Assembly: GCA_963804645.1 (NCBI GenBank) | Contig: CAWDRG010000009.1 | Location: 352,001 to 416,000, forward strand | DNA from: an uncultured Bacillota bacterium | GTDB taxonomy: Bacteria; Sysuimicrobiota; Sysuimicrobiia; Sysuimicrobiales; Segetimicrobiaceae | DNA: 64,000 bases | Reading direction: 5' to 3' | Part shown: positions 1 through 64,000 of the stretch, in pieces | Numbering within the stretch: the stretch's first letter is position 1 | Layout: the number at the start of each line of letters is the position of its first letter | Made by a program: the position numbers and the translations under genes | Notes under the pieces: generated by a model | Told to the model about the DNA's origin: nothing | Database searches by the model: none | The model's input: only the letters and a program-made list of their open reading frames with translations

Positions 1-1168
1 CCAGGCGCTGCAGCGGCTGCGTGAAGCGGCGGAGCGCGCGAAGATCGAGCTCAGCACGGTGGTGCAGACGTCGATCAACCTGCCGTTCATCACGGCGGAT
101 GCGACCGGCCCCAAGCACCTCGACATGGTGCTCAGCCGGGCGAAGTTCGACGAGCTGACCGCGGATCTCGTGGAGCGGTGCATCGGGCCGTTCAAGCAGG
201 CGCTGAGCGACGCGAAGCTCACCGAGAAGGATCTCAACGAGGTCATCCTCGTCGGAGGCTCGACGCGGATGCCGAGCGTACAGGAGCTCGTCCGGCGCCT
301 GACCGGCCGCGAGCCGAACAAAGAGGTGCATCCGGACGAGGTCGTGGCGATCGGCGCGGCGATCCAGGCGGGCGTGCTCGCCGGCGACGTGCGGGAGGTC
401 GTGCTGCTTGACGTCACCCCGCTGTCTCTCGGCATCGAGACGCTCGGCGGGGTCGACACGGTCCTGATCTCGCGGAACACGACGATTCCGACCCGCAAGA
501 CGGAGACGTTCAGCACCGCGGAGGACGGGCAGACGGCCGTGGATATCCACGTGCTCCAGGGCGAGCGCCCGATGGCCCGGGACAACCGGACCCTCGGAAA
601 GTTCCAGCTCACCGGGATCCCGGCGGCCCCGAGGGGGATTCCGCAGGTCGAGGTCACGTTCGACATCGACGCCAACGGAATCCTGAACGTGTCCGCGAAG
701 GACAAGGCGACGAACCGGGAGCAGTCGATCAAGATTACCGGCACCGGCACCCTGGATAAGGGTGAGGTGGACCGCCTGGTGAAAGAGGCCGAGGCGCACG
801 CCACGGAGGACCAGACGATCCGCGACGCCGCGGAGATCAAGAACCAAGGCGACAGCCTCGCGTACCAGACCGAGCGGATGCTCAAGGAAGTCGGCGACAA
901 GGTGTCCGCGGAGGATCGGAGCAAGGTCGAAGCCGCGCTCGCCGAAGTCAAGGAGGCCGTGAAGGGCACCGACGGCGCCCGCATCAAGCAGGCGACCGAA
1001 GCCCTCCAGCAGGCCAGCTACAAGCTCGGCGAGGAGATGTACAAGCGGACGACCGCCGGCGCGGGAGCGCAGGCCGGCGCCGCGGGCGCTGCCGGTGGAC
1101 AGCCGAGCGGCGGCAGCGGCGGCGACGATGTCATCGACGCCGAGTTCAAACCGTCCGACAAACCGTAA
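1..1168 (+). CDS. dnaK: Chaperone DnaK (Hsp70), 5' truncated by window edge
   Basis: Hsp70 motifs [44 protein letters not shown]-terminal DVIDAEF. Confidence 0.98.
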
Positions 1169-1184
1169 TCACCGTACCGGATCC

Positions 1185-1210
1185 GGGGGCCGGCGGGAAC
1201 GCCGGCCCCC
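1185..1210 (+). terminator. GC-rich hairpin between dnaK and grpE
   Basis: GGGGGCCGGCG-GGAA-CGCCGGCCCCC inverted repeat just after the dnaK stop; no strong U-tract. Confidence 0.5.
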
Positions 1211-1234
1211 AAGAATGATGCTCGACCGATTGAG

Positions 1235-1888
1235 GTGTCGGCAATGACGACAGGACACAGGGGCGGTCATCCCGGGCCCGGCCCCGCGCCGGAGTCCTCC
1301 GGCGAGGGGCCGGCGGACGCCGAAGGGCAGGGACCACAGACCCAAGGGTTGGAGATGCTCTCGATGGACGAACTCAAGGCGAAGGTCGTGGAGGCGCGGG
1401 AGGACGCGCAGCGCAACTGGCAGCACTTCCTCCACTCGGCGGCCGACTTGGAGAACTACAAGAAGCACGCGCTCCGCGAGCGGCAGGACGCGGTCGAGCG
1501 TACGCGCCGCCAGACGCTCAGCGTGGGGCTCGGCGTGGTCGACAATCTGGATCGCGCGGTCTCCTTCGGGGGCGCGCACGAAGACACGAGCAAGGCGCTG
1601 CTGGACGGTCTCCGGATGGCGCAGCGGCAGGCGCTGGATCAGCTCGCGTCCATCGGAGTGCGCCCGATCGACGCGGTCGGCAAGCCGTTCGATCCGCGCC
1701 TGCACGAGGCGGTCGGGGTGGTGCCGCCGCAGTCGGCGAGCCAGCGCCCGGGGACGATCGTCAACGAGGTGCAGCGCGGCTACATGCTGAACGATGACGT
1801 GCTGCGACCGGCGAAGGTCATGGTGGCGGAGGAACGAGGCAGCGGAGAGCGGATGGAAGGGAGCAACGTGGGGCCCGGTTCGGCCTGA
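1235..1888 (+). CDS. grpE: Nucleotide exchange factor GrpE
   Basis: [43 protein letters not shown]; position after dnaK. Confidence 0.95.
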
Positions 1889-1910
1889 TCCGCGGGGCCC
1901 GCTCAGGATC

Positions 1911-2911
1911 ATGGAGTTCAAAGACTACTACAAGGTTCTTGGGGTCGAGCGGAGCGCCGACCAGAAGGCAATCAGCCAGGCCTTCCGGAAGCTCGCGCGC
2001 CAGCACCATCCGGACGTGAACCGCGGGAAGCCCCAGGCCGAAGAGCGCTTCAAGGAGATCAACGAGGCGTACCAGGTCCTCAACGATCCCGAGCGGCGTG
2101 CGAAGTATAACCAGGTACTCGACCTCCGTCAGCACGGCGGCGGCTGGGAGGACCTGATGCGGGGCGGAGCCCAGCCCGGCGGGGACGGGACGTTCACCGT
2201 GTACGGGCAGGGAATGAACCCCGAGGACCTCGGCCAGTTCAGCGACTTCTTCCAGCAGCTGTTCAGCGGGTTCGGCGCCGCGGGCTCGGCGGGCAGTACC
2301 AGGACGGGCGGGCGGCGGCGGCGCGGCGGCCGCGGGAGCGCCTCCACCATCGAGGATCTCCTGCGACAGCACGAGGCCGAATCCGCGCCCGCGGGCGCCG
2401 ACGTCGAGGGCCCTGTCGAGATCACGCTCGAGGAAGCCTACCGGGGCACCACCCGATCGGTGACCGTACCGGCGACGGCGGCGCCTCGCGCACGATCGAC
2501 GTGACCATTCCGAAAGGCGTCCGGAGCGGCCAGCGGATCAGGGCCGCCGGCCAGGGGCCCGGCGGCGGAGACCTCTATCTCGTCGTGCAGATTAGCCCCC
2601 ATTCGATCTTTACGCGGCAGGGCGACGACATCGTGTGCGAGGTCGCGATCCCGGCGTGGACCGCGGCGCTCGGCGGCGTGGCCCACGTCCCGACGCTCGG
2701 CGGCCAGATGACCATGACGATCCCCGCCGGCTCGCGCGACGGACGGACGTTCCGGCTGCGCGGCCAGGGGATGCCCCACGTCCGCGGGGAGGCCGCCGGA
2801 GACGAGCTCGTCAAGATACGGCTCGCGCTGCCCGACCCGCTGACCGCGCGCGACCGGGAGCTGTTCGAGGAGATGCGCAAACTGCACGAAGGCACGAACA
2901 CGACAACCTAA
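1911..2911 (+). pseudogene. dnaJ: Class II DnaJ/CbpA-like co-chaperone (no Zn finger), split by a 1-nt frameshift near 2468
   Basis: J domain [12 protein letters not shown]...HHPD from 1911; C-terminal domain ([33 protein letters not shown]) continues in another frame to 2911; could be a sequencing error. Confidence 0.85.
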
Positions 2912-2929
2912 AACAAAAGGACGACGACC

Positions 2930-5539
2930 ATGGCGACACGATTTGATCGATTCACCGAAAAAGCGCAGGAGGCGCTGATCGCAGCGCAGACGCTCGGCCG
3001 GGACGCCCAGCACGCGCAGATCGACACGGACCACCTCCTGCTCGCACTGCTGGAGCCGCAGGACGGGATTCCCGCCGCGGTCTTGGGCCGCATGGGAGTC
3101 AACGTGGGAGCGCTCCGGGCAAAGATGGAGCAGGAGCTCGCGCGGCGTCCCAACGTCCAGGGCGGAGCGGACCCGGGCATCGGGCCGGATCTCCGGCGGG
3201 CCCTTGAGGTCGCGCAGGCGGAGGCGCAGCGCCTCAAGGACGAGTACGTCAGCACGGAACATCTATTGCTCGGCATCGCCGCGGACACGAACAGCGCGGC
3301 GGGACGGGCGCTGCGCGAGGCCGGCGTGGACCGGGAGAAGATCTACACGGCGCTCCAGCAGGTCCGGGGCGGACAGCGCGTCACCGACGCGAGCCCGGAG
3401 TCGAAGTATCAGGCGCTCGAGCGGTACGGACGCGACCTGACGAAGATGGCCCGCGAGGGCAAGCTCGACCCCGTGATCGGCCGCGACGAGGAGATCCGCC
3501 GCGTGGTGCAGGTCCTGGCCCGCCGGACGAAAAACAACCCCGTCCTCATCGGCGATCCGGGGGTCGGCAAGACGGCGATCGTCGAGGGCCTCGCCCAGCG
3601 CATCGTCCGGGGCGACGTTCCGGAGACCCTCAAGCACAAGCGCGTGATCCAGCTCGACCTCGGCGCCATGATCGCGGGCGCGAAGTATCGGGGTGAGTTC
3701 GAGGACCGGCTGAAGGCGGTCCTGCGCGAGGTCACGGAGTCGGCGGGAGAGATCATCCTCTTCATCGACGAGCTGCACACCGTCGTCGGCGCCGGCGCGG
3801 CCGAGGGCGCCATGGACGCGAGCAACATGCTGAAGCCGATGCTCGCCCGCGGCGAGCTGCACACGATCGGCGCGACGACGCTCGACGAGTACCGGAAACA
3901 CATCGAGAAGGACCCGGCGCTCGAGCGGCGGTTCCAGCCGGTGCTCGTCGGCGAGCCCTCGGTCGAGGAGACGATCTCGATCCTGCGGGGATTGAAGGAG
4001 AAGTACGAGGTGCACCACGGGGTGCGCATCACGGACAGCGCGGTGATCGCCGCGGCCACGCTCTCCGACCGGTACATCAGCGACCGGTTCCTGCCGGACA
4101 AGGCGATCGACCTGATCGATGAGGCGGCGAGCCGGCTGCGGATGGAGATCGACAGCAAGCCCGCGGCGCTCGACGAGGCCGATCGCAAGGTGATGCAGCT
4201 CGAGATCGAGCGCGCGGCGCTGCGCAAGGAGACCGACCCAGCGGCGCGGGAGCGGCTCGAGCGCATCGAGCGCGAGATCGCGGAGCTGCAGGAGCAGAGC
4301 CGCGCACTGCGCACGCGCTGGGAGCGGGAGAAGGCCGCGATCGCCGAGCTCAGGTCGACGAAGGCCAAGATCGACGAAGTGCGGGTCCAGATCGAGCAGG
4401 CCGAGCACGCCCAGAACCTGGAACTGGCCGCGCGGCTGCGCTACGGCACCCTCCGGGAGCTGGAGCAGCAGCTCAAGGAGAAGGAGCAGGCGTTGGCGGC
4501 CCTCGGGGACAGCCGCCTCTTAAAGGAAGAGGTCGGCCCCGAGGACGTGGCCGACGTCGTGGCGCGGTGGACCGGCATCCCGGTGACGCGCCTGATGGAA
4601 GGTGAAATGGCCAAGCTGCTTCAGCTTGAGGACCGCCTCCACGCCCGGGTCGTGGGGCAGGAGGACGCGGTGCGCGCCGTATCCGACGCGATCCGGCGGT
4701 CGCGCGCGGGGCTGTCGGACCCGAAGCGCCCGGTCGGCTCGTTCCTGTTCCTCGGCCCGACCGGCGTGGGCAAGACCGAGCTCGCCCGCGCGCTGGCCGC
4801 GCTCCTGTTCGACGACGAGGATGCGATGGTGCGCATCGACATGTCCGAGTACATGGAGAAGCACGCGGTGAGCCGCCTGATCGGGGCGCCGCCGGGGTAC
4901 GTCGGCTACGACGAGGGCGGCCAGCTCACCGAGGCCGTGCGGCGCCGGCCGTACCGGGTGATCCTGTTCGACGAGATCGAGAAGGCGCACCCGGACGTGT
5001 TCAACATCCTCCTGCAGATCCTGGAGGACGGGCGCCTCACGGACGGGCACGGCCGGACGGTAGATTTCCGGCACGCGATTATTATCATGACAAGCAACCT
5101 GGGAAGCCAGTATCTGAGAAACCTGGATCCCGACGACCAGCCCTCGTTCGAGCTGGTCCGCGTGCAGATTCAGGAGGAGCTGCGGCGCACGCTGCGTCCG
5201 GAGTTCCTGAACCGGATCGACGAGGTGATCGTATTCCATCCGCTGACCAAGACGAACCTGGAGGCGATCGTCGACCTGCAGATGCAGACGCTGGTCTCGC
5301 GCCTCGGCGGCCTCAAGATCCGGCTCGAGGTGACGTCCGCGGCGAAGGCGCTGCTGGCCCGCGAAGGCTACAGCCCCGACTTCGGCGCCCGGCCGCTCAG
5401 GCGGCTGATCCAGCGCGTCGTGGAGAACCCGCTGAGCCGGGGGCTGCTCTCCGGCGAGTTCCGCGAGGGCGACAGCGTCGTGGTCGACGCCCAAGGCGGC
5501 GAGATCACTCTCAAGAAGGCGGCGCCGGCGAGGGTCTAA
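2930..5539 (+). CDS. clpB: ATP-dependent disaggregase ClpB
   Basis: Two AAA+ modules ([16 protein letters not shown]), KYRGEFE, GYVGY, long coiled-coil middle domain; 869 aa. Confidence 0.97.
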
Positions 5540-5563
5540 CACCGGCCGGGCGCACGCGAGATT

Positions 5564-5599
5564 CGGCACGCCCCCTGCCGCGCGGCAGGGGGCGTGCCG
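5564..5599. terminator. Perfect 36-bp palindrome after clpB (probable terminator)
   Basis: CGGCACGCCCCCTGCCGC|GCGGCAGGGGGCGTGCCG. Confidence 0.6.
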
Positions 5600-5615
5600 C
5601 GTCCAGGGGAACTGT

Positions 5616-7133
5616 GTGCCAGCACGATCACAGGAGGGACCGGCCATTCTGGAGCTGATCGTCTTCATCAGCGGCGGCGTCCTGCTCGCGCTCGAGATCG
5701 TCGCGAGCCGGGTCGTGGCGCCGTACTTCGGCAACTCCGTCTACGTATGGGGGAGCCTGATCGGCGTCTTCCTGGCGGCGCTCAGCCTCGGCTACTTCCT
5801 CGGGGGCCGCATCGCCACCCGGTGGCCGTCGTGGGGCCCGTTCCTCGCGTTCGTCCTCGCGGCGGGCGCATGCATCTACCCGATTCCGCACGTGGCAAGC
5901 GGCGTGCTGGGCGCGATCGCGGACCGGGACTACGGCCCGCGTGCCAATCCCCTGATCGGCGCCACGGTGCTGTTCTTCCTCCCGAGCGTGCTGCTCGGCA
6001 CGATCTCACCCTACGCGGTGCGCCTCCGCGCACGCTCGGTCGAAGGCATCGGGAGCGTCGCGGGCGCCCTCTACGCGCTCAGCACGCTCGGCAGCATCGT
6101 CGGGACGCTGCTCGCCGCGTTTGTCCTGATCTCGTCAGTCGGGGTGCATTCGATCATTCAGATCCTGGGCGGCACGGAGATGGGCCTCGCCGTCATCGGC
6201 TTTCTGTGGATGCGGCGGATGCGCGGGGCCGCCGCCGCCGCGGCCGTCATCGCGATCGTGCTCGCGGCCGGGACGAGCGTGCCCCCGGACGGCCCGGGGG
6301 TGGTCTACGCCCGCGACACGGTGTACCATCGCATCTCCGTGACGGACGACGGCGACTACCGGTATCTCAGGCTCGATCAGTATTGGCAGAGTGGCCGCGA
6401 CCTGACGGCTCCGCTCCGCACCGTGTTCCCGTACACCGACTACCTGCACCTCGCGACGCTCTTCGCTCCGCCCCTCCGGCACGTGCTGTTCGTCGGCTTG
6501 GGGGGCGGCACGGTCCAGAGCCGGTTTTTCCACGACTATCCCAACGCGCAGATCGACGTGGTGGAGATCGACCCCGCGGTCGTCGACACGGCGCGCCGCT
6601 ACTTCGCGCTGCCGAGCTCGCCTCGGCTCGCGGTACATGTCCAGGACGGCCGGCTGTGGATCCGCCGCACGCCCGAGCGGTACGATCTCATCGTGCTGGA
6701 CGCGTACCTCATCGACACGATCCCATTCCATCTGGCGACGCGCGAGTTCTACGAAAACGCCGCCGCGCACCTCACCCCCGGCGGCGTCGTCGAGAGCAAC
6801 GTCATCGGCGCCACGCTCGGTCCCGAGAGCCGGCTGTTCCGGGCGTTCTACAAGACGTTTCGATCGGTGTTCCCGGCGGTGTACGTGTTTCCCGTCGACG
6901 GCGCGTCACAGTCCCTCCAGAACATCATCATGATCGGCGGAGCCCGTCCCGAACTCTCCCCCGCGGAGGTCCGCGCCCGGGCCGACCGCGCCGCGGCCCA
7001 AGGCCGTGTCCACATCGACGGGTTCGTCCGCGACGCCGGCGAGCTGTACACCGGATCGATCGAGACGCGGGACATACCGCTCCTGACCGACGACTACGCG
7101 CCGACCGACGCGCTGCTCGCCTCGGAGCGGTGA
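5616..7133 (+). CDS. Fused membrane (MFS-like)/spermidine synthase family protein
   Basis: N-terminal TM helices ([25 protein letters not shown]); SAM-binding [32 protein letters not shown]. Confidence 0.88.
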
Positions 7134-7137
7134 CGCG

Positions 7138-7395
7138 GTGCCGGTGCTCAAGCTCGCGCTCGGCGACGTCGTGCGCACCCGCAAGCCCCATCCCTGCGGC
7201 AGCGACTCGTGGGAGATCGTGCGGCTCGGCGCGGACATCGGCCTGCGCTGCACGGGCTGCGGACGGCACGTGCTGATGCCGCGCGTGAAGCTGGAGCGGC
7301 GCATCAAGGAGTTTCTGACGCGGGGTCCCGGCGCGGCGCCGGCCCCGGCCGAAGGGCGGGGGTCCCCCGGGGAATCACCCCCCGGCGAAACGTGA
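7138..7395 (+). CDS. DUF951 family protein
   Basis: [33 protein letters not shown]; typical neighbour of ychF. Confidence 0.9.
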
Positions 7396-7401
7396 TACAA
7401 T
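7393..7401 (+). promoter_or_regulatory. Putative extended -10 promoter for the GGDEF gene
   Basis: TGaTACAAT about 95 bp upstream of the ATG at 7497. Confidence 0.4.
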
Positions 7402-7496
7402 GACCGAAATTCCGCACACGGGGCATACCACGGTGGGGGGGCGCGAGCATTGGTGCGCCCACCGGCGCGGGATCTAAAAAACGCCCGGGAGTTCGC

Positions 7497-10400
7497 ATGA
7501 CGAATCGGCTCCACCAGCGTTGGGAGTGGCTCGCCACGTTTGGGCCGCCGATCGGGGCGGTCATCGCGCTCGTCGTGCTCAGCCGCACGCTCGAGGTAGT
7601 GTACCCTCCCATCTCTCCGGAGCCGCCGGGCGGCAGCCTGCCCCACTTGCTCGCGTGGTTCATCAGCCTACCGCACTATCTGGGACTGTTTTTTACGCTG
7701 CCCGACCTCCTGGTGCTGTTCATCATCCTGGCCACGGCCGCCGAGTTTTGCCAGATCTCGCTCACCCACGGCGGCGCCACGACCTTTGGCCCGTGCATCA
7801 CGATTCCCGCGATCGTCATCATCGGCCCCGTCCCGGCGGCGGTCGTGGGCATGTTCGCTATGGCGCTCGGGAACGGCCTCTTCCGACGTCGGCCGATCAA
7901 GACCAGCATCTTCAACGTCGGGCAGCGTACGGTGTCGCTCCTGCTCGCCGGCGCGGCGTGGACGCTGCTGCTGCCGAACCATCCGGGGTTCGGGTATCCG
8001 AGCGTGGACCTCCTCGGGGACAATTTCATCATCATCCCGGTCCTCGGGATGCTCGTCGTGTACGCGCTCGCCACCGCGCTCCAGGTCAACCTGTGGCTGT
8101 CGGCGATCCGCCGGGAGCGGTTCGCCACCGTGTTCTGGGCCAACGCGGCGTGGCAGTTCCCGATCAGCACCACGTTCGGGGCGTCAGGACTCGCGGTGGC
8201 GCTGTTCCTGGCGGGGCGCCCGGCGACTCCGGTCGTGCCGTTCGTGATCGCGAGCTTCCCGCTCCTCGTGTTGACGGCGCGGCGGCAGGCGCTGCTGGAG
8301 GCCGAGAAGATCCACCGCGCGGTCAGCGACGTCCTGAAGACCCTGAATCTCGACGATCTGCTCGTCAAGCTCGGCGAGGAGGTCCGCCGCCTCGCCAACC
8401 CCGATGTCGTCTGCATCCTGCTGCAGGAGCCGGACGGCAGCAGCCGGGTCGGATTGATCAAGGGCGCCGAGCCGGCCGCCGTCGAGGCGCTGTGGACCGG
8501 AGACGGCAGCAGCCCGGTGGCGCAGGCCGCCGCCAGCGGCCAGACCGTGCGCATCGCCGACTACGCCAAATACGTGCGCCGGCGTCCCAAGGACCAGCGG
8601 CACTCCGCGCCCGCCTCGGTGTGCTCGGTGATCATCGCGCCGCTGTTCGCCGGCGAGACGCTGCTCGGGACGCTGATCGTCACCAAGGCCGTCCCGGGGT
8701 ACTTCACGGCATACCAGGAGCGCGTGGTCACGACGCTGGCCGCGCAGGGCGCGCTCGCCATCCACAACGCCCGCCTCTACCTGGCCTCGCAGCGCAACCT
8801 GGCGCGGGTGGCCGCGCTCCAGCAGGTCGCGCGGGCCGCCGTCGGCGGCGACCAGCTGCACGCGGTCGAGCAGACCATGGTCGACAGCGCCGTCGGGACC
8901 CTCGGGGCGAGCTGTGGCGTCGTCGCGCTCTACGACGCGGAAGCCGAGGCGCTCACCGGCGTCGCATTCCACAACGTGCCCCCCGAGGAAGTGGCCGGGT
9001 GGCGCGCGTCGGGCGCGCCGACGCTGTGGCAGGCGCGCCATGCGCAGGCGGCGCTGCGCCAGATGGGTCCGGTGGTGGTCGATGACCGCCGGGCGTCCGC
9101 GGACAACGGGTCCGCCGCCGCTCCCGGCCAGCCGATCGCGCTGGTGGCGGTACCCATGTCGTTCCAGGGACGGCCGATCGGCACCGTCGCCATCGGCCGC
9201 TCGGAGCCGCACCACTGGACCCCTGAAGAGATCGAACTGCTGCAGGCGCTCGCGAACGAAGGCGCCGTGACGATCGAGAGCGCCCGGCTCTCCCACGCCA
9301 CCGCGCGCCAGCTGCAGCAGATGCGCGCCCTGGAGCAGATCTCCGAGCGGATCAACACGGAGCACGACCTCGACGCGATCTTCAAACTGATCGAAGAGAG
9401 CGCGCACGACGTCCTTGGCGTCCACCGCTGCGTGATTTACCTCATCGACGGCGACGGCGGCACCACCATGCAGACCTACGGCAACGGCGTCCCCGACGAG
9501 TACCTGAAACTGCTCCACGCCCGCATCCGGCAGGGGGTCTCGATCGCCAACCGGGCGATGGACGAGCGCGAACCGGTGATCATCACCGACGCCCTCCAGG
9601 ACCCGAGAATTCCTCCGGAACTCCAGCGCTACGGCTTCCGCACGATCGCCACGTTCCCGCTGTCGTTTCACGACACCGCGATCGGGCTGCTCGCGTTCTA
9701 TCACGACACGGTGCACCGGTACACCGCAGGGGACGTGATGCTGGGCGGGGCGTTCGCCAACCAGGCGGCGATCGCCGTGCAGAACGCGCGCCTGCTGCAG
9801 GCGGCGGAGGCGCGCGCGCACCAGCTCGGACTGCTCCACCGGACGGTCACGCGCGTCGGCGCGTCGCTCAAGCCGGAAGAACTGTGCGAGACGCTCGTCG
9901 ACGAGCTGCACACGGCGCTCGGCTACCCTTTCGCGGCGATCTACCTGGTGCGCGACGACCGCATGGTCGTGATGTCCCACCGCGGGTACTCGCGCATCCC
10001 CAACGGGGACGAGGTCCTCAACGGCGTGATCGGCCGGACGATGAAAACAGGGCAGGCGCAGCTTGTCGAGGACGTCGCGCGCGATCCCGACTACGTCGCC
10101 GGCGATCCCGGCATCACCCAGGAGGCGGCGGTCCCGATCCTGCTCGAGGGTCGGGTGATCGGCGTGCTCAACGTCGAAACGGTCGACCCGGTGCTGACGC
10201 GTGCCGATGTCGATCTGCTCACCACCGTCGCGAGCGAGCTGGCCGCGGCATTCCGGAACGCCGAGCTCTTCAGCCAGGCGCAGCAGCGCCGGGACGACCT
10301 GCAGGCCCTGTACGAGATCGCACAGGAGCTCGGCACATCGCTGGAGGTGACCAAGATCGCCGATGCGCTCGCGTCGGCGACGTGCCAGCGCTTCGGCTAT

Positions 10401-11273
10401 GCGTACGGCACCATCCTGCTCATCGATGACGCGCTCGGCGACCTCACGGTCCGCGCGGCGTACGGCGCCCCCGAGCGCGTCGGGCAGCGCATCGCGCTCG
10501 GGCAGGGCGCAGAGGGCCGCGCCGCCCAGACCGGCCGTCCCGAGCTCATCCCTGACGCCTCGATGACGCCGCCGGACGGCACGCAGCGGCAGACCGCGGG
10601 TGCGATTCTCGCCGTGCCGCTGACTTGGGAAGGCCGGGTCGCCGCGGTGTTCAGCGTCGGCTCCACTACGGCCGGCGCGCTCGGCGACCGCGACCGGCAG
10701 CTGCTGACGACCCTCGCGGCGTACGGCGCGGTCGCGATCGAGAACGCCAGGCGATACGAGCAGGCGCGCCATCTCGCGGTCACCGACGGTCTGACCGGCC
10801 TGCTCAACCACCGGGCGTTCCGTCAGGCGCTCGAGCACGAGATGGAGCGGGCGAAGCGCTACGGTCTGCCGCTCTCCCTTCTGATGGTCGAGATCGACCG
10901 GTTCAAGCGGTACAACGACGCGTACGGGCATCTCCGCGGGGACGAGGTGCTGCGCAAGATCGCGGGGATCCTCGAGCGTGAACACCGGCGGCAGGTGGAC
11001 ATCGTCGCACGGTACGGCGGCGACGAGTTCATCGTCTGTCTGCCCCATACAACGAAGAAGGCGGCGGCCGAGGTCGCCGAGCGCATCCGCAACGCGGTCG
11101 AATCCACCCCGTTCATCCTCGATGCCGACGTGGCCTCGGTGACGTTGAGCCTCGGCGTGGCCGCGTACCCGGAGGACGGGCACAACGGCAATGAACTGGT
11201 CGATGCGGCGGACCGGAGGATGTACACCGCCAAGCAGGGCGGCGGCAACGCCGTCGTGCTGGCGACTCTTTGA
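7497..11273 (+). CDS. Membrane-anchored diguanylate cyclase with about five GAF domains
   Basis: N-terminal TM region; repeated GAF-end motifs (LAIHNARL, VTIESARL, IAVQNARL, AFRNAEL, VAIENAR); TDGLTGLLN, RQVD I-site, RYGGDEF. Confidence 0.92.
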   Translation: MTNRLHQRWEWLATFGPPIGAVIALVVLSRTLEVVYPPISPEPPGGSLPHLLAWFISLPHYLGLFFTLPDLLVLFIILATAAEFCQISLTHGGATTFGPCITIPAIVIIGPVPAAVVGMFAMALGNGLFRRRPIKTSIFNVGQRTVSLLLAGAAWTLLLPNHPGFGYPSVDLLGDNFIIIPVLGMLVVYALATALQVNLWLSAIRRERFATVFWANAAWQFPISTTFGASGLAVALFLAGRPATPVVPFVIASFPLLVLTARRQALLEAEKIHRAVSDVLKTLNLDDLLVKLGEEVRRLANPDVVCILLQEPDGSSRVGLIKGAEPAAVEALWTGDGSSPVAQAAASGQTVRIADYAKYVRRRPKDQRHSAPASVCSVIIAPLFAGETLLGTLIVTKAVPGYFTAYQERVVTTLAAQGALAIHNARLYLASQRNLARVAALQQVARAAVGGDQLHAVEQTMVDSAVGTLGASCGVVALYDAEAEALTGVAFHNVPPEEVAGWRASGAPTLWQARHAQAALRQMGPVVVDDRRASADNGSAAAPGQPIALVAVPMSFQGRPIGTVAIGRSEPHHWTPEEIELLQALANEGAVTIESARLSHATARQLQQMRALEQISERINTEHDLDAIFKLIEESAHDVLGVHRCVIYLIDGDGGTTMQTYGNGVPDEYLKLLHARIRQGVSIANRAMDEREPVIITDALQDPRIPPELQRYGFRTIATFPLSFHDTAIGLLAFYHDTVHRYTAGDVMLGGAFANQAAIAVQNARLLQAAEARAHQLGLLHRTVTRVGASLKPEELCETLVDELHTALGYPFAAIYLVRDDRMVVMSHRGYSRIPNGDEVLNGVIGRTMKTGQAQLVEDVARDPDYVAGDPGITQEAAVPILLEGRVIGVLNVETVDPVLTRADVDLLTTVASELAAAFRNAELFSQAQQRRDDLQALYEIAQELGTSLEVTKIADALASATCQRFGYAYGTILLIDDALGDLTVRAAYGAPERVGQRIALGQGAEGRAAQTGRPELIPDASMTPPDGTQRQTAGAILAVPLTWEGRVAAVFSVGSTTAGALGDRDRQLLTTLAAYGAVAIENARRYEQARHLAVTDGLTGLLNHRAFRQALEHEMERAKRYGLPLSLLMVEIDRFKRYNDAYGHLRGDEVLRKIAGILEREHRRQVDIVARYGGDEFIVCLPHTTKKAAAEVAERIRNAVESTPFILDADVASVTLSLGVAAYPEDGHNGNELVDAADRRMYTAKQGGGNAVVLATL

Positions 11274-11292
11274 CCGCAGGCACTGACCGCTC

Positions 11293-12390
11293 ATGCCGCT
11301 GACCTGCGGCCTCATTGGCCTTCCCAACGCCGGCAAGTCCACGCTGTTTCGCGCGGTCACGGCGGCGCACGCCGACATCGCCTCGTACGCGTTTACGACC
11401 ATCGCGCCGAACCTCGGGGTCGTCCGCATCCCGGACCCCCGGCTTGAGGTCCTCGCGGCGATCTTTCGGCCCGAACGGGTGGTCCAGGAGACTCTTGAAG
11501 TGGTGGATATCGCCGGGCTCGTGCGCGGCGCCCACGAGGGGGAGGGCCTCGGCAACCAGTTCTTGGGACACATCCGCGAGGTGGATGCGCTCCTGCACGT
11601 CGTCCGCTGCTTCGGCGGCCCGATCGATCACGCCGAGGGCAGCGTCGACGCCGTGCGCGACGCGGAGATCGTCGACGCCGAGCTGCTGCTCGCGGACCTC
11701 GACACGGTCGCGCGCGCGCGCGCCCAGGTCATCCCGAAGGCTCGGACAGGGGACCGCGCGGCCCGGGAGCGGGACGCCGTCCTCGCCGCGCTCGAAGCGC
11801 ATCTGGGAGCGGCACTGCCGGCGCGGACGTTCGTGCCCGCGGGGAACGCCTCGGATGCCGCGCAGATCGTCGCGCTGCTCCACCTGTTGACCGCCCACCC
11901 GGTGCTGTACGTCGCCAATCTCGACGACGCCGGCCCGGAATCCGCCGCTTGCCTGGCCGCGGTCGAGCGGTACGCGGCCCGCTCGGGCGCGGCCGCGCTC
12001 AGCGTGTTCGGCAAGCTCGAGCTGGAGCTGTCCGAGCTCTCGGATGAAGAGGCGGTGCAGTTCCTTGCGTCACTGGGGCTCCGCGAACGGAGCCTGCCGC
12101 GGCTCGTCCGTGCGTGCAACGCGCTGCTCGGCCTCCGGTCGTTCTTCACGGTCGGGTCCGATGAGGTCCGCGCGTGGAACATCACGGCGGGCACGCGCGC
12201 CCCGCGGGCCGCGGGAAAGGTCCATACCGACATGGAACGGGGGTTCATCCGCGCCGAAGTGATCGCGTACGAGGATCTGATCGCCTGCGGGTCCCTCGCC
12301 GCCGCCCGCGAGCGGGGCCTGCTGCGCCTCGAAGGGCGCGACTACGAGGTCCAGGATGGCGATGTCATCAGTTTCCGGTTCGCGGTCTAG
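11293..12390 (+). CDS. ychF: Redox-regulated ATPase YchF
   Basis: [53 protein letters not shown]-type C-terminus. Confidence 0.95.
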
Positions 12391-12435
12391 CGGCTCGCGC
12401 GCGGCAGCCGATCGCGCCGCGGGGGTCCGCCGGCG

Positions 12436-12936
12436 TCAGTGGACCGAAGAGCCGAGCGACTGCGCCGGCAGCGGGTCCAGAAACCTGCGCGCGAGGATGC
12501 CGTCCACGATGAACAATGCGCGCAGCACCTGGAAGAGGCGGTGCACGAACAGATCTTTCGTCAGCGCGTCGTAGTAGATGTGCTGCAGCACGACGACGCG
12601 CTCCAGCGGGTCTCTGATCCCATCGAACATCACGCCCACGTGCAGCAGCTGCAGCTGGATGTCGCGCAGCAGCGCGATGCGCTCCGGTACGGCCAGCTGC
12701 CGCACGCGCTGCTGGCTGGGTCCGTCGAACGCGAGCGCGGCTTCGATGACGATCAGGTCATGCTTGTCCGCCCGCTGCGAGACGGCGATGATCGTGCCCT
12801 TCGGGTTCGTGGCCCGCAAGCCCCACACTAAGTGCGGCAGCACGATCGGATCGACCGTCCACTCCGCGTCGAGGAGCCATGATCGCACCCGGGACGCGAT
12901 CTCCGGGAGTGCGGGAGTTCCGGTTCCGTCCATCAA
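12436..12936 (-). CDS. Hypothetical protein, DUF2299-like
   Basis: VRSWLLDAEW N-terminus and IYYDALTKDLFVH motif recalled for this family. Confidence 0.55.
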   Translation of the reverse strand: MMDGTGTPALPEIASRVRSWLLDAEWTVDPIVLPHLVWGLRATNPKGTIIAVSQRADKHDLIVIEAALAFDGPSQQRVRQLAVPERIALLRDIQLQLLHVGVMFDGIRDPLERVVVLQHIYYDALTKDLFVHRLFQVLRALFIVDGILARRFLDPLPAQSLGSSVH

Positions 12937-13117
12937 CCCATCCTCCCAAGCGAAGGCATCGAGCGCCGGCCGTCCGCGTGAGCTCCGCGGTGTGTGGGTC
13001 CAGTATACCGCTCGAGTTCGCGGGTCAAGGACGCCGCCGCCTACCGCACCCTGCCAGGGACGGAGGCGGCCCGTCCCCTGAGCGGCTTAGGGGTGCTGCG
13101 AGGAGAGACAAGCACCG

Positions 13118-14411
13118 GGTAGTGTCAAGTGTTTTGTGTAAATTCCCGTGAGAGAGAGCGCCTCGCCTGCCGGACATTCAGAGCCTGAACGATCGCATAG
13201 ATAATCCGATCACAGCTGGCCACGTTCGTGAAGCACGTCATGGGGCGCGTGCGCCGGCGGACTTCGCGAAACACCCGTTCAATCGCGTTCGTCGTGCGCA
13301 CCCGGCGCCAGTCCGCCTCGTTGACGGCATAGAAGCTGAGCAGAGCGTCCTCCTCGCGCGTCAGACAGGCGACCGCCGCGGGGGCGGTGGCCTGCCAGGC
13401 CTGGACCCACTGGCGCAGGAGGCGGCGCGCGGCGTGGGCGGTCGGCGCCTGATAGATTCGGCGCGCCATGCGCAGACACGCGTCCCGGTCCTTGACCCGC
13501 AGCCGATTGGCCACGTTGCGGAGGACATGGACCCAGCACGCTTGGCGCGGGACGTCCGAATAGACCAAATCGAGGGCGGCATGGAGGCCCCGCTGGCCGT
13601 CCGTCGTAATCAGCTGCAACTGCTTCCCGACTAACCCGCGGCAGGCCAGCGTCGTGAGAAAGGCTTCCCAGGTGGTTTGGGTCTCGTAGCGGGCCAGCCG
13701 GAAGTCGATCAGGTCCCGCTGCCCGGTCGGCCGAATGCCGTAGGCCACGAGAATCAAGCGGCGCTTGCTCCCCGCGAGCCCTTTCACCCGGAGGCTGACG
13801 GCGTCGAGGAACAGATACTGATAGTGATCGTCCAGCGTCCGGTGGTGGAAGGCCGCCGCGGCTTGATCCAAGGCCCGGGTGATCGTCGAGACGGTCGTGG
13901 GGCTCACGACATCGTCGAGGAGCTTGGCGAGGACGGGCCCGACCTGGCGGGTGGAGAGGCCGCCGAGGAAGACCGCGCGGACGAGCGCGTTGACGTCACT
14001 GGTGCGGCGCTGATAGCGGCCGAGCACCGAGGGCTGGAACCCACTCTGGCGGGCCCGGGGAAGATGGAGATCGGGGATGGTGCCCCACGTCGTCACCAAG
14101 CGGCGGCGGTAGACGCCATTCCGATACCCCTGCCGGTCCGGATTCCGAGTGTACCGGCCGGCATTCAGATGGTTGATCAACTCGTCATGCATCCGGTTCT
14201 CCAGCAAGAGCTTGACCGTGCGGAGCGTCTCTCGGGAGACATCCCCCCACAGGGTCGCTTCATCCTTGACCTCCTTCCAGAGATCGGCTACGGTGAGATC
14301 GGTCAGTGGTCGCACACTGGCCATGGGCGTATCCCTCCTTATGGTTGGTCAGGTCGGGGTACGCCCTCTCTTTTCGGGCTCCTGCTTTTACACACAATAC
14401 CGTACACTACC
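13118..14411 (-). mobile_element. IS256-family insertion sequence (1294 bp)
   Basis: 25-bp imperfect terminal IRs GGTAGTGTCAAGTGTTTTGTGTAAA / revcomp GGTAGTGTACGGTATTGTGTGTAAA (20/25); GCACCG direct repeat at 13112-13117 and 14412-14417. Confidence 0.9.
13125..14324 (-). CDS. IS256 (Mutator-like) DDE transposase
   Basis: YRNGVYRRRL, GLSTRQV, YLFLDA, ITTDGQRGL, QACWVHVLRN, RTTNAIERVFREVRRR. Confidence 0.95.
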   Translation of the reverse strand: MASVRPLTDLTVADLWKEVKDEATLWGDVSRETLRTVKLLLENRMHDELINHLNAGRYTRNPDRQGYRNGVYRRRLVTTWGTIPDLHLPRARQSGFQPSVLGRYQRRTSDVNALVRAVFLGGLSTRQVGPVLAKLLDDVVSPTTVSTITRALDQAAAAFHHRTLDDHYQYLFLDAVSLRVKGLAGSKRRLILVAYGIRPTGQRDLIDFRLARYETQTTWEAFLTTLACRGLVGKQLQLITTDGQRGLHAALDLVYSDVPRQACWVHVLRNVANRLRVKDRDACLRMARRIYQAPTAHAARRLLRQWVQAWQATAPAAVACLTREEDALLSFYAVNEADWRRVRTTNAIERVFREVRRRTRPMTCFTNVASCDRIIYAIVQALNVRQARRSLSREFTQNT

Positions 14412-14439
14412 GCACCGGCTGGCGTTGTAGTACCGCGCG

Positions 14440-14448
14440 TGGTATAAT
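14440..14448 (+). promoter_or_regulatory. Extended -10 promoter of the rpsF operon
   Basis: TGgTATAAT, perfect extended -10. Confidence 0.7.
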
Positions 14449-14512
14449 ACGGCGCGGTCAGATCAGCCTCTTACAATTGCATAGCGGACGGCCGCGCAAA
14501 GCGCGGCCGCTG

Positions 14513-14608
14513 CCTTCCTGCCCTATCCGCCCGCGGGCGCATTTCGCCGCGGACGCTCGTGTAGGGCCGCCGGGAGCTCATCAGACCCGATCAGTCCAGA
14601 GGAAGGAG
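14513..14608 (+). ncRNA. Putative S6:S18-binding rpsF leader (cis-regulatory RNA)
   Basis: CCTTCCT (14513-19) pairs with the SD-containing AGGAAGG (14600-06); inner stem GCCCTAT/GTAGGGC followed by CCG; directly upstream of rpsF-ssb-rpsR. Confidence 0.6.
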
Positions 14609-14615
14609 AGTGCCA

Positions 14616-15098
14616 GTGAGTATTTATGAGATCGTCGTTGTCGTGCGCCCGGATCTTGACGAAGAGGCGCTGAACGCCGTACTCGAGCGTGTGCACCAGC
14701 GGATCGTCGAGGTCGGTGGTGAAGTGACGTCCACCGATCGTTGGGGCAAGCGCCGGATCGCCTACCCGATCCGAAAGTACCGCGACGGATTCTACGTCAT
14801 GAGCGTGTTTTCGCTTGCCTCGGACCACGTCGCACGCCTGCGCCAGACACTCGAGCTGAACGAGGACCTCCTGCGGTTTGTGGTGGCTACCCATCGGGTC
14901 GCGCCGAAGCCCGTGGTCGCGGCACCCGCAGCCACACCCACACCCGCTGCCGCATCAGCGCCCGCGGCCACACCTGTAGCCGCCGCGGCACCCGTCGCGG
15001 CCGCGCCCGCGGCGCAGCCCGTTGGCCAGACCCCCGCCGCGGCACCCGCAGCAGAAGGGCCCGCGGCTCCCGGATCCTCGGGGACCGCCGATGTATAA
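14616..15098 (+). CDS. rpsF: 30S ribosomal protein S6 with Ala/Pro-rich C-terminal tail
   Basis: YEIVVVVRPDL, WGKRRIAYPI, GFY, LNEDLLRF; GTG start 7 nt after AGGAG. Confidence 0.96.
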   Translation: MSIYEIVVVVRPDLDEEALNAVLERVHQRIVEVGGEVTSTDRWGKRRIAYPIRKYRDGFYVMSVFSLASDHVARLRQTLELNEDLLRFVVATHRVAPKPVVAAPAATPTPAAASAPAATPVAAAAPVAAAPAAQPVGQTPAAAPAAEGPAAPGSSGTADV

Positions 15099-15498
15099 CC
15101 GGATTATCCTGATCGGGCGGCTCACCCGAGATCCTGAGCTCAGGTACGTGCCGAGCGGCGCGCCCGTCGCGTCGTTTACGCTCGCGGTGGATCGGCCGTT
15201 CCGGGACCAGCAGGGCAACCGGGAGACGGACTTCATCGACATCGTCGCCTGGCGCAAACTCGCCGAGCAGGTCAGCCAGTACATGACCAAGGGCCGGATG
15301 GTCGCGGTCGAAGGCCGCCTGCAGATTCGGTCCTACGAAACCCAGGACGGCCAGAAGCGGAAGGTCGCCGAGGTGGTCGCGGACGGCGTCCGCTTCCTGG
15401 ATCGCGGCGACCGCGCACGTGCGGGGACAGGCACCGGGGAGGCCGCGCCGGCCGACGAACCGGCGGCGACCGGTCAGGACGAGGACGTCCCGTTCTGA
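15091..15498 (+). CDS. ssb: Single-stranded DNA-binding protein
   Basis: MYNRIILIGRLTRDPELRY...VEGRLQIRSYE...C-terminal DEDVPF. Confidence 0.97.
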   Translation: MYNRIILIGRLTRDPELRYVPSGAPVASFTLAVDRPFRDQQGNRETDFIDIVAWRKLAEQVSQYMTKGRMVAVEGRLQIRSYETQDGQKRKVAEVVADGVRFLDRGDRARAGTGTGEAAPADEPAATGQDEDVPF

Positions 15499-15564
15499 GC
15501 GCCGCGGCTGACGTCCGGCGCGCAGCGTCCATCACAACCCTAAGTTGACGCGAGGAGGAGAGTC

Positions 15565-15831
15565 ATGCCACCCGAGGGCAGGGATCGAGGAGAAGCACGG
15601 CCGCGCCGGGATTACCGGCGCCGCCCCAAGCGCAAGGTCTGTTCGTTCTGCACGGAGAAGGCGACGTTCATCGACTACAAGGATGTGAACCGGCTGCGTC
15701 GGTTCGTGACCGAACGCGGGAAGATTCTGCCCCGTCGGGTGTCGGGCAACTGCGCCAAACACCAGCGTGCGCTCGCGGTCGCCGTCAAGCGCGCCCGAGA
15801 ACTGGCCATGCTGCCCTACGCGGGAGAGTAA
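15565..15831 (+). CDS. rpsR: 30S ribosomal protein S18 (Cys-containing form)
   Basis: [32 protein letters not shown]. Confidence 0.97.
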
Positions 15832-15876
15832 GCGAGGCGCTGGCCGGCCGTGTGTCCGGTCGGCACCGCTCTGCCA

Positions 15877-17136
15877 ATGGTGAAGAAGGCGCAGCGACAC
15901 CCCACGCGCGGGCTGACCGAAGGGGCGATCCTCGCCGCGCTCACTGTGCTCGTCGCCGCAGTCGGCCTCGTCGCGCCATTTGTCGGCACCCTGCTCGCCC
16001 CACTCCCGATCATGCTCTTGGTCATCCGCTGGGGGCTGCGCGTGGGCGCGCTGGCGGCGTTGGTCGCGGCGCTGATTTTCCTGCAGTTCTTCGGCCCCGT
16101 CAACGCGCTGTCCGTCACGGCACTCTTCGCCCCGCTCGGGCTCGGCCTCGGGTGGGGAGTCTGGCGCGGTATCGGCGCCACGCTGACCGTACTGGTGGGT
16201 GCGTGCGCGCTCGTGATCGCGACGATCGCCAGCTTCGCGATCGCGACCGTCATGCTGCATCAGGACCTCCTCGGCCAGTTCGTCAAGGGCCTGGTGGCGA
16301 GTCAGGTGGAGGGCCTGAAGGCACTGCTGGCCTCGACGCTCTGGGCGGTCACGTTCGCCAAGCGCAATCTGCCTCCGGACGTCTTGGCCTCATTGCGTCA
16401 CAACCCGCTGCTGGTCAGCCAGTTCCACCAGCAGGAAGACCAAACCCGCAGCATGATCGAATTCACGCAGAAGTTCGCCCCAGCGTTCATTTATCACGCG
16501 CTGCCAATCATGCTCTGCGTCGGCGGGCTGATCTGGGCGTATCTCTGTTACACGCTGGCCCGTGTCGTACTCCGCCGTGTTGGGCACGAGCCGCCGGGAT
16601 TCGCTCCGATTCTCACCTGGCGCCTCCCGCCGGCGCTCGCCACCCTGATCCTGTGGGTCTTCGCCGGCGTGACGTTCCTGAGTCCGCGAATCCCGTGGCT
16701 CGCGACCACGTGGGTGAGCGTGCTCCTGCTCACCCTGTTTGTCTTTGGTTTCCAGGGCACGCTCGTCGCGCTCGCGTGGATGAAGCGGAGGCGACTGTCG
16801 CGGGCCGTTCAGATCATCGTGATTGCCCTGTTGATCACATCGGGGCTCTATCCGATCCTCGCGGCCGTGATCCTCGGGCTACTTGACGGCTGGTTCGATT
16901 TTCGCAAGCTGTCGGTCCCGGCACCGCCTGCTGACCACGCGCAGGCGCCCGCAGCCGTGATTGACCCGAGCGCGGACAGCGCCGGGCAGGTGGGTGGTAC
17001 CCACCCCCTCGGCGACAGTCTCCGCACCGCCGGCCAGAAGCCGGACCGCCAACATCGTCACAGCACAAGATCCGGACGATCCAAGACCGGACGCCGCGCG
17101 ATGCGGCGTCCACGCGAAGGTGGTGCATCCTCGTGA
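15877..17136 (+). CDS. YybS/DUF2232 family membrane protein
   Basis: TRGLTEGAILAAL, PLPI, FQG, GLLDGWFDFRK; between rpsR and rplI. Confidence 0.85.
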   Translation: MVKKAQRHPTRGLTEGAILAALTVLVAAVGLVAPFVGTLLAPLPIMLLVIRWGLRVGALAALVAALIFLQFFGPVNALSVTALFAPLGLGLGWGVWRGIGATLTVLVGACALVIATIASFAIATVMLHQDLLGQFVKGLVASQVEGLKALLASTLWAVTFAKRNLPPDVLASLRHNPLLVSQFHQQEDQTRSMIEFTQKFAPAFIYHALPIMLCVGGLIWAYLCYTLARVVLRRVGHEPPGFAPILTWRLPPALATLILWVFAGVTFLSPRIPWLATTWVSVLLLTLFVFGFQGTLVALAWMKRRRLSRAVQIIVIALLITSGLYPILAAVILGLLDGWFDFRKLSVPAPPADHAQAPAAVIDPSADSAGQVGGTHPLGDSLRTAGQKPDRQHRHSTRSGRSKTGRRAMRRPREGGASS

Positions 17137-17579
17137 AGGTGATTTTGCTGAAGGACGTCCCCTCGATCGGGCAGCGCGGCGAGGTCCGCGAGGTGAAGGA
17201 CGGCTACGCCCGCAACTTCCTGCTGCCTCGGGGGCTCGCGGCGCCGGCGACCGCGACCAACCTCCAGAGCCTGGCGCAGAGCCAGGAGGCCGTCAAACAG
17301 CGTGAGACCAAAGCTGCGCAGGAGGCCGCCGCGCTCAAGTCCCGCCTCGAATCACTCGTCATCGAGGTGCGGGCCCGCGCGGGAGAAGAAGGACGCCTGT
17401 TCGGGTCGATCACCGCGCAGGACATCGCCGATGCGATCGCGCGCAAAGGCGTCTCGGTCAGCAAGAAGCAGATTGAGATCGCGGAGCCGATTAAGACGGC
17501 CGGGTTTTACAAGATCCCGATTCGAATCCACCAGCAGCACACCGCCATGGTGGAAGTCAACGTCGTGGGGGAGACGTAG
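17133..17579 (+). CDS. rplI: 50S ribosomal protein L9
   Basis: MKVILLKDV...VKDGYARNFLLPRGLA, GRLFGSIT, EPIKTAG. Confidence 0.97.
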   Translation: MKVILLKDVPSIGQRGEVREVKDGYARNFLLPRGLAAPATATNLQSLAQSQEAVKQRETKAAQEAAALKSRLESLVIEVRARAGEEGRLFGSITAQDIADAIARKGVSVSKKQIEIAEPIKTAGFYKIPIRIHQQHTAMVEVNVVGET

Positions 17580-17662
17580 TCCGCGACCACACGGGCGAAC
17601 GTGGTTCGCGTCGTCGCCCCAGGGAGACCGCCGCCCCGGCTTCCACCAACTGAGTACGGGAC

Positions 17663-17878
17663 CTGTCCACGGAGAGTCTGGCTCACTCCATCCGGGCACG
17701 CTAACCTATCTCTTGAACGCGTACGGAGACGCTCCTCGGGTCTGAGGCCGCGGTTGACTCCCATCCACAAGGTATCAACAGGTCGTCAGGAGTTCAGGCG
17801 GCATAAGCCAACAACTCTTCCCCATGAACAGCCCTGTTATGCACAGCAACTTCGTAGGAAACTCCCAACCCACACACA
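17663..17878 (+). promoter_or_regulatory. Cluster of DnaA-box-like 9-mers
   Basis: TTATGCACA (17837-45, fits TTATNCACA) plus co-oriented degenerate CTGTCCACG (17663), CCATCCACA (17761), GTATCAACA (17772), CCATGAACA (17822), CCACACACA (17870). Confidence 0.5.
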
Positions 17879-17963
17879 AGGTATGACACCGCGTTTCATA
17901 GGATTACAGTCACAGGCCTAACTGCTCCCCGATGAGCACATCTGGCGCGGGCGCCAGTGGATG

Positions 17964-17993
17964 TAGACACGCCACGAACATATGTTCTATAAT
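17964..17993 (+). promoter_or_regulatory. dnaB promoter overlapped by a Gram-positive-type LexA (SOS) box
   Basis: -35 TAGACA (17964-69), 18-bp spacer, -10 TATAAT (17988-93); CGAACATATGTTCT (17975-88) = GAAC-N4-GTTC. Confidence 0.75.
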
Positions 17994-18025
17994 TCGAAAA
18001 AGCCCGCTTCAGGAGGCACGGCAAC

Positions 18026-20869
18026 GTGAGCATTGCCCAGCAGCTAGAACGCATCCCGCCCCAAAACCTCGAAGCGGAACAGGGCGTGCTGGGATCGATG
18101 CTGCTCGACCGCGACGCCATCGCCCGCGTTATCGAATCGCTGCGCGCGGAAGATTTCTATCGCGACGCCCACCGTGTGATTTACATGGCGATGACCGAAC
18201 TGTTCGAGCGCGGAGAGCCCGTGGATCTGATCACGGTTACAAACCGCCTCACCGTACAGGGCAAGATCGATGACATCGGCGGCGCCACATACCTTGCGTC
18301 GCTCCCGAACGTCGTCCCCACTGCCGCAAACGTGGACTTCTACGGCAGCATCGTGATGGAAAAATCCATGCTGCGCCAGCTGATCAGTGCCGGCACGCAC
18401 ATCGCCGCGCTTGGGTACGACGCCGCAGACGACGTCGCCGCCCTGATTGACCAGGCCGAAAAGATGGTGTTCGGCATCGCCGCCCGCCGGAATGTTCAAG
18501 ACTTCCAGGCGATCAAGGAGATCCTTAAGGAGAGCTTCGATAAGATCGACAAGCGCTATCAGGAAAAGGGCACCGTCACGGGGGTCGCGACCGGATTCAC
18601 CGACCTCGACATGCTTACCTCCGGTCTCCAAGACTCCGACATGGTGATCGTCGCAGCCCGGCCATCGGTCGGCAAGTGTTTGACCGCCGACGCCGAGATC
18701 CTCCTGGCGGACGGCAGCATCGTCACCATCGGCGAGATCTACCGGCGGCGGCAAGGACGGCTGATGACGCTCGGGAACGACTGGCGATTCCGGTTCACGG
18801 AACCGTCGGCGTTCGTGGACGACGGCCTGAAGCCCGCGTTCCGCGTCACCACCCGGCTCGGACGCCGGGTCGAGACGACGGCGAGCCATCCGTTTCTGAC
18901 GCTCGACGGCTGGCTGCCGCTTGCCGCGCTCCGCACCGGAGACCGCATTGCAGTGCCGCGCCGTCTCAGTGTATTCGGCAACAAACCCATGCGCGAGTGC
19001 GAGGTGAAGCTCCTCGCGTACTTCATCGGAGATGGCTCACTGACAGGCGGCAAGGCCGCATTCACGAACACAGATCCCACCATGCTGCGCGATTTCTCGG
19101 CAGCCGTGCGCGCGTTTGGCGGCGTGCGCTGCCGTCGTGAGCGTGATTGTAGTGGCCGGCGCGCGCCGACGCTCGCCGTCGCAGGGAATCCGATGTTCCG
19201 CCGACAGCAACGCCGCGAGTTCGCCGGGCAGCTTCGTGCGGCGCTGGGGACAGCCCGCGGTGCCCGGGCCAGCCTGGCGCGAGCGCTCGACGTCACCCCG
19301 GCGGCCGTGCTCGGCTGGTGTCGAGGCGAGCAGGTCCCGAAGGCACACCGGTTTGCGCAGTTGTGCGGGGTGGTCGGCGTACCACCCGACCGCCTCGCGC
19401 CGCACGGTTTTCCGCCTGTGAGCCGCAGCAGCCAGAACCCCGTCGTCCTCTGGCTGCAGGCCCTCGGACTCTGGGAAAAGAAGGCGGCGGAGAAGCGGCT
19501 GCCGGCGGCGGTCTTTACACTGCCGAAGGCGCAATCCGCCCTCTTTCTGAACCGGCTGTTCGCAACGGACGGATGGGCCGCGGCGAACGCAGTGACCCGT
19601 TTGGCGCACGTTGGATACGCGTCGAGCAGCGAACATCTCGTGCGGCAGATCCAACATCTGCTGCTTCGCTTTGGGATCGTCGCTTCCGTTCGGAGGCGCA
19701 GTGTCCGCTATCTTCGCGAACTACGCACAGCGTGGGAGCTGTGCATCACGGATCCCGCCTCGATTCGCACGTTTGCCGAGGAGATCGGGATCTTCCGCAA
19801 GGAGCGCAAACTACAGCAGGCGCTCACGGTCGTCGCCCGGCGGGGTCGTATCCCGAATCGCGACACCATCCCGCGAGCGGTATGGCGCACGATGGCTGAC
19901 GCGAAGGGCGCCGAGTCGTGGGCGTCGCTTGCACGGCGCGCTGGCTGGGCGAATACCGGAAACGTCCACGTCGGAGTACGCGCACCGTCGCGAGATCGCC
20001 TCTTGACGTTCGCAACAGCTCTCGCCCACGACGGCTTGCGGCAGCTCGCCCACAGCGACGTGTACTGGGACGAGATCGTGGCGATCGAACCGACGGGCGA
20101 GAAACAAGTCTATGATCTTACGATTCCGGAGACCCACAACTTTGTCGCCAACGACATCTGCGTACACAACACGACCTTTGCGCTCAACATCGCGCAGCAC
20201 GCCGCACTCACCCGCAAGATCCCGGTGGCGATCTTCAGCCTTGAGACGAGCAAGGAGCAGCTGGTCCAGCGCATCCTCTGCTCGGAAGCACAGGTGGACA
20301 ACAGCAAACTCCGCACCGGGTTCCTGGCGGACGAGGACTGGCGCAAACTGGCCCGCGCGATGGGAGGACTCAGCGAAGCCCCCATCTTCATCGATGATTC
20401 GGCGACGCTCTCCGTCATCGAGATGCGGGCAAAAGCCCGGAAGCTCAAGGCCGAGCATGGGCTCGGGCTGATCGTGATCGATTACATCCAGCTCATTCAA
20501 TCGTACCGGCGTACCGAGAACCGCACCCAGGAGCTCAGCGAGATCGCCCGCAACATCAAGTCGCTCGCCAAGGAGCTCGCTATTCCGATCATTGCGATCT
20601 CACAGCTCAGCCGCGCCGTCGAGGCGCTCGGGCAGAAGCGCCCGATGCTGAGCCACCTGCGCGAGAGCGGCGAGATCGAACAGGTGAGCGACCTCGTGCT
20701 GTTTCTCTATCGTGAGGATTACTACGATCAGGAGAAGGCGCACAAGGAGAACAAGGAAAATATCTGCGAGATCATCATCGCCAAGCACCGCAACGGTCCG
20801 ATCGGCACCGTGGAACTGTACTTCCACAAGGAGCACAGTCGGTTCGACAATCTGTCAAAACAACGATAA
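18026..20869 (+). CDS. dnaB: Replicative DNA helicase DnaB containing an intein
   Basis: PPQNLEAEQGVLG, AARPSVGK|TTFALNIA (Walker A split by intein), IVIDYIQL, ISQLSR, LRESGEIEQ, AKHRNGPIG. Confidence 0.97.
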   Translation: MSIAQQLERIPPQNLEAEQGVLGSMLLDRDAIARVIESLRAEDFYRDAHRVIYMAMTELFERGEPVDLITVTNRLTVQGKIDDIGGATYLASLPNVVPTAANVDFYGSIVMEKSMLRQLISAGTHIAALGYDAADDVAALIDQAEKMVFGIAARRNVQDFQAIKEILKESFDKIDKRYQEKGTVTGVATGFTDLDMLTSGLQDSDMVIVAARPSVGKCLTADAEILLADGSIVTIGEIYRRRQGRLMTLGNDWRFRFTEPSAFVDDGLKPAFRVTTRLGRRVETTASHPFLTLDGWLPLAALRTGDRIAVPRRLSVFGNKPMRECEVKLLAYFIGDGSLTGGKAAFTNTDPTMLRDFSAAVRAFGGVRCRRERDCSGRRAPTLAVAGNPMFRRQQRREFAGQLRAALGTARGARASLARALDVTPAAVLGWCRGEQVPKAHRFAQLCGVVGVPPDRLAPHGFPPVSRSSQNPVVLWLQALGLWEKKAAEKRLPAAVFTLPKAQSALFLNRLFATDGWAAANAVTRLAHVGYASSSEHLVRQIQHLLLRFGIVASVRRRSVRYLRELRTAWELCITDPASIRTFAEEIGIFRKERKLQQALTVVARRGRIPNRDTIPRAVWRTMADAKGAESWASLARRAGWANTGNVHVGVRAPSRDRLLTFATALAHDGLRQLAHSDVYWDEIVAIEPTGEKQVYDLTIPETHNFVANDICVHNTTFALNIAQHAALTRKIPVAIFSLETSKEQLVQRILCSEAQVDNSKLRTGFLADEDWRKLARAMGGLSEAPIFIDDSATLSVIEMRAKARKLKAEHGLGLIVIDYIQLIQSYRRTENRTQELSEIARNIKSLAKELAIPIIAISQLSRAVEALGQKRPMLSHLRESGEIEQVSDLVLFLYREDYYDQEKAHKENKENICEIIIAKHRNGPIGTVELYFHKEHSRFDNLSKQR
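18677..20170 (+). mobile_element. Intein (498 aa) with LAGLIDADG homing endonuclease in the DnaB P-loop
   Basis: Starts CLTADAE after GK; TASHPF block B; LLAYFIGDG and FLNRLFATDG; ends VYDLTIP..HNFVANDICVHN, +1 residue Thr. Confidence 0.95.
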
Positions 20870-20893
20870 CTACTGCGGCGGCGGAGTAGTAGT

Positions 20894-20957
20894 TGTAGGA
20901 TTCGATCCTATCTTGGCAATATCGAAGATATCTCGACATGGCAATTGTGAGGATATC
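20894..20957 (+). repeat. dnaB-proximal end type A, copy 1
   Basis: TGTAGGATTCGATCCTATCTTGGCAATATCGAAGATATCTCGACATGGCAATTGTGAGGATATC; homologous to 23130-23199 and 25132-25198. Confidence 0.85.
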
Positions 20958-21023
20958 GTGTGCCAGCGGGTGTTGATCCCAGCGAACGTATTGTGTCGCT
21001 ATCGCGCGCGCTGCGCTGTGGAT

Positions 21024-21053
21024 GGGCGGGCGGCCCGTACGGGCCGCCCGCCC
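21024..21053 (-). terminator. Perfect 30-bp palindrome downstream of the arylsulfatase
   Basis: GGGCGGGCGGCCCGT|ACGGGCCGCCCGCCC, 14 bp beyond the stop codon. Confidence 0.6.
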
Positions 21054-21067
21054 GGTTGACGCTTCGA

Positions 21068-22603
21068 CTACTGTCCGTGCTTTGCCATGGCTTCCTCGAT
21101 CTTCGCTTTCACCGCATCGAGGTTGAAGCTCGCGCCCTTCTGCGCCGGCGGGAACTCGATAGCCGTCATGGCCAGCTTCGCCACTCGCTGTTGGACGAAC
21201 ACGAAGCGCCAGAACTCGAATCTGAACCAGTCGAAGTATTGGTAGGATCCGAGATTTCCGTTCCCTTGTGGCCACGTCGTCTTCTCGAAGGGATCGAGGC
21301 GCAGGTTCACGAGCAGCGGCACGTCCGGGTGGTCCTTGGTACCAATCCAGCCGCCGGGCTGCACGATGAAAGTATATTTGAAGTCGTCGATCCGTACCGC
21401 GGCGAGGTTGCTCTCAGTAAAGTAGAAGATCTCGTTGCGGGCGGATGGCCCCTTGCCGGTGATCAGATCCATCTGATTGTAGCCGTCCAGATGCGTCTTG
21501 TACGTCGTTCCGCCGAGTTGTTTCCCCTTCTTGAGCTCATCGGCGATGTTCGGGTTGCCGGCCGCGGCCACGAAGGTCGCAAACCAATCCTGGCCCGAGA
21601 TGATGCCAGGCTCCACCACGCCGGCGGGGACCTTACCGGGCCAGCGAATCATCGCGGGACAACGGAACCCGCCTTCATAGCCCGTACCTTTGGCACCGTA
21701 AAACGGCGTCTGTCCGCCGTCGGGCCAGGTGAAGCTTTCCGTGCCGTTGTCGGTGGTGAACATGACGATGGTGTTGTCGTCCAGCTCGTTGTCTTTCAAG
21801 TACTGCATGAGCGCGCCGACGCTGTCGTCGAGCTGGGCCATGCCGGCTTCGTGAATGGTCCAGCCGTTCTTCGAATTCTGCAGGGCTTCGTACTTCGGCG
21901 ACAGATGGGTGACGATGTGCATGCGGGTCGGGTTGAACCAGAGGAAAAACGGTTTGCCGGCCGCCTTAGCCTTGTCGACGAACTTGAGGCTGGCCGCGAG
22001 AATTTCGTCGTCCACGGTCTCCATCCGCTTGGGATACAGCGTGCCGGCGTCCTCGATCTTCTGCTTGCCGACCTTGCCCCAGCGCGGCATCACCGTCGGG
22101 TCGTCCGTGTCCGTGGCCCACGAATGGACCATGTTGCGCGGGCCGACCGTGTTCAATAACTCCTGCGGATAGGCGGGGTGGGCGGGGTCCTCCATGGCGT
22201 CGAGGTGGTAGAGATAGCCGAAGAACTCGTCAAAGCCGTGGACCGTGGGCAGGTACTTATTCATGTCGCCCAAGTGGTTCTTCCCGAACTGCCCGGTCGC
22301 GTAGCCCATCTCTTTGAGGGCCGTCGCGATCGTCGGCGCAGAATCCGGCATCCCGACATCCGCCCCCGCCTGGCCGACGGTCGTGAGACCCGTGCGCATC
22401 GGGAGCTGGCCGGTGATGAACGCCGCCCGCCCCGCCGTGCAGCTTGCCTCCCCGTAGTAATCGGTGAACAGCATGCCTTCGCCGGCGAGCTTGTCGAGGT
22501 GCGGCGTCCGCCCGGCCATCATACCTCGATGGTACGCCCCGATATTCCAGATGCCGATGTCATCGGCCATGATCACGACGATGTTTGGTTGTTTTGTCGC
22601 CAA
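21068..22603 (-). CDS. Arylsulfatase
   Basis: PNIVVIMADDIG, SCTAGRAAFITG, GKNHLG, TTDNG, KGT.YEGGFR; TTG start after GGAGG. Confidence 0.92.
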   Translation of the reverse strand: MATKQPNIVVIMADDIGIWNIGAYHRGMMAGRTPHLDKLAGEGMLFTDYYGEASCTAGRAAFITGQLPMRTGLTTVGQAGADVGMPDSAPTIATALKEMGYATGQFGKNHLGDMNKYLPTVHGFDEFFGYLYHLDAMEDPAHPAYPQELLNTVGPRNMVHSWATDTDDPTVMPRWGKVGKQKIEDAGTLYPKRMETVDDEILAASLKFVDKAKAAGKPFFLWFNPTRMHIVTHLSPKYEALQNSKNGWTIHEAGMAQLDDSVGALMQYLKDNELDDNTIVMFTTDNGTESFTWPDGGQTPFYGAKGTGYEGGFRCPAMIRWPGKVPAGVVEPGIISGQDWFATFVAAAGNPNIADELKKGKQLGGTTYKTHLDGYNQMDLITGKGPSARNEIFYFTESNLAAVRIDDFKYTFIVQPGGWIGTKDHPDVPLLVNLRLDPFEKTTWPQGNGNLGSYQYFDWFRFEFWRFVFVQQRVAKLAMTAIEFPPAQKGASFNLDAVKAKIEEAMAKHGQ

Positions 22604-23020
22604 CTTCGACCTCCGCAGTCAATTTTGAACCCTCTCCGAGTGAGCGTGATCCCTCGTCGACTGACGGGCACCCTGCTCAGAGCCGTCCGGAACTGCAGTC
22701 ACCCCCTACGGATTCCGTCGTCGGTACGCTAGATCCGTGTGGCTCATGACATGGGCCGTCACGCCACTCGGACGGCCCAACCTGACCGAAAGACACTTGA
22801 AGATCGCTCGAGGGGGAATGACAACACCAAGAAGCACGTGGTGTTGCGTATTTGCATTCCCGATCTGTGCCCGTCGGAGGGGAGCCGGAATTTCCGAGAG
22901 TCTACGGGGAGATTAATGCGGCGGCCGTAGTCCGCCGGACCGAGCGAAGATGCCGGACTGTATGCGCCGATCGCCCTCCGCCAGTTCCCCCCAAGTCTAG
23001 CACTTGGGAAAGCGAATGGC

Positions 23021-23121
23021 CCATAGGAATTGCTAAGATATCCCGTCTCGAAGGTGCTCTGACGGGCGACTTTTGCCAAGATCTCCCCGGCCGGATTGCT
23101 AAGATAGGATCAAATCCTACA
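23021..23121 (+). repeat. dnaB-distal end type B, copy 1
   Basis: TTGCYAAGAT sites at 23030, 23073, 23096; terminus GATCAAATCCTACA; 84/101 ungapped identity (counted by eye) to 25022-25122. Confidence 0.88.
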
Positions 23122-23515
23122 CGACGACTTGTAGGATGCGATCCTATCTTGACAAAGTCGAAGATATCTCGGTAATGCGTTAGCAATTGCCAAGATATCC
23201 ACGCAGACCTCAATGCGGATCTACGGAATGGGGAGGACGAGAAGAATCGGAAGCGAGGACGGACATAACGAAGAAGAAGGGGGAGCGACCGCCGACATCC
23301 AACGAAATGACGGCCCGGCACCTGGACGTACTCCAGGCGAATCTACCACGGCCGAGAACGGGCGAGTCCCCCGATGAGTGAAGGAAGTGGCTCGATTCCT
23401 ATCGAACGCGAGGCGAACAGAGACAAGACGACTTAAATTAGGCCCCAGCGCCACGAGACTGCCTGATCGGCCCTCACATCGCAGCGCCAGCACGCACTAT
23501 CCGGAGGATCGCGCG

Positions 23516-24814
23516 ATGGATATCACCGTCCAGAACGGCTTGAGCGTTCCCGTGTACAGCTCCGTGGGCCACAGCGACGGCTGGCAGGTGGCCGACCTCC
23601 TGGGGAACACGGCGGGCTTGGTCACGGGCGTTACCGCCTTCGCAGAGGTCTCGGGGTTGGTTACGGTCATCAACGCGATCCAATTGGGAAACGCCGGCTT
23701 GGCCGCGGCGCAGCGGATCCCCGGCATTCTTCAGAAGTTCTGCTTCACCGTGCAGCCGGGCATGAGCCAATCGGCACGCGAGGCCATCGGGATCGCCGAT
23801 CAGTTCCGCGCGAGCTACTGGAACGATCTGTTCGGCGGCAAGAGCCTAGGCGTGTTCATGTCTAATACCGAACACGCCGTGCTGGTCAACGCCAGCACCA
23901 TCACGCCCCGCACGTACCGCGTCGAGGCCAAGGGGGCGCGGGAGGGCGGGTTTCTTCACCGCTGGGGCGAGCCTGGCTACTACTCCACGATGAATACGTC
24001 GGCACCGCCGTCCGTCGTCGCGTTCGGAGGCAAGTATCACATGTTCTTCCGCGACGGCAGCGGCAACGGCATCTTGCACGCCACCTCCGACGAGGGGATC
24101 TACTGGAAGGGCGCGGACCCATTCTATATCGGCGTCAACACCAGCTCCGCGCCGGCACCGGTGGTGTACAACAACCAGGTCTACATCTTCTTCCGCGACG
24201 GAGCGGGCAACGGCATCCTGTATGTCGTCTCCAAGGACGGCTACACGTTTACGGCACCGCAGAACTGGTACATCGGTCTGAATTGTGACGCGCAACCCTC
24301 GGTGACCGTCCACAACGGAGCGCTCCACCTGGTCGCGCGCGACCACGGGGGGGCCGGCGTCATGTACGCGTATCAAACCGCCACGGGATGGCAGCACGGG
24401 TACACGGGAGAGAACACGTCCGCGCCGCCGGCGGTCATCTCGTTCGCGAATCGCCTGCATGTCTTCTATAAGGACGGCGGCGCCAACAACGGCGTATTGC
24501 ACATGGTGTCCGACGACGGCGTCCACTACCGGCGCGCCGACGTCTACCACCCCGACATCACGACAAGCGCGGGACCCTGCCCGTTAGTCTATCGCGGAAA
24601 CCTGCTGCTGCTGTTTCGCGACGGGACGGGAAACGGCGTGCTCTACAGTATCTCCGCCGACGGCACCCAGTTTACCAACCCGCCCGATTGGTACCTGGGA
24701 CTGAACATCGACAACGAACCGTCGGCCGCCGTGCTGGGCGACCACCTCTGCATTCTGGGAAGGGACCCGGGCGGCAACGGGGTAATGTCGCAGGTCCCGG
24801 ACCTCAGTCCTTAG
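23516..24814 (+). CDS. Hypothetical protein: N-terminal domain plus six ~48-aa beta-propeller-like repeats
   Basis: ATG after GGAGG; repeats NTSAPPxxVxFxxxxHxFFRDGxGNGILxxxSxDG; the ORF track starts upstream at 23378. Confidence 0.8.
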   Translation: MDITVQNGLSVPVYSSVGHSDGWQVADLLGNTAGLVTGVTAFAEVSGLVTVINAIQLGNAGLAAAQRIPGILQKFCFTVQPGMSQSAREAIGIADQFRASYWNDLFGGKSLGVFMSNTEHAVLVNASTITPRTYRVEAKGAREGGFLHRWGEPGYYSTMNTSAPPSVVAFGGKYHMFFRDGSGNGILHATSDEGIYWKGADPFYIGVNTSSAPAPVVYNNQVYIFFRDGAGNGILYVVSKDGYTFTAPQNWYIGLNCDAQPSVTVHNGALHLVARDHGGAGVMYAYQTATGWQHGYTGENTSAPPAVISFANRLHVFYKDGGANNGVLHMVSDDGVHYRRADVYHPDITTSAGPCPLVYRGNLLLLFRDGTGNGVLYSISADGTQFTNPPDWYLGLNIDNEPSAAVLGDHLCILGRDPGGNGVMSQVPDLSP

Positions 24815-24841
24815 TCCGAGGGGGATCGGATGTGTTCAACA

Positions 24842-24876
24842 CGCCCCGCGCAGACGCTGTTCGTCTGCGCGGGGCG
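24842..24876 (+). terminator. Hairpin after the cassette-2 gene
   Basis: CGCCCCGCGCAGACG-CTGTT-CGTCTGCGCGGGGCG (15-bp stem). Confidence 0.6.
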
Positions 24877-25021
24877 CTGGTTGATCACCACGTCCTACTT
24901 ACAAAAAGAGCTAGACTATCGGCATCCGGAAGAGAGGCTATATCAGCGCGCGCTGCAAACCTGCGGATAACCACGTAATCCCTCGACTTTTATAGGAGCC
25001 CATTATCATGGGCGCGACGAT

Positions 25022-25122
25022 CCGTAGGAATTGCTAAGATATCGCCCCTCCAACGGTCTTTGCCAGGCTACTTTTGCTAAGATATCCCCGGCCAAATTGC
25101 TAAGATAAGATCAAATCCTACA
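25022..25122 (+). repeat. End type B, copy 2
   Basis: TTGCTAAGATA sites at 25031, 25074, 25097 (same 43/23 spacing as copy 1). Confidence 0.88.
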
Positions 25123-25131
25123 CTACATGTA

Positions 25132-25213
25132 CGCAGGATCGATCCGATCTTGGCAATTTCAAAGATATCTCGGCAACGTGTTGGCAGTAGCCGAGATACG
25201 ATCAAATCCTGCA
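25132..25213. repeat. 82-bp cargo-less mini-element (end A joined directly to an end-B terminus)
   Basis: CGCAGGATCGATCCGATCTTGGCAAT...TAGCCGAGATACGATCAAATCCTGCA. Confidence 0.65.
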
Positions 25214-25348
25214 ACACCCCCCACAGCAGACCGGTTGCTGTGTGTGAACAGCAGATCCTAATAGGTCTTTCCCCCCGTCACTTTGATGCCGGACGCCGAC
25301 ATCGCCATCGACGGCGGGCAGACACCCAGCGTGCGGAGCGGACCGAGA

Positions 25349-27379
25349 ATGGCAGATAAGCACGTGCATCTCACCCAGCGCTTCGCGATAAAGACGACGC
25401 CGGTCTTGCAGGCGCTGTTGATCGTCGCCGCGGGAGTGTGGGTCTTCTATCCTGCTATCCATGGCCAGTGGCTCTGGGATGATGACGTCCTCATTACAAA
25501 CAATCTACTGATCCACGATCCGGCGGGACTCTGGAAGACCTGGTTCGCCCCGACCATGAGTTTGATCGACTACTTCCCGATCACGGTCAGCGTGGAATGG
25601 CTGGCGTGGCGTGCGTGGGGACTGAACACGTTTGGCTACCATCTCACGAGTATCGTGCTGCACCTCACCAGCGCGCTGCTGGTGTGGCGTCTGTTGAGCA
25701 AACTGGGAATCCGGCTGGCGTGGCTGGGCGGACTCCTGTTTGCCATTCACCCGGTGATGGTGGAATCGGTGGCCTGGATCGCAGAACTCAAGAACACCCT
25801 CTCCCTACCTCCATTCCTGATCGCGATGTGCGCGTGGATCGACTACGAGGAACACGGGAAATGGACACACTACTGGCTGGCTCTCGGCCTGTTTCTCGTC
25901 GCGATGCTCTGCAAGACCACGATGGTGATGTTCCCGTTCGTGATCCTGCTCTATGCCTGGTGGAAGCGAGGGCGGATACGGGTCCGGGATCTGACAGGGA
26001 GCGCGCCCTTCTTCGTTGTGTCGCTCGTGCTGGGGCTCACCACGATGTGGTTCTTGCATCATGCGATGGCTCCCCAGGCCGTCCAACTCGGCGGCTTTCT
26101 CTCTCGCGTGGCATGCGCGGGTCTGTCGCTCGCGTTTTATTTCTCCAAGTCCGTGCTGCCCATTGGACTACTCCCGACGTATCCTCAATGGGCGGTCGGT
26201 CGCCCATCGCTGGTACAGTTTCTGCCGTGGCCGATTCTCGGTGGCGTGCTCTACCTATGCTGGGCCAACCGCGCCAGCTGGGGCCGGCATGCATTGCTCG
26301 GGCTCGGCTTCTTTCTCATCAACCTGGCACCTTTTGTGGGATTCACCGCGGCTGCGTACATGGACTTTACCTGGGTCATGGACCACACCCTGTACATTCC
26401 CTTGATTGGCTTAATTGGACTGGCGACGGCGGGGCTGGGCTGGCTCGACGATCGGGTGCCCGCGTCTACCCGGCCCTACGGCATCGGGATGGTCACGGTG
26501 GTGCTGGTCCTCTTGGCCGTCAGCAGCCGTGCGTACGCCGGACTCTACGTCAACCCAGAGACGCTGTGGACGTATACCGTTGAACGCAACTCCGACGCGT
26601 GGCTGGCTTACGATAACCTCGGCTATACGCTCACCAAGGCCGGAAAGTTTACGGAAGCAATCGGAGAATTTGAGCAGGCCCTCCGCATTAATCCCAATTA
26701 TGCCTCCACGCATGACGACCTCGGCACCGCCTTGTTCCGCGTCGGCCGGCTTCGGGAAGCGCAGCGTGAAGTCGAACAGGCCTTGCGGATCGACCCTGAT
26801 TCCGCCACCGCCCACAACAACCTGGCGACCATTCTGGTGCACCTCGGACGAATCCCAGAAGCCATTCAACAATTTCAGGCCGCCGTGCGGATCAATCCCA
26901 ATGATGCCGAGGCGCACAACGGCATGGGTACTGCCCTGGTCCAGAACGGTCAGTATGCGGATGCGGTGGAAGAATTCGAAGCGGCCTTGCAAATCAATCC
27001 TGATTTTTCCGAGGTCCACGACAACCTGGGGGCCATGCTCGCCCACTTCGGACAAATCCCCGAGGCCATTGAACAATTTCAGGCCGCCGTGCGGATCAAT
27101 CCCAATGATGCCGAGGCGCACTACGACATGGGGTTCGCCTTGACCCAGACCGGCCGGGATGAGGACGCCTTGGAAGAATTCGAAGCGGCCGTGCGGATCA
27201 ATCCCGATTTTGCCGAGGCTCACAACAATCTGGGGGTCATTCTGGCACGCCGCGGACGTATCCCAGAGGCCATTCAGCAATTTCAGGCCGCTGTGCAGAT
27301 CAATCCCAATTACACTGAGGCGCGACGTAATCTGACCCGCGTGCTCAATCGCGAGAAGACCTCTCCGCCCAGGCGCTAA
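25349..27379 (+). CDS. TMTC-like membrane protein (GT-C-type N-terminus) with C-terminal TPR repeats
   Basis: WLWDDDVLIT.N, YFPIT, GYHLTSIVLH, FAIHPVMVESVAWIAELKN, ETLW, about eight TPRs (AHNNLG...A.RINP). Confidence 0.88.
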   Translation: MADKHVHLTQRFAIKTTPVLQALLIVAAGVWVFYPAIHGQWLWDDDVLITNNLLIHDPAGLWKTWFAPTMSLIDYFPITVSVEWLAWRAWGLNTFGYHLTSIVLHLTSALLVWRLLSKLGIRLAWLGGLLFAIHPVMVESVAWIAELKNTLSLPPFLIAMCAWIDYEEHGKWTHYWLALGLFLVAMLCKTTMVMFPFVILLYAWWKRGRIRVRDLTGSAPFFVVSLVLGLTTMWFLHHAMAPQAVQLGGFLSRVACAGLSLAFYFSKSVLPIGLLPTYPQWAVGRPSLVQFLPWPILGGVLYLCWANRASWGRHALLGLGFFLINLAPFVGFTAAAYMDFTWVMDHTLYIPLIGLIGLATAGLGWLDDRVPASTRPYGIGMVTVVLVLLAVSSRAYAGLYVNPETLWTYTVERNSDAWLAYDNLGYTLTKAGKFTEAIGEFEQALRINPNYASTHDDLGTALFRVGRLREAQREVEQALRIDPDSATAHNNLATILVHLGRIPEAIQQFQAAVRINPNDAEAHNGMGTALVQNGQYADAVEEFEAALQINPDFSEVHDNLGAMLAHFGQIPEAIEQFQAAVRINPNDAEAHYDMGFALTQTGRDEDALEEFEAAVRINPDFAEAHNNLGVILARRGRIPEAIQQFQAAVQINPNYTEARRNLTRVLNREKTSPPRR

Positions 27380-27473
27380 GGCCTCTCAGATGTGGAGATA
27401 CGCCCGCTGAAACGGTGGGGCCAGAGGCCCGACAAGCGAGTGAATTCCCAGATCACTGAGGCCAGGCGACGCC

Positions 27474-27500
27474 CCGTAGGAATCGTTGAGATAGCCCCCG
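27474..27500 (+). repeat. Truncated, degenerate end type B (inner part only)
   Basis: CCGTAGGAATCGTTGAGATAGCCCC vs CCGTAGGAATTGCTAAGATATCGCC. Confidence 0.55.
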
Positions 27501-27717
27501 TGCCCCGCGAAGTTGCGTGGCGCGTCACAACGCGCAAGCAAGGGCAGAATGCCCGAATTCGCGCGAGAAAAGTGGGCCAAAGTATGAGTGATCGTTGAGG
27601 TCATTTGGCCCGCGTTGGCACCGCCGGGTGTGCGGGCTTTCTCGCTCCGCTCGGGGCGCTGGCCCGTTGAGCACGTCCGAAGCTCGATTCCACTGATAGA
27701 TGGGGGCGTGGGACACC

Positions 27718-27795
27718 CCGAAGGAATTGCTAGGATAGGCCCCGTTCGAAGACACCGCGTCGGACGCTCTTGCCAAGTTACGATCAGATCCTACA
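27718..27795 (+). repeat. End type B, degenerate copy lacking one 23-bp unit
   Basis: CCGAAGGAATTGCTAGGATA (site 27727), TTGCCAAGTTA (27770, 43-bp spacing kept), then CGATCAGATCCTACA. Confidence 0.75.
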
Positions 27796-27797
27796 GC

Positions 27798-27845
27798 TAT
27801 AGTAGCAATACCGAAACAATGTCATGGCAACCGCCAACATATCCT
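27798..27845 (+). repeat. Highly decayed end type A remnant
   Basis: TATAGTAGCAATACCGAA...CATGGCAACCGCCAACATATC aligns to TATCTTGGCAATATCGAA...CATGGCAATTGTGAGGATATC; TGTAGG terminus missing. Confidence 0.45.
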
Positions 27846-27999
27846 GAGCAAACAGGACCTAGCGCGAGCGACCAGAAAGACGGACGGTCACCGCGCCGCG
27901 GCACAATCATCGCAATCGTCTTCGCCGTCCGACGACAGCGCGCGTCGACGACAATGCGTGTCGCCCCCCGAACTAGACGCATAGGCGGCCGCTCGCCCC

Positions 28000-30000
28000 T
28001 TAAACCGACGATTCGCGTGGATCGACCGATGTGGTGTGCACCGGCAGGTCTTTGCGCCACCGCCGCTGGAACACCTGCCGACCGTCAAGGTCCGCTTCCA
28101 CGTCGACATGGATCACAAACGGCGTGGCCAACAGATTGGCTCGGATCGACACGCTGCCCGCGGAGCGGCGGTGCTGCACCAGGACCTCCGCGCGCAGGTT
28201 CGCCGTCCACGGACGATCGGCATCGGTGGTCACGATGCCGTGGTAATCCAGTCCCGTAATCGTGTGCGCGTCGAACCCCTGCTCGTAGTGGAACGTGGCT
28301 TCGTAGCTGACCGTCTTGCCGATAAGATCTCGGTGCACGACATGCGTTTCATCCGACCGCACGCCCGCGGAGAGACGCAGGAGACCGTCAGCATCGGCGG
28401 CCGGAAGCGACGGCGCGGGCAGCCCGGCGCCCCGGTCCGAGATGATCGGCAACTCGACCAGCGACGCCCTGGCGCCACCATAGTGAATCTGGAGTTCGTA
28501 CGGTTCGGGCGTGGGCCAGATCTCGGGGAAATCGGCGCCCGCGAGACACAGGCGCAAGCGGTGGCCCGCCGGTACCACCCGGCAGACCGGTGAGAGCGCC
28601 AGTGAGATCTGGCGGACTTCGTCGCGTGCCAGCGGGCGACGTGGATCGTGGGCGCTCTGCTGGCTGACGTTGGTCCATTCACGTGCGATGACGATGGAGC
28701 CGCCCCGGGGATCGACCTCGCAGAGCTTTACCGCAAGGGAGGGTGCTGGTGTGGTCGCAGACAGTACGACGTGGGCGATTGGTGTGCCACCCAGCTCGAG
28801 GTCCGAGGCGAGCGGCGGAGTCGTGTAGGAGAGTGAGCGATGGTCGTCCGCACTTTGATCGCTCGGCAATGGGATGCCGGCGATGCCGCCGTGCAGGGCC
28901 ACCGATTCGATGCCGACGCGCGAGTCATATACCCAGGTGTCCGACCCCGCGCGCTGCTCGTCCTCCCCGCGCGACAGTCGACCATCCGGGCCAACACGGA
29001 ACGCGACGCGCTCGGCGCGCGCGAGCGGCCAGTCAGCTTCGTACCGCCAGTAACCAGCGCCGAGGACATACACCGTCACCGGGGGCTCGCGATCCACGCC
29101 ATTCTCTATTCCCTTGAGCCAGCGATCCCACCACCGGTCCATTTCACGGAGCGCGCCGATCGGGTGCACGGGAGAGAAATCCGGGAATGCATGCTTCCAC
29201 GGTCCCATCAGGATGCGTTTCGGTCCGTGAAGGGCTTCGTAGACCATGAAGCTGGGTCCCGCGTACTTGTCGTGCCAACCCGAGATAAGAAACGTCGGGA
29301 CCGCAATGCGCTCGTACGGAACGCGGCGGCGAAGCCAGAAGTCGGGATCCGGAGGCTCGCCGTGCCATGAGAGGAGCCACGGCATGTTGGCCTCGAGCCG
29401 TTCGCGCCAAATCTCCAGCCACCGGTCGCCGTCCTCTTGGATGAGGGGCGGGGCCAGGTTCGTGGCCACCAGGCGGGGGGCCCAACTTACCTCGTTGTAC
29501 ATCAGCCCCTGGCATCCGTGGGGACGCAGGTACCAGTCGTAGTTGTCGAAGGTCCCGTGGATCGGGACGATCGCCTTCAAGTGCTGCGGGCGCGTCGAGG
29601 CGATGCTAAGGGACGTGCATCCACCGTAGGAAGTGCCCCACAAGCCGACGGCCCCGGTACACCAGGGCTGCACTGCGATCCACTCCACGACGGCATGTCC
29701 ATCCGCCCGCTCCTGAGGATCAAACGGAAATGGGTTCGTGCCTTCGGAGCAGCCCACGCCGCGAAAGTCCACGTCCAGGGTGGCGTAACCGCGGCTCGCG
29801 AAGTGCTGGTGCGCCGCCGCGCGTATCGCGGCACTTCGCGTGCCGTCCTTATGGTACGGCGTAAAGGAGAACACCGCAGGAAACGGCCCCCCGGTATCGG
29901 GCAGCAGCAGATTCGCCGCCAGCTGCACACCATCTGGCATGGGGATCCGGATGTTGCGCGCCGCCTTCAGACCCGAAGCCGCGGTGTTTGACGATGGCAT
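28000..30000 (-). CDS. CocE/NonD family hydrolase
   Basis: IPMPDGVQLAA, TPYHK, DFRGVGCSEG, GLWGTSYGG, GWHD, MGPWKH. Confidence 0.9.
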   Translation of the reverse strand: MPSSNTAASGLKAARNIRIPMPDGVQLAANLLLPDTGGPFPAVFSFTPYHKDGTRSAAIRAAAHQHFASRGYATLDVDFRGVGCSEGTNPFPFDPQERADGHAVVEWIAVQPWCTGAVGLWGTSYGGCTSLSIASTRPQHLKAIVPIHGTFDNYDWYLRPHGCQGLMYNEVSWAPRLVATNLAPPLIQEDGDRWLEIWRERLEANMPWLLSWHGEPPDPDFWLRRRVPYERIAVPTFLISGWHDKYAGPSFMVYEALHGPKRILMGPWKHAFPDFSPVHPIGALREMDRWWDRWLKGIENGVDREPPVTVYVLGAGYWRYEADWPLARAERVAFRVGPDGRLSRGEDEQRAGSDTWVYDSRVGIESVALHGGIAGIPLPSDQSADDHRSLSYTTPPLASDLELGGTPIAHVVLSATTPAPSLAVKLCEVDPRGGSIVIAREWTNVSQQSAHDPRRPLARDEVRQISLALSPVCRVVPAGHRLRLCLAGADFPEIWPTPEPYELQIHYGGARASLVELPIISDRGAGLPAPSLPAADADGLLRLSAGVRSDETHVVHRDLIGKTVSYEATFHYEQGFDAHTITGLDYHGIVTTDADRPWTANLRAEVLVQHRRSAGSVSIRANLLATPFVIHVDVEADLDGRQVFQRRWRKDLPVHTTSVDPRESSV

Positions 30001-30255
30001 CTCTCGCCCCCTACATACCACGTGATCGCGTAGGTGCTGGTCTCGAGACGCCTGGGCATCGGGTCACCGGTGGCCCGCCGACGACTCAAGACCCTCGTCG
30101 CAATCACCGAACCGCTCGTCCAGGAATCCCATCCCGTCGGAGCCACCGACGTCGGGTGCGCCGCGCGTCGATGGCCGACGCACGGATCCGTCCAATGGGG
30201 ACCGTAGAGAGAACCGACGTACTCGCCGAATCCGCGCAGAGAATGGGTACGTCCA

Positions 30256-31203
30256 TCAATCGAACGCAAACACCCGCTTCCAATCACGCTTCATGTCAAC
30301 GACGGTCCAGCCGTGCGCGTGGGCTTCGTCGAGCGCCTTGTTGAGGGTTCCGAGGACGGCGCGCTCGTACGCGTATTCGCGCTCGGCGTCGGTGTGGTGA
30401 ATGAGTCCCATGAAGCGGGCGCCGGCACCTGCCGCCGTCCACTGCAACATCGGCAGATCGCCGTCGCTGTTGCCGAAAGCAAGAATCGGGCGGCGCCCGA
30501 TATACCGATAGATCGCGACCGGTTTGCCTGAGCCGTCGTCTACGAAGTTGATCTTGGCCTCTCGCATGAGCACGGGCTTGCCGTCCGGCCCCATCATAAA
30601 CTGGGTGACGCAGGACGAGCCGACCACTTGCTCGGGGGGAATGCCGTAGACGCGCTCGGCGAACGCGTACATGAACTCGATGCCGCCGCCCGACACGATG
30701 AAAGTCTTGAACCCATTGGCACGTAGATAGGTGAGCAGTTCAATCATCGGTTGGTAGACCACTGCACTGTACTCGCACTTGAATCTCAGATCACGCGCAC
30801 TGGCGAACCAATCTTTGACGATGCGCTGGAACTCCTCCGTGGTCATGCCGGCATGGGTGGCCCCGACCACATCAACGAGCCCGCGCTCACCCGACTGCGC
30901 GAGCGTCTTCAGATCCCCTTCGAGCGCCGCCTTGAATGGTTGCGTCTCCTTCCACTCGGGGTGCGCAGAGGCGAGCGCCTTCAGCCGGTCGAGCGCAAAC
31001 GCGAACTGGACCGGCACCGGCTGCTCGCACCAGAGCGTGCCGTCGTTGTCGAACGTGGCGATGCGTTCCTCGGGCCGCATGAAGTCCGGTCCGCCCTCAT
31101 GGGTCACCTTGGCGACATACTCGATGATGGCCTGTTTGCTCGCGCCATTGTTCCATGACGGAAGCGGATCGGACTGCGCCGGCGAACCGGCATTAGGACT
31201 CAT
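30256..31203 (-). CDS. HAD family hydrolase
   Basis: RIATFDNDGTLWCEQP, IVSGGG, GKPV, AFGNSDGD. Confidence 0.9.
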   Translation of the reverse strand: MSPNAGSPAQSDPLPSWNNGASKQAIIEYVAKVTHEGGPDFMRPEERIATFDNDGTLWCEQPVPVQFAFALDRLKALASAHPEWKETQPFKAALEGDLKTLAQSGERGLVDVVGATHAGMTTEEFQRIVKDWFASARDLRFKCEYSAVVYQPMIELLTYLRANGFKTFIVSGGGIEFMYAFAERVYGIPPEQVVGSSCVTQFMMGPDGKPVLMREAKINFVDDGSGKPVAIYRYIGRRPILAFGNSDGDLPMLQWTAAGAGARFMGLIHHTDAEREYAYERAVLGTLNKALDEAHAHGWTVVDMKRDWKRVFAFD

Positions 31204-31260
31204 CGCATCCCCAGGTGACGTGATGACCACCCCGCATAGTATGCCCCGCGCCCGCTGCAG

Positions 31261-31623
31261 TCACTCGCGCCAACCCTCTCGGTGTCGGAAGAAACCCGTG
31301 TTGCCGATCCTAAATACGTGCTCTTCCTGATAGGCTGGACACTGTTCCGCCTGGGCGGCGGAAATGCTCAACTGGACCGCGTGCTCGGTGATCCGCGCGA
31401 CCAACGCCGCCGACGCCATCCGGGGCGATGACCACAGACGATGTCGAAACCCGACGCCGTGGAAGATGTCCCGCTCGGGATCGCCGAGCGCGTGTGTCAC
31501 GTGGCCGATCGAGGTGCCGTCCGCCGCGAAGACCGGCATCCCGGTGGCAATCATCCGCCACGAAACGACGTCGTCGCTGTTGTCGCTGTTTGCAGGAGGC
31601 TCGTAGGAATCCGTCATATCCAC
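31261..31623 (-). CDS. Hypothetical protein, PRC-barrel/DUF2171-like
   Basis: SWRMIATGMPVFAADGTSIGHV...GD..DIFHG. Confidence 0.6.
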   Translation of the reverse strand: MDMTDSYEPPANSDNSDDVVSWRMIATGMPVFAADGTSIGHVTHALGDPERDIFHGVGFRHRLWSSPRMASAALVARITEHAVQLSISAAQAEQCPAYQEEHVFRIGNTGFFRHREGWRE

Positions 31624-31691
31624 CGCTTCGCACGCGGCGTGTCATCGCCCTTCCACACCAGGCGCCCCGACTCCGGTGGGACCCGCGTCCC

Positions 31692-32429
31692 CTACCGCAG
31701 CGTGCTTGCAAATAACCCCGTCAGTTTCTCGAATGCACGCTCCGCCTGTGGTCGGTTGTACACAGGGCTGTCCGGCACTGTCCAACCGTGACGCGCACCC
31801 TCGTAGACCTCGCTCTCATACCGCCCGCCCCACGCTGCGAGCGCGCCGTCGAACTTCTTGATCGCCTCTTCAGGCATGCTGCGATCCTCAACCGCGTGGC
31901 CGAAATAGAGCCGGGCGCGGATGCGCGGCAACGCAAGATGCGGGCTGTCCGGGCTGTCGGTATAGAGCCCGCCGCCGTGAAAGGACGCGGCCGCGGTGAC
32001 CCTCCCGGCGCGCACCGCCGCAGTGCGCATCGCCATGGCACCAGCAAAGCAGTACCCGACGACGCCCATCGGACCGGCGCCAACGGCACCGTCAGCGGCG
32101 AGGAAGTCGACGTAGTTCGCCACGTCGTGTTCGACCGCGTCGGGCGTCAGCGGGGCTCTCAACTCGGCCATCCGCTTCGCCCGCTGGTCTTCGCCCGCGC
32201 CCGCCGGCAGTTCAGCCACCGGCGGCCGCCCGGATCGGTAAAAGATGTTGGGCATCAACACCGTGTACCCTTGGGCGGCGAGGCGCTGCGCCATGTCACG
32301 ATGAGACTGGCGAATGCCTCGGATGTCCGTCAAATGAATCACGCCGGGCTGGAGACGGCCGTCGTCGGCACGGTACACGAACCCGTCGACAACGCCGTCG
32401 GAGGTCCGAATCTCGATCGCTTCTTCCAT
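31692..32429 (-). CDS. Dienelactone hydrolase family protein
   Basis: GYTVLMPN, GVVGYCFAG, AASFHGG, YEGARHGW. Confidence 0.9.
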   Translation of the reverse strand: MEEAIEIRTSDGVVDGFVYRADDGRLQPGVIHLTDIRGIRQSHRDMAQRLAAQGYTVLMPNIFYRSGRPPVAELPAGAGEDQRAKRMAELRAPLTPDAVEHDVANYVDFLAADGAVGAGPMGVVGYCFAGAMAMRTAAVRAGRVTAAASFHGGGLYTDSPDSPHLALPRIRARLYFGHAVEDRSMPEEAIKKFDGALAAWGGRYESEVYEGARHGWTVPDSPVYNRPQAERAFEKLTGLFASTLR

Positions 32430-32777
32430 GCTCGATTCCTCCCATTGATACGTCTCAACACCCGCCCGCGCCAGCAGTCAGTGGGCTCGTGGCAGATCGC
32501 CGATCGGCTCGCTGCCGCCGATCTCCTGTGAACTAGGTTCCGCAGTCGCGCGCATCGTCCTGCCGCAGTCGTGAGTCGTTACCCGGTCTGTACGAGGACC
32601 CCGCCAGCAAACCCGACCGCGCGATCGGTGACGGCCATAGTTGTCCGCAACCCCGCGCGCTTCAAGGAGGCAGAAACGTGGAGGCGAAATGGCCAGATGG
32701 ACCGATACGGGGTCATGCAGCGGCAGCTCCTGCACCCGCTGGTGTGCCACGGCAAAGGCGACGGGAGGGACACGCAC

Positions 32778-33401
32778 ATGTCGACCGGCGTAGACGGCGC
32801 GCGCATGGAGCAGCTCCGCGCGGGCGTGCGCGAGAGCTTGCCTGAACTCCAACACATCAAAGACACGGATCTGCGAGAGAAGGTCGTCGACGCGTGGGCG
32901 CTGGCGCTTTCGCAAACGACGTTCAACCGCATCGAGGATGTGCCTCCGGAAGGGAACCCCGGTGATTGGGTGCTGCGGCGCGGAACGCAGACGGACCACA
33001 TCCGTGCCGTCGCCAGGATGGCCGTGGCATTGGCCGACGAGCTCGAATCCATATTCGGTTCGATCGGCGTGGATCGGGACATCCTGATGGCTGCCGGCCT
33101 CGTCCATGACGTCGGCAAACCGTTCGAGATGGACCCGTCGAATCAACGGCGGTGGCGCGACAACCCGGCGGCTTCCGGACATCCGGCGCTGCGGCATCCC
33201 GCGTACGGCGCCCATATTGCGCTCACCGTCGGGCTTCCCGAGGCGGTGGTTCATTGCGCGGGGTGTCATTCGCTGAACGCCGAGGGCCAGTTCGTCTCGG
33301 CCGGGTTGGAAACCATGCTCGTGCAGTACGCGGACGCGTCCTCCTGGAGAGTCCTCCAATGCGCCGGTCTGGTCACCAGGCCCGGCAAGGACGCCCGGTA
33401 G
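32778..33401 (+). CDS. HD domain protein
   Basis: DHIRAV, AGLVHDVGK, RHPAYG, VQYAD; ATG after GGGAGG. Confidence 0.8.
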   Translation: MSTGVDGARMEQLRAGVRESLPELQHIKDTDLREKVVDAWALALSQTTFNRIEDVPPEGNPGDWVLRRGTQTDHIRAVARMAVALADELESIFGSIGVDRDILMAAGLVHDVGKPFEMDPSNQRRWRDNPAASGHPALRHPAYGAHIALTVGLPEAVVHCAGCHSLNAEGQFVSAGLETMLVQYADASSWRVLQCAGLVTRPGKDAR

Positions 33402-34003
33402 TGACCCACGTGACGGACAACCCGATTCAGGAGATCACGGAGGACCGGGAGCGGGCGCGCGCCGCGGCCGATCCCTTAGCGGACGTCTGCTATCTCGTCA
33501 CGGTGGCGTCGCCGGAGCGCGCGGAGGCGCGCGCGCTCACACTGCGCGACATCACCGACGAGGGTTTTGGCATCTTGATCAACCGCACCAGCCCCAAGTG
33601 GAAGCAGCTCTCCGCGACAGACACCGCCACCCTGCTGATTCACTGGCCCACGGTGCGCCGGCAGTACCGGATCTGGGGCGGCATCGCCTCGATGGACGCC
33701 GCACGCGTCAACGCCTACTGGGCGCGCAAGAACTTGGGATCCAAGCTGCTCGAGTATTACTACACGACCTTTGCACCGCAGAGCCATCGCATCGCGTCGC
33801 GCGCTGAGTTCCTCGCAGGGATCGAGGAGCTGCGGCGCCGTTATCCGGATCGAGAGGCGGTCCCGTTGCCGGACAGCCTCGCGGGCATCTACGTGGCGCC
33901 CCGCGAGATAGAGGTGTGGCACGGCTCGGAAGAGCGCCTGCACGATCGGCGTGTGTTTCAACGATCCGGCGCCGGGTGGGTAGGGCACACGCTCGTTCCG
34001 TGA
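33401..34003 (+). CDS. Pyridoxamine 5'-phosphate oxidase family protein
   Basis: ARALTLR, SPKWKQL, RQYRIWG, IEVWHG..RLHDR. Confidence 0.8.
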   Translation: MTHVTDNPIQEITEDRERARAAADPLADVCYLVTVASPERAEARALTLRDITDEGFGILINRTSPKWKQLSATDTATLLIHWPTVRRQYRIWGGIASMDAARVNAYWARKNLGSKLLEYYYTTFAPQSHRIASRAEFLAGIEELRRRYPDREAVPLPDSLAGIYVAPREIEVWHGSEERLHDRRVFQRSGAGWVGHTLVP

Positions 34004-34060
34004 CCCCGCTCTCCAGGTGCGGCGCGCGGAAGTACGGCCTGCCTCCACCGTCGACGGACG

Positions 34061-34843
34061 CTAATGCGCCGTCCATCCCCCATCAATCGGGAGTGCCGCC
34101 CCGGTCAGGGCCGCAGCGGCGTCTGAACACAAGTACAGCGCGAGCGCCGCGACCTCGGACGGCTCCAGCAGACGCTTCACGGCCTGGCTGGTCCGCATGA
34201 CCTGCTCGACGCCCTCCGACTCGGGGATTCCCGGCAGCCGCGACTGCTCGGCGATCCGACGCTCGATCAGCGGCGTCCGGATGTACCCGGGGCAGATCGC
34301 GTTGACCGTGACGCCGTACTGCGCCACCTCCCACGCCGCGGCCTTCGTGAATCCCACGACCCCGTGCTTCGCCGCCACGTACGCGGATCTGAACGGCGAC
34401 GCCACGAGGCCGTGTGCCGACGAGATGTTGATGACACGCCCCCACCGTCCGCGAATCATGTGGGGCAGGGCGTACTTCGTGCAGAGAAACGTCCCCGTCA
34501 GCAACACCCCGAGCAGGTGCTGCCAGCGCTCCTCGGGGAAGTCGACGACCGGCGCGACGTGCTGCAGGCCGGCGTTGTTCACGAGGATGTCGAACTGCCC
34601 GAATTCCCGTACCACCGCGTCGACCATGGCGCGCACGGATTTCGAGTCTGCGACGTCCACCTCGGCAAACATCGCGCGGCCCCCGCGGCGGCCGATCTCC
34701 TCGACCGCCACCTTGCCGGCGTCCCGATTGACGTCGGCGACGCACACGCCGACACCCGCCTCGGCGAGCGCGGCGGCCATCGCCAGACCCAGCCCGGATG
34801 CCGCGCCGGTGACGGCGGCCGTCCTGCCCCGCAGTGTCGCCAC
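34061..34843 (-). CDS. 3-hydroxybutyrate dehydrogenase-like SDR
   Basis: TGAASGLG, NNAGLQHVAP, SSAHGLVAS, YVAAKHG. Confidence 0.88.
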   Translation of the reverse strand: MATLRGRTAAVTGAASGLGLAMAAALAEAGVGVCVADVNRDAGKVAVEEIGRRGGRAMFAEVDVADSKSVRAMVDAVVREFGQFDILVNNAGLQHVAPVVDFPEERWQHLLGVLLTGTFLCTKYALPHMIRGRWGRVINISSAHGLVASPFRSAYVAAKHGVVGFTKAAAWEVAQYGVTVNAICPGYIRTPLIERRIAEQSRLPGIPESEGVEQVMRTSQAVKRLLEPSEVAALALYLCSDAAAALTGAALPIDGGWTAH

Positions 34844-34844
34844 C

Positions 34845-35753
34845 TTAGGAGAACACTCCCAACCCGGCGTTCGCCAGCACGTCACGCGTGCGCCGAATCG
34901 CCTCGATGTGGGCCTGCGGGGTGGCGAGCCCGGCCCGCATCGTCCCGACGCTCACGTGCGTGCCGCCGATCGCGGCCCACTCGGCGACCGCCTGCACGAT
35001 TCGGTCCGGCGGATCAGCGGCATTGACGCCCCGCTGGAGTCCGATCTCCGCGGGATCCCGCCCGGCTTCGCGCGCATACTCGTGCAGCCGCGACACCAGT
35101 GCCGGGTACCCGCCCGGCACCGGGGCCGCACGCTTCGTCGGCGACAGGATGCCGCCGCCGGCCATCCATCCCGATGCGAGCCGGGCGGTCCGGCGGAGCA
35201 CGACGTCACTCTCGCCGCCGATCCAGATGGGAATCGGGCGCTGCACGGGCAGCGGATTGATCCCCGCCTCCACGATCCGGTGCCAGCGGCCCTCAAACGT
35301 CACGACCTCCTGCGTCCAGAACGCCCGCAGGACGGCGATCTGCTCCTCGATCCTGGCGCCCCGCGTGCGAAAATCTTCGCCGATGGCCTCAAACTCGGCG
35401 CTGTTCCACCCGACCCCGACGCCGAGGCGCAGACGCCCGCCGCTCAGCACGTCCACCTCGGCCGCCTGTTTCGCGACGAGCGCCGTCCCGCGCTGCGGCA
35501 GGACGAGGACGCCGTTGACGAGCTCCAGGCGCCGCGTGATCGCCGCCAGATACCCGAACAGCACGAACGGCTCGTGAAACATGTCCTTGTACGTGTAGCC
35601 CATCCAGTCCGCGGAACGCGGCACCACGCCCAGGATGTGGTCGTAAGCGAGCAAGAAGTCGTAGCCGAGATCCTCGGACGCCCGAGTGAACTCCACCACG
35701 CCCCGCGGATTCGCGCCGATCTCGGTTTGCGGCAACACCACGCCGATCTTCAT
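34845..35753 (-). CDS. LLM class (probably F420-dependent) oxidoreductase
   Basis: MKIGVVLPQTEIG, YDHILG, HEPFVL, GRLRLGVGVGWN. Confidence 0.88.
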   Translation of the reverse strand: MKIGVVLPQTEIGANPRGVVEFTRASEDLGYDFLLAYDHILGVVPRSADWMGYTYKDMFHEPFVLFGYLAAITRRLELVNGVLVLPQRGTALVAKQAAEVDVLSGGRLRLGVGVGWNSAEFEAIGEDFRTRGARIEEQIAVLRAFWTQEVVTFEGRWHRIVEAGINPLPVQRPIPIWIGGESDVVLRRTARLASGWMAGGGILSPTKRAAPVPGGYPALVSRLHEYAREAGRDPAEIGLQRGVNAADPPDRIVQAVAEWAAIGGTHVSVGTMRAGLATPQAHIEAIRRTRDVLANAGLGVFS

Positions 35754-35952
35754 CAATGTGCTCCTATCTCACCGCGCACTCGCGTGTCGGCGCCGGACAT
35801 TCTGAGAGCCTCGTCCTCCGCTGATTCGAACCGCCGCACCGCCCACCCTTCCACGCGGAAAGAAGGCCGCGCGCCGGCGACGAAGTACGGCATCCGAACG
35901 GCACGGGCCGGGCCGGAGTTCGACGCGCCCCCGTGCAGAGAGAGGACGGCCG

Positions 35953-36681
35953 ATGACGGACCACCTGTACCAGCGGGACAGCTACCTGCGCGAGTTTGAC
36001 GCCCGCGTGACCGAGGTGCAGGAGCACGCCGTGGTGCTCGACCGCACCGCGTTCTTCCCCGGCGGCGGCGGGCAGCCCGCGGACGCGGGCACGCTCGACT
36101 GGAACGGCGCGCCGGCGCCCGTCGTCGAGCTGCGCCGAGACGGCGATCTCGTGTGGCACGTAGTGGACGGCGCCCCGCCGAGCGCGGGCACGCCCGTGCG
36201 CGGCCGGGTCGATTGGGCCCGGCGGTACGCGATCATGCGCCACCACTCCGCGCTGCACGTCCTGGTCGGCATCGTTTATCGACGGTTCGGCGCCAAGGTG
36301 ACCGGCGGGGCGATTTATCCGGACCGCGCGCGGATGGATTTCTCCCTCGACAACCTGAACAAGGAGCTCGTGGCCGCGATCGAGGCGCAGACGAACGCCA
36401 TCATCGCGGAGAATCTGCCGATCCACGTACGGTTCGTCTCGCGGGAGGAGTTCGACCGGGGCGACCTCACGCGCCTGGCAAACGTCTCGCTTCCCCCGAC
36501 CGTCCTCGAGGTGCGTGTCGTGGAGATCGAAGGCTTCGACGCGCAGGCCGACGGAGGCACCCACGTGGCGCGCACCGGCGAGATCGGCATGCTCGAGATC
36601 ACCAAAACCGAAAACAAAGGCAAGGCCAATCGCCGGCTGGAGATCGCGCTGCGCGGCGGCCCCGGTGCGGCGCCGGGGTAG
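35953..36681 (+). CDS. Alanyl-tRNA editing protein AlaX
   Basis: LDRTAFFPGGGGQPAD, MRHHSALH, ADGGTHV. Confidence 0.9.
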   Translation: MTDHLYQRDSYLREFDARVTEVQEHAVVLDRTAFFPGGGGQPADAGTLDWNGAPAPVVELRRDGDLVWHVVDGAPPSAGTPVRGRVDWARRYAIMRHHSALHVLVGIVYRRFGAKVTGGAIYPDRARMDFSLDNLNKELVAAIEAQTNAIIAENLPIHVRFVSREEFDRGDLTRLANVSLPPTVLEVRVVEIEGFDAQADGGTHVARTGEIGMLEITKTENKGKANRRLEIALRGGPGAAPG

Positions 36682-36784
36682 CGCGGCCCCGGAGCCCGCG
36701 TGAACGGCCGTCCGCCCGATGCTATACTAGGGCTCGTCCGGACGCGCCGGAACGCCCACGCAGCGCGGCCGGTGGAGGGTCCGC

Positions 36785-37183
36785 ATGACGGACAAGATCA
36801 AGAAGAGCGACAGCGAGTGGCGCCAGCAGCTCACGCCGGAACAGTATGCCGTGACGCGTCAGAAGGCGACCGAGCGCCCGTTCACCGGCGAATATTACCG
36901 CATGACGGATCCCGGCACCTACCGCTGCGTCTGCTGCGGCGAGGAACTCTTCGAATCGGACACCAAGTTCGACGCGGGCTGCGGCTGGCCGAGCTTCACC
37001 AAACCGATCGCCGGCGACCGTGTCGACGAAGAGACGGACCGCACCCACGGCATGACCCGCACCGAAGTCCTGTGCGCCAAATGCGGCGCGCATCTCGGTC
37101 ATGTCTTCGACGACGGACCGCAGCCGACCGGCCTGCGGTACTGCATCAACTCGGCTGCGCTCAAGCACGCCGCGAAGAAGTGA
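36785..37183 (+). CDS. msrB: Peptide-methionine (R)-S-oxide reductase
   Basis: [34 protein letters not shown]; extended -10 TGcTATACT at 36720. Confidence 0.96.
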
Positions 37184-37280
37184 CCGCCCGCCCAGACGCG
37201 GCGACCCTCCATGAGCGGAACGGCCCGCGCATGAGGCCCGGCACCGCGCGCTGAACCTTCGACGTGGAGGGGATTCGACG

Positions 37281-38345
37281 ATGGCGTTTCGAGCGGAGTT
37301 CGGACTCCAACTGCATCTCCCCACGGCCGGGACCCGCTACACCACGCCCGCGCTCATCGATCTCGGCGTCCAGGCCGCCGACGCGGGGTTCCGCCAAGTG
37401 TGGGTCACGGACAACCTACGGGTGCGCAACATCTTCGTCGTGCTCGCCGGCCTCGCGATGCGCGTCAAGGTCAAGTTGGGAGCCGCCGTGCTGGTGCAGT
37501 ATTTCCGGAACCCAGTCGATGTCGCCGACGCGGTGGCGAGCATCAGCGAGCTCATGGATGGGCGGGAGTTTACGCTCGGCATCGGCCGCGGCAACCTGCA
37601 CCACACGCCGAATCAGCTCCAGCTCGCGAAGCCGCTCGCGATGTCGCGGGAGCTGGCCCTGTCCCTCCGGGCCCTGCTGGCGGGGGAACGGGTCCGCTTT
37701 GACGCCTACCCGACCCTGGCGGCGTACTTCAACCTCAATCCGGAGGAAGAGATCCAGCTGATCTTCCGTCCGCGCGGCCCCGTGCCGCTGATAAACGGCG
37801 GCAACGGACCGAAGGGCGCCGCCCTGGCGGCGCGCTGCTTCGACGGTATGATTTACGGGCCGACGTTCGTTGCGGCCGCCCAGATGGGGAAGGCCGCGGG
37901 CCTGCTGGACATCGCCCGGAAGACGGCGGAGGAACTGCCGGACCGCAAGGCGCTTCGGTTCGTCGCCGAAGTCAACGTGTTCCTCTCGTCAGATCGCGCG
38001 CGCGCGCGTGAGGCCGCGAAGACCCACGCGGCGTCGATGCTCCTGAGCGTGCGCAACATGGGGCACAGCCCGGATGACTTCCGCCGCCTGGGCGTCACGC
38101 CAGAACAGCTCGACGCCATCGGCCGCGCCGCGGCGCGGCGGGCGCGGCCCGACGAGGTCGCCGCCCTGGTCACCGACGAGGTCATCGATGCGACGTACAT
38201 CGCGGGCGATCTGGACAGCTGCCGGCCTCGGCTGCTGGAGATCTGCCGGACCGCGGACGCCCTCGGCTTTCATCAGATCATGTTTTCGAAGCTCGGACCG
38301 GATTTCGGCGAGGCGATCCGCATCCTGGCGGCGGCGGTGCTGTAG
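37281..38345 (+). CDS. LLM class flavin-dependent oxidoreductase
   Basis: AGFRQVWVTD, RNPVDVA, TLGIGRG, GGNGPK. Confidence 0.8.
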   Translation: MAFRAEFGLQLHLPTAGTRYTTPALIDLGVQAADAGFRQVWVTDNLRVRNIFVVLAGLAMRVKVKLGAAVLVQYFRNPVDVADAVASISELMDGREFTLGIGRGNLHHTPNQLQLAKPLAMSRELALSLRALLAGERVRFDAYPTLAAYFNLNPEEEIQLIFRPRGPVPLINGGNGPKGAALAARCFDGMIYGPTFVAAAQMGKAAGLLDIARKTAEELPDRKALRFVAEVNVFLSSDRARAREAAKTHAASMLLSVRNMGHSPDDFRRLGVTPEQLDAIGRAAARRARPDEVAALVTDEVIDATYIAGDLDSCRPRLLEICRTADALGFHQIMFSKLGPDFGEAIRILAAAVL

Positions 38346-38532
38346 CGGACCTCCGGCGGGCACCTCGGTGGGACCGGCAGCCGGCGGCGCGGGAGCGGGG
38401 GCCGCACATCGCGCCTGATGTGCGCCCGGGGCGCCGCCTCTCTGGCGGCGCGGCAACGGCTCCGCAACGCGTATGCCGCCTGGATGCGTGTCAAGACCGA
38501 GCGGCGGGACGCACGGGTGGAGGGAGAGCCCA

Positions 38533-40212
38533 ATGAACGTGCTGATCATCATGAGCGACACGTTCCGGCGCGATCACCTGGCCGCGTACGAGGTGGAGGC
38601 GCCGTGGCGCCGCGCCGGCCGCTCGGGCGAACCCTTCATCCGCACGCCCCACCTGGACCGCCTGGCCGCGCAGTCCGCGCTGTTCGATCGATTCTACTGC
38701 GGCTCGTACCCCACGATCCCGTGCCGCTACGACCTGTTCGCGGGACGGTTCGGGTTCGTGACGCGCGGCTGGCAGCCGCTGGAGCCGGACGACCGCGTGC
38801 TGTCCGACCTGGTCGCCGAGGCCGGGGCCCTCCCGGCGATGATCTTCGATACCCCGATGCTCGCGGTCGACTCCTATAACTACATCCGCGGGTTCGCCGG
38901 ATGGGAGTTCATCCGCGGGCAGCACTCCGATCGGTACAACGTGGATCCGATCACCCCTCCGTACCCCGCGGCGCGCCACAAGCTGAAGAATCTCGGCGCG
39001 ACGCAGCTCTACCTCCGCAACACGGCCGCGCGCCGGCTGGAGCGGGATTGGATGTGCGCCCGCACGGCGGCGGCCACCTGCGAGTGGCTGGAGCGCAATC
39101 GTACGCGTGAGAACTTTGTCTTGTGGATCGACATGTGGGATCCGCACGAACCGTTCGACGCTCCCGAGTTTGACCTCGCCCGGTACGCCGATCCCGGGTT
39201 CCGGGGGGACTCGATCATCTACCCGATGTACGGACGGCCGACGTACATGTCCGAGGCGGAGCGCAACCACGTCCGGGCGCTCTACGGGGCACTGGTGACC
39301 GCGGTCGACCGGGCCGTCGGGCGCATCCTCGACACGGTCGAGACCGTCGGACTCGACCGCAACACCCTGGTGATCTTCCTGAGCGATCACGGGCACCTGT
39401 TCGGCGAGCACGGCCTCCAAGGCAAACCCACAGGACCCTTCGGCCAGCTCTACGAGGTCACGACCCGGGTGCCGCTGCTCATCCGCCACCCCGAGGGCCT
39501 CGGCGCGGGCCGGCGAATCCCGGCGCTCGCGCAGCACCCGGATCTCCTCCCGACCGTGCTGGAATTCCTCGGCATTCGGGCGCCGGACGCGGTTCAGGGG
39601 AAATCGCTGTGGCCGCTGATCCGCGGCGAAACGGAGGACCTGCGGGACGTCGCGGTGTCGGGACGGTACTCGAAGATCGCGGACGAGCCGCCGGGGACGT
39701 TCGTGCTTCGGTCGGACGCATCCGCCTTCGACGGGACCGCCGGGCTGGCGGTGCAGGCCGAGCCGATCACCGTAACGACGGACCGGTGGTCGTATCTGTG
39801 CCCGGCGCGGGGCGGCGGCGCGCGCGAGCTGTACGATCTGCGCGCCGACCCCGGTCAGACTGCGAACGTGCTGGAGCGGCACCCGGACGTCGCCGCGGAC
39901 CTTCACCGGGCGCTGCGCACGTTTCTCGAGCAGCACGGCGCTCCCCCCGAGCGCGTCGCCCTCTATCCGGCGGAGGCCCGTGTGCACGAACGCGAGACGC
40001 TAATCCCGCGGGACACCCTGCTGTACGCCGTGGAGCAGGACGACGGCCAGGTCTTCGCGTTTCTGGCGCGAAAGGACGCCGAGGCCCGGTTCGGCGGCGG
40101 CGCATCGGCGCCCGCGATCCGGGAGACGCGGCTCGGCGCCCTACGGCGCGATCGGCCGAAGGCACTCGTGCACATGGACGACCAGTACTACTGGGCAGAA
40201 GATCTCGCGTAG
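38533..40212 (+). CDS. Sulfatase-fold (alkaline phosphatase superfamily) hydrolase with TxPxR motif
   Basis: NVLIIMSDTFRRDH, SYPTIPCR, WDPHEPFD, LSDHG, ELYDLRADP. Confidence 0.85.
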   Translation: MNVLIIMSDTFRRDHLAAYEVEAPWRRAGRSGEPFIRTPHLDRLAAQSALFDRFYCGSYPTIPCRYDLFAGRFGFVTRGWQPLEPDDRVLSDLVAEAGALPAMIFDTPMLAVDSYNYIRGFAGWEFIRGQHSDRYNVDPITPPYPAARHKLKNLGATQLYLRNTAARRLERDWMCARTAAATCEWLERNRTRENFVLWIDMWDPHEPFDAPEFDLARYADPGFRGDSIIYPMYGRPTYMSEAERNHVRALYGALVTAVDRAVGRILDTVETVGLDRNTLVIFLSDHGHLFGEHGLQGKPTGPFGQLYEVTTRVPLLIRHPEGLGAGRRIPALAQHPDLLPTVLEFLGIRAPDAVQGKSLWPLIRGETEDLRDVAVSGRYSKIADEPPGTFVLRSDASAFDGTAGLAVQAEPITVTTDRWSYLCPARGGGARELYDLRADPGQTANVLERHPDVAADLHRALRTFLEQHGAPPERVALYPAEARVHERETLIPRDTLLYAVEQDDGQVFAFLARKDAEARFGGGASAPAIRETRLGALRRDRPKALVHMDDQYYWAEDLA

Positions 40213-40254
40213 GCCGCGCGGCCCGCGCGCATCGACGGCACGACAGGAGCGCCC

Positions 40255-42309
40255 ATGCAGACGAAGCTGACCCTCGCGATCACCGACCGCGACGCGTTCG
40301 CCGACGGCCGGGCGTTCGGAGGCACCGGAGCCTACGAGCGCGTCGTTGGGCGGGCGCACTTCGAGGTCGACCCCGAGGCTCCGGAACACCGGACCGTCGT
40401 CGACCTCGCGCACGCGCCGAGAACCGCGTACGGGCTAGTCGAGTTCACCGCGGACTTCTTCCTGCTGCGCCCGGCGTTCCTCGAGCGAGGGAACCGGCGC
40501 CTCCTCGCGGAGTTTTCCAACCGCGGGAACAAGCGCGCCCTCCAATTCTTCAACGACGCGCGCCACAGCAACGCGCCGCGGACGGTCGAGGACGCGGGCA
40601 ACGGGTTCTTGATGCGCCGGGGATACTCGGTCGGGTGGGTCGCGTGGCAGGCGGACGTGCTGCCCGGCGACGGCCGGTTGGTGCTCGACGTCCCCGTGGC
40701 CATGGACGGAAGCCGTCCGATCACCGGGCGGGTCCGCGCGGAGTTCATCGTGGACGAACCCGGCGCCTTCTCGCTGCCGTTGAGCGGCCGCACGTCGATG
40801 CACAGTTACCCCACGGCGACGCGGGACCAAACCGCGGCGGTGTTTACGCGGCGCGAGTACGCGAACGACCCCCGCGTGCTCATTCCGCCATCGGAGTGGG
40901 CGTTCGCCCGCGTCGAGAGCGGCGACGGCGAGTCGGCGGTGGTGCCCTCGGACAGCCACGTGTACCTCCGCGGCGGGTTTCGCCCCGGCTGGATCTACGA
41001 GCTCATCTATCCGGGCACCGCGCCGCGGGTCATGGGCCTCGGGTACGTGGCCGTCCGCGATCTCGTCGCCTTCCTCAAGTACGGGGAGCGCGACGCGGCG
41101 GGCGCGCCGAACCCACTCCGCGACGGCGGCGCCGGCATCGAGAAGGCCTACTGCTGGGGACGGTCCCAGGGCGGGCGGGTCATCCGGGAGTTCATCTACA
41201 GTGGGTTCAACGGCGACGGGGACGGCCGCCGCGTGTTCGACGGCGCGTTCCCCCACGTTGCGGGCGGCGGCCGGATGTGGCTCAACCACCGCTTCTCGCA
41301 GCCGTCGAGGCTCTCGGGCTCCCAGCACCAGGACTCGTCGTACTACGGAGACCGGTTCCCGTTCTCGTATGCCCGCTCGACAGATCACCTGACCGGGGCG
41401 ACCGACGCGATTCTCAAGCGGCCCGAGACCGACCCGCTCGTCATCCACACGCAGACATCGACGGAGTACTGGAGCCGCCGGGGGTCGCTCGTGCACACCG
41501 ACACCCACGGGAACGATCTCGCGCAGCCCGACGGCGTCCGGGTCTACCATTGGGCCAGTTCCCAGCACATGTCCGATCCGTGGATGCTGCGGCCGAGCAG
41601 GGACAAGGCGGGGCAGCAGCCCACCAACGTCGTCGGGACCTCGCCGCTCTTTCGCGCGCTCCTGGATCATCTCGACCGCTGGGCGACCGACGGGCGCATG
41701 CCGCCCCCGAGCCGCGTGCCGACACGGGCCGCCGGCCAGCTCGTGGAGTTCGAGACGTGGCGCGAGCAATTCCCGAGGATTCCCGCCGTCGCGCTGCCGC
41801 GCGAGCCCGCGCGCCTCGCGCTGTGGGACTACGGGCCGGACGAGGCGCACGGCCTCCTCACGCTCGAACCCCCGGCGGCGGATCCCGACCGCGCGTACAC
41901 GGTGCTGGTCCCCGCGGTCGACGCGGACGGCAACGAGATCGGGGGCATCCGGATGCCGATCGTCGAGGCGCCGCTCGGGACGTATACGGGCTGGAACGTT
42001 CGCGCGGCCGGCTTCAGCCCCGGGGTGCTCGTCGGGCTGCCAGGCAGCTACCTTCCGTTCCCGAGGACGCGGTCCGAGCGCGAGGCCACCGGCGATCCAA
42101 GGCGCGCGGTCGACGAGCGCTATCCGACCGACGAGGAGTTTGCCCGGGCGATCGAACGCGCGGCCGCGGCACTTGAGGAAGCGGGTCTGCTCCTGCCGGA
42201 GGACCGCGAGCGCATCATGGCGGCCGCGAAGCGGTGGGGACGCGAGGGCACGGTGTTTCCGCTGGTGGAATCGGGCGGGGATCCGGCCCGCAGAAATCCG
42301 CGCGAGTAG
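40255..42309 (+). CDS. Alpha/beta hydrolase domain-containing protein
   Basis: FGGTGAYER, NRGNK, AWQAD, GRSQGGR, EYWSRRGSL, DADGNEIGGIR. Confidence 0.8.
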   Translation: MQTKLTLAITDRDAFADGRAFGGTGAYERVVGRAHFEVDPEAPEHRTVVDLAHAPRTAYGLVEFTADFFLLRPAFLERGNRRLLAEFSNRGNKRALQFFNDARHSNAPRTVEDAGNGFLMRRGYSVGWVAWQADVLPGDGRLVLDVPVAMDGSRPITGRVRAEFIVDEPGAFSLPLSGRTSMHSYPTATRDQTAAVFTRREYANDPRVLIPPSEWAFARVESGDGESAVVPSDSHVYLRGGFRPGWIYELIYPGTAPRVMGLGYVAVRDLVAFLKYGERDAAGAPNPLRDGGAGIEKAYCWGRSQGGRVIREFIYSGFNGDGDGRRVFDGAFPHVAGGGRMWLNHRFSQPSRLSGSQHQDSSYYGDRFPFSYARSTDHLTGATDAILKRPETDPLVIHTQTSTEYWSRRGSLVHTDTHGNDLAQPDGVRVYHWASSQHMSDPWMLRPSRDKAGQQPTNVVGTSPLFRALLDHLDRWATDGRMPPPSRVPTRAAGQLVEFETWREQFPRIPAVALPREPARLALWDYGPDEAHGLLTLEPPAADPDRAYTVLVPAVDADGNEIGGIRMPIVEAPLGTYTGWNVRAAGFSPGVLVGLPGSYLPFPRTRSEREATGDPRRAVDERYPTDEEFARAIERAAAALEEAGLLLPEDRERIMAAAKRWGREGTVFPLVESGGDPARRNPRE

Positions 42310-42312
42310 TCC

Positions 42313-43074
42313 ATGCCGCCCGCGCCGGATCCGCTGCCGACGGAGGTGGCCGCCGGAGTCTTCCGCTGCGGCACAACCCTCGTCAACTGGTATCTCGTCG
42401 CCGCGGACGAAGGGGTGACGATCGTCGACGCCGGCCTCGCGGGGTACCGCGCCCAGCTGCCGGCGGCGGTGGAAGGCATCGGCCGGACCCTCGGCGACGT
42501 GCGGGCGATCGTGCTGACGCATGCCCATCTCGACCACATCGGCTTCGCCGAATGGTGGCGCCGCCGGCTCGACATCCCCGTCTACGTCCACGCCGACGAC
42601 GAGGAAGCGGCGCGGACCGGCCGGCGCCAGCGCCCCGACGAGCCGGTCCCGATGCTACCGTACCTCCGATATCGCGGCCTCTACCGGCTGCTGGCGCACT
42701 TCGTTCGCTACGGGGCGCGGATCACGCCGGTCCAGCGGCTCCGGACCTACGCGGACGGGGACGCGCTCGACGTGCCCGGACGCCCGCGCGTCATCCATAC
42801 CCCGGGCCACACGCGCGGGCACTCGGCGCTGTACTTCGAGCACCATGGGACGCTCATGGTCGGGGACGCGTTCTGCACGTACAACCCGGTGACCGGTGGG
42901 CTGGGCCCGCAGCTGCTGCCTCGCGCGTTCAACGTGAATACCACGCGGGCGCTCGCGTCGCTCGAACGGCTGCGCGGCTCAGCGGCCTCGGTCGCGCTCT
43001 GCGGTCACGGAGACCCGTGGACCGCCACCGTGGGCGCGGCGGTGTCCGAGGTCGAGCGGCGCCGGCCCGTGTAA
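42313..43074 (+). CDS. MBL-fold metallo-hydrolase
   Basis: THAHLDHIG, TPGHTRGH, GDA, GHG. Confidence 0.9.
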   Translation: MPPAPDPLPTEVAAGVFRCGTTLVNWYLVAADEGVTIVDAGLAGYRAQLPAAVEGIGRTLGDVRAIVLTHAHLDHIGFAEWWRRRLDIPVYVHADDEEAARTGRRQRPDEPVPMLPYLRYRGLYRLLAHFVRYGARITPVQRLRTYADGDALDVPGRPRVIHTPGHTRGHSALYFEHHGTLMVGDAFCTYNPVTGGLGPQLLPRAFNVNTTRALASLERLRGSAASVALCGHGDPWTATVGAAVSEVERRRPV

Positions 43075-43081
43075 TGCGCCC

Positions 43082-43849
43082 GTGATCGTGTCCCAACTGC
43101 TCGCCCTGTACGATGCCGAGATGCGCGCCGATCCGCCGCCCGATCCGCGCGTGCGCTTCGAGCGCGCCGGGGCGGTGGTCCGCGAGATCGGCGACCCGCA
43201 CTGCGTCATCTACGCCGACTTGACCGGGGCCGACGCCGACACGGTCATCGCCGACCAGGCGGCGTTCGCTCGCGCGACGGGCACGGGCGTCGCGTGGAAG
43301 GTGTTCGGGCACGACCGTCCGCCGGACCTCGGACGCCGTCTCCGCGCCGCCGGGTTCGCGCCCGGTGAGCCGGAGACCCTGATGGCGTTCGATCTCGCAG
43401 CGGGCGCGCCGCAGGCACCGCACGCCCCCGGGGTGGAGGCCAGGCGCGTCGCCAGCCACGCGGATCTCGCGGAGTGGGCCGCGGTCAGCGGCGCGTCGTT
43501 CGGCCGGGACGATCGCTGGAGGATCGAGGGCTACGCCACACGGCTCGCGGACCCGACCATCGGGCTGTTCCTCGCGTGGGCGGACGGCCGAGCCGTCGCA
43601 TCCGCGCGTCTCGAATTACCGCCCGGGCGGTCCATCGCCTCGCTGTGGGGCGGCGGGACGCTGCCGGCGTACCGCGGCCGGGGCGTCTACCGATTGCTCG
43701 TCGCCGCACGGGGGGAGGAAGCCCTTCGCCGCGGCTACCGCTACCTGACGGTCGAAGCCCGCGGCACCAGCCGCCCCATTCTCGCGCGCCTCGGCTTCGT
43801 ACCGCTGACGGAGATCACGGAGTGGACCCTTCCGGCGGCGCCGGAATAG
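43082..43849 (+). CDS. GNAT family N-acetyltransferase
   Basis: LWGGGTLPAYRGRGVY, SRPILARLGF. Confidence 0.85.
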   Translation: MIVSQLLALYDAEMRADPPPDPRVRFERAGAVVREIGDPHCVIYADLTGADADTVIADQAAFARATGTGVAWKVFGHDRPPDLGRRLRAAGFAPGEPETLMAFDLAAGAPQAPHAPGVEARRVASHADLAEWAAVSGASFGRDDRWRIEGYATRLADPTIGLFLAWADGRAVASARLELPPGRSIASLWGGGTLPAYRGRGVYRLLVAARGEEALRRGYRYLTVEARGTSRPILARLGFVPLTEITEWTLPAAPE

Positions 43850-43864
43850 GTCGCGGGGCCCGCA

Positions 43865-45100
43865 TCACGGCATGACGATCGCGTGCGTGGCCAGCGCGGG
43901 CGGCCAGACGAGCGCGCGGGTGCGCGGCGCCACCCACTCCCAGATCACGCTCGCGGCCCTGGTATTCTCTCCCGCGAGCGTCGAGCCGTCGGCACCGAAC
44001 GCGAGCCCGCTGCCGTTCGGGAGCGCGCCGACCGGCAGCACGGTCCGGCGGGCGGCGTCGGCGATGTCCGCCGGGGACAGGGTGCCCCCGGCCGGAAGGA
44101 TGTCCTGGAACAGCGCGATCCCGCCGGAGAATCCGGACAGGGCAGGCTCCCACAGCGGGTGCCCGTACTGGCGCCGGAACTCGGCCCGGGCCCACTGCAG
44201 CTGCTGCGCCGCCTGGGGCGCCAGCGCGCCGGCCGGCAGCAGATCCCCGGTCTTGTCGGACGAGAACACGCCGACGGCATCCGCCCCAAGCTTCTCCCCG
44301 AATTCCGGCATGATGTACGCCGAGCACCCGCCGATGTTCACCGCGAGGGGCACGCGGGCGCGAAGCACGGCCTCGCGGAGGCCCACGGCGTTCTCCATGT
44401 AGGCGGCCACGATCAGGACGTCGGTGTGGGCCCGCGCGATCGCCGCGGCCAGCGCCCCGTAGTCGGCGTGCCAGGGATCGTACGGCAGCGTCGCCGCCAG
44501 CGGTAGATGCAGCCGGTGGATCTCCGCGATCTCGCCGCCGGCCTCAGCCCGGCCAAACCCGTCGTTGACGTAGGCGACGGTGTACCGGAGCGGCGCGGTG
44601 CGGTGCCAGCGGGGGGCGAGTTCCTGTTCCACGAAGTCAACGGCCTGCCGGCCGAGCACGGGTCCGCTCGGGGCCACGCGGAAGAAGTGGCGGCCGGGAT
44701 CCGCGGCGGGACCGATCTCGCCGACGGCGCCGGTCTCCCAGTACACGAGCCCAAGACGCGACGCGGTCTCCGCCGCCGGACGGGCCAGCACGCTGCCGTA
44801 GGTCCCGACGATCGTCGAGACTCCGCTCTCCGCGAGCTGCTCGACGGCACCAGGCGCCGCGTCGACGGAGTCCGCCGGCGCAAGCCGGATCTGGACGGCA
44901 CGGCCGTGGACGCCGCCGTGCTGATTGACGTACGCGGCCGCCAGCAGCAGCCCGTGATATTCGTCGATCCCGGCGCCCACCGCTCCCTGCGGCCCTCCGG
45001 TGGGATACACCGCGCCGATGACGATGGGGCGCTCCTGTCCCTCCGCGCCGGCCCACGCGACCACCACCAGAAGCAGGACAACCATCACGATCCGCCGCAT
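43865..45100 (-). CDS. Branched-chain amino acid-type ABC substrate-binding protein
   Basis: Signal peptide MRRIVMVVLLLVVVAWAGA; IVIGAVYP, NQHGGVHGR, VGTYGS, FFRVAP. Confidence 0.8.
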   Translation of the reverse strand: MRRIVMVVLLLVVVAWAGAEGQERPIVIGAVYPTGGPQGAVGAGIDEYHGLLLAAAYVNQHGGVHGRAVQIRLAPADSVDAAPGAVEQLAESGVSTIVGTYGSVLARPAAETASRLGLVYWETGAVGEIGPAADPGRHFFRVAPSGPVLGRQAVDFVEQELAPRWHRTAPLRYTVAYVNDGFGRAEAGGEIAEIHRLHLPLAATLPYDPWHADYGALAAAIARAHTDVLIVAAYMENAVGLREAVLRARVPLAVNIGGCSAYIMPEFGEKLGADAVGVFSSDKTGDLLPAGALAPQAAQQLQWARAEFRRQYGHPLWEPALSGFSGGIALFQDILPAGGTLSPADIADAARRTVLPVGALPNGSGLAFGADGSTLAGENTRAASVIWEWVAPRTRALVWPPALATHAIVMP

Positions 45101-45239
45101 GCGTCTCACCTCGATGCGTACGCAGTTTGACGGCAGCGCCGCATCCCCCTGTCCTCGGACCGCGGCGGCAGCAGGCCGGTCGGGACAGGCCTCCGAACTA
45201 CGCAGATCACACCGCCATTCGCGGCATAGGTGAGGCTGG

Positions 45240-46211
45240 ATGAACACCCCCACGGTGCTGATCATCATCGACCCGCTGGTGCCGGCGGCCGCGCGCGCGC
45301 GATTCCTCCAAGCCGTCACCGATGCGGCGCCGATCGCCCGCGTGCTGAGCGCCGAGACCCCGAAGGACGTGCTTCGCCACGCGGCCGACGCCGAAGTCAT
45401 CGCCGGCCTGCGGGTCACCGCGCCGATGATCGAACGCGCGCCCCGGCTCCGCTGGGTCCACGCGTTCGGCGCCGGGGTCGATCAGCTGGTGTCGGTCCCG
45501 GGCGTGCGCGACGGCCGCATCGTCCTTACGCGCACCGTCGGCGCCTTCTCGCCGATCCCCGAACACGTTCTGGCGCTCGCGCTCGCGTTCTCCCGCCGGC
45601 TCCACGTCGCCGTTCGGAACCAGCTCGCGCACCGCTGGGACCGCCCGGCCGCGATCGGCTGGGAGCTCCACGGTCAGGTGATGGGCATCCTGGGCCTCGG
45701 CCAGATCGGGCAGGCGCTCGCCTCCCGCGCCGCATCGCTCGGGATGCGCGTCATCGGCGTCAAGCGCACGCCGGAGCCGCTGCCGCACGTCGACCGCGTG
45801 CTGCCGCCGGACCGGATCGACGAGGTCCTGCGCGACGCGGATGTCGTGGTCGCGCTGCTGCCGCTCACACCGGCCACCCGCGGCCTCCTCGGCGAACGAG
45901 AGTTCCGGCTGATGAAGCCGACCGCGGTGTTCATCAACGTCGCCCGCGGCGCCATCGTGCAGGAGCCGGCGCTGCTCACCGCCCTGCGAAGCGGATGGAT
46001 CGCCGCCGCGGGCCTCGACGTGTTCGACGAGGAGCCGCTGCCCCCCGATCATCCGTTCTACGAACTCGAACACGTGATCCTGACGCCGCACGTGTCCGCG
46101 GCGAGCCCCAGGGTCTTCGACCAGATGGCCGCGGTGTTCGCCGAGAACCTGCGCCGCTACGTCGCCGGCGAGCCGCTCCTGCACGTCGTCGACGCCGCCC
46201 GCGGGTATTGA
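45240..46211 (+). CDS. D-2-hydroxyacid dehydrogenase
   Basis: GILGLGQIG, INVARG, LDVFDEEPL, TPHVS. Confidence 0.92.
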   Translation: MNTPTVLIIIDPLVPAAARARFLQAVTDAAPIARVLSAETPKDVLRHAADAEVIAGLRVTAPMIERAPRLRWVHAFGAGVDQLVSVPGVRDGRIVLTRTVGAFSPIPEHVLALALAFSRRLHVAVRNQLAHRWDRPAAIGWELHGQVMGILGLGQIGQALASRAASLGMRVIGVKRTPEPLPHVDRVLPPDRIDEVLRDADVVVALLPLTPATRGLLGEREFRLMKPTAVFINVARGAIVQEPALLTALRSGWIAAAGLDVFDEEPLPPDHPFYELEHVILTPHVSAASPRVFDQMAAVFAENLRRYVAGEPLLHVVDAARGY

Positions 46212-46292
46212 ACACGCCGCCCGCGGCGTTGACCGGAGCGGGAGCAGCACGGGACGCGCACGAGGGAAATATCTCATCACAGGGGGGCAGTC

Positions 46293-47156
46293 ATGAGTGT
46301 GGTCCAGGGCACGCAGGCGACGTTTCACATGCCGGCGGTCGCCGGCCTCAACCGCCTCACGCTCCGCGTGCGAGATCTCGATACCGTCTTGAAGTTCTAC
46401 ACCGATGCGCTCGGGCTGCCGGTGCGGCAGCGGGACGGCCATCGGGTGGAGCTCGCGCCGGACGGCCGTGCATTCACGCTCGAGCTCGTCCACGCTCCGG
46501 ATGCGCCCGTGCGGCCGCATCCGTCGATCGGCCTGTACCATTTCGCGCTGCTGCTGCCTGATCGCGCCGCGCTGGCCGCCGTGATTCGCCGCCTGATGGC
46601 CGCCGGTCGGCCGCCGGACGGCGCGAGCGACCACCGCGTATCCGAGGCGTTCTATCTGAGCGACCCCGAGGGCAATGGGATCGAGCTGTACCGCGACCGC
46701 TCCCGCGCAGAATGGCCTGCGCGCGACGGGGGGGTGGACATGTCGACGCTGGCGCTCGACGTGGCGGGCCTTCTGGCCGAGTCGCGCGACCCCGGGCCGC
46801 TGTCTCCGGCGACGACCTTTGGGCACATCCACCTGCACGTGGCGGACCTCGCTGAGGGCGAGCGCTTCTACGTGGGAGCCCTGGGTCTCGATGTGACCAC
46901 TCGATCCTACTCGGGTGCGCTGTTCTTCTCGGCCGGCGGCTACCACCACCACGTCGGCGTCAATCTGTGGGCGCGCGGCCGGCGCGCCCCCGAGAACGCG
47001 ACCGGCCTCGTCCGCTACGGCTGGACCGTGCCGGCCGGGACGCTCACCGCCCTCCGGGCCCACCTGGACGGCGCCGGGGTGCCGTATCGGGACGTCGAGT
47101 CGGGGATCGAAATCCGCGATCCCGCGGGCGTCGGCGTCGACGTGACCGAGGCATGA
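46293..47156 (+). CDS. VOC family protein (CatE-like)
   Basis: GLYHFALL, SDHRVSEAFYLSDPEGNGIELYRDR, GHIHL, GGYHHHVGVN. Confidence 0.88.
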   Translation: MSVVQGTQATFHMPAVAGLNRLTLRVRDLDTVLKFYTDALGLPVRQRDGHRVELAPDGRAFTLELVHAPDAPVRPHPSIGLYHFALLLPDRAALAAVIRRLMAAGRPPDGASDHRVSEAFYLSDPEGNGIELYRDRSRAEWPARDGGVDMSTLALDVAGLLAESRDPGPLSPATTFGHIHLHVADLAEGERFYVGALGLDVTTRSYSGALFFSAGGYHHHVGVNLWARGRRAPENATGLVRYGWTVPAGTLTALRAHLDGAGVPYRDVESGIEIRDPAGVGVDVTEA

Positions 47157-47163
47157 TCCCGCG

Positions 47164-48390
47164 GTGACGACCTGCTGCATCGCCGGGTGCGGGCCGGCGG
47201 GCGCGGTGCTCGGGCTGCTGCTTGCCCGGGCGGGCGTCGACGTGCTCGTGCTCGAAAAGCACGGCGACTTCCTGCGCGACTTCCGCGGCGACACGATCCA
47301 CCCGTCGACCCTCGACATTCTGGACGATCTCGGCCTCGCGGACCGGTTCCTGTCGCTGCCGCACAGCCAGGTCTCCAAGTTCACGCTCCGCACGACCTCC
47401 GGGCAGGCGGTCCAGATCGACATGGGGGCGCTCCACACCAAGTATCCGTTTATCGCGTTCGTGCCCCAGTGGGACTTTCTGACATTCGTCACCAACGAGG
47501 CGCGCCGCTATCCGGGGTTTCAGCTGCTCATGAACGCGGAAGTGGTCGACCTCATCCAGGAAGACGGCGTCGTGCGCGGCGTTCGATACCGCACCGCCTC
47601 GGGCGAGGACTCCGTGCGGGCCCTGCTGACCGTCGGCGCGGACGGAAGATCGTCCCGCACCCGGGAGGCGGCGGGGCTGCCCCGGGTCGTCATGTCGCCG
47701 CCGATGGACGTGCTGTGGTTCCGCATATCCCGCCGCAGCGAGGATGAGGGCAACCTGTTCGCGATCGTCGGTCCCGGACACTTCATCGTGATGTTTGACC
47801 GCGGGGAGTACTGGCAGGTCGGCTATGTCATCCCAAAGGGCGGCGCGGATGCCGTGCGTGCCGCGGGACTGGAGGCGTTCCGGCAGTCCGTCGCGGCGCT
47901 GGTCCCGGCCTTCGCCGACCGCGTTGAGGAGCTGCGGGACTGGGACCAAATCCGGCTGCTCGCCGTGCGCGCGGACCGGCTGACGCGCTGGTACCGGCCT
48001 GGCTATCTCGCGATCGGAGACTGCGCCCACGCGATGTCCCCGGTCGCGGGAGTCGGCATCAACGTGGCGATCCAGGACGCGACGGCCGCCGCGAACGTCC
48101 TGTGGGGGCCGCTCAGCCGCGGGCGCGTCACGACGGCGGATCTCGCGGAGGTCCAGCGGCGCCGTGAACTCCCCGTGCGCGTCGTGCAGACGATGCAGGC
48201 CTTCATCCAGCGGCGGATGCTGAGCCGGGCGCTGTCGGCGAACGGGCGCCAGCCCGGCATTCCGCCGGTCCTCCGCGCCGCGCTCGCGGCACCGGGACTG
48301 CGGCGCGTGCTGCCGAGTCTCGTGGCATTCGGGGTGTTCAGGCCGCGCGTGAAGAGCCCCGTGCGTGCGGCGGCCTCCGGCGCGGCGTGA
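47164..48390 (+). CDS. FAD-dependent oxidoreductase
   Basis: IAGCGPAG, DFLRDFRGDT, GADG, IGDCAHAMSPVAGVGIN. Confidence 0.9.
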   Translation: MTTCCIAGCGPAGAVLGLLLARAGVDVLVLEKHGDFLRDFRGDTIHPSTLDILDDLGLADRFLSLPHSQVSKFTLRTTSGQAVQIDMGALHTKYPFIAFVPQWDFLTFVTNEARRYPGFQLLMNAEVVDLIQEDGVVRGVRYRTASGEDSVRALLTVGADGRSSRTREAAGLPRVVMSPPMDVLWFRISRRSEDEGNLFAIVGPGHFIVMFDRGEYWQVGYVIPKGGADAVRAAGLEAFRQSVAALVPAFADRVEELRDWDQIRLLAVRADRLTRWYRPGYLAIGDCAHAMSPVAGVGINVAIQDATAAANVLWGPLSRGRVTTADLAEVQRRRELPVRVVQTMQAFIQRRMLSRALSANGRQPGIPPVLRAALAAPGLRRVLPSLVAFGVFRPRVKSPVRAAASGAA

Positions 48391-48493
48391 CCGCGCGCCG
48401 GGAGCGTGCGCGGCGGTCTCGGGGAGTTCACCGCCGGCACGGCGAAGCATACGCCGACTCGTCCGGAACTCCGCCTGACCGAGGAGGCCGCCC

Positions 48494-49477
48494 ATGCCGA
48501 TCATTGACGTCCACAACCACTACTACCCGCCCGCCTATCTGGACGCGCTGATCTCGAACCCGGGGAACGTCAAGGTGACCCACGACCGCGAGGGAAACCC
48601 GCTGCTGCACTATCCGGGCGACTACAACATCGCGGTGCGCGGGCACCGCGACATCGCGTACCGGGAGGAGGTCCTGGCCGAGCTCGGCGTGGACCGGCAG
48701 ATCCTGACGCTGACGACGCCCGGCACGCACGTGGAAACGCCGAAGCGGGCGGCGGCGCTGGCGGCCCTGGTCAACGACGGGTTCGCCGCCGTCGCCGCGG
48801 AGCGCGGCCGGAGGTTCAGCGCGCTCGGGACGCTGCCGCTCAACGACCCGGAGGCGTCGGTCGCCGAGCTCCGGCGCTGTCTGACGCAGCTCCACTTCGC
48901 CGGCGCGATGCTGTTCAGCAACGTGAACGGGGTCGCGCTCGCCGACAAGCGGTACTGGCCGCTGTACGAGGTCGCGAACGACCGCGGGGCGATTCTTCAC
49001 ATCCACCCGACGTCCCCGGTGGGCGTCGAGGCGATGACGGAGTTTTGGCTGATGCCGCTGGTCGGCTTCCTGATGGATACGACGCTGGCCGCCGCCCATC
49101 TCGTCTTCGCCGGCGTCGTCGAGCGCTTCCCACGCATCCGGTGGATCCTGAGCCATCTCGGGGGCACCATTCCGTATCTGGTGGAGCGGCTCGATCGGGG
49201 ATACGAAGCCTTCCGCGAGTGCCGCGAGTACATCTCAAAGCCGCCGAGCGAGTACTTCAAGACGCACTTCTGGTACGACACCGTCAACTTCGACACCCGG
49301 GCCCTGCGGCTGGCGATCGAGTTCGCCGGACCCGATCATCTCCTCGCCGGCAGCGACTACCCGCATCAGGTCGGCAGCATTCCGAAGATGCTCGAAAGCC
49401 TTCGGGCACTGCCGGGTCCGGATGCGGACCGCACCGCGATCCTCGGAGGCAACGCCGCGCGGCTGTTCGGCGTGTAA
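48494..49477 (+). CDS. Amidohydrolase family protein (ACMSD-like)
   Basis: IDVHNH, IHP, SHLGG, GSDYPH. Confidence 0.88.
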   Translation: MPIIDVHNHYYPPAYLDALISNPGNVKVTHDREGNPLLHYPGDYNIAVRGHRDIAYREEVLAELGVDRQILTLTTPGTHVETPKRAAALAALVNDGFAAVAAERGRRFSALGTLPLNDPEASVAELRRCLTQLHFAGAMLFSNVNGVALADKRYWPLYEVANDRGAILHIHPTSPVGVEAMTEFWLMPLVGFLMDTTLAAAHLVFAGVVERFPRIRWILSHLGGTIPYLVERLDRGYEAFRECREYISKPPSEYFKTHFWYDTVNFDTRALRLAIEFAGPDHLLAGSDYPHQVGSIPKMLESLRALPGPDADRTAILGGNAARLFGV

Positions 49478-49855
49478 GATCGGGGCGGCCGAGTTCCTCC
49501 ATCGCGAGCCCGCCGGGACGGCCGCGCGTGCCGGGGCGTGCTCCGACGCGCGGCGGCGGAGCAACGCGCGCGCGACCATTCGAATCTCAAGCACCGCACA
49601 TACGGCATCCCCCACCGCCCGACCCACCCGCGAGACGGCGCCCGCGCGGCGCTGAGCAGCGCTTCACCGGTCCGGCCGCCGTAGGCCGGGAACCGTGCGC
49701 CCCGCCGCGACGCTCTCTAAGCAACGGGACGCCCGAGACGTTCTGGGCGCGGGGTTTCAGGGAATAACGTCCTTGCATCCTCGAGCGCGTCGAGGCGTCA
49801 CGGCCGGGAAGGCCGCGCGGGCTCGAGCGAGGCATCCCACTGGAGGTGAGAAGAG

Positions 49856-50422
49856 ATGATTCGCCAACGTATTGCGAGGCGCTTCGCGTGGATCGCGAGC
49901 CTCGTGCTGCTGGGCGGCCTCGTGCTGCCGACCATGGCGTCTGCGAAGACGCCGCAGGAGATCGACGCGAGCGTCGACGCGGCGCTCGCCAATTTCCGGA
50001 GTCAGGTGAGGGGGGGCGACACCTTCCTTCAGGATGCGCAGGCGGTGCTCGTCTTCCCGGGCGTCGTGCAGGCGGGGTTCGGAGTCGGCGGCGAGTTCGG
50101 GGAGGGTGAGCTGCGCATTCACGGCGAGGATGCTGGCTACTACAGCCTCGGCGCCGCCTCTGTCGGGTTCCAGTTCGGCGCCCAGGTTAAAGACGTCTTC
50201 ATCGTGTTCCTTCAGCGCCAGGCGCTGGAGAACTTCCGCGCCAAGCACGGCTTCACCGTAGGCGTTGACGGATCGATCGTGCTCGTGAACCTCGGCGCGG
50301 AAGCCTCCATCAACACGACGACGCTGAACCAGCCGGTCGTGGGCGTTATCGTCGGCCAGAAGGGCCTGATGTACAACCTGACGCTGCAGGGGAGCAAGAT
50401 CAGCCGCATCTATCCGCACTGA
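49856..50422 (+). CDS. Secreted YSC84/SYLF lipid-binding domain protein
   Basis: Signal peptide; LVFPGV..AGFGVGGEFGEG, SVGFQFGAQ, GLMYNLTLQGSKIS. Confidence 0.85.
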   Translation: MIRQRIARRFAWIASLVLLGGLVLPTMASAKTPQEIDASVDAALANFRSQVRGGDTFLQDAQAVLVFPGVVQAGFGVGGEFGEGELRIHGEDAGYYSLGAASVGFQFGAQVKDVFIVFLQRQALENFRAKHGFTVGVDGSIVLVNLGAEASINTTTLNQPVVGVIVGQKGLMYNLTLQGSKISRIYPH

Positions 50423-50439
50423 CGCGGTCGGATCGCGAG

Positions 50440-50472
50440 GCAGAAGGCGGCGCCTGAGGCGCCGCCTTCTGC
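50440..50472 (+). terminator. Hairpin terminator
   Basis: GCAGAAGGCGGCGCCT-G-AGGCGCCGCCTTCTGC followed by TGTT. Confidence 0.65.
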
Positions 50473-50666
50473 TGTTCGCCGCGCCCGCGCACCTCGACGA
50501 CGTGCCCGACGCGCGACGGAGCGCGTTCCCAATCGGCGGGTGACGGAAGGACCGGTCACCGCGCTCGCGGAACGTACCGGAGCGTGCGCCGTGGGATCGA
50601 CACGCCCGGCCGCGGAGCGAGGGTCCGGCGCACGGCCACCCAGGAACGAGGGATGTCCAGCCGCGC

Positions 50667-51590
50667 ATGCTGAAATACGTTCAACGCCGCGTGCTGCTCG
50701 CGGTTCCAACGATCGTGCTGACGTCGATCGTCGTCTTCCTGATGCTCTTTCTCATCCCGGGTGACCCGGCGTCCATCTACATCGGCGAGCAGACGGCGAC
50801 CCCGGAGCGGCTCGCGCAGATCCGGCACGTGATGGGGCTCGACCGCCCGATCTACGTCCAGTACGCCGACTTCGCGTGGCACGCGCTCCACGGCGACCTG
50901 GGCCGGTCGCTCGAAACGGACCGTCCCGTGAGCGCCGAGATCATGACGCGGTTTCCGAACACGCTCGAGCTCGCGCTCTCGGCGATGACGATCGCGGTGC
51001 TGCTCGGCTTCGGCCTTGGGGTGATCTCCGCGCTCCGGCGGAGCAGCCTCGTCGATACGCTGTCGATGATGGTCGCCCTGTTCGGCGTGTCCGTGCCGGT
51101 GTTCTGGCTGGCGCTCCTGCTCATCATGCTGTTCTCGCTGCGTCTGGGCTGGCTCCCGGCGACGAGCGAGCCGGGGTTGCGAGGTCTGATTCTCCCGACG
51201 GTGTCGCTCGCGCTGCTCTCCGCGGCAACGTTCGCCCGCCTGATGCGCTCGAGCATGCTCGAGGTGCTGCGCCTGGACTACCTCACGACGGCGCGCGCCA
51301 AGGGCTTGCGCGGCATGGTCGTCGTGTTTCGCCACGCGCTCCCGAACGCCGTCATCCCCGTGATCACCGCCATGGGGCTGCAGTTCGGCGGCCTGCTGAG
51401 CGGCGCCGTCCTCACCGAGACGATCTTCGCCCGGCCCGGTCTGGGCAAGCTCGTTGTCGACTCGATCCAGGACAAGGACCTCCCCACCGTCCAGGGCGTC
51501 GTCTTGGTGCTCGCGGTGATCTACGTCGTGACGAATTTGCTCGTGGATCTGTCGTACGCATTCATCGATCCGCGGATCCGGTTCGAATGA
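50667..51590 (+). CDS. Peptide/nickel ABC transporter permease (DppB-like)
   Basis: PGDPA, GDLGRS, TARAKGL, HALPNA, DPRIR. Confidence 0.92.
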   Translation: MLKYVQRRVLLAVPTIVLTSIVVFLMLFLIPGDPASIYIGEQTATPERLAQIRHVMGLDRPIYVQYADFAWHALHGDLGRSLETDRPVSAEIMTRFPNTLELALSAMTIAVLLGFGLGVISALRRSSLVDTLSMMVALFGVSVPVFWLALLLIMLFSLRLGWLPATSEPGLRGLILPTVSLALLSAATFARLMRSSMLEVLRLDYLTTARAKGLRGMVVVFRHALPNAVIPVITAMGLQFGGLLSGAVLTETIFARPGLGKLVVDSIQDKDLPTVQGVVLVLAVIYVVTNLLVDLSYAFIDPRIRFE

Positions 51591-52462
51591 GCGCCCCCGC
51601 GCCGACGGTCGTGCCGCGCCCACGCGGGCTGTGGAGCGAAGCGCTCGGCCGGATTTTACAGAACAAGGGGGCGACGATCGGGGGGATCGTATTTCTGCTG
51701 ATCGTGGCCGCCGCGATCGCCGCCCCGCGCCTGGCTCCCGACAACCCGATCCGGCTCGACGTCTCCGCGTCGCTGACGCCGCCGGGTCCGCAGCACTGGC
51801 TCGGGACCGACCAGTTCGGCCGGGATATCCTCAGCCGGATCATCTACGGGGCGCGCGTGTCGGTGGCCATGGGGTTCGCCGCGGTGGCGATCTCCGTCGC
51901 GGGCGGCTCCGTGCTGGGACTGCTCTCGGGCTACTACCGCGGCGGGGTCGACATGACCATCTCTCGCGTGGTGGACGTCATGCTGGCGTTCCCCGGCATC
52001 CTGCTCGCGCTTGTCATCATCGCGGTGCTCGGCCCCAACCTGAGCAGCGCGATGATCGCGGTCGGGGTGTCCGGCATGCCGGTGTTTATCCGAGTGGTGC
52101 GGGCGGCGACGCTGTCCGTGCGCGAGTTTCAGTACGTGGAGGCGGCCCGAGTCGCCGGGTGCGGCGACCTGCGCATCGTCTTTCGGCACGTCCTGCCCAA
52201 TGTGTCCGCCCCGATCATCGTCCTCGTCACGCTCGGCATCCCGGGCGCCATCATCGCGGGCGCCGCGCTCAGCTTTCTCGGCCTCGGGATCCGGCCGCCG
52301 ACGCCGGACTGGGGTGCGATGCTGAACGACGGCCGGTCGTTCATGAGCACGGCGTGGTGGCTGTCGACGTTTCCCGGCGTGGCGATCGTCGTCATGGTCA
52401 TGGCGATCAACCTGTTCGGGGATGGGCTGCGGGACGCACTCGACCCTCGGCTGCGGCTGTAG
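51587..52462 (+). CDS. Peptide/nickel ABC transporter permease (DppC-like)
   Basis: HWLGTDQFGRD, YVEAARVAG, LSFLGLG, GDGLRDALDPR. Confidence 0.92.
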   Translation: MSAPAPTVVPRPRGLWSEALGRILQNKGATIGGIVFLLIVAAAIAAPRLAPDNPIRLDVSASLTPPGPQHWLGTDQFGRDILSRIIYGARVSVAMGFAAVAISVAGGSVLGLLSGYYRGGVDMTISRVVDVMLAFPGILLALVIIAVLGPNLSSAMIAVGVSGMPVFIRVVRAATLSVREFQYVEAARVAGCGDLRIVFRHVLPNVSAPIIVLVTLGIPGAIIAGAALSFLGLGIRPPTPDWGAMLNDGRSFMSTAWWLSTFPGVAIVVMVMAINLFGDGLRDALDPRLRL

Positions 52463-52489
52463 CCGCGGAGCGGCGAGCCCGGCGGCGCC

Positions 52490-52518
52490 TTGACGGTCAC
52501 CGGCCACCGCCATATGCT
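52490..52518 (+). promoter_or_regulatory. Putative sigma70 promoter for lhr
   Basis: TTGACG-N17-TATGCT. Confidence 0.55.
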
Positions 52519-52613
52519 AGGAAAGTAGCCCGTTGGTGCTTGCTCCCGTGCGCGCCCCTGACCGGGGCCCGGACGGCCGCGCACCGGACGGGAGCGACGT
52601 CCACCCTGAGCCG

Positions 52614-55600
52614 ATGAGCCTGGACCTCTTTCACCCCCTGGTCGCCCGCTGGTTTTCTCAGCGGTTCGACGCGCCTACCCCCGCGCAGGACGCGGGCTGG
52701 AAGGCCATTGCGCGCGGCCGCGACACCCTGATCGCGGCGCCCACGGGCTCCGGCAAGACGCTCGCCGCGTTCCTGTGGTCGGTGAACGCGCTCGTGCGCG
52801 ACGGCGGCGCCCGGGGCCTGCGCGACGAGACCTCGGTGGTGTACATCTCCCCGCTCAAGGCGCTCGGCAACGACATCCAGCGCAACCTGGTCGAGCCGCT
52901 CGCGGAGATCCGCCGGATCGCGGACGCCGACGGCACGGCGCTCCCGGAGATCCGCGTCGCCGTGCGCTCGGGCGACACGCCCGCCCGGGAGCGGGCACAG
53001 ATGCTCAAGCGGCCGCCCCACATCCTGATCACGACGCCGGAATCGCTGTACCTGCTGCTCACCGCCGAGCGGAGCCGCGAGTTCCTGCGCACCGCGCGGA
53101 CGGTAATCGTCGATGAGATCCACGCGGTGGCCGGGGACAAGCGCGGCAGCCATCTCGCGCTCTCGCTGGAGCGGCTGGATCTGCTCACCGGGACGCGCTG
53201 CCAGCGCATCGGGCTCAGCGCGACCCAGAAGCCGATCGAGGCGATCGCGCGCCTCCTCGTCGGCGCCGGCGGCGAGGCGGGCGTCACGCGGGACTGTGCG
53301 ATCGTCGACACCGGACACCGCCGCCCCTGGGAGCTGCGGGTGGAGGTGCCCGGGCCTCCGCGCGGGCCGATCGCCACGCACGAGATGTGGGAGGCGATCT
53401 ACGACCGCGTGGCGGCGCTCGTCCGCGCCCACCGCACGACGCTCGTGTTCGTCAACACGCGCCGGCTCGCCGAGCGCGTGGCGCACCATTTGACCCAGCG
53501 GCTCGGGGAGGGACGCGTCGGCACGCACCACGGCAGCCTGTCGCGCCGGATCCGCCTCAGCACCGAGCAGCGCCTGCGCGCCGGCGACGTCCCGGTCGTG
53601 GTGGCGACGGCCTCGCTCGAGCTGGGCATCGACATCGGCCACGTCGATCTGGTCTGCCACCTCGGCGCGCCCCGCGCGATCGCGACCCTGCTCCAGCGCG
53701 TGGGGCGCTCGGGCCACGGCGTCGGCGCGGTCTCCAACGGGATCCTGTTCCCGCTGACGCGCGACGAGCTGCTCCAGTGCGCCGCCGCGGTCCGGGCGGC
53801 ACGGGCCGGCGATCTCGACGGGGTCGTCGTCCCCGAGAAGCCCCTCGACATCCTCGCGCAGCAGATCGCCGCCACGGTCGCGACGCAGGAATCCTCGGAA
53901 GATGCGCTGTGGGATCTCGTCCGCCGGGCATCTCCGTACCACACGCTCACGCGGCGCGAGTTCGACGAGGTGGTGCGCGTGCTCGCGGACGGCGTCGCGC
54001 GCCGGCTCGGGAGGACCTCCGCCCTCGTCCACCGCGACGGCGTCCACCGGGTGCTCCGGCCGCGCCGCGGCACCAGGCTCGCCGCGATCACCTCGGGCGG
54101 GGCGATCCCCGACACCGCGGACTACGACGTGGTGCTGGAGCCCGACGGCACCGTCGTCGGCAGCGTCAACGAGGACTTCGCGATCGAAAGCATGGCCGGC
54201 GAGATCTTCCTGCTCGGCAACACGTCGTGGCGGATCCGCCGCATCGAAGCCGGCCGCGTCCGCGTGGTCGACGCCCACGGCGCGCCGCCATCGGTCCCGT
54301 TCTGGCTCGGGGAAGCGCCGGCCCGCACGCCGGAGCTGTCGTCCGCGGTCTCCACGCTGCGCCGCGAGATCGCCGAGCGTCTCGGCGACCGCGCCGGAGC
54401 CGAGGCGTGGCTCGTCTCCGAAACCGGCGTGGATCCGGACGGCGCGGCACAGGCCGCGGAGTACGTCGGCGAGACCGTCGCCGCGCTCGGGTGCGTCCCG
54501 ACGCAGGACACGATCGTCGCCGAGCGGTTCTTCGATGAATCGGGCGGGATGCAGGTGGTGCTGCACACCCCGTTCGGGGCCCGCATCAACCGGGCGTGGG
54601 GCCTCGCGCTCCGAAAGCGCTTCTGCCAGACGTTCGACTTCGAGCTCCAGGCCGCCGCGACGGACGACGGCATCGTCCTGTCGCTCAGCCAGCAGCACAG
54701 CTTTCCACTCGACAGCCTCTTCGGGTTCGTGCGCACCCGGACGGCGGAGGGGGATCTGATCCAGGCGATGCTGGCCACGCCGCTGTTCCCCACCCGCTGG
54801 CGGTGGAACGCGACCCGGTCGCTCGCGCTGCTGCGGCACTCCGGCGGACGCCGGGTGCCGATGCCGATCCAGCGCATGCGCGCCGAGGATCTGCTCGGCG
54901 CCGTATTTCCGGAGCAGGTCGGGTGCCAGGACAACCACATGGGCCCGATCGAGCCGCCCGACCATCCGCTGGTGACGGAGACGATCCGCAACTGCCTCCA
55001 CGAGGCGATGGATCTCGACGGCCTCCGGACCGTGCTGGGAGCGCTGGAGGCGGGACGGCTTCGTGCCGTCGCGGTCGAGACCCCCACGCCCTCGGCGATG
55101 TCGCAGGAGATCCTCAACGCCAACCCCTACGCGTTCCTGGACGACGCGCCGCTCGAGGAGCGCCGGGCGCGGGCGGTGTCGCTGCGGCGGACCGATCCCG
55201 ATCTCGCCCGCGGCGTCGGGGCGCTCGACGCGGCCGCGATCGATGACGTCGCCGCCCAGGCGTGGCCGGACGTGCGGAACGCCGATGAGCTGCACGATCA
55301 CCTGCTCACGCTTGGCCTCCTGCCGGTGGACGACGCGGCGTCCTGCGGCGGGCCGGCGTTCGCCGACGAACTCATCGCGGGGGGCCGCGCCGCCGTCGCG
55401 TCATGGGACGAACCCGCCGGGCGCCGGCGCCGTGCGTACGCGGCGGCCGAACGGGCCGCCCTCGTCGCGGAGGCGGTGCCCGACGCGCGGTTCGAGCCGC
55501 AACCGGCCGCGGGAGACCGCGCCCCGGTGGAGATCGGCCACAGCGATGCCGTGCGCGAGATCGTGCACGGATGGGTGCAGTGCCTCGGACCGACGACGTC

Positions 55601-56927
55601 GGCGGATCTGGCCGAGCGGGTCGGCCTCCGGGCGCCCGACGTCGAGGCGGCGCTCGCCGTCCTCGAAGGCGCGGGCGCGGTGCTGCGCGGACGCTTTACC
55701 CCCGGCGCCGCCGGCGAGGAGTGGTGCGAGCGGCGCCTCCTGGCGCGCATTCACCGGCTGACGCTCGGGCGACTGCGCCGCGAGATCGAACCCGTCGAAC
55801 CGGCGACGCTGATGCGGTTCCTGCTGCGCTGGCAGCACGTGACCCCGGGCATGCGGCTCCACGGGCGCGAGGGGATCGCCGCGGTCGTCGCGATGCTCCA
55901 GGGCGTCGAGGTGGCGGGCCCGGCGTGGGAGGAGCAGGTGTTCCCCGCGCGGATCCGCCAGTACGATCCCGCTGATCTCGACGCCCTCTGCCTCGCCGGC
56001 ACGGTCACCTGGGGGCGGCTCACGCCGGGTCCGTCACCGCTCGAGCCGGACGCGGACGGCGCCGCGCCCCGCGCGGGACGCAGGAGGCCCGGGGTATCGC
56101 GGGCGGTCCCGATCGCGTTCGTCCTGCGGGACGATCTGCCCGCGTTTCTCGAGCGCACGACGGGGGCTTCCGAACCCGCCGGACTGAGCCACGCCGCCCT
56201 CGACGTCGCGCGGCATCTCGCCGACCGCGGCGCGTCGTTTCTCCCGGACATCGCGCGCGCCGTACGCCGCCTCCCCGCCGAAGTGGAGGCGGCGCTGTGG
56301 GAGCTCGTCGCCTGCGGGACCGTCACGGGCGACGGGTTCGCCGGGCTGCGCCGGCTCATGCAGGGCACCCCAAGAACGCGGCGCCACCACCGGCGGGCAC
56401 TAGCGCTCGTCGGCGCGCACACGGCGGGGCGGTCGCTGCCGGCGGGGCGGTGGGCCACCTGGCATGCCGGAGCGGACCTGATGGATCCGGACGCGCGGCT
56501 CGACGTCTGGGCGCGGCAGCTGCTAAAACGGTACGGGATCGTGTTCCGCGACCTGCTCGCGCGCGAGCGCGGAGCGCCCGCGTGGCGGCTGCTACTCGAG
56601 TGCTACCGCCGGTGGGAAGCGCAGGGCACGATCCGCGGCGGGCGCTTTGTCCGCGGCTTCACCGGAGAGCAGTTCGCGCTCCCGGAGGCGGTCGAGGCGC
56701 TGCGCGCGGTGCGCCGTGCTCCCGACGAGACCGAAGACGTCGTCATCTCGTCCGCGGATCCGCTCAACCTAATCGGGGTGATCCTGCCCGGGACGCGCGT
56801 CGGATCGACGTCCGGGCTCGCGATCGCCCTGCGCAACGGCGTCCCCACGGACGTCGCGCCGCTCGGCGCGCTGCTGGCGCGGCTCCGTCGCGCCGCGGCC
56901 GACCGCGTGCCCGCCGCGCGGCCGTAA
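52614..56927 (+). CDS. lhr: Lhr family DEAD/DEAH helicase (long form)
   Basis: APTGSGKT, SPLKAL, TTPESL, DEIH, HHGSLS, SLELGIDIG, QRVGRSGH; C-terminal RGGRFV..GEQFA. Confidence 0.9.
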   Translation: MSLDLFHPLVARWFSQRFDAPTPAQDAGWKAIARGRDTLIAAPTGSGKTLAAFLWSVNALVRDGGARGLRDETSVVYISPLKALGNDIQRNLVEPLAEIRRIADADGTALPEIRVAVRSGDTPARERAQMLKRPPHILITTPESLYLLLTAERSREFLRTARTVIVDEIHAVAGDKRGSHLALSLERLDLLTGTRCQRIGLSATQKPIEAIARLLVGAGGEAGVTRDCAIVDTGHRRPWELRVEVPGPPRGPIATHEMWEAIYDRVAALVRAHRTTLVFVNTRRLAERVAHHLTQRLGEGRVGTHHGSLSRRIRLSTEQRLRAGDVPVVVATASLELGIDIGHVDLVCHLGAPRAIATLLQRVGRSGHGVGAVSNGILFPLTRDELLQCAAAVRAARAGDLDGVVVPEKPLDILAQQIAATVATQESSEDALWDLVRRASPYHTLTRREFDEVVRVLADGVARRLGRTSALVHRDGVHRVLRPRRGTRLAAITSGGAIPDTADYDVVLEPDGTVVGSVNEDFAIESMAGEIFLLGNTSWRIRRIEAGRVRVVDAHGAPPSVPFWLGEAPARTPELSSAVSTLRREIAERLGDRAGAEAWLVSETGVDPDGAAQAAEYVGETVAALGCVPTQDTIVAERFFDESGGMQVVLHTPFGARINRAWGLALRKRFCQTFDFELQAAATDDGIVLSLSQQHSFPLDSLFGFVRTRTAEGDLIQAMLATPLFPTRWRWNATRSLALLRHSGGRRVPMPIQRMRAEDLLGAVFPEQVGCQDNHMGPIEPPDHPLVTETIRNCLHEAMDLDGLRTVLGALEAGRLRAVAVETPTPSAMSQEILNANPYAFLDDAPLEERRARAVSLRRTDPDLARGVGALDAAAIDDVAAQAWPDVRNADELHDHLLTLGLLPVDDAASCGGPAFADELIAGGRAAVASWDEPAGRRRRAYAAAERAALVAEAVPDARFEPQPAAGDRAPVEIGHSDAVREIVHGWVQCLGPTTSADLAERVGLRAPDVEAALAVLEGAGAVLRGRFTPGAAGEEWCERRLLARIHRLTLGRLRREIEPVEPATLMRFLLRWQHVTPGMRLHGREGIAAVVAMLQGVEVAGPAWEEQVFPARIRQYDPADLDALCLAGTVTWGRLTPGPSPLEPDADGAAPRAGRRRPGVSRAVPIAFVLRDDLPAFLERTTGASEPAGLSHAALDVARHLADRGASFLPDIARAVRRLPAEVEAALWELVACGTVTGDGFAGLRRLMQGTPRTRRHHRRALALVGAHTAGRSLPAGRWATWHAGADLMDPDARLDVWARQLLKRYGIVFRDLLARERGAPAWRLLLECYRRWEAQGTIRGGRFVRGFTGEQFALPEAVEALRAVRRAPDETEDVVISSADPLNLIGVILPGTRVGSTSGLAIALRNGVPTDVAPLGALLARLRRAAADRVPAARP

Positions 56928-56929
56928 GG

Positions 56930-57730
56930 ATGCCCAGCCTGTTCCTGTCCGGCATCCGGCGGATCCCTCCGTCCCCAGATCGGGAGGAGTTCCCGTGGTC
57001 GGTGCCGCTGTTCCGGGACCTCGCCGCGCTCGAGTTCCAGTCCCCGGTCACGTTCCTCGTCGGCGAGAACGGGTCCGGCAAGTCGACGCTGCTGGAAGCG
57101 CTGGCCGTCGGCATGCATGCCGTGGCCGTGGGGCGCGCCGGCCTCGACCGCGACGAGACGCTCGCGGGCGCGCGCGCACTTGCGGGCGCGTTTCGGTTCG
57201 TGCGCCGGCGCCACCCGGCGGCGCGTCTGTTCCTCCGGGCCGAGGACGTCTTCGGCTGTACCCGCCGGATAGCCGGAGAGATCGTGGAGCTGCGCGCGAC
57301 GGAGGACGATCTCACGCGGGATCTGCCCGCCGCCTCCGCCGCACGGGCCGCCGGGGCCGTCGCCCGCGAGCGTCTCGCGCTCGAACGGCGCTACGGCGCC
57401 GATCCCGACGCGCGGTCGCACGGCGAAACGTTCCTCAGCCTGCTCGAGACGCGTCTTGCGCCGCGCGGCCTCTACTTCCTCGACGAGCCCGAAGCGCCGC
57501 TGTCGCCGGTGCGCGTGCTCGCCCTCATCGCGCTCCTCAAAGACCGCGTGGCGCAGGACTGCCAGTTCATCATCGCGACCCATTCACCGATCCTGATGGC
57601 GTGCCCCGACGCCGAGATCCTTGTCTTGGACGGCGCGCGGATCCGCCGCGTCCCGTACGACGATCTCGAGCACGTCCGGCTCACCCGCGAGTTCCTGAAC
57701 GATCCCGACGTGTTTCTGCGCCGCCTGTGA
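56930..57730 (+). CDS. ABC-type/AAA ATPase
   Basis: VGENGSGKST, SHGETF, LDEPE, ATHSPIL. Confidence 0.88.
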   Translation: MPSLFLSGIRRIPPSPDREEFPWSVPLFRDLAALEFQSPVTFLVGENGSGKSTLLEALAVGMHAVAVGRAGLDRDETLAGARALAGAFRFVRRRHPAARLFLRAEDVFGCTRRIAGEIVELRATEDDLTRDLPAASAARAAGAVARERLALERRYGADPDARSHGETFLSLLETRLAPRGLYFLDEPEAPLSPVRVLALIALLKDRVAQDCQFIIATHSPILMACPDAEILVLDGARIRRVPYDDLEHVRLTREFLNDPDVFLRRL

Positions 57731-57821
57731 CCTCCGCCGGCGGCGCCCCACAGGAAACACGCCCGACGCACGGAACCCTCACGGACAGGCCGCGGGCGCG
57801 CGACACACGCAGGGGACGACC

Positions 57822-58805
57822 GTGCACACGACGTCCGTAGATCTGGCGGGGACACCGGCGGTCCGCTTGGAGCGCCTCACAAAAGTGTACGACGCGCCGG
57901 TCGGCTCCTCCGGCGCGCCCGAGATCGTCGCCGCCGACCACCTGGACCTGGACATCCCGGCGGGCGAGATCTTCGGCCTCGTCGGGCCGAACGGCGCCGG
58001 CAAGACGACCACGCTGAAGATGATCTGCGGCCTGTTGGTGCCGACGGCCGGCCGGATCGCGGTGCACGGCGTCGACGTCGAACGCGACCCGGAGACCGCC
58101 TGGAGCCTCATCGGCTATCTCGCCGATTTCTTCTCGCTGTACGACGATCTGACGGTGCGCGAGTACTTAGAGTACTTCGCCGCGGCGTACAAGCTGCCGG
58201 CGTCCGCGGTGCCGGGACGGGTGGCAGAGGTCATCGGGATCGTCGGGTTGGACGCCAAGCGCGACGCGATGATCGCGGGACTGTCGCGGGGGATGAAGCA
58301 GCGGGTGGCCATCGCCCGCGCCATCATCCATGACCCCGCCGTGCTGGTGCTGGACGAACCCGCGGTCGGGCTCGATCCCGCCGGGCGCATCGATTTCCGA
58401 AAGTTCGTCACGGCGTTCCGCGACCGCGGGAAGACGGTCATCATCACTTCGCATCTGCTCCGCGACCTCGAAGAGATCTGCACCGTGGTCGCCCTCATCC
58501 AGCAGGGACACGTGCTGCGGGTCGGACGCCTCGACGCGTTCCTGCGGGACGCCGCGGGCGTCCGCACGATGCGGATTCGGACCGCGTCCCCCACCTTCGC
58601 GCTCGCGGAATGGCTCGCGGCGCGCCGCGGCGTGTCGCGGGTCACGGCGGGCCTGGACGGCGCGCAGTTCTCGCTGACCGGCGGCGAGCTCGAGACCGCC
58701 GCGCTCGTCAAAGACCTGGTCCTGGCCGGCGCGGAGGTCTACGCCGTCGAGGAAGTCTCGGACAGCCTCGAGGCCGTGGTGACGCGCCTCTCGACGGCGC
58801 CGTGA
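57822..58805 (+). CDS. ABC exporter ATP-binding protein
   Basis: GPNGAGKTT, LSRGMKQR, LDEP, SH. Confidence 0.92.
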   Translation: MHTTSVDLAGTPAVRLERLTKVYDAPVGSSGAPEIVAADHLDLDIPAGEIFGLVGPNGAGKTTTLKMICGLLVPTAGRIAVHGVDVERDPETAWSLIGYLADFFSLYDDLTVREYLEYFAAAYKLPASAVPGRVAEVIGIVGLDAKRDAMIAGLSRGMKQRVAIARAIIHDPAVLVLDEPAVGLDPAGRIDFRKFVTAFRDRGKTVIITSHLLRDLEEICTVVALIQQGHVLRVGRLDAFLRDAAGVRTMRIRTASPTFALAEWLAARRGVSRVTAGLDGAQFSLTGGELETAALVKDLVLAGAEVYAVEEVSDSLEAVVTRLSTAP

Positions 58806-58810
58806 CGACC

Positions 58811-60328
58811 ATGAGCGTGCTCGACAACCCCGAGATCGCCCGCAACATCCGGTCGCAGCTGCGCTGGGACCGAATGTTCGCCGTGGCGACCGTCGCCGTC
58901 GTCATGTCGGTCGTCGTGGGCTCCGCGATGGCCCATTTCGGACTGCGGGCGGGCGTGGGATGGGGCGGCGAGTTCCTGCACGCCGTCCTGTACGTGCAGA
59001 CGCTCGTCCTGCTGCTGGCCGGCGGCCTCTCCGCGGCGCATGCGATCCAGCACGAGCGGGAGCGCAACACGTTCGATTTCCAGCGCACGACGCTGCTCAC
59101 GCCGCTCGAGCTGACGGCGGGCAAACTGTTCGGCGCACCGATCCTTTCCTACTACATCGCCCTGTGCTTGATGCCCGCGGCGATCGTCGGGGCGATCGTC
59201 AGCGGCGCGTCCCCGGCCTTCGTCGTCGCCGCCTACCTCGTCGTCGTACTGGGCACAATCGCGTTTCACGCCGCGATGCTCGTGGTGTCGCTGGTGGTGC
59301 GCCGCGACGTCGCCGCGACGATCGCGGTGCTCGTCATCGTGTTCTTCGGCAGGCTGCCCGGCGCATTCATGGCGGGCACCGTCTCTTCGCTGCTGTCCAT
59401 GGGCTCGCTCACGCCCTTCTTCGCCGGCACCCTCGTGGGGCAGACCAGCTGGGCAGTCGACACGGCGGGCGCGGCATTTCGCTTTTCGCCGTTCACGGGA
59501 CCGACGACGACGGACGTGCTGTTCGGCTGGCCGGTGCATCATTTCTTCGTCCTCGTCGTCCTCTACGTCACGTTCACGGCGTGGTGCCTGGTCGTGGTCT
59601 CGCGGAACATCAAGCGCGACCCCGCCGCGTACGAACTGCTGACGCCGCGCGAAGCCCTCGGGTTCACGGTCTACCTCAACGTCATCCTGGTCGGCTTCCT
59701 CCGGTGGTCCTCCACCGAGGCGCTGACGGCGGTGAGCGCGCTCGTGGGCGTCAACGTGGTCCTGTTCTTCTCGTGCGGCTTGGCGCTGCTGCGCGGCCGC
59801 GACTACGTCCGCCGGCTGAGCGCGCGCCCGGGCGCCGGGCTGCCGCCGGGATGGCCGGGACTGTATCTCGGCGCCGGCCTGCTCGTGACCGGGGTGCTGA
59901 TCGTGGCCGTGCTGTCCGCGCGCGGTGCGTGGACCGCCCCGTCGGACGCCGGGTTGGCGATCCTTCGCGTCGTGATCTGCGCCGCGTGGATCGCCCGCGA
60001 CCTCGCCTACCTCCAGTGGGTGTGCCTGCTGCAGCGCAGCCGCTCGGTCATGACCGGCCTGCTGTCGCTGACCGTGTTCTACGTGGGGACCGGCGTGATC
60101 CTAATGACTGATCGATTCGGGCAGCCGCACGGCTCCGCGCTCTTGGGCGCGCTGGTGCCCGGGGCCGTCCTGTTCACGGACCCGGGCACGTGGCGCGACG
60201 ACCTGTGGAGCTGGCTGCTCGTCTGCGTGCTGCAGCTGGCGTTGATCGCCGCGTTCGCGTTCCTCCAGACGCAGGCCCTCAAGCGCTTCGCGCCCGCGAC
60301 CGGCACGGCCCCGTCGGCCTCACCCTGA
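58811..60328 (+). CDS. ABC-2-type membrane permease
   Basis: DNPEIAR, ERERNTFD, GKLFG; many TM helices; follows the ATPase. Confidence 0.75.
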   Translation: MSVLDNPEIARNIRSQLRWDRMFAVATVAVVMSVVVGSAMAHFGLRAGVGWGGEFLHAVLYVQTLVLLLAGGLSAAHAIQHERERNTFDFQRTTLLTPLELTAGKLFGAPILSYYIALCLMPAAIVGAIVSGASPAFVVAAYLVVVLGTIAFHAAMLVVSLVVRRDVAATIAVLVIVFFGRLPGAFMAGTVSSLLSMGSLTPFFAGTLVGQTSWAVDTAGAAFRFSPFTGPTTTDVLFGWPVHHFFVLVVLYVTFTAWCLVVVSRNIKRDPAAYELLTPREALGFTVYLNVILVGFLRWSSTEALTAVSALVGVNVVLFFSCGLALLRGRDYVRRLSARPGAGLPPGWPGLYLGAGLLVTGVLIVAVLSARGAWTAPSDAGLAILRVVICAAWIARDLAYLQWVCLLQRSRSVMTGLLSLTVFYVGTGVILMTDRFGQPHGSALLGALVPGAVLFTDPGTWRDDLWSWLLVCVLQLALIAAFAFLQTQALKRFAPATGTAPSASP

Positions 60329-60492
60329 TCGGCGCCCGTCCCGCTCCTCCGGTCACCGGCCACATGGCGGAGCGGCGCGCGCCGCATCCCACGGCACGGG
60401 CGTGGTCGCAGGGAAGCGGCGCCGGCGGCGGCGAAGAGGCACGCCGGCGGGAACACGAGCCGCCGCTCCGGCCAGGCGCAGGGAGGACGATC

Positions 60493-61068
60493 GTGCCGCG
60501 AACCGACAACATCTACGAACTGCCGACGGACCTGCCGGTCCCCGTGGACGACGGGGCGTGCGCCCATCTCACGGGACTGGTGCTGCCGTCGATTCCGCTG
60601 CCGTCGACGGCGGGGCGCCTGGTCGACCTGGCGGCCCTGCGGGGCCGGACTATCGTCTACGCGTATCCCCGGACCGGCCGGCCCGATCGGGAGATCCCGA
60701 AGGGGTGGGACCAGATCCCCGGGGCGCGGGGATGCACCCCGGAGTCGTGCGGATTCCGCGACCTGCACGCGGCGTTTCGGGCACGCGGCGCGGCGGTGTA
60801 CGGCCTGAGCACGCAGTCGACCGAGTACCAGCGGGAAGCCGTGGCCCGGCTCCGTCTTCCGTTCGAGCTGCTGAGCGACGAGCGGCTCGCCTTGACGAAC
60901 GCGCTCAGGCTGCCGACGTTCGTGGTCGAGTCGATGATCCTGATCAAGCGGCTGACGCTGGCGGTGCGCGACGGCCGGATCGAGAAGGTCTTCTATCCCA
61001 TCTTCCCGCCCGACGCGCACGCGGCGGAGGTCGAGCGCTGGCTCACGGCCGCCGGCGCGGCATCCTAG
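60493..61068 (+). CDS. Peroxiredoxin (BCP-like)
   Basis: YPRTG, PGARGCTPESC, GLSTQ, FYPIFPP. Confidence 0.88.
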   Translation: MPRTDNIYELPTDLPVPVDDGACAHLTGLVLPSIPLPSTAGRLVDLAALRGRTIVYAYPRTGRPDREIPKGWDQIPGARGCTPESCGFRDLHAAFRARGAAVYGLSTQSTEYQREAVARLRLPFELLSDERLALTNALRLPTFVVESMILIKRLTLAVRDGRIEKVFYPIFPPDAHAAEVERWLTAAGAAS

Positions 61069-61082
61069 ACGCGCGGCGCCCC

Positions 61083-62111
61083 TTAGGCCTGGCGGGCCGT
61101 GAGGCCGAAGACCTCGGCGAGCAGTTCGTGAGACCGGAGGCGCGCCCGGTGGTCGTGCACGACGGTGACGACCATGAGCTCCTCGACCTCGAGCGCCCGC
61201 GCCATCTCGGTGAGCTGCGCGTGGACCCGCTCGGGCGCTCCCACGACGACGCGCGGCCACTCGCCGCCGTCCTCCTCGAGCAGAGGCACCCGGAGTTCAC
61301 CGAGCCTCGCCAACGCCTCTTCGGGGGTCGGAATGGGTCCGCGGTCTCCCGTCTGCCGCAGCAGCCGCCGCAGACGAAGGCTCGCGTGCAGCCGCTGGGC
61401 CTCCGCGTCGGTGTCGGCGCAGATGACGCCGAGCGCCAGAATCATCTGCCCCGCCAGCGACTGTGGATCGGCGGTCACGTGTGTGCGGTAGTACTCGAGC
61501 GACGACCGGGTCGCGTCGGAGTTGATGAAGTGCGCGAACGCGTAGGGCAGCCCGAGTTCGGCCGCGGCGTGCGCGCTCCACGCGCTGGAGCCGAGGAGCC
61601 ACACCGGCGGCGCGCCCGGCATCTGAGGCGTGACCAAAATCTGCCGGAACGGATGGTCCGCGGGAAAGGTCCCGCGGAGGAACGCCAGCAACTCCACCAG
61701 CTGGTCGGGAAAATCGTCCGGCATCTGCCGCTGACGGTCGCGCAGCAGCGCGTAGGCCTCGAGCGGACCGCTGCCGGGCGCGCGTCCGATCCCCAGATCG
61801 ATCCGATCGGGGTACAGCGCGTGCAGCACGCGGAACGTCTCCGCGACCTTGAGCGGACTGTAGTGGGGCAGCAGCACGGCGCCCGAGCCGACGCGGATCG
61901 CGGAGGTCTCCGACGCGACCCGGTCGATGAGGATCTCCGGCGCCGGGCTCGCAAACGCGGGCGTGGCGTGATGCTCCGCGATCCAGTACCGCGTGTAGCC
62001 GAGCCGGTCGGCCGCGCGGGCGAGATCGATCGTATTGTGCAGCGCGTCGGCGGGCGTCGCGCCCGCGGGGACCGGGGATTGATCGACGATCGAGAGCCTC
62101 ACCGGGGGCAT
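61083..62111 (-). CDS. LLM class flavin-dependent oxidoreductase
   Basis: SIVDQSP, YWIAEHH, GSGAVLLPHYSP, GIGRAPG. Confidence 0.9.
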   Translation of the reverse strand: MPPVRLSIVDQSPVPAGATPADALHNTIDLARAADRLGYTRYWIAEHHATPAFASPAPEILIDRVASETSAIRVGSGAVLLPHYSPLKVAETFRVLHALYPDRIDLGIGRAPGSGPLEAYALLRDRQRQMPDDFPDQLVELLAFLRGTFPADHPFRQILVTPQMPGAPPVWLLGSSAWSAHAAAELGLPYAFAHFINSDATRSSLEYYRTHVTADPQSLAGQMILALGVICADTDAEAQRLHASLRLRRLLRQTGDRGPIPTPEEALARLGELRVPLLEEDGGEWPRVVVGAPERVHAQLTEMARALEVEELMVVTVVHDHRARLRSHELLAEVFGLTARQA

Positions 62112-62188
62112 GCCTCCCTTCCACCACTGAGTAGATTCTTTCGGGACCGCGCCAATCCCCTGGCGGGAAACAGAGGAGTGATGCCGGT

Positions 62189-63094
62189 ATGACGGTGACG
62201 TCCGCGATCGGCCCGATCGGGATCTGGACGGCGCAGCTCGACACGCAGCCCTCGCGTCTCGCGCAGGCCGCGGTCCGCGACCTCGAGACCCTCGGCTACG
62301 GAGCGGTCTGGTTCCCCGAATCGTTTGGGCGCGAAGCCTTCACGAACGCCGGCCTGCTGCTCGCGGGCAGCCGGCGCATCGTGGCGGCCACCGGGATCGC
62401 CAGCCTCTACGCCCGCGACGCGGTCGCGATGGCAAACGGACAGCGCACCCTGTGCGAGGCGTACCCGGAGCGCTTTCTCTTGGGGATCGGCGTGAGCCAC
62501 GCGCCGGCGGTCGAGCAGATGCGCGGCCACCGCTACGACTCTCCGGTGGCCGCCATGCGGGCATATCTCGACGCCATGGATCGCGCCCCGTTCCGCGCGG
62601 TGGCTCCCCGCACCGCGCCCGAGCGGGTGCTCGCCGCGCTCGGGCCGCGAATGCTGGCCCTGTCCGCGGAGCGCAGCGGCGGCGCCCACACGTACTTCGT
62701 GCCTCCGGAGCACACCGCCCGGGCGCGGGAAATCCTGGGCCCGGGACGGCTGCTCGCGGTGGAGCAGGCCGTGGTCCTGGAGCGGGACGCCGCCACGGCG
62801 CGGGAGATCGCGCGGACGCACACGTCCGGCTACCTCAAGCTCGTCAACTACACAAGCAATCTGCGCCGCCTCGGGTTCGACGAGGCCGACCTGGCCGGCG
62901 GCGGCAGCGACCGCCTGGTCGACGCGATCGTCGGCTGGGGCGCCCTCGACGCCGTGGTGGGCCGGGTGCGTGCCCACCAGGCAGCCGGCGCCGACCACGT
63001 GTGCATCCAGGTCCTGACGGCGGACCGACAGGACCTCCCGACCGCGGCGTGGCGCGAGCTGGCCGGCGCGCTCCTCCCGCCCTCCGCCGCCTAA
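62189..63094 (+). CDS. LLM class oxidoreductase, probably F420-dependent
   Basis: ATGIAS, LGIGVSHAP, AALGPRML, AGADHVCIQ. Confidence 0.85.
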   Translation: MTVTSAIGPIGIWTAQLDTQPSRLAQAAVRDLETLGYGAVWFPESFGREAFTNAGLLLAGSRRIVAATGIASLYARDAVAMANGQRTLCEAYPERFLLGIGVSHAPAVEQMRGHRYDSPVAAMRAYLDAMDRAPFRAVAPRTAPERVLAALGPRMLALSAERSGGAHTYFVPPEHTARAREILGPGRLLAVEQAVVLERDAATAREIARTHTSGYLKLVNYTSNLRRLGFDEADLAGGGSDRLVDAIVGWGALDAVVGRVRAHQAAGADHVCIQVLTADRQDLPTAAWRELAGALLPPSAA

Positions 63095-63198
63095 TCCCGC
63101 GCGCGCGGCGCGCATAGGAACCGCTTGGCGCACGCAGAAGATGGTGCGTACTCGGTCCTGCATATCCGCGCGGCCGCCGCGCCGGCAAAGGAGTCGAC

Positions 63199-63591
63199 AT
63201 GAGGATCAACCGAGGCAGGGAGAAGGGAACCCGCTCCAAGCGCCGGTCAGGGACGTTCACCGGCACGGTCTGGGGCGACGAGGTGCTCACCGACCCGAAC
63301 GGCAAGGTCACGGTCGGCAGCGTCTTTTTCGAGCCCGGCGCCCGGACCTACTGGCACCGCCACACCGAAGGACAAGTGCTCTACGTCACCCACGGCCAGG
63401 GCCGCGTCCGCTCCCGCGACGGCAGCGGCGGCACGATCGCGGCGGGCGACGTGGTCCACATCGCGCCCGGCGAGGAGCACTGGCACGGCGCCGGGCCGGA
63501 CAGCTTCATGCTCCACCACGCGATCACGATCGGGAAGAGCGACTGGCTGACGGAAGTCAGCGACGAGGAGTACAACAAAGCGTTCACGTAA
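63199..63591 (+). CDS. Cupin domain protein
   Basis: FEPGARTYWHRH..GQ, EEHWHGA. Confidence 0.9.
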   Translation: MRINRGREKGTRSKRRSGTFTGTVWGDEVLTDPNGKVTVGSVFFEPGARTYWHRHTEGQVLYVTHGQGRVRSRDGSGGTIAAGDVVHIAPGEEHWHGAGPDSFMLHHAITIGKSDWLTEVSDEEYNKAFT

Positions 63592-63687
63592 CCGCCGGGC
63601 TCCGCCGAGAGCCTTCGCGCGGCATCCTCGGGCCCGACGCGCGATGCCGCGGTGACCCGGACAACTGCGCGATCGCGGGGCCAACCG

Positions 63688-64000
63688 ATGACGGACCGCC
63701 GCCGGACCGATCCCCACGTCGAGACCAATCGCACCACGTGGGATGCGTGGGCAGCGCTGCATGTGGGATCCTCGTTCTACGACGTCGAGGGGTTCAAGGC
63801 CGGGCGCCGCAGCCGCGACGGCCTCGACGCGCTGGAGGTGCGCCTCCTCGGCGACGTCTCGGGCAAGTCGCTCCTCCACCTCCAATGCCACATCGGACTC
63901 GACACGATCGCCTGGGCCCGGCGCGGGGCGGCCGCGACCGGCGTGGACTTCTCCCCGCAGGCGATCGCGGCCGCGCGGGCGCTCGCCGCCGAGCTCGGGG
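63688..64000 (+). CDS. Class I SAM-dependent methyltransferase, 3' truncated by window edge
   Basis: Read from the DNA: NRTTWD..LHVGSSFYDV...GDVSGKSLLHLQCHIGLDT...GVDFS. Confidence 0.85.
   Translation, partial: MTDRRRTDPHVETNRTTWDAWAALHVGSSFYDVEGFKAGRRSRDGLDALEVRLLGDVSGKSLLHLQCHIGLDTIAWARRGAAATGVDFSPQAIAAARALAAELG

Follow-up and report, generated by a model that had tools for sequence, protein, structure and literature searches.

The replicative helicase gene dnaB occupies positions 18026..20869 on the forward strand of the window, the whole 64,000-nucleotide stretch of DNA analysed here, which comes from the 5.3-Mb genome of an uncultured peat or soil bacterium (G000). It is the only copy of dnaB in this genome by tblastn and is located immediately downstream of rplI. 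The open reading frame matches the Pfam DnaB N-terminal (4.9e-34) and DnaB_C (6.7e-100) domains and bears an intein with Intein_splicing and LAGLIDADG_3 domains. The stop codon, TAA at 20867-20869, is followed by a gap of 24 nt (20870..20893) whose final bases are GTAGTAGT, and then by the terminus TGTAGGAT, which starts at 20894; these coordinates confirm those of the first-pass annotation, which had put forward the dnaB 3' end as a candidate new attachment site. The sequence that begins here is a tandem arrangement of small, single-gene, non-autonomous cassettes behind dnaB, and the terminus at 20894 belongs to the first of them, on its side towards dnaB, the 3' flank of dnaB being the landing site.

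The first unit, E1 (20894..23121, 2228 bp), is non-autonomous and has inverted ends. Its dnaB-facing end, L1 (20894..20963, forward strand), consists of the TGTAGGAT terminus and close-set site copies, the innermost of which is flipped, and its far end, R1 (23020..23121, forward strand), contains direct sites at 23030, 23073 and 23096, followed by the ATCCTACA terminus. The cargo module between them (21024..22707, reverse strand) comprises a sulfatase coding sequence (21068..22603; Pfam Sulfatase, 5.2e-51) with its own upstream region and a terminator hairpin. A paralog of this sulfatase with 89.5% nucleotide identity is present without ends at G000:C19:224447-226128, and the homology between the two copies is bounded by 21024..22707. 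An 8-bp spacer, CGACGACT (23122..23129), separates R1 from the second unit, E2 (23130..25122, 1993 bp; L2 at 23130-23200, R2 at 25021-25122 with sites at 25031, 25074 and 25097). The cargo of E2 is a forward-strand gene (23378..24814) for a 478-aa secreted beta-propeller/BNR-like protein, a homolog of which occurs in G070 with 81% nucleotide identity and again without ends. On the 3' side of E2, a 9-bp spacer, CTACATGTA (25123..25131), leads to M3 (25132..25213), an 82-bp empty mini-element in which a left-type end is fused to a right-type terminus. M3 may instead be the left end with which the following unit opens; it is absent from one low-depth contig of run X3.

Beyond M3 the row becomes less well preserved. 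The older unit E3' (25214..27795) carries a forward-strand gene (25283..27379) for a membrane protein with TPR and PMT_2-like (glycosyltransferase-like) regions, an additional site copy at 27467-27500 and a degenerate far end, R4 (27716-27795); in contigs from three runs, 242 bp of it (27461-27702) are swapped for 30 nt. Local alignment to L1 identified L4 (27797..27858, forward strand), a relic left end without its terminal 14 nt. The alignment score of 38 compares with 15.4 +/- 3.0 for shuffled sequences, none of 500 shuffles scoring as high. L4 being the relic of a further left end, the row extends into older, decayed units, and an S15 peptidase gene (28000..30021, reverse strand; Pfam Peptidase_S15 and PepX_C) was probably carried by the decayed unit that follows. 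The stretch 28000-30021 is not kept 3' of dnaB among relatives. The cargo genes conform to one accessory gene per cassette, with its own promoter and terminator.

Every unit has inverted TGTAGGAT...ATCCTACA termini, followed inwards by multiple copies of one 12-13-bp site, an architecture of the kind seen at the ends of Tn7/Mu/Tn402-type DDE transposons. The terminus is 8 bp long (TGTAGGAT, with the form TG...CA), the first site copy directly adjoins it, and one motif is common to the terminus-adjacent and the subterminal positions. As the first-pass annotation had observed, the closely packed end faces dnaB: the sites of the dnaB-side end, read by eye, lie inside ~65-80 nt, whereas at the far end three direct sites are spread across ~95 nt with spacings of 23 and 43 nt. 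The extremities of E1 (20894-20920 and 23095-23121) form an inverted repeat of 27 nt with 93% complementarity. Between units, L1 and L2 are 89% identical over 63 aligned nt and R1 and R2 are 86% identical, with R4 showing 74-78% identity to R1 and R2. A 14-mer pattern with up to three mismatches gave nine matches in the window against 3.23 expected, a count that none of 100 shuffles reached, and with up to two mismatches all six matches fall inside 20894-27795. A profile search of the whole G000 genome placed ends at the dnaB locus only (E 1e-17 to 1e-32), R1 scoring 90 bits with model R1; two lone pattern matches at other G000 positions fall inside coding sequence. We also considered a single-strand (HUH or attC-like) reading of the terminal hairpin TAGGAT-3 nt-ATCCTA, which was dropped because the hairpin of G000 is not retained in the ends of relatives. 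Scans of the locus with Rfam and for tRNAs returned nothing relevant.

An alignment of 10 R ends from relatives has a mean column identity of 78%; conserved positions fall mainly in the three site copies, and the stretches separating these are variable. Conserved site copies at fixed spacing, together with the failure to find a mobility enzyme, could suggest that the repeats are binding-site arrays for a host DNA-binding protein with a regulatory or structural role, lying between genes by chance. We regard this as highly improbable, as the repeats form opposed pairs with an unrelated single gene between them, a left-type and a right-type end also stand together in an empty 82-bp unit, and the same genes are found elsewhere without repeats. 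Their placement with respect to gene starts is inconsistent, R1 lying upstream of its gene and R2 downstream of its gene, and the arrays match no Rfam family.

The junctions between units carry further information. Neither E1 (flanks GTAGTAGT and CGACGACT) nor E2 (flanks CGACGACT and CTACATGTA) has a target-site duplication of any length, and the gaps between abutting ends measure 8, 9, 7 and 8 bp, with 31 bp at a fifth junction. Tn7-like elements follow a 5-bp rule, with 5 bp between abutting ends (PMC11014353). The lack of duplication and the 7-9-bp rather than 5-bp spacing make the junctions a poor match for Tn7, and the units, 2 kb long and cargo-only, are not Tn7-like transposons. Spacer sequence changes from one junction to the next, a variation not expected if insertion had simply been repeated at a single fixed point. 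The 8-mer GTAGTAGT is identical to the spacer that separates two abutting ends in G079:C189, a contig for whose cut end no continuing contig was found. Triplet repeats are enriched in the flanks of ends, and GTAGTAG(T) flanks ends on both the left and the right in four genomes that represent three genera. The 3' part of dnaB and the gap (20780-20893) have no exact repeat of at least 11 nt in 20894-40000 on either strand, in agreement with the earlier statement that no dnaB 3' fragment is duplicated downstream.

Tyrosine recombinases of Tn916 and CTnDOT tolerate unlike crossover regions, and a serious rival explanation sees the units as relics or satellites, themselves lacking an integrase, of elements that a heterology-tolerant enzyme of this type mobilises. 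The 14-nt inverted termini would then be core-type sites, the 7-9-bp spacer the crossover ('coupling') region and the 13-bp motifs arm-type sites, and rows would arise by integration into a dnaB-adjacent att site. Such an origin would fit the symmetric arm-spacer-arm arrangement of abutting ends, with a regular 7-9-bp spacer in four of the five junctions, and the difference between the two flanks of a unit, which resembles that of coupling sequences. The GTAGTAG(T) on both sides of ends resembles a preferred core, and a GTAGTAG-like sequence is native 3' of dnaB in the element-free G060 and also in G063. Also in its favour, G000 has 11 Phage_integrase matches, all on other contigs and none of them in the window. 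We nevertheless consider this explanation unlikely. The identity of the terminus-adjacent and subterminal motifs is a transposase pattern rather than one of distinct core and arm motifs, the TG...CA termini are conserved, and the dnaB end is not directly repeated. No integrase was found in or beside the units, and G000 is without a cognate element carrying these ends. The one integrase fragment detected, at G066:C69, lies against the 3' end of a tRNA and has the look of a separate island.

The search for an enzyme covered the units and the family. No transposase, ATPase or selector was found in or near any unit, and E1-E3' contain no TnsB-type DDE gene (rve plus Mu-transpos_C). Among the 23 family genomes none has a match above cut-off to Mu-transpos_C (PF09299), a search in which the control genomes were equally silent and whose sensitivity is unproven. 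TnsA_N (PF08722) gave the same outcome in these genomes, with silent controls, and the single weak TnsA_N match is a Res subunit of a type III restriction system. The first-pass annotation had proposed a TniQ/TnsD-type or other selector, and the TniQ/TnsD type found no support: none of the 23 family genomes has a TniQ (PF06527) match above cut-off, the control genomes again being silent, and the one sub-threshold match has 17.3 bits (G069). Matches to PF05621 (TnsC/TniB) in five genomes are generic 800-970-aa AAA+ proteins, and 14 of 14 control genomes match as well. All 18 rve matches in G000 are outside the window, and a 1.42-kb IS present there in five copies was rejected as the parent, its ends being unrelated. 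At G067:C105 the 543-aa protein encoded beside an end was rejected as a candidate enzyme, being a secreted repeat protein that lacks a homolog in G000. No autonomous parent with matching ends was detected in G000 or in the 94 genomes of the phylum. Pattern scans of viral_contigs and blastn against plasmids found no ends, and exact-pattern matches in genome_contigs (three) and metagenome_contigs (one) are chance occurrences within coding sequence that have no second site.

Searches for the ends covered 94 (or 80) genomes, the set being identical at order, class and phylum level, and gave matches in 8 of 94 genomes of the phylum, all eight in the family of the host (f1). Strong B-type R ends number 10 in seven genomes, with a copy number of 1-3 per genome, and three of these (in G063, G065 and G066) are positioned 1105-1536 nt 3' of the dnaB stop in one orientation. 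With G000 included, four genomes have a far end 1.1-2.2 kb 3' of the dnaB stop in a shared orientation, and the dnaB-adjacent cargo is a sulfatase in G000, a RibD_C (reductase) gene in G063, a creatininase in G065 and a Phd plus PIN toxin-antitoxin pair in G066. The unit interiors of G065 and G066 have no BLAST similarity to each other. Non-autonomous cassettes have landed repeatedly in the dnaB 3' flank, and the pattern at the locus points to an undescribed insertion hotspot. The idea of the dnaB 3' flank as an attachment site is therefore upheld by its reuse in four genomes, but not as an exclusive address, since ends also occur at non-dnaB loci: in the assemblies those at G079:C273, G068:C205, G066:C69, G063:C58, G063:C16 and G071:C28 do not adjoin dnaB. 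An ISNCY fragment is present outside an end at G068:C205. Likewise, of the fixed ~24-bp offset and orientation suggested previously, the orientation is shared but the offset is not constant, relic ends of relatives appearing by eye, with one weak model match, to begin 2-8 nt past the dnaB stop. In G063, one element interior is present in two copies, 94% identical across 138 nt, with different flanks.

The ends of G000 match the model of relatives' ends at just E 0.015-0.034, whereas three other genera reach 4e-17 or lower. As the G000 ends form a separate subfamily, the dnaB site has been colonised by two subfamilies within one genus, and both subfamilies are also present at other loci in other genera. 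These observations bear on the possibility that there is no current targeting, and that a single ancient insertion behind dnaB in the family ancestor left ends which, with dnaB, are now mere homology arms for replacing the intervening genes. The restriction of the ends to a single family within a small phylum (8 of 94 genomes), their presence in just 1-3 copies per genome, the failure to find the enzyme and the badly decayed state of the dnaB-adjacent left ends in relatives would all be consistent with such a history, as would the dnaB–msrB interval, which varies between species and is filled with ordinary genes. An ancient insertion nevertheless seems improbable to us. It would have to account for two strongly diverged subfamilies at the same site within one genus, for the occurrence of both at other loci in other genera, and for the young, well-matched ends of E1 and E2 beside older ones. 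In addition, non-coding ends that still share ~78% identity between genera, and are most strongly conserved at the site copies, need selection or recent spread. Low-coverage contigs from four peat runs, which are uninformative on activity, showed no exact one-unit removal and no circle junction.

Taken as a whole, the locus is probably best described by mobile, trans-dependent cassettes that accumulate at a dnaB landing site. For the cassettes, a specific DDE, Tn7-like mechanism is our leading proposal, though only a tentative one. In this scheme, a transposase would bind the repeated 12-13-bp sites and a target selector would recognise the dnaB end or its immediate flank, both being supplied in trans by an autonomous element absent from all assemblies searched. 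Cassettes would enter in one orientation right after the dnaB stop codon, and newer arrivals would displace earlier cassettes away from dnaB, which would account for ends that are best kept near dnaB and more degraded further away. Flanks may later have been shuffled by homologous recombination between conserved ends. The duplicated interior in G063 and the presence of the E1 and E2 cargo genes elsewhere without ends suggest that copies move or duplicate.

Several known systems share part of this organisation. Tn7 and Tn7-like elements, which use attTn7 downstream of glmS and other 'safe-site' genes, likewise have TGT...ACA termini with arrays of one repeated site, set compactly at the end that faces the target gene and spread out at the other; they also insert in a specific orientation, a few to ~25 nt past the stop of an essential conserved gene, and can stand several in a row. 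In contrast to these elements, tnsA, tnsB, tnsC and tniQ/tnsD were not found in the units, in G000 or in the 23 family genomes, the spacers are 7-9 bp with no 5-bp duplication, and the dnaB units are ~2 kb and cargo-only, with a single cargo gene. The main texts and some supplements of the Tn7-like surveys searched do not mention dnaB. Mobile insertion cassettes (MICs) and MITEs are transposase-less IS derivatives in which a passenger gene is optional. Like them, the units lack a transposase, so that an enzyme is needed in trans, and their transposon-type inverted ends enclose a passenger gene or, in the 82-bp unit, nothing; unlike them, they have no parent element in any assembly searched and occur as a few copies piled up at a single chromosomal site, not dispersed.

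Like the cassette array of a chromosomal integron, the dnaB row strings together cassettes that mostly hold one gene each and are unrelated in function, a toxin-antitoxin pair among them in G066; its content differs between close species and its proximal units are the best preserved. However, there is no intI beside the dnaB row and there are no attC-type sites, and the ends are inverted and transposon-type (TGT/ACA), with genes in both orientations under their own promoters. It is conceivable, if doubtful, that the host maintains the row as a functioning platform for cassette capture, with an effect like that of an integron, where single-gene modules with their own promoter and terminator are exchanged at one chromosomal site by an enzyme of a kind new to such ends; the triplet-repeat spacers would be the chemical footprint of that enzyme. 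The stacking of integrase-less elements (CIMEs) in tandem at a gene's 3' end and the coupling sequences of Tn916 and CTnDOT offer a further parallel, with enzyme-less tandem units behind a conserved gene, abutting inverted arms, a short regular spacer and unlike flanks for each unit. Here, in contrast, the target gene end is not directly repeated, terminal and subterminal sites carry one motif and there is no associated integrase.

Site-specific transposons that choose 'safe' sites behind essential genes underlie programmable insertion tools, and the list of their natural landing sites is still growing. The ends described here occur without recognisable Tn7-type machinery in the family genomes searched, where control genomes were silent too. 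An autonomous partner, should one be found, would define a family of ends and a target selector that are both new, from a poorly known uncultured phylum; if no such partner exists, the arrays would represent a cassette-exchange system of an unfamiliar kind. In either case, the cassette locus accounts for the differences in the dnaB 3' region among close species and for the assembly breaks there, such as the G079 contig that terminates 4 nt past the dnaB stop and the contigs of three runs that terminate at 20848-20853.

The dnaB gene of the window (18026..20869) gives Pfam matches to the DnaB N-terminal (4.9e-34) and DnaB_C (6.7e-100) domains as well as to Intein_splicing and LAGLIDADG_3; it is adjoined upstream by rplI and is present in one copy in the source genome, G000 (5.3 Mb, 22 contigs). 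Besides a LAGLIDADG homing-endonuclease domain, its intein (approximately 18701-20170) has a weak match to HTH_31. Many relatives show a second break in the dnaB match (around position 369 of query 20300-20893), suggestive of a further intein site at that position. The first-pass annotation had proposed the dnaB 3' end as a candidate attachment site recognised by a TniQ/TnsD-type or other selector, and its coordinates proved correct: TGTAGGAT starts at 20894, 24 nt past the dnaB stop codon TAA (20867-20869). Its observation that no dnaB 3' fragment is duplicated downstream also holds, as 20780-20893 has no exact repeat of at least 11 nt in 20894-40000. The terminus forms a 27-nt inverted repeat (20894-20920 and 23095-23121, 93% identity), and its terminal 14-mer occurs nine times in the window with up to three mismatches, compared with 3.23 expected, a count reached by none of 100 shuffles. 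In a window scan, all six copies with up to two mismatches lie within 20894-27795. The first terminus is not a chance match.

This terminus opens a tandem row of units. E1 (20894-23121, 2228 bp) carries a sulfatase gene on the minus strand (Pfam) and is separated by an 8-bp spacer (CGACGACT, 23122-23129) from E2 (23130-25122, 1993 bp), which encodes a 478-aa protein that matches BNR_2 below threshold. A 9-bp spacer (CTACATGTA, 25123-25131) is followed by M3 (25132-25213, 82 bp), in which a left-type end is fused to a right-type terminus without cargo, and then by E3', which contains a gene for a TPR/PMT_2-like membrane protein and is closed by a degenerate right end at 27795. Past this point, 27797-27858 (L4) lacks the first 14 nt of a left end and aligns with the inner part of L1, the first dnaB-facing end (score 38 versus 15.4 +/- 3.0 for shuffles, reached by 0 of 500); the row therefore extends into older, decayed units, probably including an S15 peptidase. 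In contigs of three peat metagenome runs, 242 bp of the right arm of E3' (27461-27702), which are flanked by a direct copy of the site motif on each side, are replaced by 30 nt, and this difference is therefore a strain-level insertion or deletion.

The right (far) ends contain a 13-nt motif, TTGCYAAGATATC, in three direct copies, at 23030, 23073 and 23096 in R1 and at 25031, 25074 and 25097 in R2, spaced by 43 and 23 nt, with the last copy abutting the ATCCTACA terminus. G000 as a whole matches this motif 19 times when up to two mismatches are allowed; nine of these matches, among them all three exact ones, fall within the same 2.1-kb stretch of R1-R2. By eye, the left ends are more compact, with the terminus, two close motif copies and one flipped copy. 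L1 and L2 are 89% identical and R1 and R2 86%, R4, the degenerate end of E3', shares 74-78% identity with R1 and R2, and L4 is a truncated relic: the ends decay with growing distance from dnaB. The TG...CA termini, the asymmetric pair of ends, the use of one motif at subterminal as well as terminus-adjacent positions, the existence of an empty mini-element and the orientation-specific position behind an essential gene are consistent with a Tn7/Mu/Tn402-like DDE enzyme supplied in trans, a reading that we put forward tentatively.

No such enzyme was found, which argues against this reading. The ORFs of the units gave no match to transposition or recombination families, and TniQ and Mu-transpos_C had no match in G000. 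Above cut-off, Mu-transpos_C, TniQ and TnsA_N were found in 0 of the 23 genomes of the source's family, f1, although 14 control genomes were equally empty and the sensitivity of this search is therefore without a positive control; to that extent, the TniQ/TnsD-type selector proposed earlier was not borne out. TniB-type matches in five genomes were rejected as large generic AAA+ proteins, and the sole weak TnsA_N match as a type III restriction subunit. One extracted stretch of a relative's contig (L030:6076-11743, G067:C28) holds a type III restriction-modification pair (Res, 1018 aa; methylase, 872 aa). G000 as a whole has 18 rve, 11 Phage_integrase and 4 Resolvase matches, none of them in the window. 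It also contains a 1.42-kb IS in five copies of 99.7-99.9% identity (G000:C9:313873-315298, C19 twice, C6 and C13), which was rejected as a source since its ends are unrelated to those of the units. Profile HMMs of both ends detected no other copy in G000 (E up to 10) save two matches with E > 6, and two isolated end-pattern matches elsewhere in G000 were rejected as lying inside coding sequence.

The junctions also fit a DDE enzyme poorly: E1 and E2 are without any target duplication, the abutting ends lie 8, 9, 7 and 8 bp apart (31 in one case) where Tn7-like elements would give 5 bp, and the spacers are unlike one another. Tyrosine recombinases of the Tn916/CTnDOT type tolerate heterology and are expected to leave arm-spacer-arm geometry with unlike flanks, as seen here. 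In four genomes GTAGTAG(T) occurs on both sides of ends and resembles the native post-dnaB sequence of G060 and G063, like a preferred core. We regard such a recombinase as rather unlikely, and keep a third reading besides, fossil ends whose cargo is exchanged through homologous recombination, which we consider improbable. A 7-mer of perfect period 3 lies in the 12 nt just outside 8 of 23 termini, compared with a frequency of 4.7% among random 12-mers drawn at these loci (P ~6e-6, binomial); two spacers enter this count from both sides, and the independent flanks number 6 of 21. These triplet repeats (window 20882-20893 and 23122-23129; L021:2979-2986; also L019, L020 and L017, extracted from relatives' contigs) differ in sequence, e.g., (GTA)n, (CGA)n, (GCG)n and (TCA)n, and fit none of the mechanisms considered well.

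The cargo module of E1 (21024-22707) extends from a terminator hairpin up to a point 104 nt before the gene start, and a paralog at G000:C19:224447-226128 (89.5% nucleotide and 93.7% amino acid identity) is without ends, the homology stopping at the module borders 21024 and 22707. The contig that holds this paralog has many rve-type transposase matches. For the E2 gene, G070 has an end-free homolog (81% at the nucleotide level); it matches as two overlapping pieces in different frames (G070:C9:31361-32762, L028/L029), and may therefore be frameshifted in that assembly. The cassettes thus carry lineage-typical single-gene modules.

The exact end pattern occurs elsewhere in the order in 1 of 93 genomes (G079), and when the right end was modelled from sequence alone (covariance model), diverged copies turned up in 8 of 94, all in f1; the class and phylum sets comprise the same genomes as the order-level set. 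A second right-end model, built from ten relatives' copies, matched 11 of the 23 family genomes (E up to 0.05), with ten strong matches (4e-17 or better) in seven genomes, one to three in each. In the ten-copy alignment, conservation centres on three related-motif copies at the same 23/43 spacing, the sequence between them is variable and the mean column identity is 78%. Against this model the ends of G000 reach only E 0.015-0.034, therefore two end subfamilies are distinguished: type A (G000, plus one copy each in G079 and G071) and type B (the remaining genomes).

A dnaB 3' match is present in 20 of the 23 family genomes; we inspected the flank directly in nine (G000, G060, G063, G065, G066, G067, G068, G071 and G079) and covered the others by genome-wide model searches only. 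Of the ten strong type-B right ends, three follow the dnaB stop and share the orientation seen in G000; their distances from the stop are 1113 nt in G065 (C55), 1105 nt in G066 (C26) and 1536 nt in G063 (C148), where a 7-bp spacer and a second unit follow. Between dnaB and the end, each genome has its own cargo: RibD_C in G063, a creatininase in G065, a Phd/PIN pair in G066 and the sulfatase in G000. The unit interiors of G065 and G066 show no similarity. Left-type matches directly follow the stop in G068 (weak, E 0.042) and, by eye, lie 4 nt after it in G067, whereas G060 and G071 have no element behind dnaB. The dnaB contig of G079 breaks off 4 nt past the stop, and contigs of three peat runs stop at window 20848-20853. 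In same-genus genomes the dnaB-msrB stretch spans 3-16 kb of differing content with ordinary metabolic genes. Ends thus recur behind dnaB in G063, G065 and G066, but right ends also occur at G079:C273 (two ends), G079:C189, G063:C58, G063:C16, G067:C105, G068:C6, G068:C205, G066:C69 and G071:C28, which is evidence against the dnaB flank as a unique site; several are 140-320 nt away from the edge of their contig, beyond which their true neighbours may lie. The interiors at G063:C58 and C16 are 94% identical over 138 nt with different flanks, pointing either to duplication or to a bin that mixes two strains. On G066:C69, a frameshifted tyrosine-integrase gene at a tRNA 3' end, about 1.4 kb inside the right end (L020:5400-6750), is a separate decayed island.

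Among known systems, the end anatomy and placement of the row fit Tn7-like elements at safe sites, whereas the machinery and the 5-bp target duplication, given for such elements in PMC11014353, do not. The other nearest systems are transposase-less cassettes (MICs, MITEs), integron arrays and tandem accretion of integrase-less islands. No paper in the library searched joined 'Tn7-like', 'attachment site' and 'dnaB'; term searches did not find 'dnaB' in the main text of PMC8649781, PMC10293859, PMC11014353 or preprint 10.1101/2025.07.27.667033, nor in the possibly incomplete supplements of PMC8649781 and PMC10293859 (one and three files), and the papers found for 'downstream of dnaB' were unrelated. 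Transposon-type non-autonomous cassettes are of a known kind; new here is a landing site for them behind dnaB, not described before in the literature searched. Altogether, we consider it likely that mobile, trans-dependent cassettes accumulate behind dnaB.

What the first reader, a model, noticed from the sequence alone, without database searches (positions are those of the whole stretch)
20894..27845. Tandem array of single-gene cassettes bounded by a shared TGTAGGAT...ATCCTACA end family, with no mobility gene in the window
Seen: directly after dnaB the sequence alternates [end A - gene - end B]. End A occurs at 20894, 23130, 25132 and, decayed, at ~27798. End B terminates at 23121, 25122 and 27795, with a partial copy at 27474. 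Each unit carries one unrelated gene (arylsulfatase on -, propeller protein on +, TMTC-like TPR protein on +). The first two units include their own terminator hairpin. All units have the same A->B polarity regardless of cargo direction, and the DNA is visibly more AT-rich than the flanks. Established: Tn7-family, Tn5053 and Mu-like DDE elements have TGT...ACA termini and several transposase sites per end, and Tn7 elements can pile up at one att site. Inference: this is a gene-capture platform of ~2-kb non-autonomous mini-elements mobilised in trans, functionally integron-like but built from transposon-like ends. I do not recognise this end sequence from any described element.
Basis: partly seen in the sequence, partly recalled or inferred. 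Interest (0 to 1): 0.9.

Follow-up and report, generated by a model that had tools for sequence, protein, structure and literature searches.

The report
Transposase-less gene cassettes stacked behind dnaB
Just downstream of the replication helicase gene dnaB, three single-gene units (plus a truncated fourth) each sit between a matched pair of transposon-type ends but carry no transposase. This is a cassette array built from mini-transposons rather than from integron sites, and the enzyme that moves them has not been found.

Summary
Three units (2228, 1993 and 2664 bp) lie head to tail from 24 nt after the dnaB stop. Each is bounded by TGTAGGAT...ATCCTACA tips, with two or three subterminal TTGCYAAGATATC-like sites per end. 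A fourth A end without its tip follows. In this 5.3-Mb genome the ends occur only at this locus.

The same end family occurs in 7 of 22 other genomes of the same bacterial family and in 0 of 71 genomes of the other families held for the phylum. A second site variant (AATGGCCAACTA) exists. Ends lie downstream of dnaB in 5 of 8 genomes examined, each time with different cargo.

Three results favour units that move as end-cargo-end:
- In a metagenome contig the two end variants pair across the cargo, not across the junction.
- One isolated unit has a 5-bp flank duplication.
- Flanks are enriched for RTAGT.

No transposase lies beside any end examined. None of the 23 family genomes has a Tn7/Tn5053-type marker over cut-off, and their IS21, IS3, IS481, ISNCY and IS256 copies carry other ends.

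Best reading: old, non-autonomous cargo mini-transposons with Tn7/Mu/IS21-like end architecture, accreted at a dnaB-linked hot spot. Mobilisation in trans is inferred, not shown.

The parts
18026..20869 (+). dnaB (intein-containing), the conserved gene whose 3' flank serves as the insertion hot spot
   Evidence: Pfam DnaB, DnaB_C, Intein_splicing and LAGLIDADG_3. Ends or end remnants lie within about 2.2 kb downstream of dnaB in 5 of 8 genomes examined.
20870..20893 (.). 24-nt flank between the dnaB stop and the first end. It is triplet-periodic (CTACTGCGGCGGCGGAGTAGTAGT) and ends in GTAGT.
   Evidence: Read. GTAGT or ATAGT directly flanks 5 of 25 ends tabulated, against a background of 5.4e-4 per position.
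20894..20958 (+). End A of unit 1: tip TGTAGGAT plus subterminal sites
   Evidence: R1 model gives 36.1 bits.
21024..21053 (.). Perfect 15+15-nt GC hairpin just past the sulfatase stop; part of the cargo module
   Evidence: I25. It is also present next to the end-less paralogue on contig C19.
21068..22603 (-). Cargo 1: sulfatase
   Evidence: Pfam Sulfatase, 5e-51. A paralogue at G000:C19:224447-226128 is 89.5% identical in DNA and has no ends.
23021..23121 (+). End B of unit 1: three TTGCYAAGAT-type sites, tip ATCCTACA
   Evidence: R1 gives 35.2 bits.
23122..23129 (.). 8-bp spacer CGACGACT between units 1 and 2
   Evidence: I5.
23130..23199 (+). End A of unit 2
   Evidence: R1 gives 30.2 bits.
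23378..24814 (+). Cargo 2: 478-aa internally repeated protein (possibly a beta-propeller lectin type), followed by a 14-bp-stem hairpin at 24843-24875
   Evidence: ORF. No Pfam or NCBIfam match. Internal repeats (D4, D6). Weak Atlas leads to Beta-prop_PLL clusters, scores of 0.81 or less.
25022..25122 (+). End B of unit 2
   Evidence: R1 gives 39.2 bits.
25123..25131 (.). 9-bp spacer CTACATGTA between units 2 and 3
25132..25213 (+). End A of unit 3 with a mutated tip (CGCAGGAT), running into an inverted B-type tip (ATCCTGCA). Taken alone it is an 82-bp cargo-less mini-element.
   Evidence: (D5). R1 gives 22.3 and 24.2 bits.
25283..27379 (+). Cargo 3: membrane glycosyltransferase-like (PMT_2) plus TPR protein
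   Evidence: Pfam PMT_2 and many TPR families.
27466..27499 (+). Extra copy of the innermost B-end site
   Evidence: D7, 79%. A variant lacking about 212 bp (27461-27672) was seen in contigs of runs X2 and X3.
27715..27795 (+). End B of unit 3; one 23-nt site unit shorter than B1 and B2
   Evidence: alignment. R1 gives 25.1 bits.
27796..27850 (+). Truncated, decayed A end of a fourth unit; the first 13 nt are missing
   Evidence: Global alignment to A1 scores 16, against 3.6 +/- 1.85 in 500 shuffles, none of which reach it.

Best explanation
Window 20894-27850 is an accretion array of three complete units and one truncated unit. The units are non-autonomous, cargo-carrying mini-transposons, i.e. 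mobile-insertion-cassette-like elements.

Each unit is [end A - one gene with its own upstream region, units 1 and 2 also with a hairpin - end B]. The ends have the architecture used by Mu/Tn7/Tn5053/IS21-type DDE transposases: TGT...ACA tips, a conserved 8-bp terminal box, and two or three roughly 13-bp subterminal sites arranged differently at the two ends.

Inferred mechanism: a transposase encoded elsewhere binds the subterminal sites, pairs one A end with one B end of the same site variant, and inserts the unit with a 5-bp duplication. It prefers RTAGT / triplet-repeat sequence such as that found just downstream of dnaB. Repeated hits there stack units 7-9 bp apart.

Shown: the anatomy; the restriction to one locus; the family-wide distribution; the variable cargo behind dnaB; end-variant pairing across cargo; one 5-bp duplication.

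Inferred: the class of enzyme, action in trans, and target choice.

The window's own copies look old and probably immobile.
For: 1. Anatomy. Searches show matched inverted tips: A1/B1 agree at 25 of 27 nt.

2. Restriction to one locus. A fuzzy scan of all 22 contigs finds the 26-nt tip only at C9:372894-379795. The two 7-mismatch hits elsewhere lack the tip motif.

3. Family distribution. Model R1 finds ends at E<=0.01 in 8 of 94 genomes held for the phylum. All 8 are in family f1, and 0 of 71 are in other families.

4. The unit is end-cargo-end. In metagenome contig L074, a 9-kb unit has a TTGC-variant A end (999) and a TTGC-variant B end (9992). Its neighbours across both junctions are AATGGCC-variant ends.

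5. Flank duplication. G011:C28 has CACGG on both sides once the tips are set by alignment to the family. The L074 unit has ATAGT on one side and GTAGT on the other.

6. Flank bias. RTAGT flanks 5 of 25 ends, against 0.014 expected.

7. Copies at different places. G010:C58 and G010:C16 carry the same cargo 3' end plus a B end, with different flanks.

8. dnaB hot spot with different cargo. The cargo is sulfatase, a repeat protein and PMT-TPR in G000; two unknown ORFs in G001; creatininase in G003; a remnant then arginase in G006; RibD_C then SDR in G010.

9. No transposase next to any end examined.
Against: - No cognate transposase was found. PF09299 (Mu-transpos_C) hits 0 of 23 family genomes. 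TniQ hits 0 of 23 over cut-off. TnsA_N and DDE_2 give 0 in G000. For these families few or no control genomes rang, so the negatives are weak.
- The rve and Mu-transpos_C_2 genes that are present belong to IS3, IS481, IS21 and ISNCY elements whose ends are unrelated.
- The window's three units show no flank duplication: GTAGT/CGACG, CGACT/CTACA, ATGTA/none.
- Tn7-type target immunity, as shown for Tn6022 (PMC11014353, passages read), would oppose three same-variant units side by side.
- The 5-bp duplication rests on one clean case.
- Laid Logan contigs show no empty site or excision product.
- All genomes are MAGs, so plasmid-borne or multi-copy elements may simply be missing.
Confidence: 0.6

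Rival explanations
1. Integron-like site-specific recombination. The abutted B end, 7-9-bp spacer and A end together form one composite recombination site: inverted core arms around a crossover spacer, with arm-type sites outside. Circular cassettes would be integrated and excised by a tyrosine or serine recombinase encoded elsewhere.
For: B-spacer-A junctions with 26-nt inverted arms and 7-9-bp spacers recur in the window (I5), in G010:C148, in G007:C189 and in L074. No transposase was found.
Against: End variants pair across the cargo and are mismatched across both junctions in L074. Spacers within one array differ (CGACGACT, CTACATGTA), which tyrosine recombinases do not tolerate; that requirement is established knowledge, recalled. 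Isolated units exist with one A and one B end, ordinary flanks and a 5-bp duplication. The leftmost A end has no B partner. Pfam assigns no integrase or recombinase family to the window's ORFs.
Confidence: 0.1
2. Each unit is a gutted remnant of a once-autonomous Tn7-like or IS21-like transposon that lost its transposition genes by deletion. On this view they are not a class of dedicated non-autonomous cassettes.
For: Tn7-like elements are known to pile up at attachment sites and to decay there (PMC11014353, passage on nrdB remnants). The window's ends are eroded.
Against: None of the roughly 25 ends examined in 10 genomes and 3 metagenome contigs has even a fragment of a tns/ist-type gene beside it. 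Unit 1's interior is one intact gene with its hairpin and upstream region, co-linear with an ordinary chromosomal paralogue. No family genome holds TnsB/TniQ-type markers.
Confidence: 0.1
3. The cassettes are now exchanged mainly by homologous recombination. The conserved 70-100-bp ends and the dnaB flank serve as homology arms, for example after DNA uptake, and transposition happened only in the distant past.
For: Cargo behind dnaB differs between congeners while the ends persist. The window's units lack flank duplications. Two different left-hand units abut the same right-hand unit across the same GTAGTAGT spacer in G007:C189 and L074.
Against: It does not explain the origin of the units, the insertions at unrelated loci (G011:C28, G010:C58/C16, G006:C205) or the flank duplication. 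Ends within the window are only 59-84% identical, which is poor substrate.
Confidence: 0.15
4. The repeats are not mobile DNA but clustered binding sites of a host DNA-binding protein that happen to lie between genes.
For: The site core AAGATATCTT is palindromic. No transposase was found.
Against: The repeats occur at one locus only in G000. They always come as inverted TGT...ACA-tipped pairs around unrelated genes. They appear at non-homologous loci in relatives, with a flank duplication in one case and the same cargo at two loci in another.
Confidence: 0.04

Closest known systems
Tn7-like transposons and the islands they build at attachment sites (Tn7 at glmS, Tn6022 at comM, tRNA-targeting relatives)
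   Same: TGT/ACA tips; several subterminal transposase-type sites arranged differently at the two ends; a 5-bp flank duplication (one case); insertion a short distance downstream of a conserved essential gene without disrupting it; accumulation at that place.
   Different: There are no tnsA/B/C or tniQ genes in any unit or in any of the 23 family genomes. Units are 1-3 kb (one is 9 kb), mostly with a single gene. Same-variant units sit side by side, contrary to target immunity. 'dnaB' does not occur in the main text of PMC10293859 or PMC8649781 (find), and a three-term search (Tn7-like, attachment site, dnaB) found 0 papers.
Mobile insertion cassettes (MICs), e.g. MIC231 moved by IS231A in Bacillus cereus, and the Tn3-derived MICs of Xanthomonas (PMC4337579, search listing and start of abstract only; MIC231 recalled)
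   Same: Transposon ends flank passenger genes unrelated to transposition. There is no transposase. Movement in trans is presumed.
   Different: MICs are dispersed and have a known cognate IS with the same ends. Here no cognate element is known, the ends are multi-site and asymmetric, and the units stack at one hot spot.
IS21 family
   Same: TGT...ACA tips with repeated subterminal sites; abutted-end junctions with short spacers are a known reactive form (recalled). IS21 copies in these genomes show the same general end design.
   Different: The IS21 copies found have unrelated end sequences. IS21 elements carry istA/istB, have no cargo, and are not known for homing next to a gene (recalled).
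Integron cassette arrays
   Same: A head-to-tail array of mostly single, unrelated, strain-variable genes at one fixed chromosomal place.
   Different: There is no intI or attI, and no attC. The boundaries are paired transposon ends that belong to the cargo between them. Cargo genes lie in either direction, and units 1 and 2 carry their own hairpin.
Class 1 integron / Tn402 derivatives (defective elements with IRi/IRt moved by Tni proteins supplied in trans; recalled)
   Same: A Mu/Tn7-superfamily end pair without its own working transposase, relying on a helper.
   Different: Those retain tni remnants and a known helper family. Neither is present here.

Membership tests
Tn7-like transposons | Element encodes TnsB (DDE), TnsC (AAA+) and TniQ/TnsD (with or without TnsA) | tested here: not met
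   No such gene lies in the array or beside any related end. PF09299 hits 0 of 23 genomes, and PF06527 hits 0 of 23 over cut-off. PF08722 gives 0 in G000. Controls rang in few or no reference genomes, so sensitivity is not proven.
Tn7-like transposons | TGT/ACA tips plus arrays of subterminal transposase-binding sites, asymmetric between the two ends | tested here: met
   B ends have three sites at about 0, 23 and 65 nt. A ends have two or three sites with a different layout.
Tn7-like transposons | 5-bp target-site duplication | tested here: inconclusive
   One clean case (CACGG, G011:C28) and one 4-of-5 case (L074). None is seen for the three units in the window.
Tn7-like transposons | Site- and orientation-specific insertion downstream of a conserved gene | tested here: inconclusive
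   Ends lie within about 2.2 kb downstream of dnaB in 5 of 8 genomes (G000, G001, G003, G006, G010) and are absent in G002, G011 and G012. The offset from the stop codon varies. Other loci are also used.
Tn7-like transposons | Target immunity against a second copy with the same ends | not testable with these tools
   Three same-variant units adjacent in the window argue against strong immunity, but the order and timing of insertions are unknown.
Mobile insertion cassettes (MIC) | Transposon/IS ends flanking passenger genes, no transposase inside | tested here: met
Mobile insertion cassettes (MIC) | A cognate autonomous element with the same ends that supplies the transposase | tested here: not met
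   None was found in G000, in 22 relatives, in GTDB species genomes by two patterns, in JGI metagenomes by one pattern, in IMG/VR, or in PLSDB and the phage set.
Integrons | intI integrase with attI next to the array | tested here: not met
   Pfam assigned no integrase or recombinase family to the 47 window ORFs scanned.
Integrons | Cassettes bounded by one attC each, the site belonging to the cassette upstream of it | tested here: not met
   The boundaries are two-part, and the two parts belong to different units (end variants in L074).
IS21 family | istA (rve + Mu-transpos_C_2) and istB between the ends | tested here: not met
   Absent from the units. The IS21 copies in G000, G002, G003, G006, G007 and G009 have unrelated ends.

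The most novel reading that the evidence does not exclude
A transposon-based analogue of the integron. A fixed chromosomal docking place behind dnaB would receive self-contained single-gene cassettes, each bounded by Tn7/Mu-style ends. The cassettes would be added and swapped by a transposase never linked to any cassette, possibly plasmid-borne or of an unrecognised family. At least two orthogonal end specificities (TTGCYAAGATA and AATGGCCAACTA sites) would share the same docking sequence (RTAGT repeats).
Probability: 0.35. Interest if true: 0.8.

Novelty: new variant of a known kind. Interest (0 to 1): 0.62.

Why it matters
If the reading holds, gene-cassette arrays can be built by homing mini-transposons as well as by integron integrases, here in a little-known, uncultured soil and peat lineage. 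It would define a new attachment site (the dnaB 3' flank) and a new end family for Mu/Tn7-type machinery. It also poses a concrete question: which enzyme moves 1-9-kb cargo units that never carry it? Two orthogonal end sets that home to a short, definable target would interest people who build site-specific insertion tools. Cassette content could also serve as a marker of strain-level variation in these populations.

Tried and rejected
Searches for a helper transposase:
- In G000: PF09299, PF06527, PF08722 and PF02914 gave 0. PF05621 gave only ClpB-type ATPases. PF00665 gave 18 hits and PF22483 gave 5.
- All hits resolved to IS3, IS481, IS21 (intact on C22; fragments on C4, C15 and C20) and an ISNCY-type family. 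Their ends are unrelated.
- The IS256-family copy in the window (13118-14411) has unrelated 25-nt inverted repeats.
- A 354-aa IS3/IS481-like rve protein is shared by G000 and G011, the two genomes with TTGC-variant ends. It looked promising, but it is an ordinary IS with its own boundaries. Of the other end-bearing genomes only G002 gives a match, a weak one (E 3.4e-11, 27% identity).
- IS21-type genes occur in 6 of 8 end-bearing genomes and 3 of 15 others. Their ends differ, and G001 and G010 have none.

Collection scans:
- The first GTDB pattern found nothing.
- The second found only G001's contig. It should also have matched G010 and G007, so either the zero-length gap or collection membership limited it.
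- The metagenome scan returned 5 loci. Two of them (L073, L075; 37-40% GC, no R1 hit) are chance matches.
- IMG/VR, PLSDB and the phage set gave nothing.
- The 'class' and 'phylum' searches returned the same 94 genomes as 'order', so they added nothing.

Read laying: only short, low-depth Logan contigs from peat and bioreactor metagenomes were available. No contig bridges an empty site or an excision joint, so nothing can be concluded about excision.

Other checks:
- Rfam gave no match in 20000-28500.
- A B-tip-like string in G011:C19 lies inside a permease gene and was dismissed.
- Apparent ends directly after the dnaB stop in G001 and G002, seen by eye, are not supported by R1 and are not counted.
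Full report
**What is in the window.**
dnaB (18026-20869) carries an intein with a LAGLIDADG domain. It ends 24 nt before a first TGTAGGAT tip at 20894. From there the sequence reads as follows:
- end A1, sulfatase on the minus strand, end B1 (tip ATCCTACA at 23121);
- an 8-bp spacer;
- A2, a 478-aa repeat protein, B2 (tip at 25122);
- a 9-bp spacer;
- A3, a PMT_2/TPR protein, B3 (tip at 27795);
- immediately after B3, a fourth A end lacking its first 13 nt.

The 8-mer TGTAGGAT occurs 5 times, against 0.30 expected; 0 of 100 shuffles reach 5. The repeat finder recovers the A family, the 105-nt B family and the inverted tip pairs independently.

Units are 2228, 1993 and 2664 bp and about 60% GC, against 66-67% in the flanks. 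Ends have diverged:
- A ends are 72-77% identical to each other.
- B1 and B2 are 84% identical; B3 is 59% identical to either.
- Tip pairs within a unit agree at 93, 78 and 71%.

A3 has a mutated tip (CGCAGGAT). It runs into an inverted B-type tip at 25213, which makes an 82-bp two-tipped mini-unit.

GC hairpins follow cargo 1 (21024-21053) and cargo 2 (24843-24875). They lack T-runs and are not called by the terminator scan. Rfam finds nothing in the region.

**End anatomy.**
The tip is an 8-bp box (TGTAGGAT). It is followed by a site whose core is TATCTTRGCAA when read inward from the tip; on the other strand this is TTGCYAAGATA.
- B ends carry three sites in the same orientation, at about 0, 23 and 65 nt from the tip. 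The innermost is preceded by GTAGGAA.
- A ends carry the terminal site, a second near-palindromic site about 20 nt in, and a third site that in this variant is inverted.

This layout is TGT/ACA tips plus several subterminal sites arranged differently at the two ends. From established knowledge it is the design of Mu, Tn7, Tn5053/Tn402, Tn552 and IS21 ends. The IS21 copies in these same genomes show the same general design with unrelated sequence.

**Not scattered in the genome.**
A fuzzy scan of all 22 contigs (5.3 Mb; 96.8% complete by the tool's figure) finds the tip only at this locus. The profile model R1 was built from 15 tips and gives the same answer.

**Distribution.**
At E<=0.01, R1 finds ends in 8 of the 94 genomes held for this phylum-level lineage. 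'Order', 'class' and 'phylum' returned the same 94 genomes. All 8 lie in family f1: G000 plus 7 of 22 others. None of 71 genomes in other families has a hit. Three further f1 genomes have weaker hits, at E 0.015-0.6.

Most relatives carry a second variant in which the site is AATGGCCAACTA, while the tip box and overall layout are kept. Public collections outside the family gave nothing:
- two GTDB-wide pattern scans (the second found only the congener G001);
- IMG/VR;
- PLSDB and the phage set.

One JGI metagenome scan gave three true loci and two chance ones.

**dnaB as a hot spot with variable content.**
I fetched the dnaB 3' flank from eight genomes that had enough sequence there. Ends or remnants lie within about 2.2 kb of the stop codon in five of them:
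- G000.
- G001: B end 1.1 kb downstream, R1 E=3e-8.
- G003: remnant at 8-50 nt, plus a B end at 1.1 kb.
- G006: tip-less A end starting 10 nt after the stop, plus a small remnant; weak, E=0.04, though clear by eye.
- G010: B end, 7-bp spacer, A end at 1.5 kb.

There is none in G002, G011 or G012. The genes there differ in every genome.

Ends also occur at other loci:
- beside pilin-like genes in G011:C28;
- about 1 kb from a tRNA-like sequence in G006:C205;
- next to a 35-codon dnaB fragment in G001:C69;
- and elsewhere.

**What the mobile unit is.**
The key case is metagenome contig L074. A 9-kb stretch starts with a TTGC-variant A end (999) and finishes with a TTGC-variant B end (9992). Across both junctions its neighbours are AATGGCC-variant ends. 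The variants therefore pair across the cargo and not across the junction. That outcome is expected if A-cargo-B moves as a transposon. It is not expected if B-spacer-A were one recombination site belonging to a cassette.

Four further points agree:
1. The unit in G011:C28 is flanked by CACGG on both sides once its tips are placed by alignment to the family. Its tips are themselves mutated (CGT... and ...AGA).
2. The L074 unit has ATAGT on the left and GTAGT on the right.
3. GTAGT or ATAGT is the immediate flank of 5 of the 25 ends tabulated, and of the L074 junctions. The genomic frequency is 5.4e-4 per position. Longer flanks are triplet-periodic and often read TAGTAG(A/T)GG. An 8-bp spacer GTAGTAGT fits two 5-bp GTAGT targets offset by 3.
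4. G010 holds the same cargo 3' end plus B end on two contigs with different flanks.

**Cargo.**
Every unit examined carries ordinary-looking genes and no transposition gene. Examples:
- sulfatase, a repeat protein, and PMT/TPR;
- a methyltransferase-like gene 3' end, and an EEP-family nuclease/phosphatase;
- DoxX, CMD and YCII;
- an HTH-type gene with a broken gene beside it;
- LysE, a solute-binding protein, creatininase, RibD_C and SDR;
- in the 9-kb unit, an Mrr_cat-like protein, HD-GYP, GGDEF, a histidine kinase and a 650-aa secreted-looking protein.

The interior of unit 1 (21024-22707: hairpin, gene and about 100 bp upstream) is 89.5% identical in DNA to a paralogue at G000:C19:224447-226128. 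That paralogue has no ends. The cargo module is therefore a normal host-type gene placed between the ends. How it got there is unknown.

**The missing enzyme.**
Markers of Tn7/Tn5053/Mu-type machinery are absent:
- PF09299 hits 0 of 23 family genomes.
- TniQ hits 0 of 23 over cut-off, with one hit at E=0.009 that contains a stop codon.
- TnsA_N and DDE_2 give 0 in G000.

For these families the built-in control genomes mostly did not ring, so the searches' sensitivity is unproven. rve and Mu-transpos_C_2 hits are present. Every one I inspected is an IS3, IS481, IS21 or ISNCY-type element with unrelated ends.

All genomes are multi-contig MAGs. A plasmid-borne or multi-copy autonomous element could therefore be missing from every bin. 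The G011 insertion sits among pilin-like genes on a 5.4-kb contig, so these units do reach such replicons.

**State of the window's copies.**
The units have eroded ends, a mutated A3 tip, a shortened B3, a tip-less fourth A end and no flank duplications. Together these point to an old array that is probably no longer mobile.

Contigs from peat metagenome runs show a variant lacking about 212 bp in the non-coding tail of unit 3 (runs X2 and X3). One odd low-depth joint runs from 23121 to 25070 (run X1). Nothing informative about excision was seen.

**Comparison with what is known.**
Functionally the locus resembles an integron array, but it fails every integron criterion tested. In design it is closest to Tn7-like elements at their attachment sites and to mobile insertion cassettes. 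It fails the gene-content criterion of the first and the cognate-IS criterion of the second.

Literature checks:
- A three-term full-text search (Tn7-like, attachment site, dnaB) returned 0 papers.
- 'dnaB' does not occur in the main text of the two large Tn7 surveys I searched by term (PMC10293859 and PMC8649781; passages only, supplements not read).
- PMC11014353 (passages read) documents strong target immunity and the need for TGT/ACA tips in Tn6022. The first argues against a classical Tn7 mechanism for three same-variant neighbours. The second fits the view that mutated-tip copies are dead.

Earlier AI notes of this scan describe a similar transposase-less mini-transposon array beside a tRNA-Ala gene in gut Bacilli. 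That is a lead that such arrays recur, not evidence for this one.

**Verdict.**
I rate it a new variant of a known kind: cargo mini-transposons accreting at an attachment site. It has a new end family, a new docking place and an unidentified helper enzyme.

Noticed in passing
window 18026-20869; relatives: dnaB carries an intein with a LAGLIDADG endonuclease domain. In several relatives the match to the last 594 nt of dnaB is split at about query position 369, which suggests a second insertion (perhaps another intein) at a different site in their dnaB.
   Followed up: no
window 13118-14411: An IS256-family insertion sequence (Transposase_mut, 25-nt inverted repeats GGTAGTGTCAAG...) lies between a DUF2299 gene and rpsF. 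Seven further full-length copies at 92-99.9% identity, one copy interrupted on C2 and a 73% relative on C15 are on other contigs.
   Followed up: partly
G000:C19:224447-226128: A paralogue of the cassette's sulfatase, with the same hairpin, is 89.5% identical in DNA and 93.7% in protein. It has no transposon ends and lies on an IS-rich contig about 2.5 kb from an IS3 copy.
   Followed up: partly
window 27461-27672: Contigs from two peat metagenome runs (X2, X3) lack about 212 bp here, between the extra inner-site copy and end B3. This is a strain-level variant inside unit 3. One low-depth contig in X1 joins 23121 to 25070 with 11 other letters in between; this is unexplained.
   Followed up: no
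L067 (G001:C69) 11467-12700: A 35-codon fragment of dnaB (residues 821-855, 77% identical) lies 1.1 kb upstream of a B end whose flank is GTAGTAGAGG. It looks as if a piece of the dnaB-linked array was copied to a second locus.
   Followed up: partly
L074 (metagenome contig) 1167-2087: The first gene inside the 9-kb unit, next to its A end, is a 307-aa protein with a C-terminal Mrr_cat (PD-(D/E)XK) nuclease domain at E=6e-7. It is probably cargo. It was noted because TnsA is also a restriction-enzyme-fold protein.
   Followed up: no
window 1794-2911: The DnaJ J-domain and DnaJ_C fall in two successive ORFs (1794-2504 and 2501-2911). This may be a frameshift, an assembly error or an artefact of my ORF picking.
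   Followed up: no
The tools place this genome in a lineage for which order, class and phylum all return the same 94 species genomes. The public title of a congener's contig calls it 'Bacillota bacterium', so the NCBI label and the GTDB placement seem to disagree.
   Followed up: no
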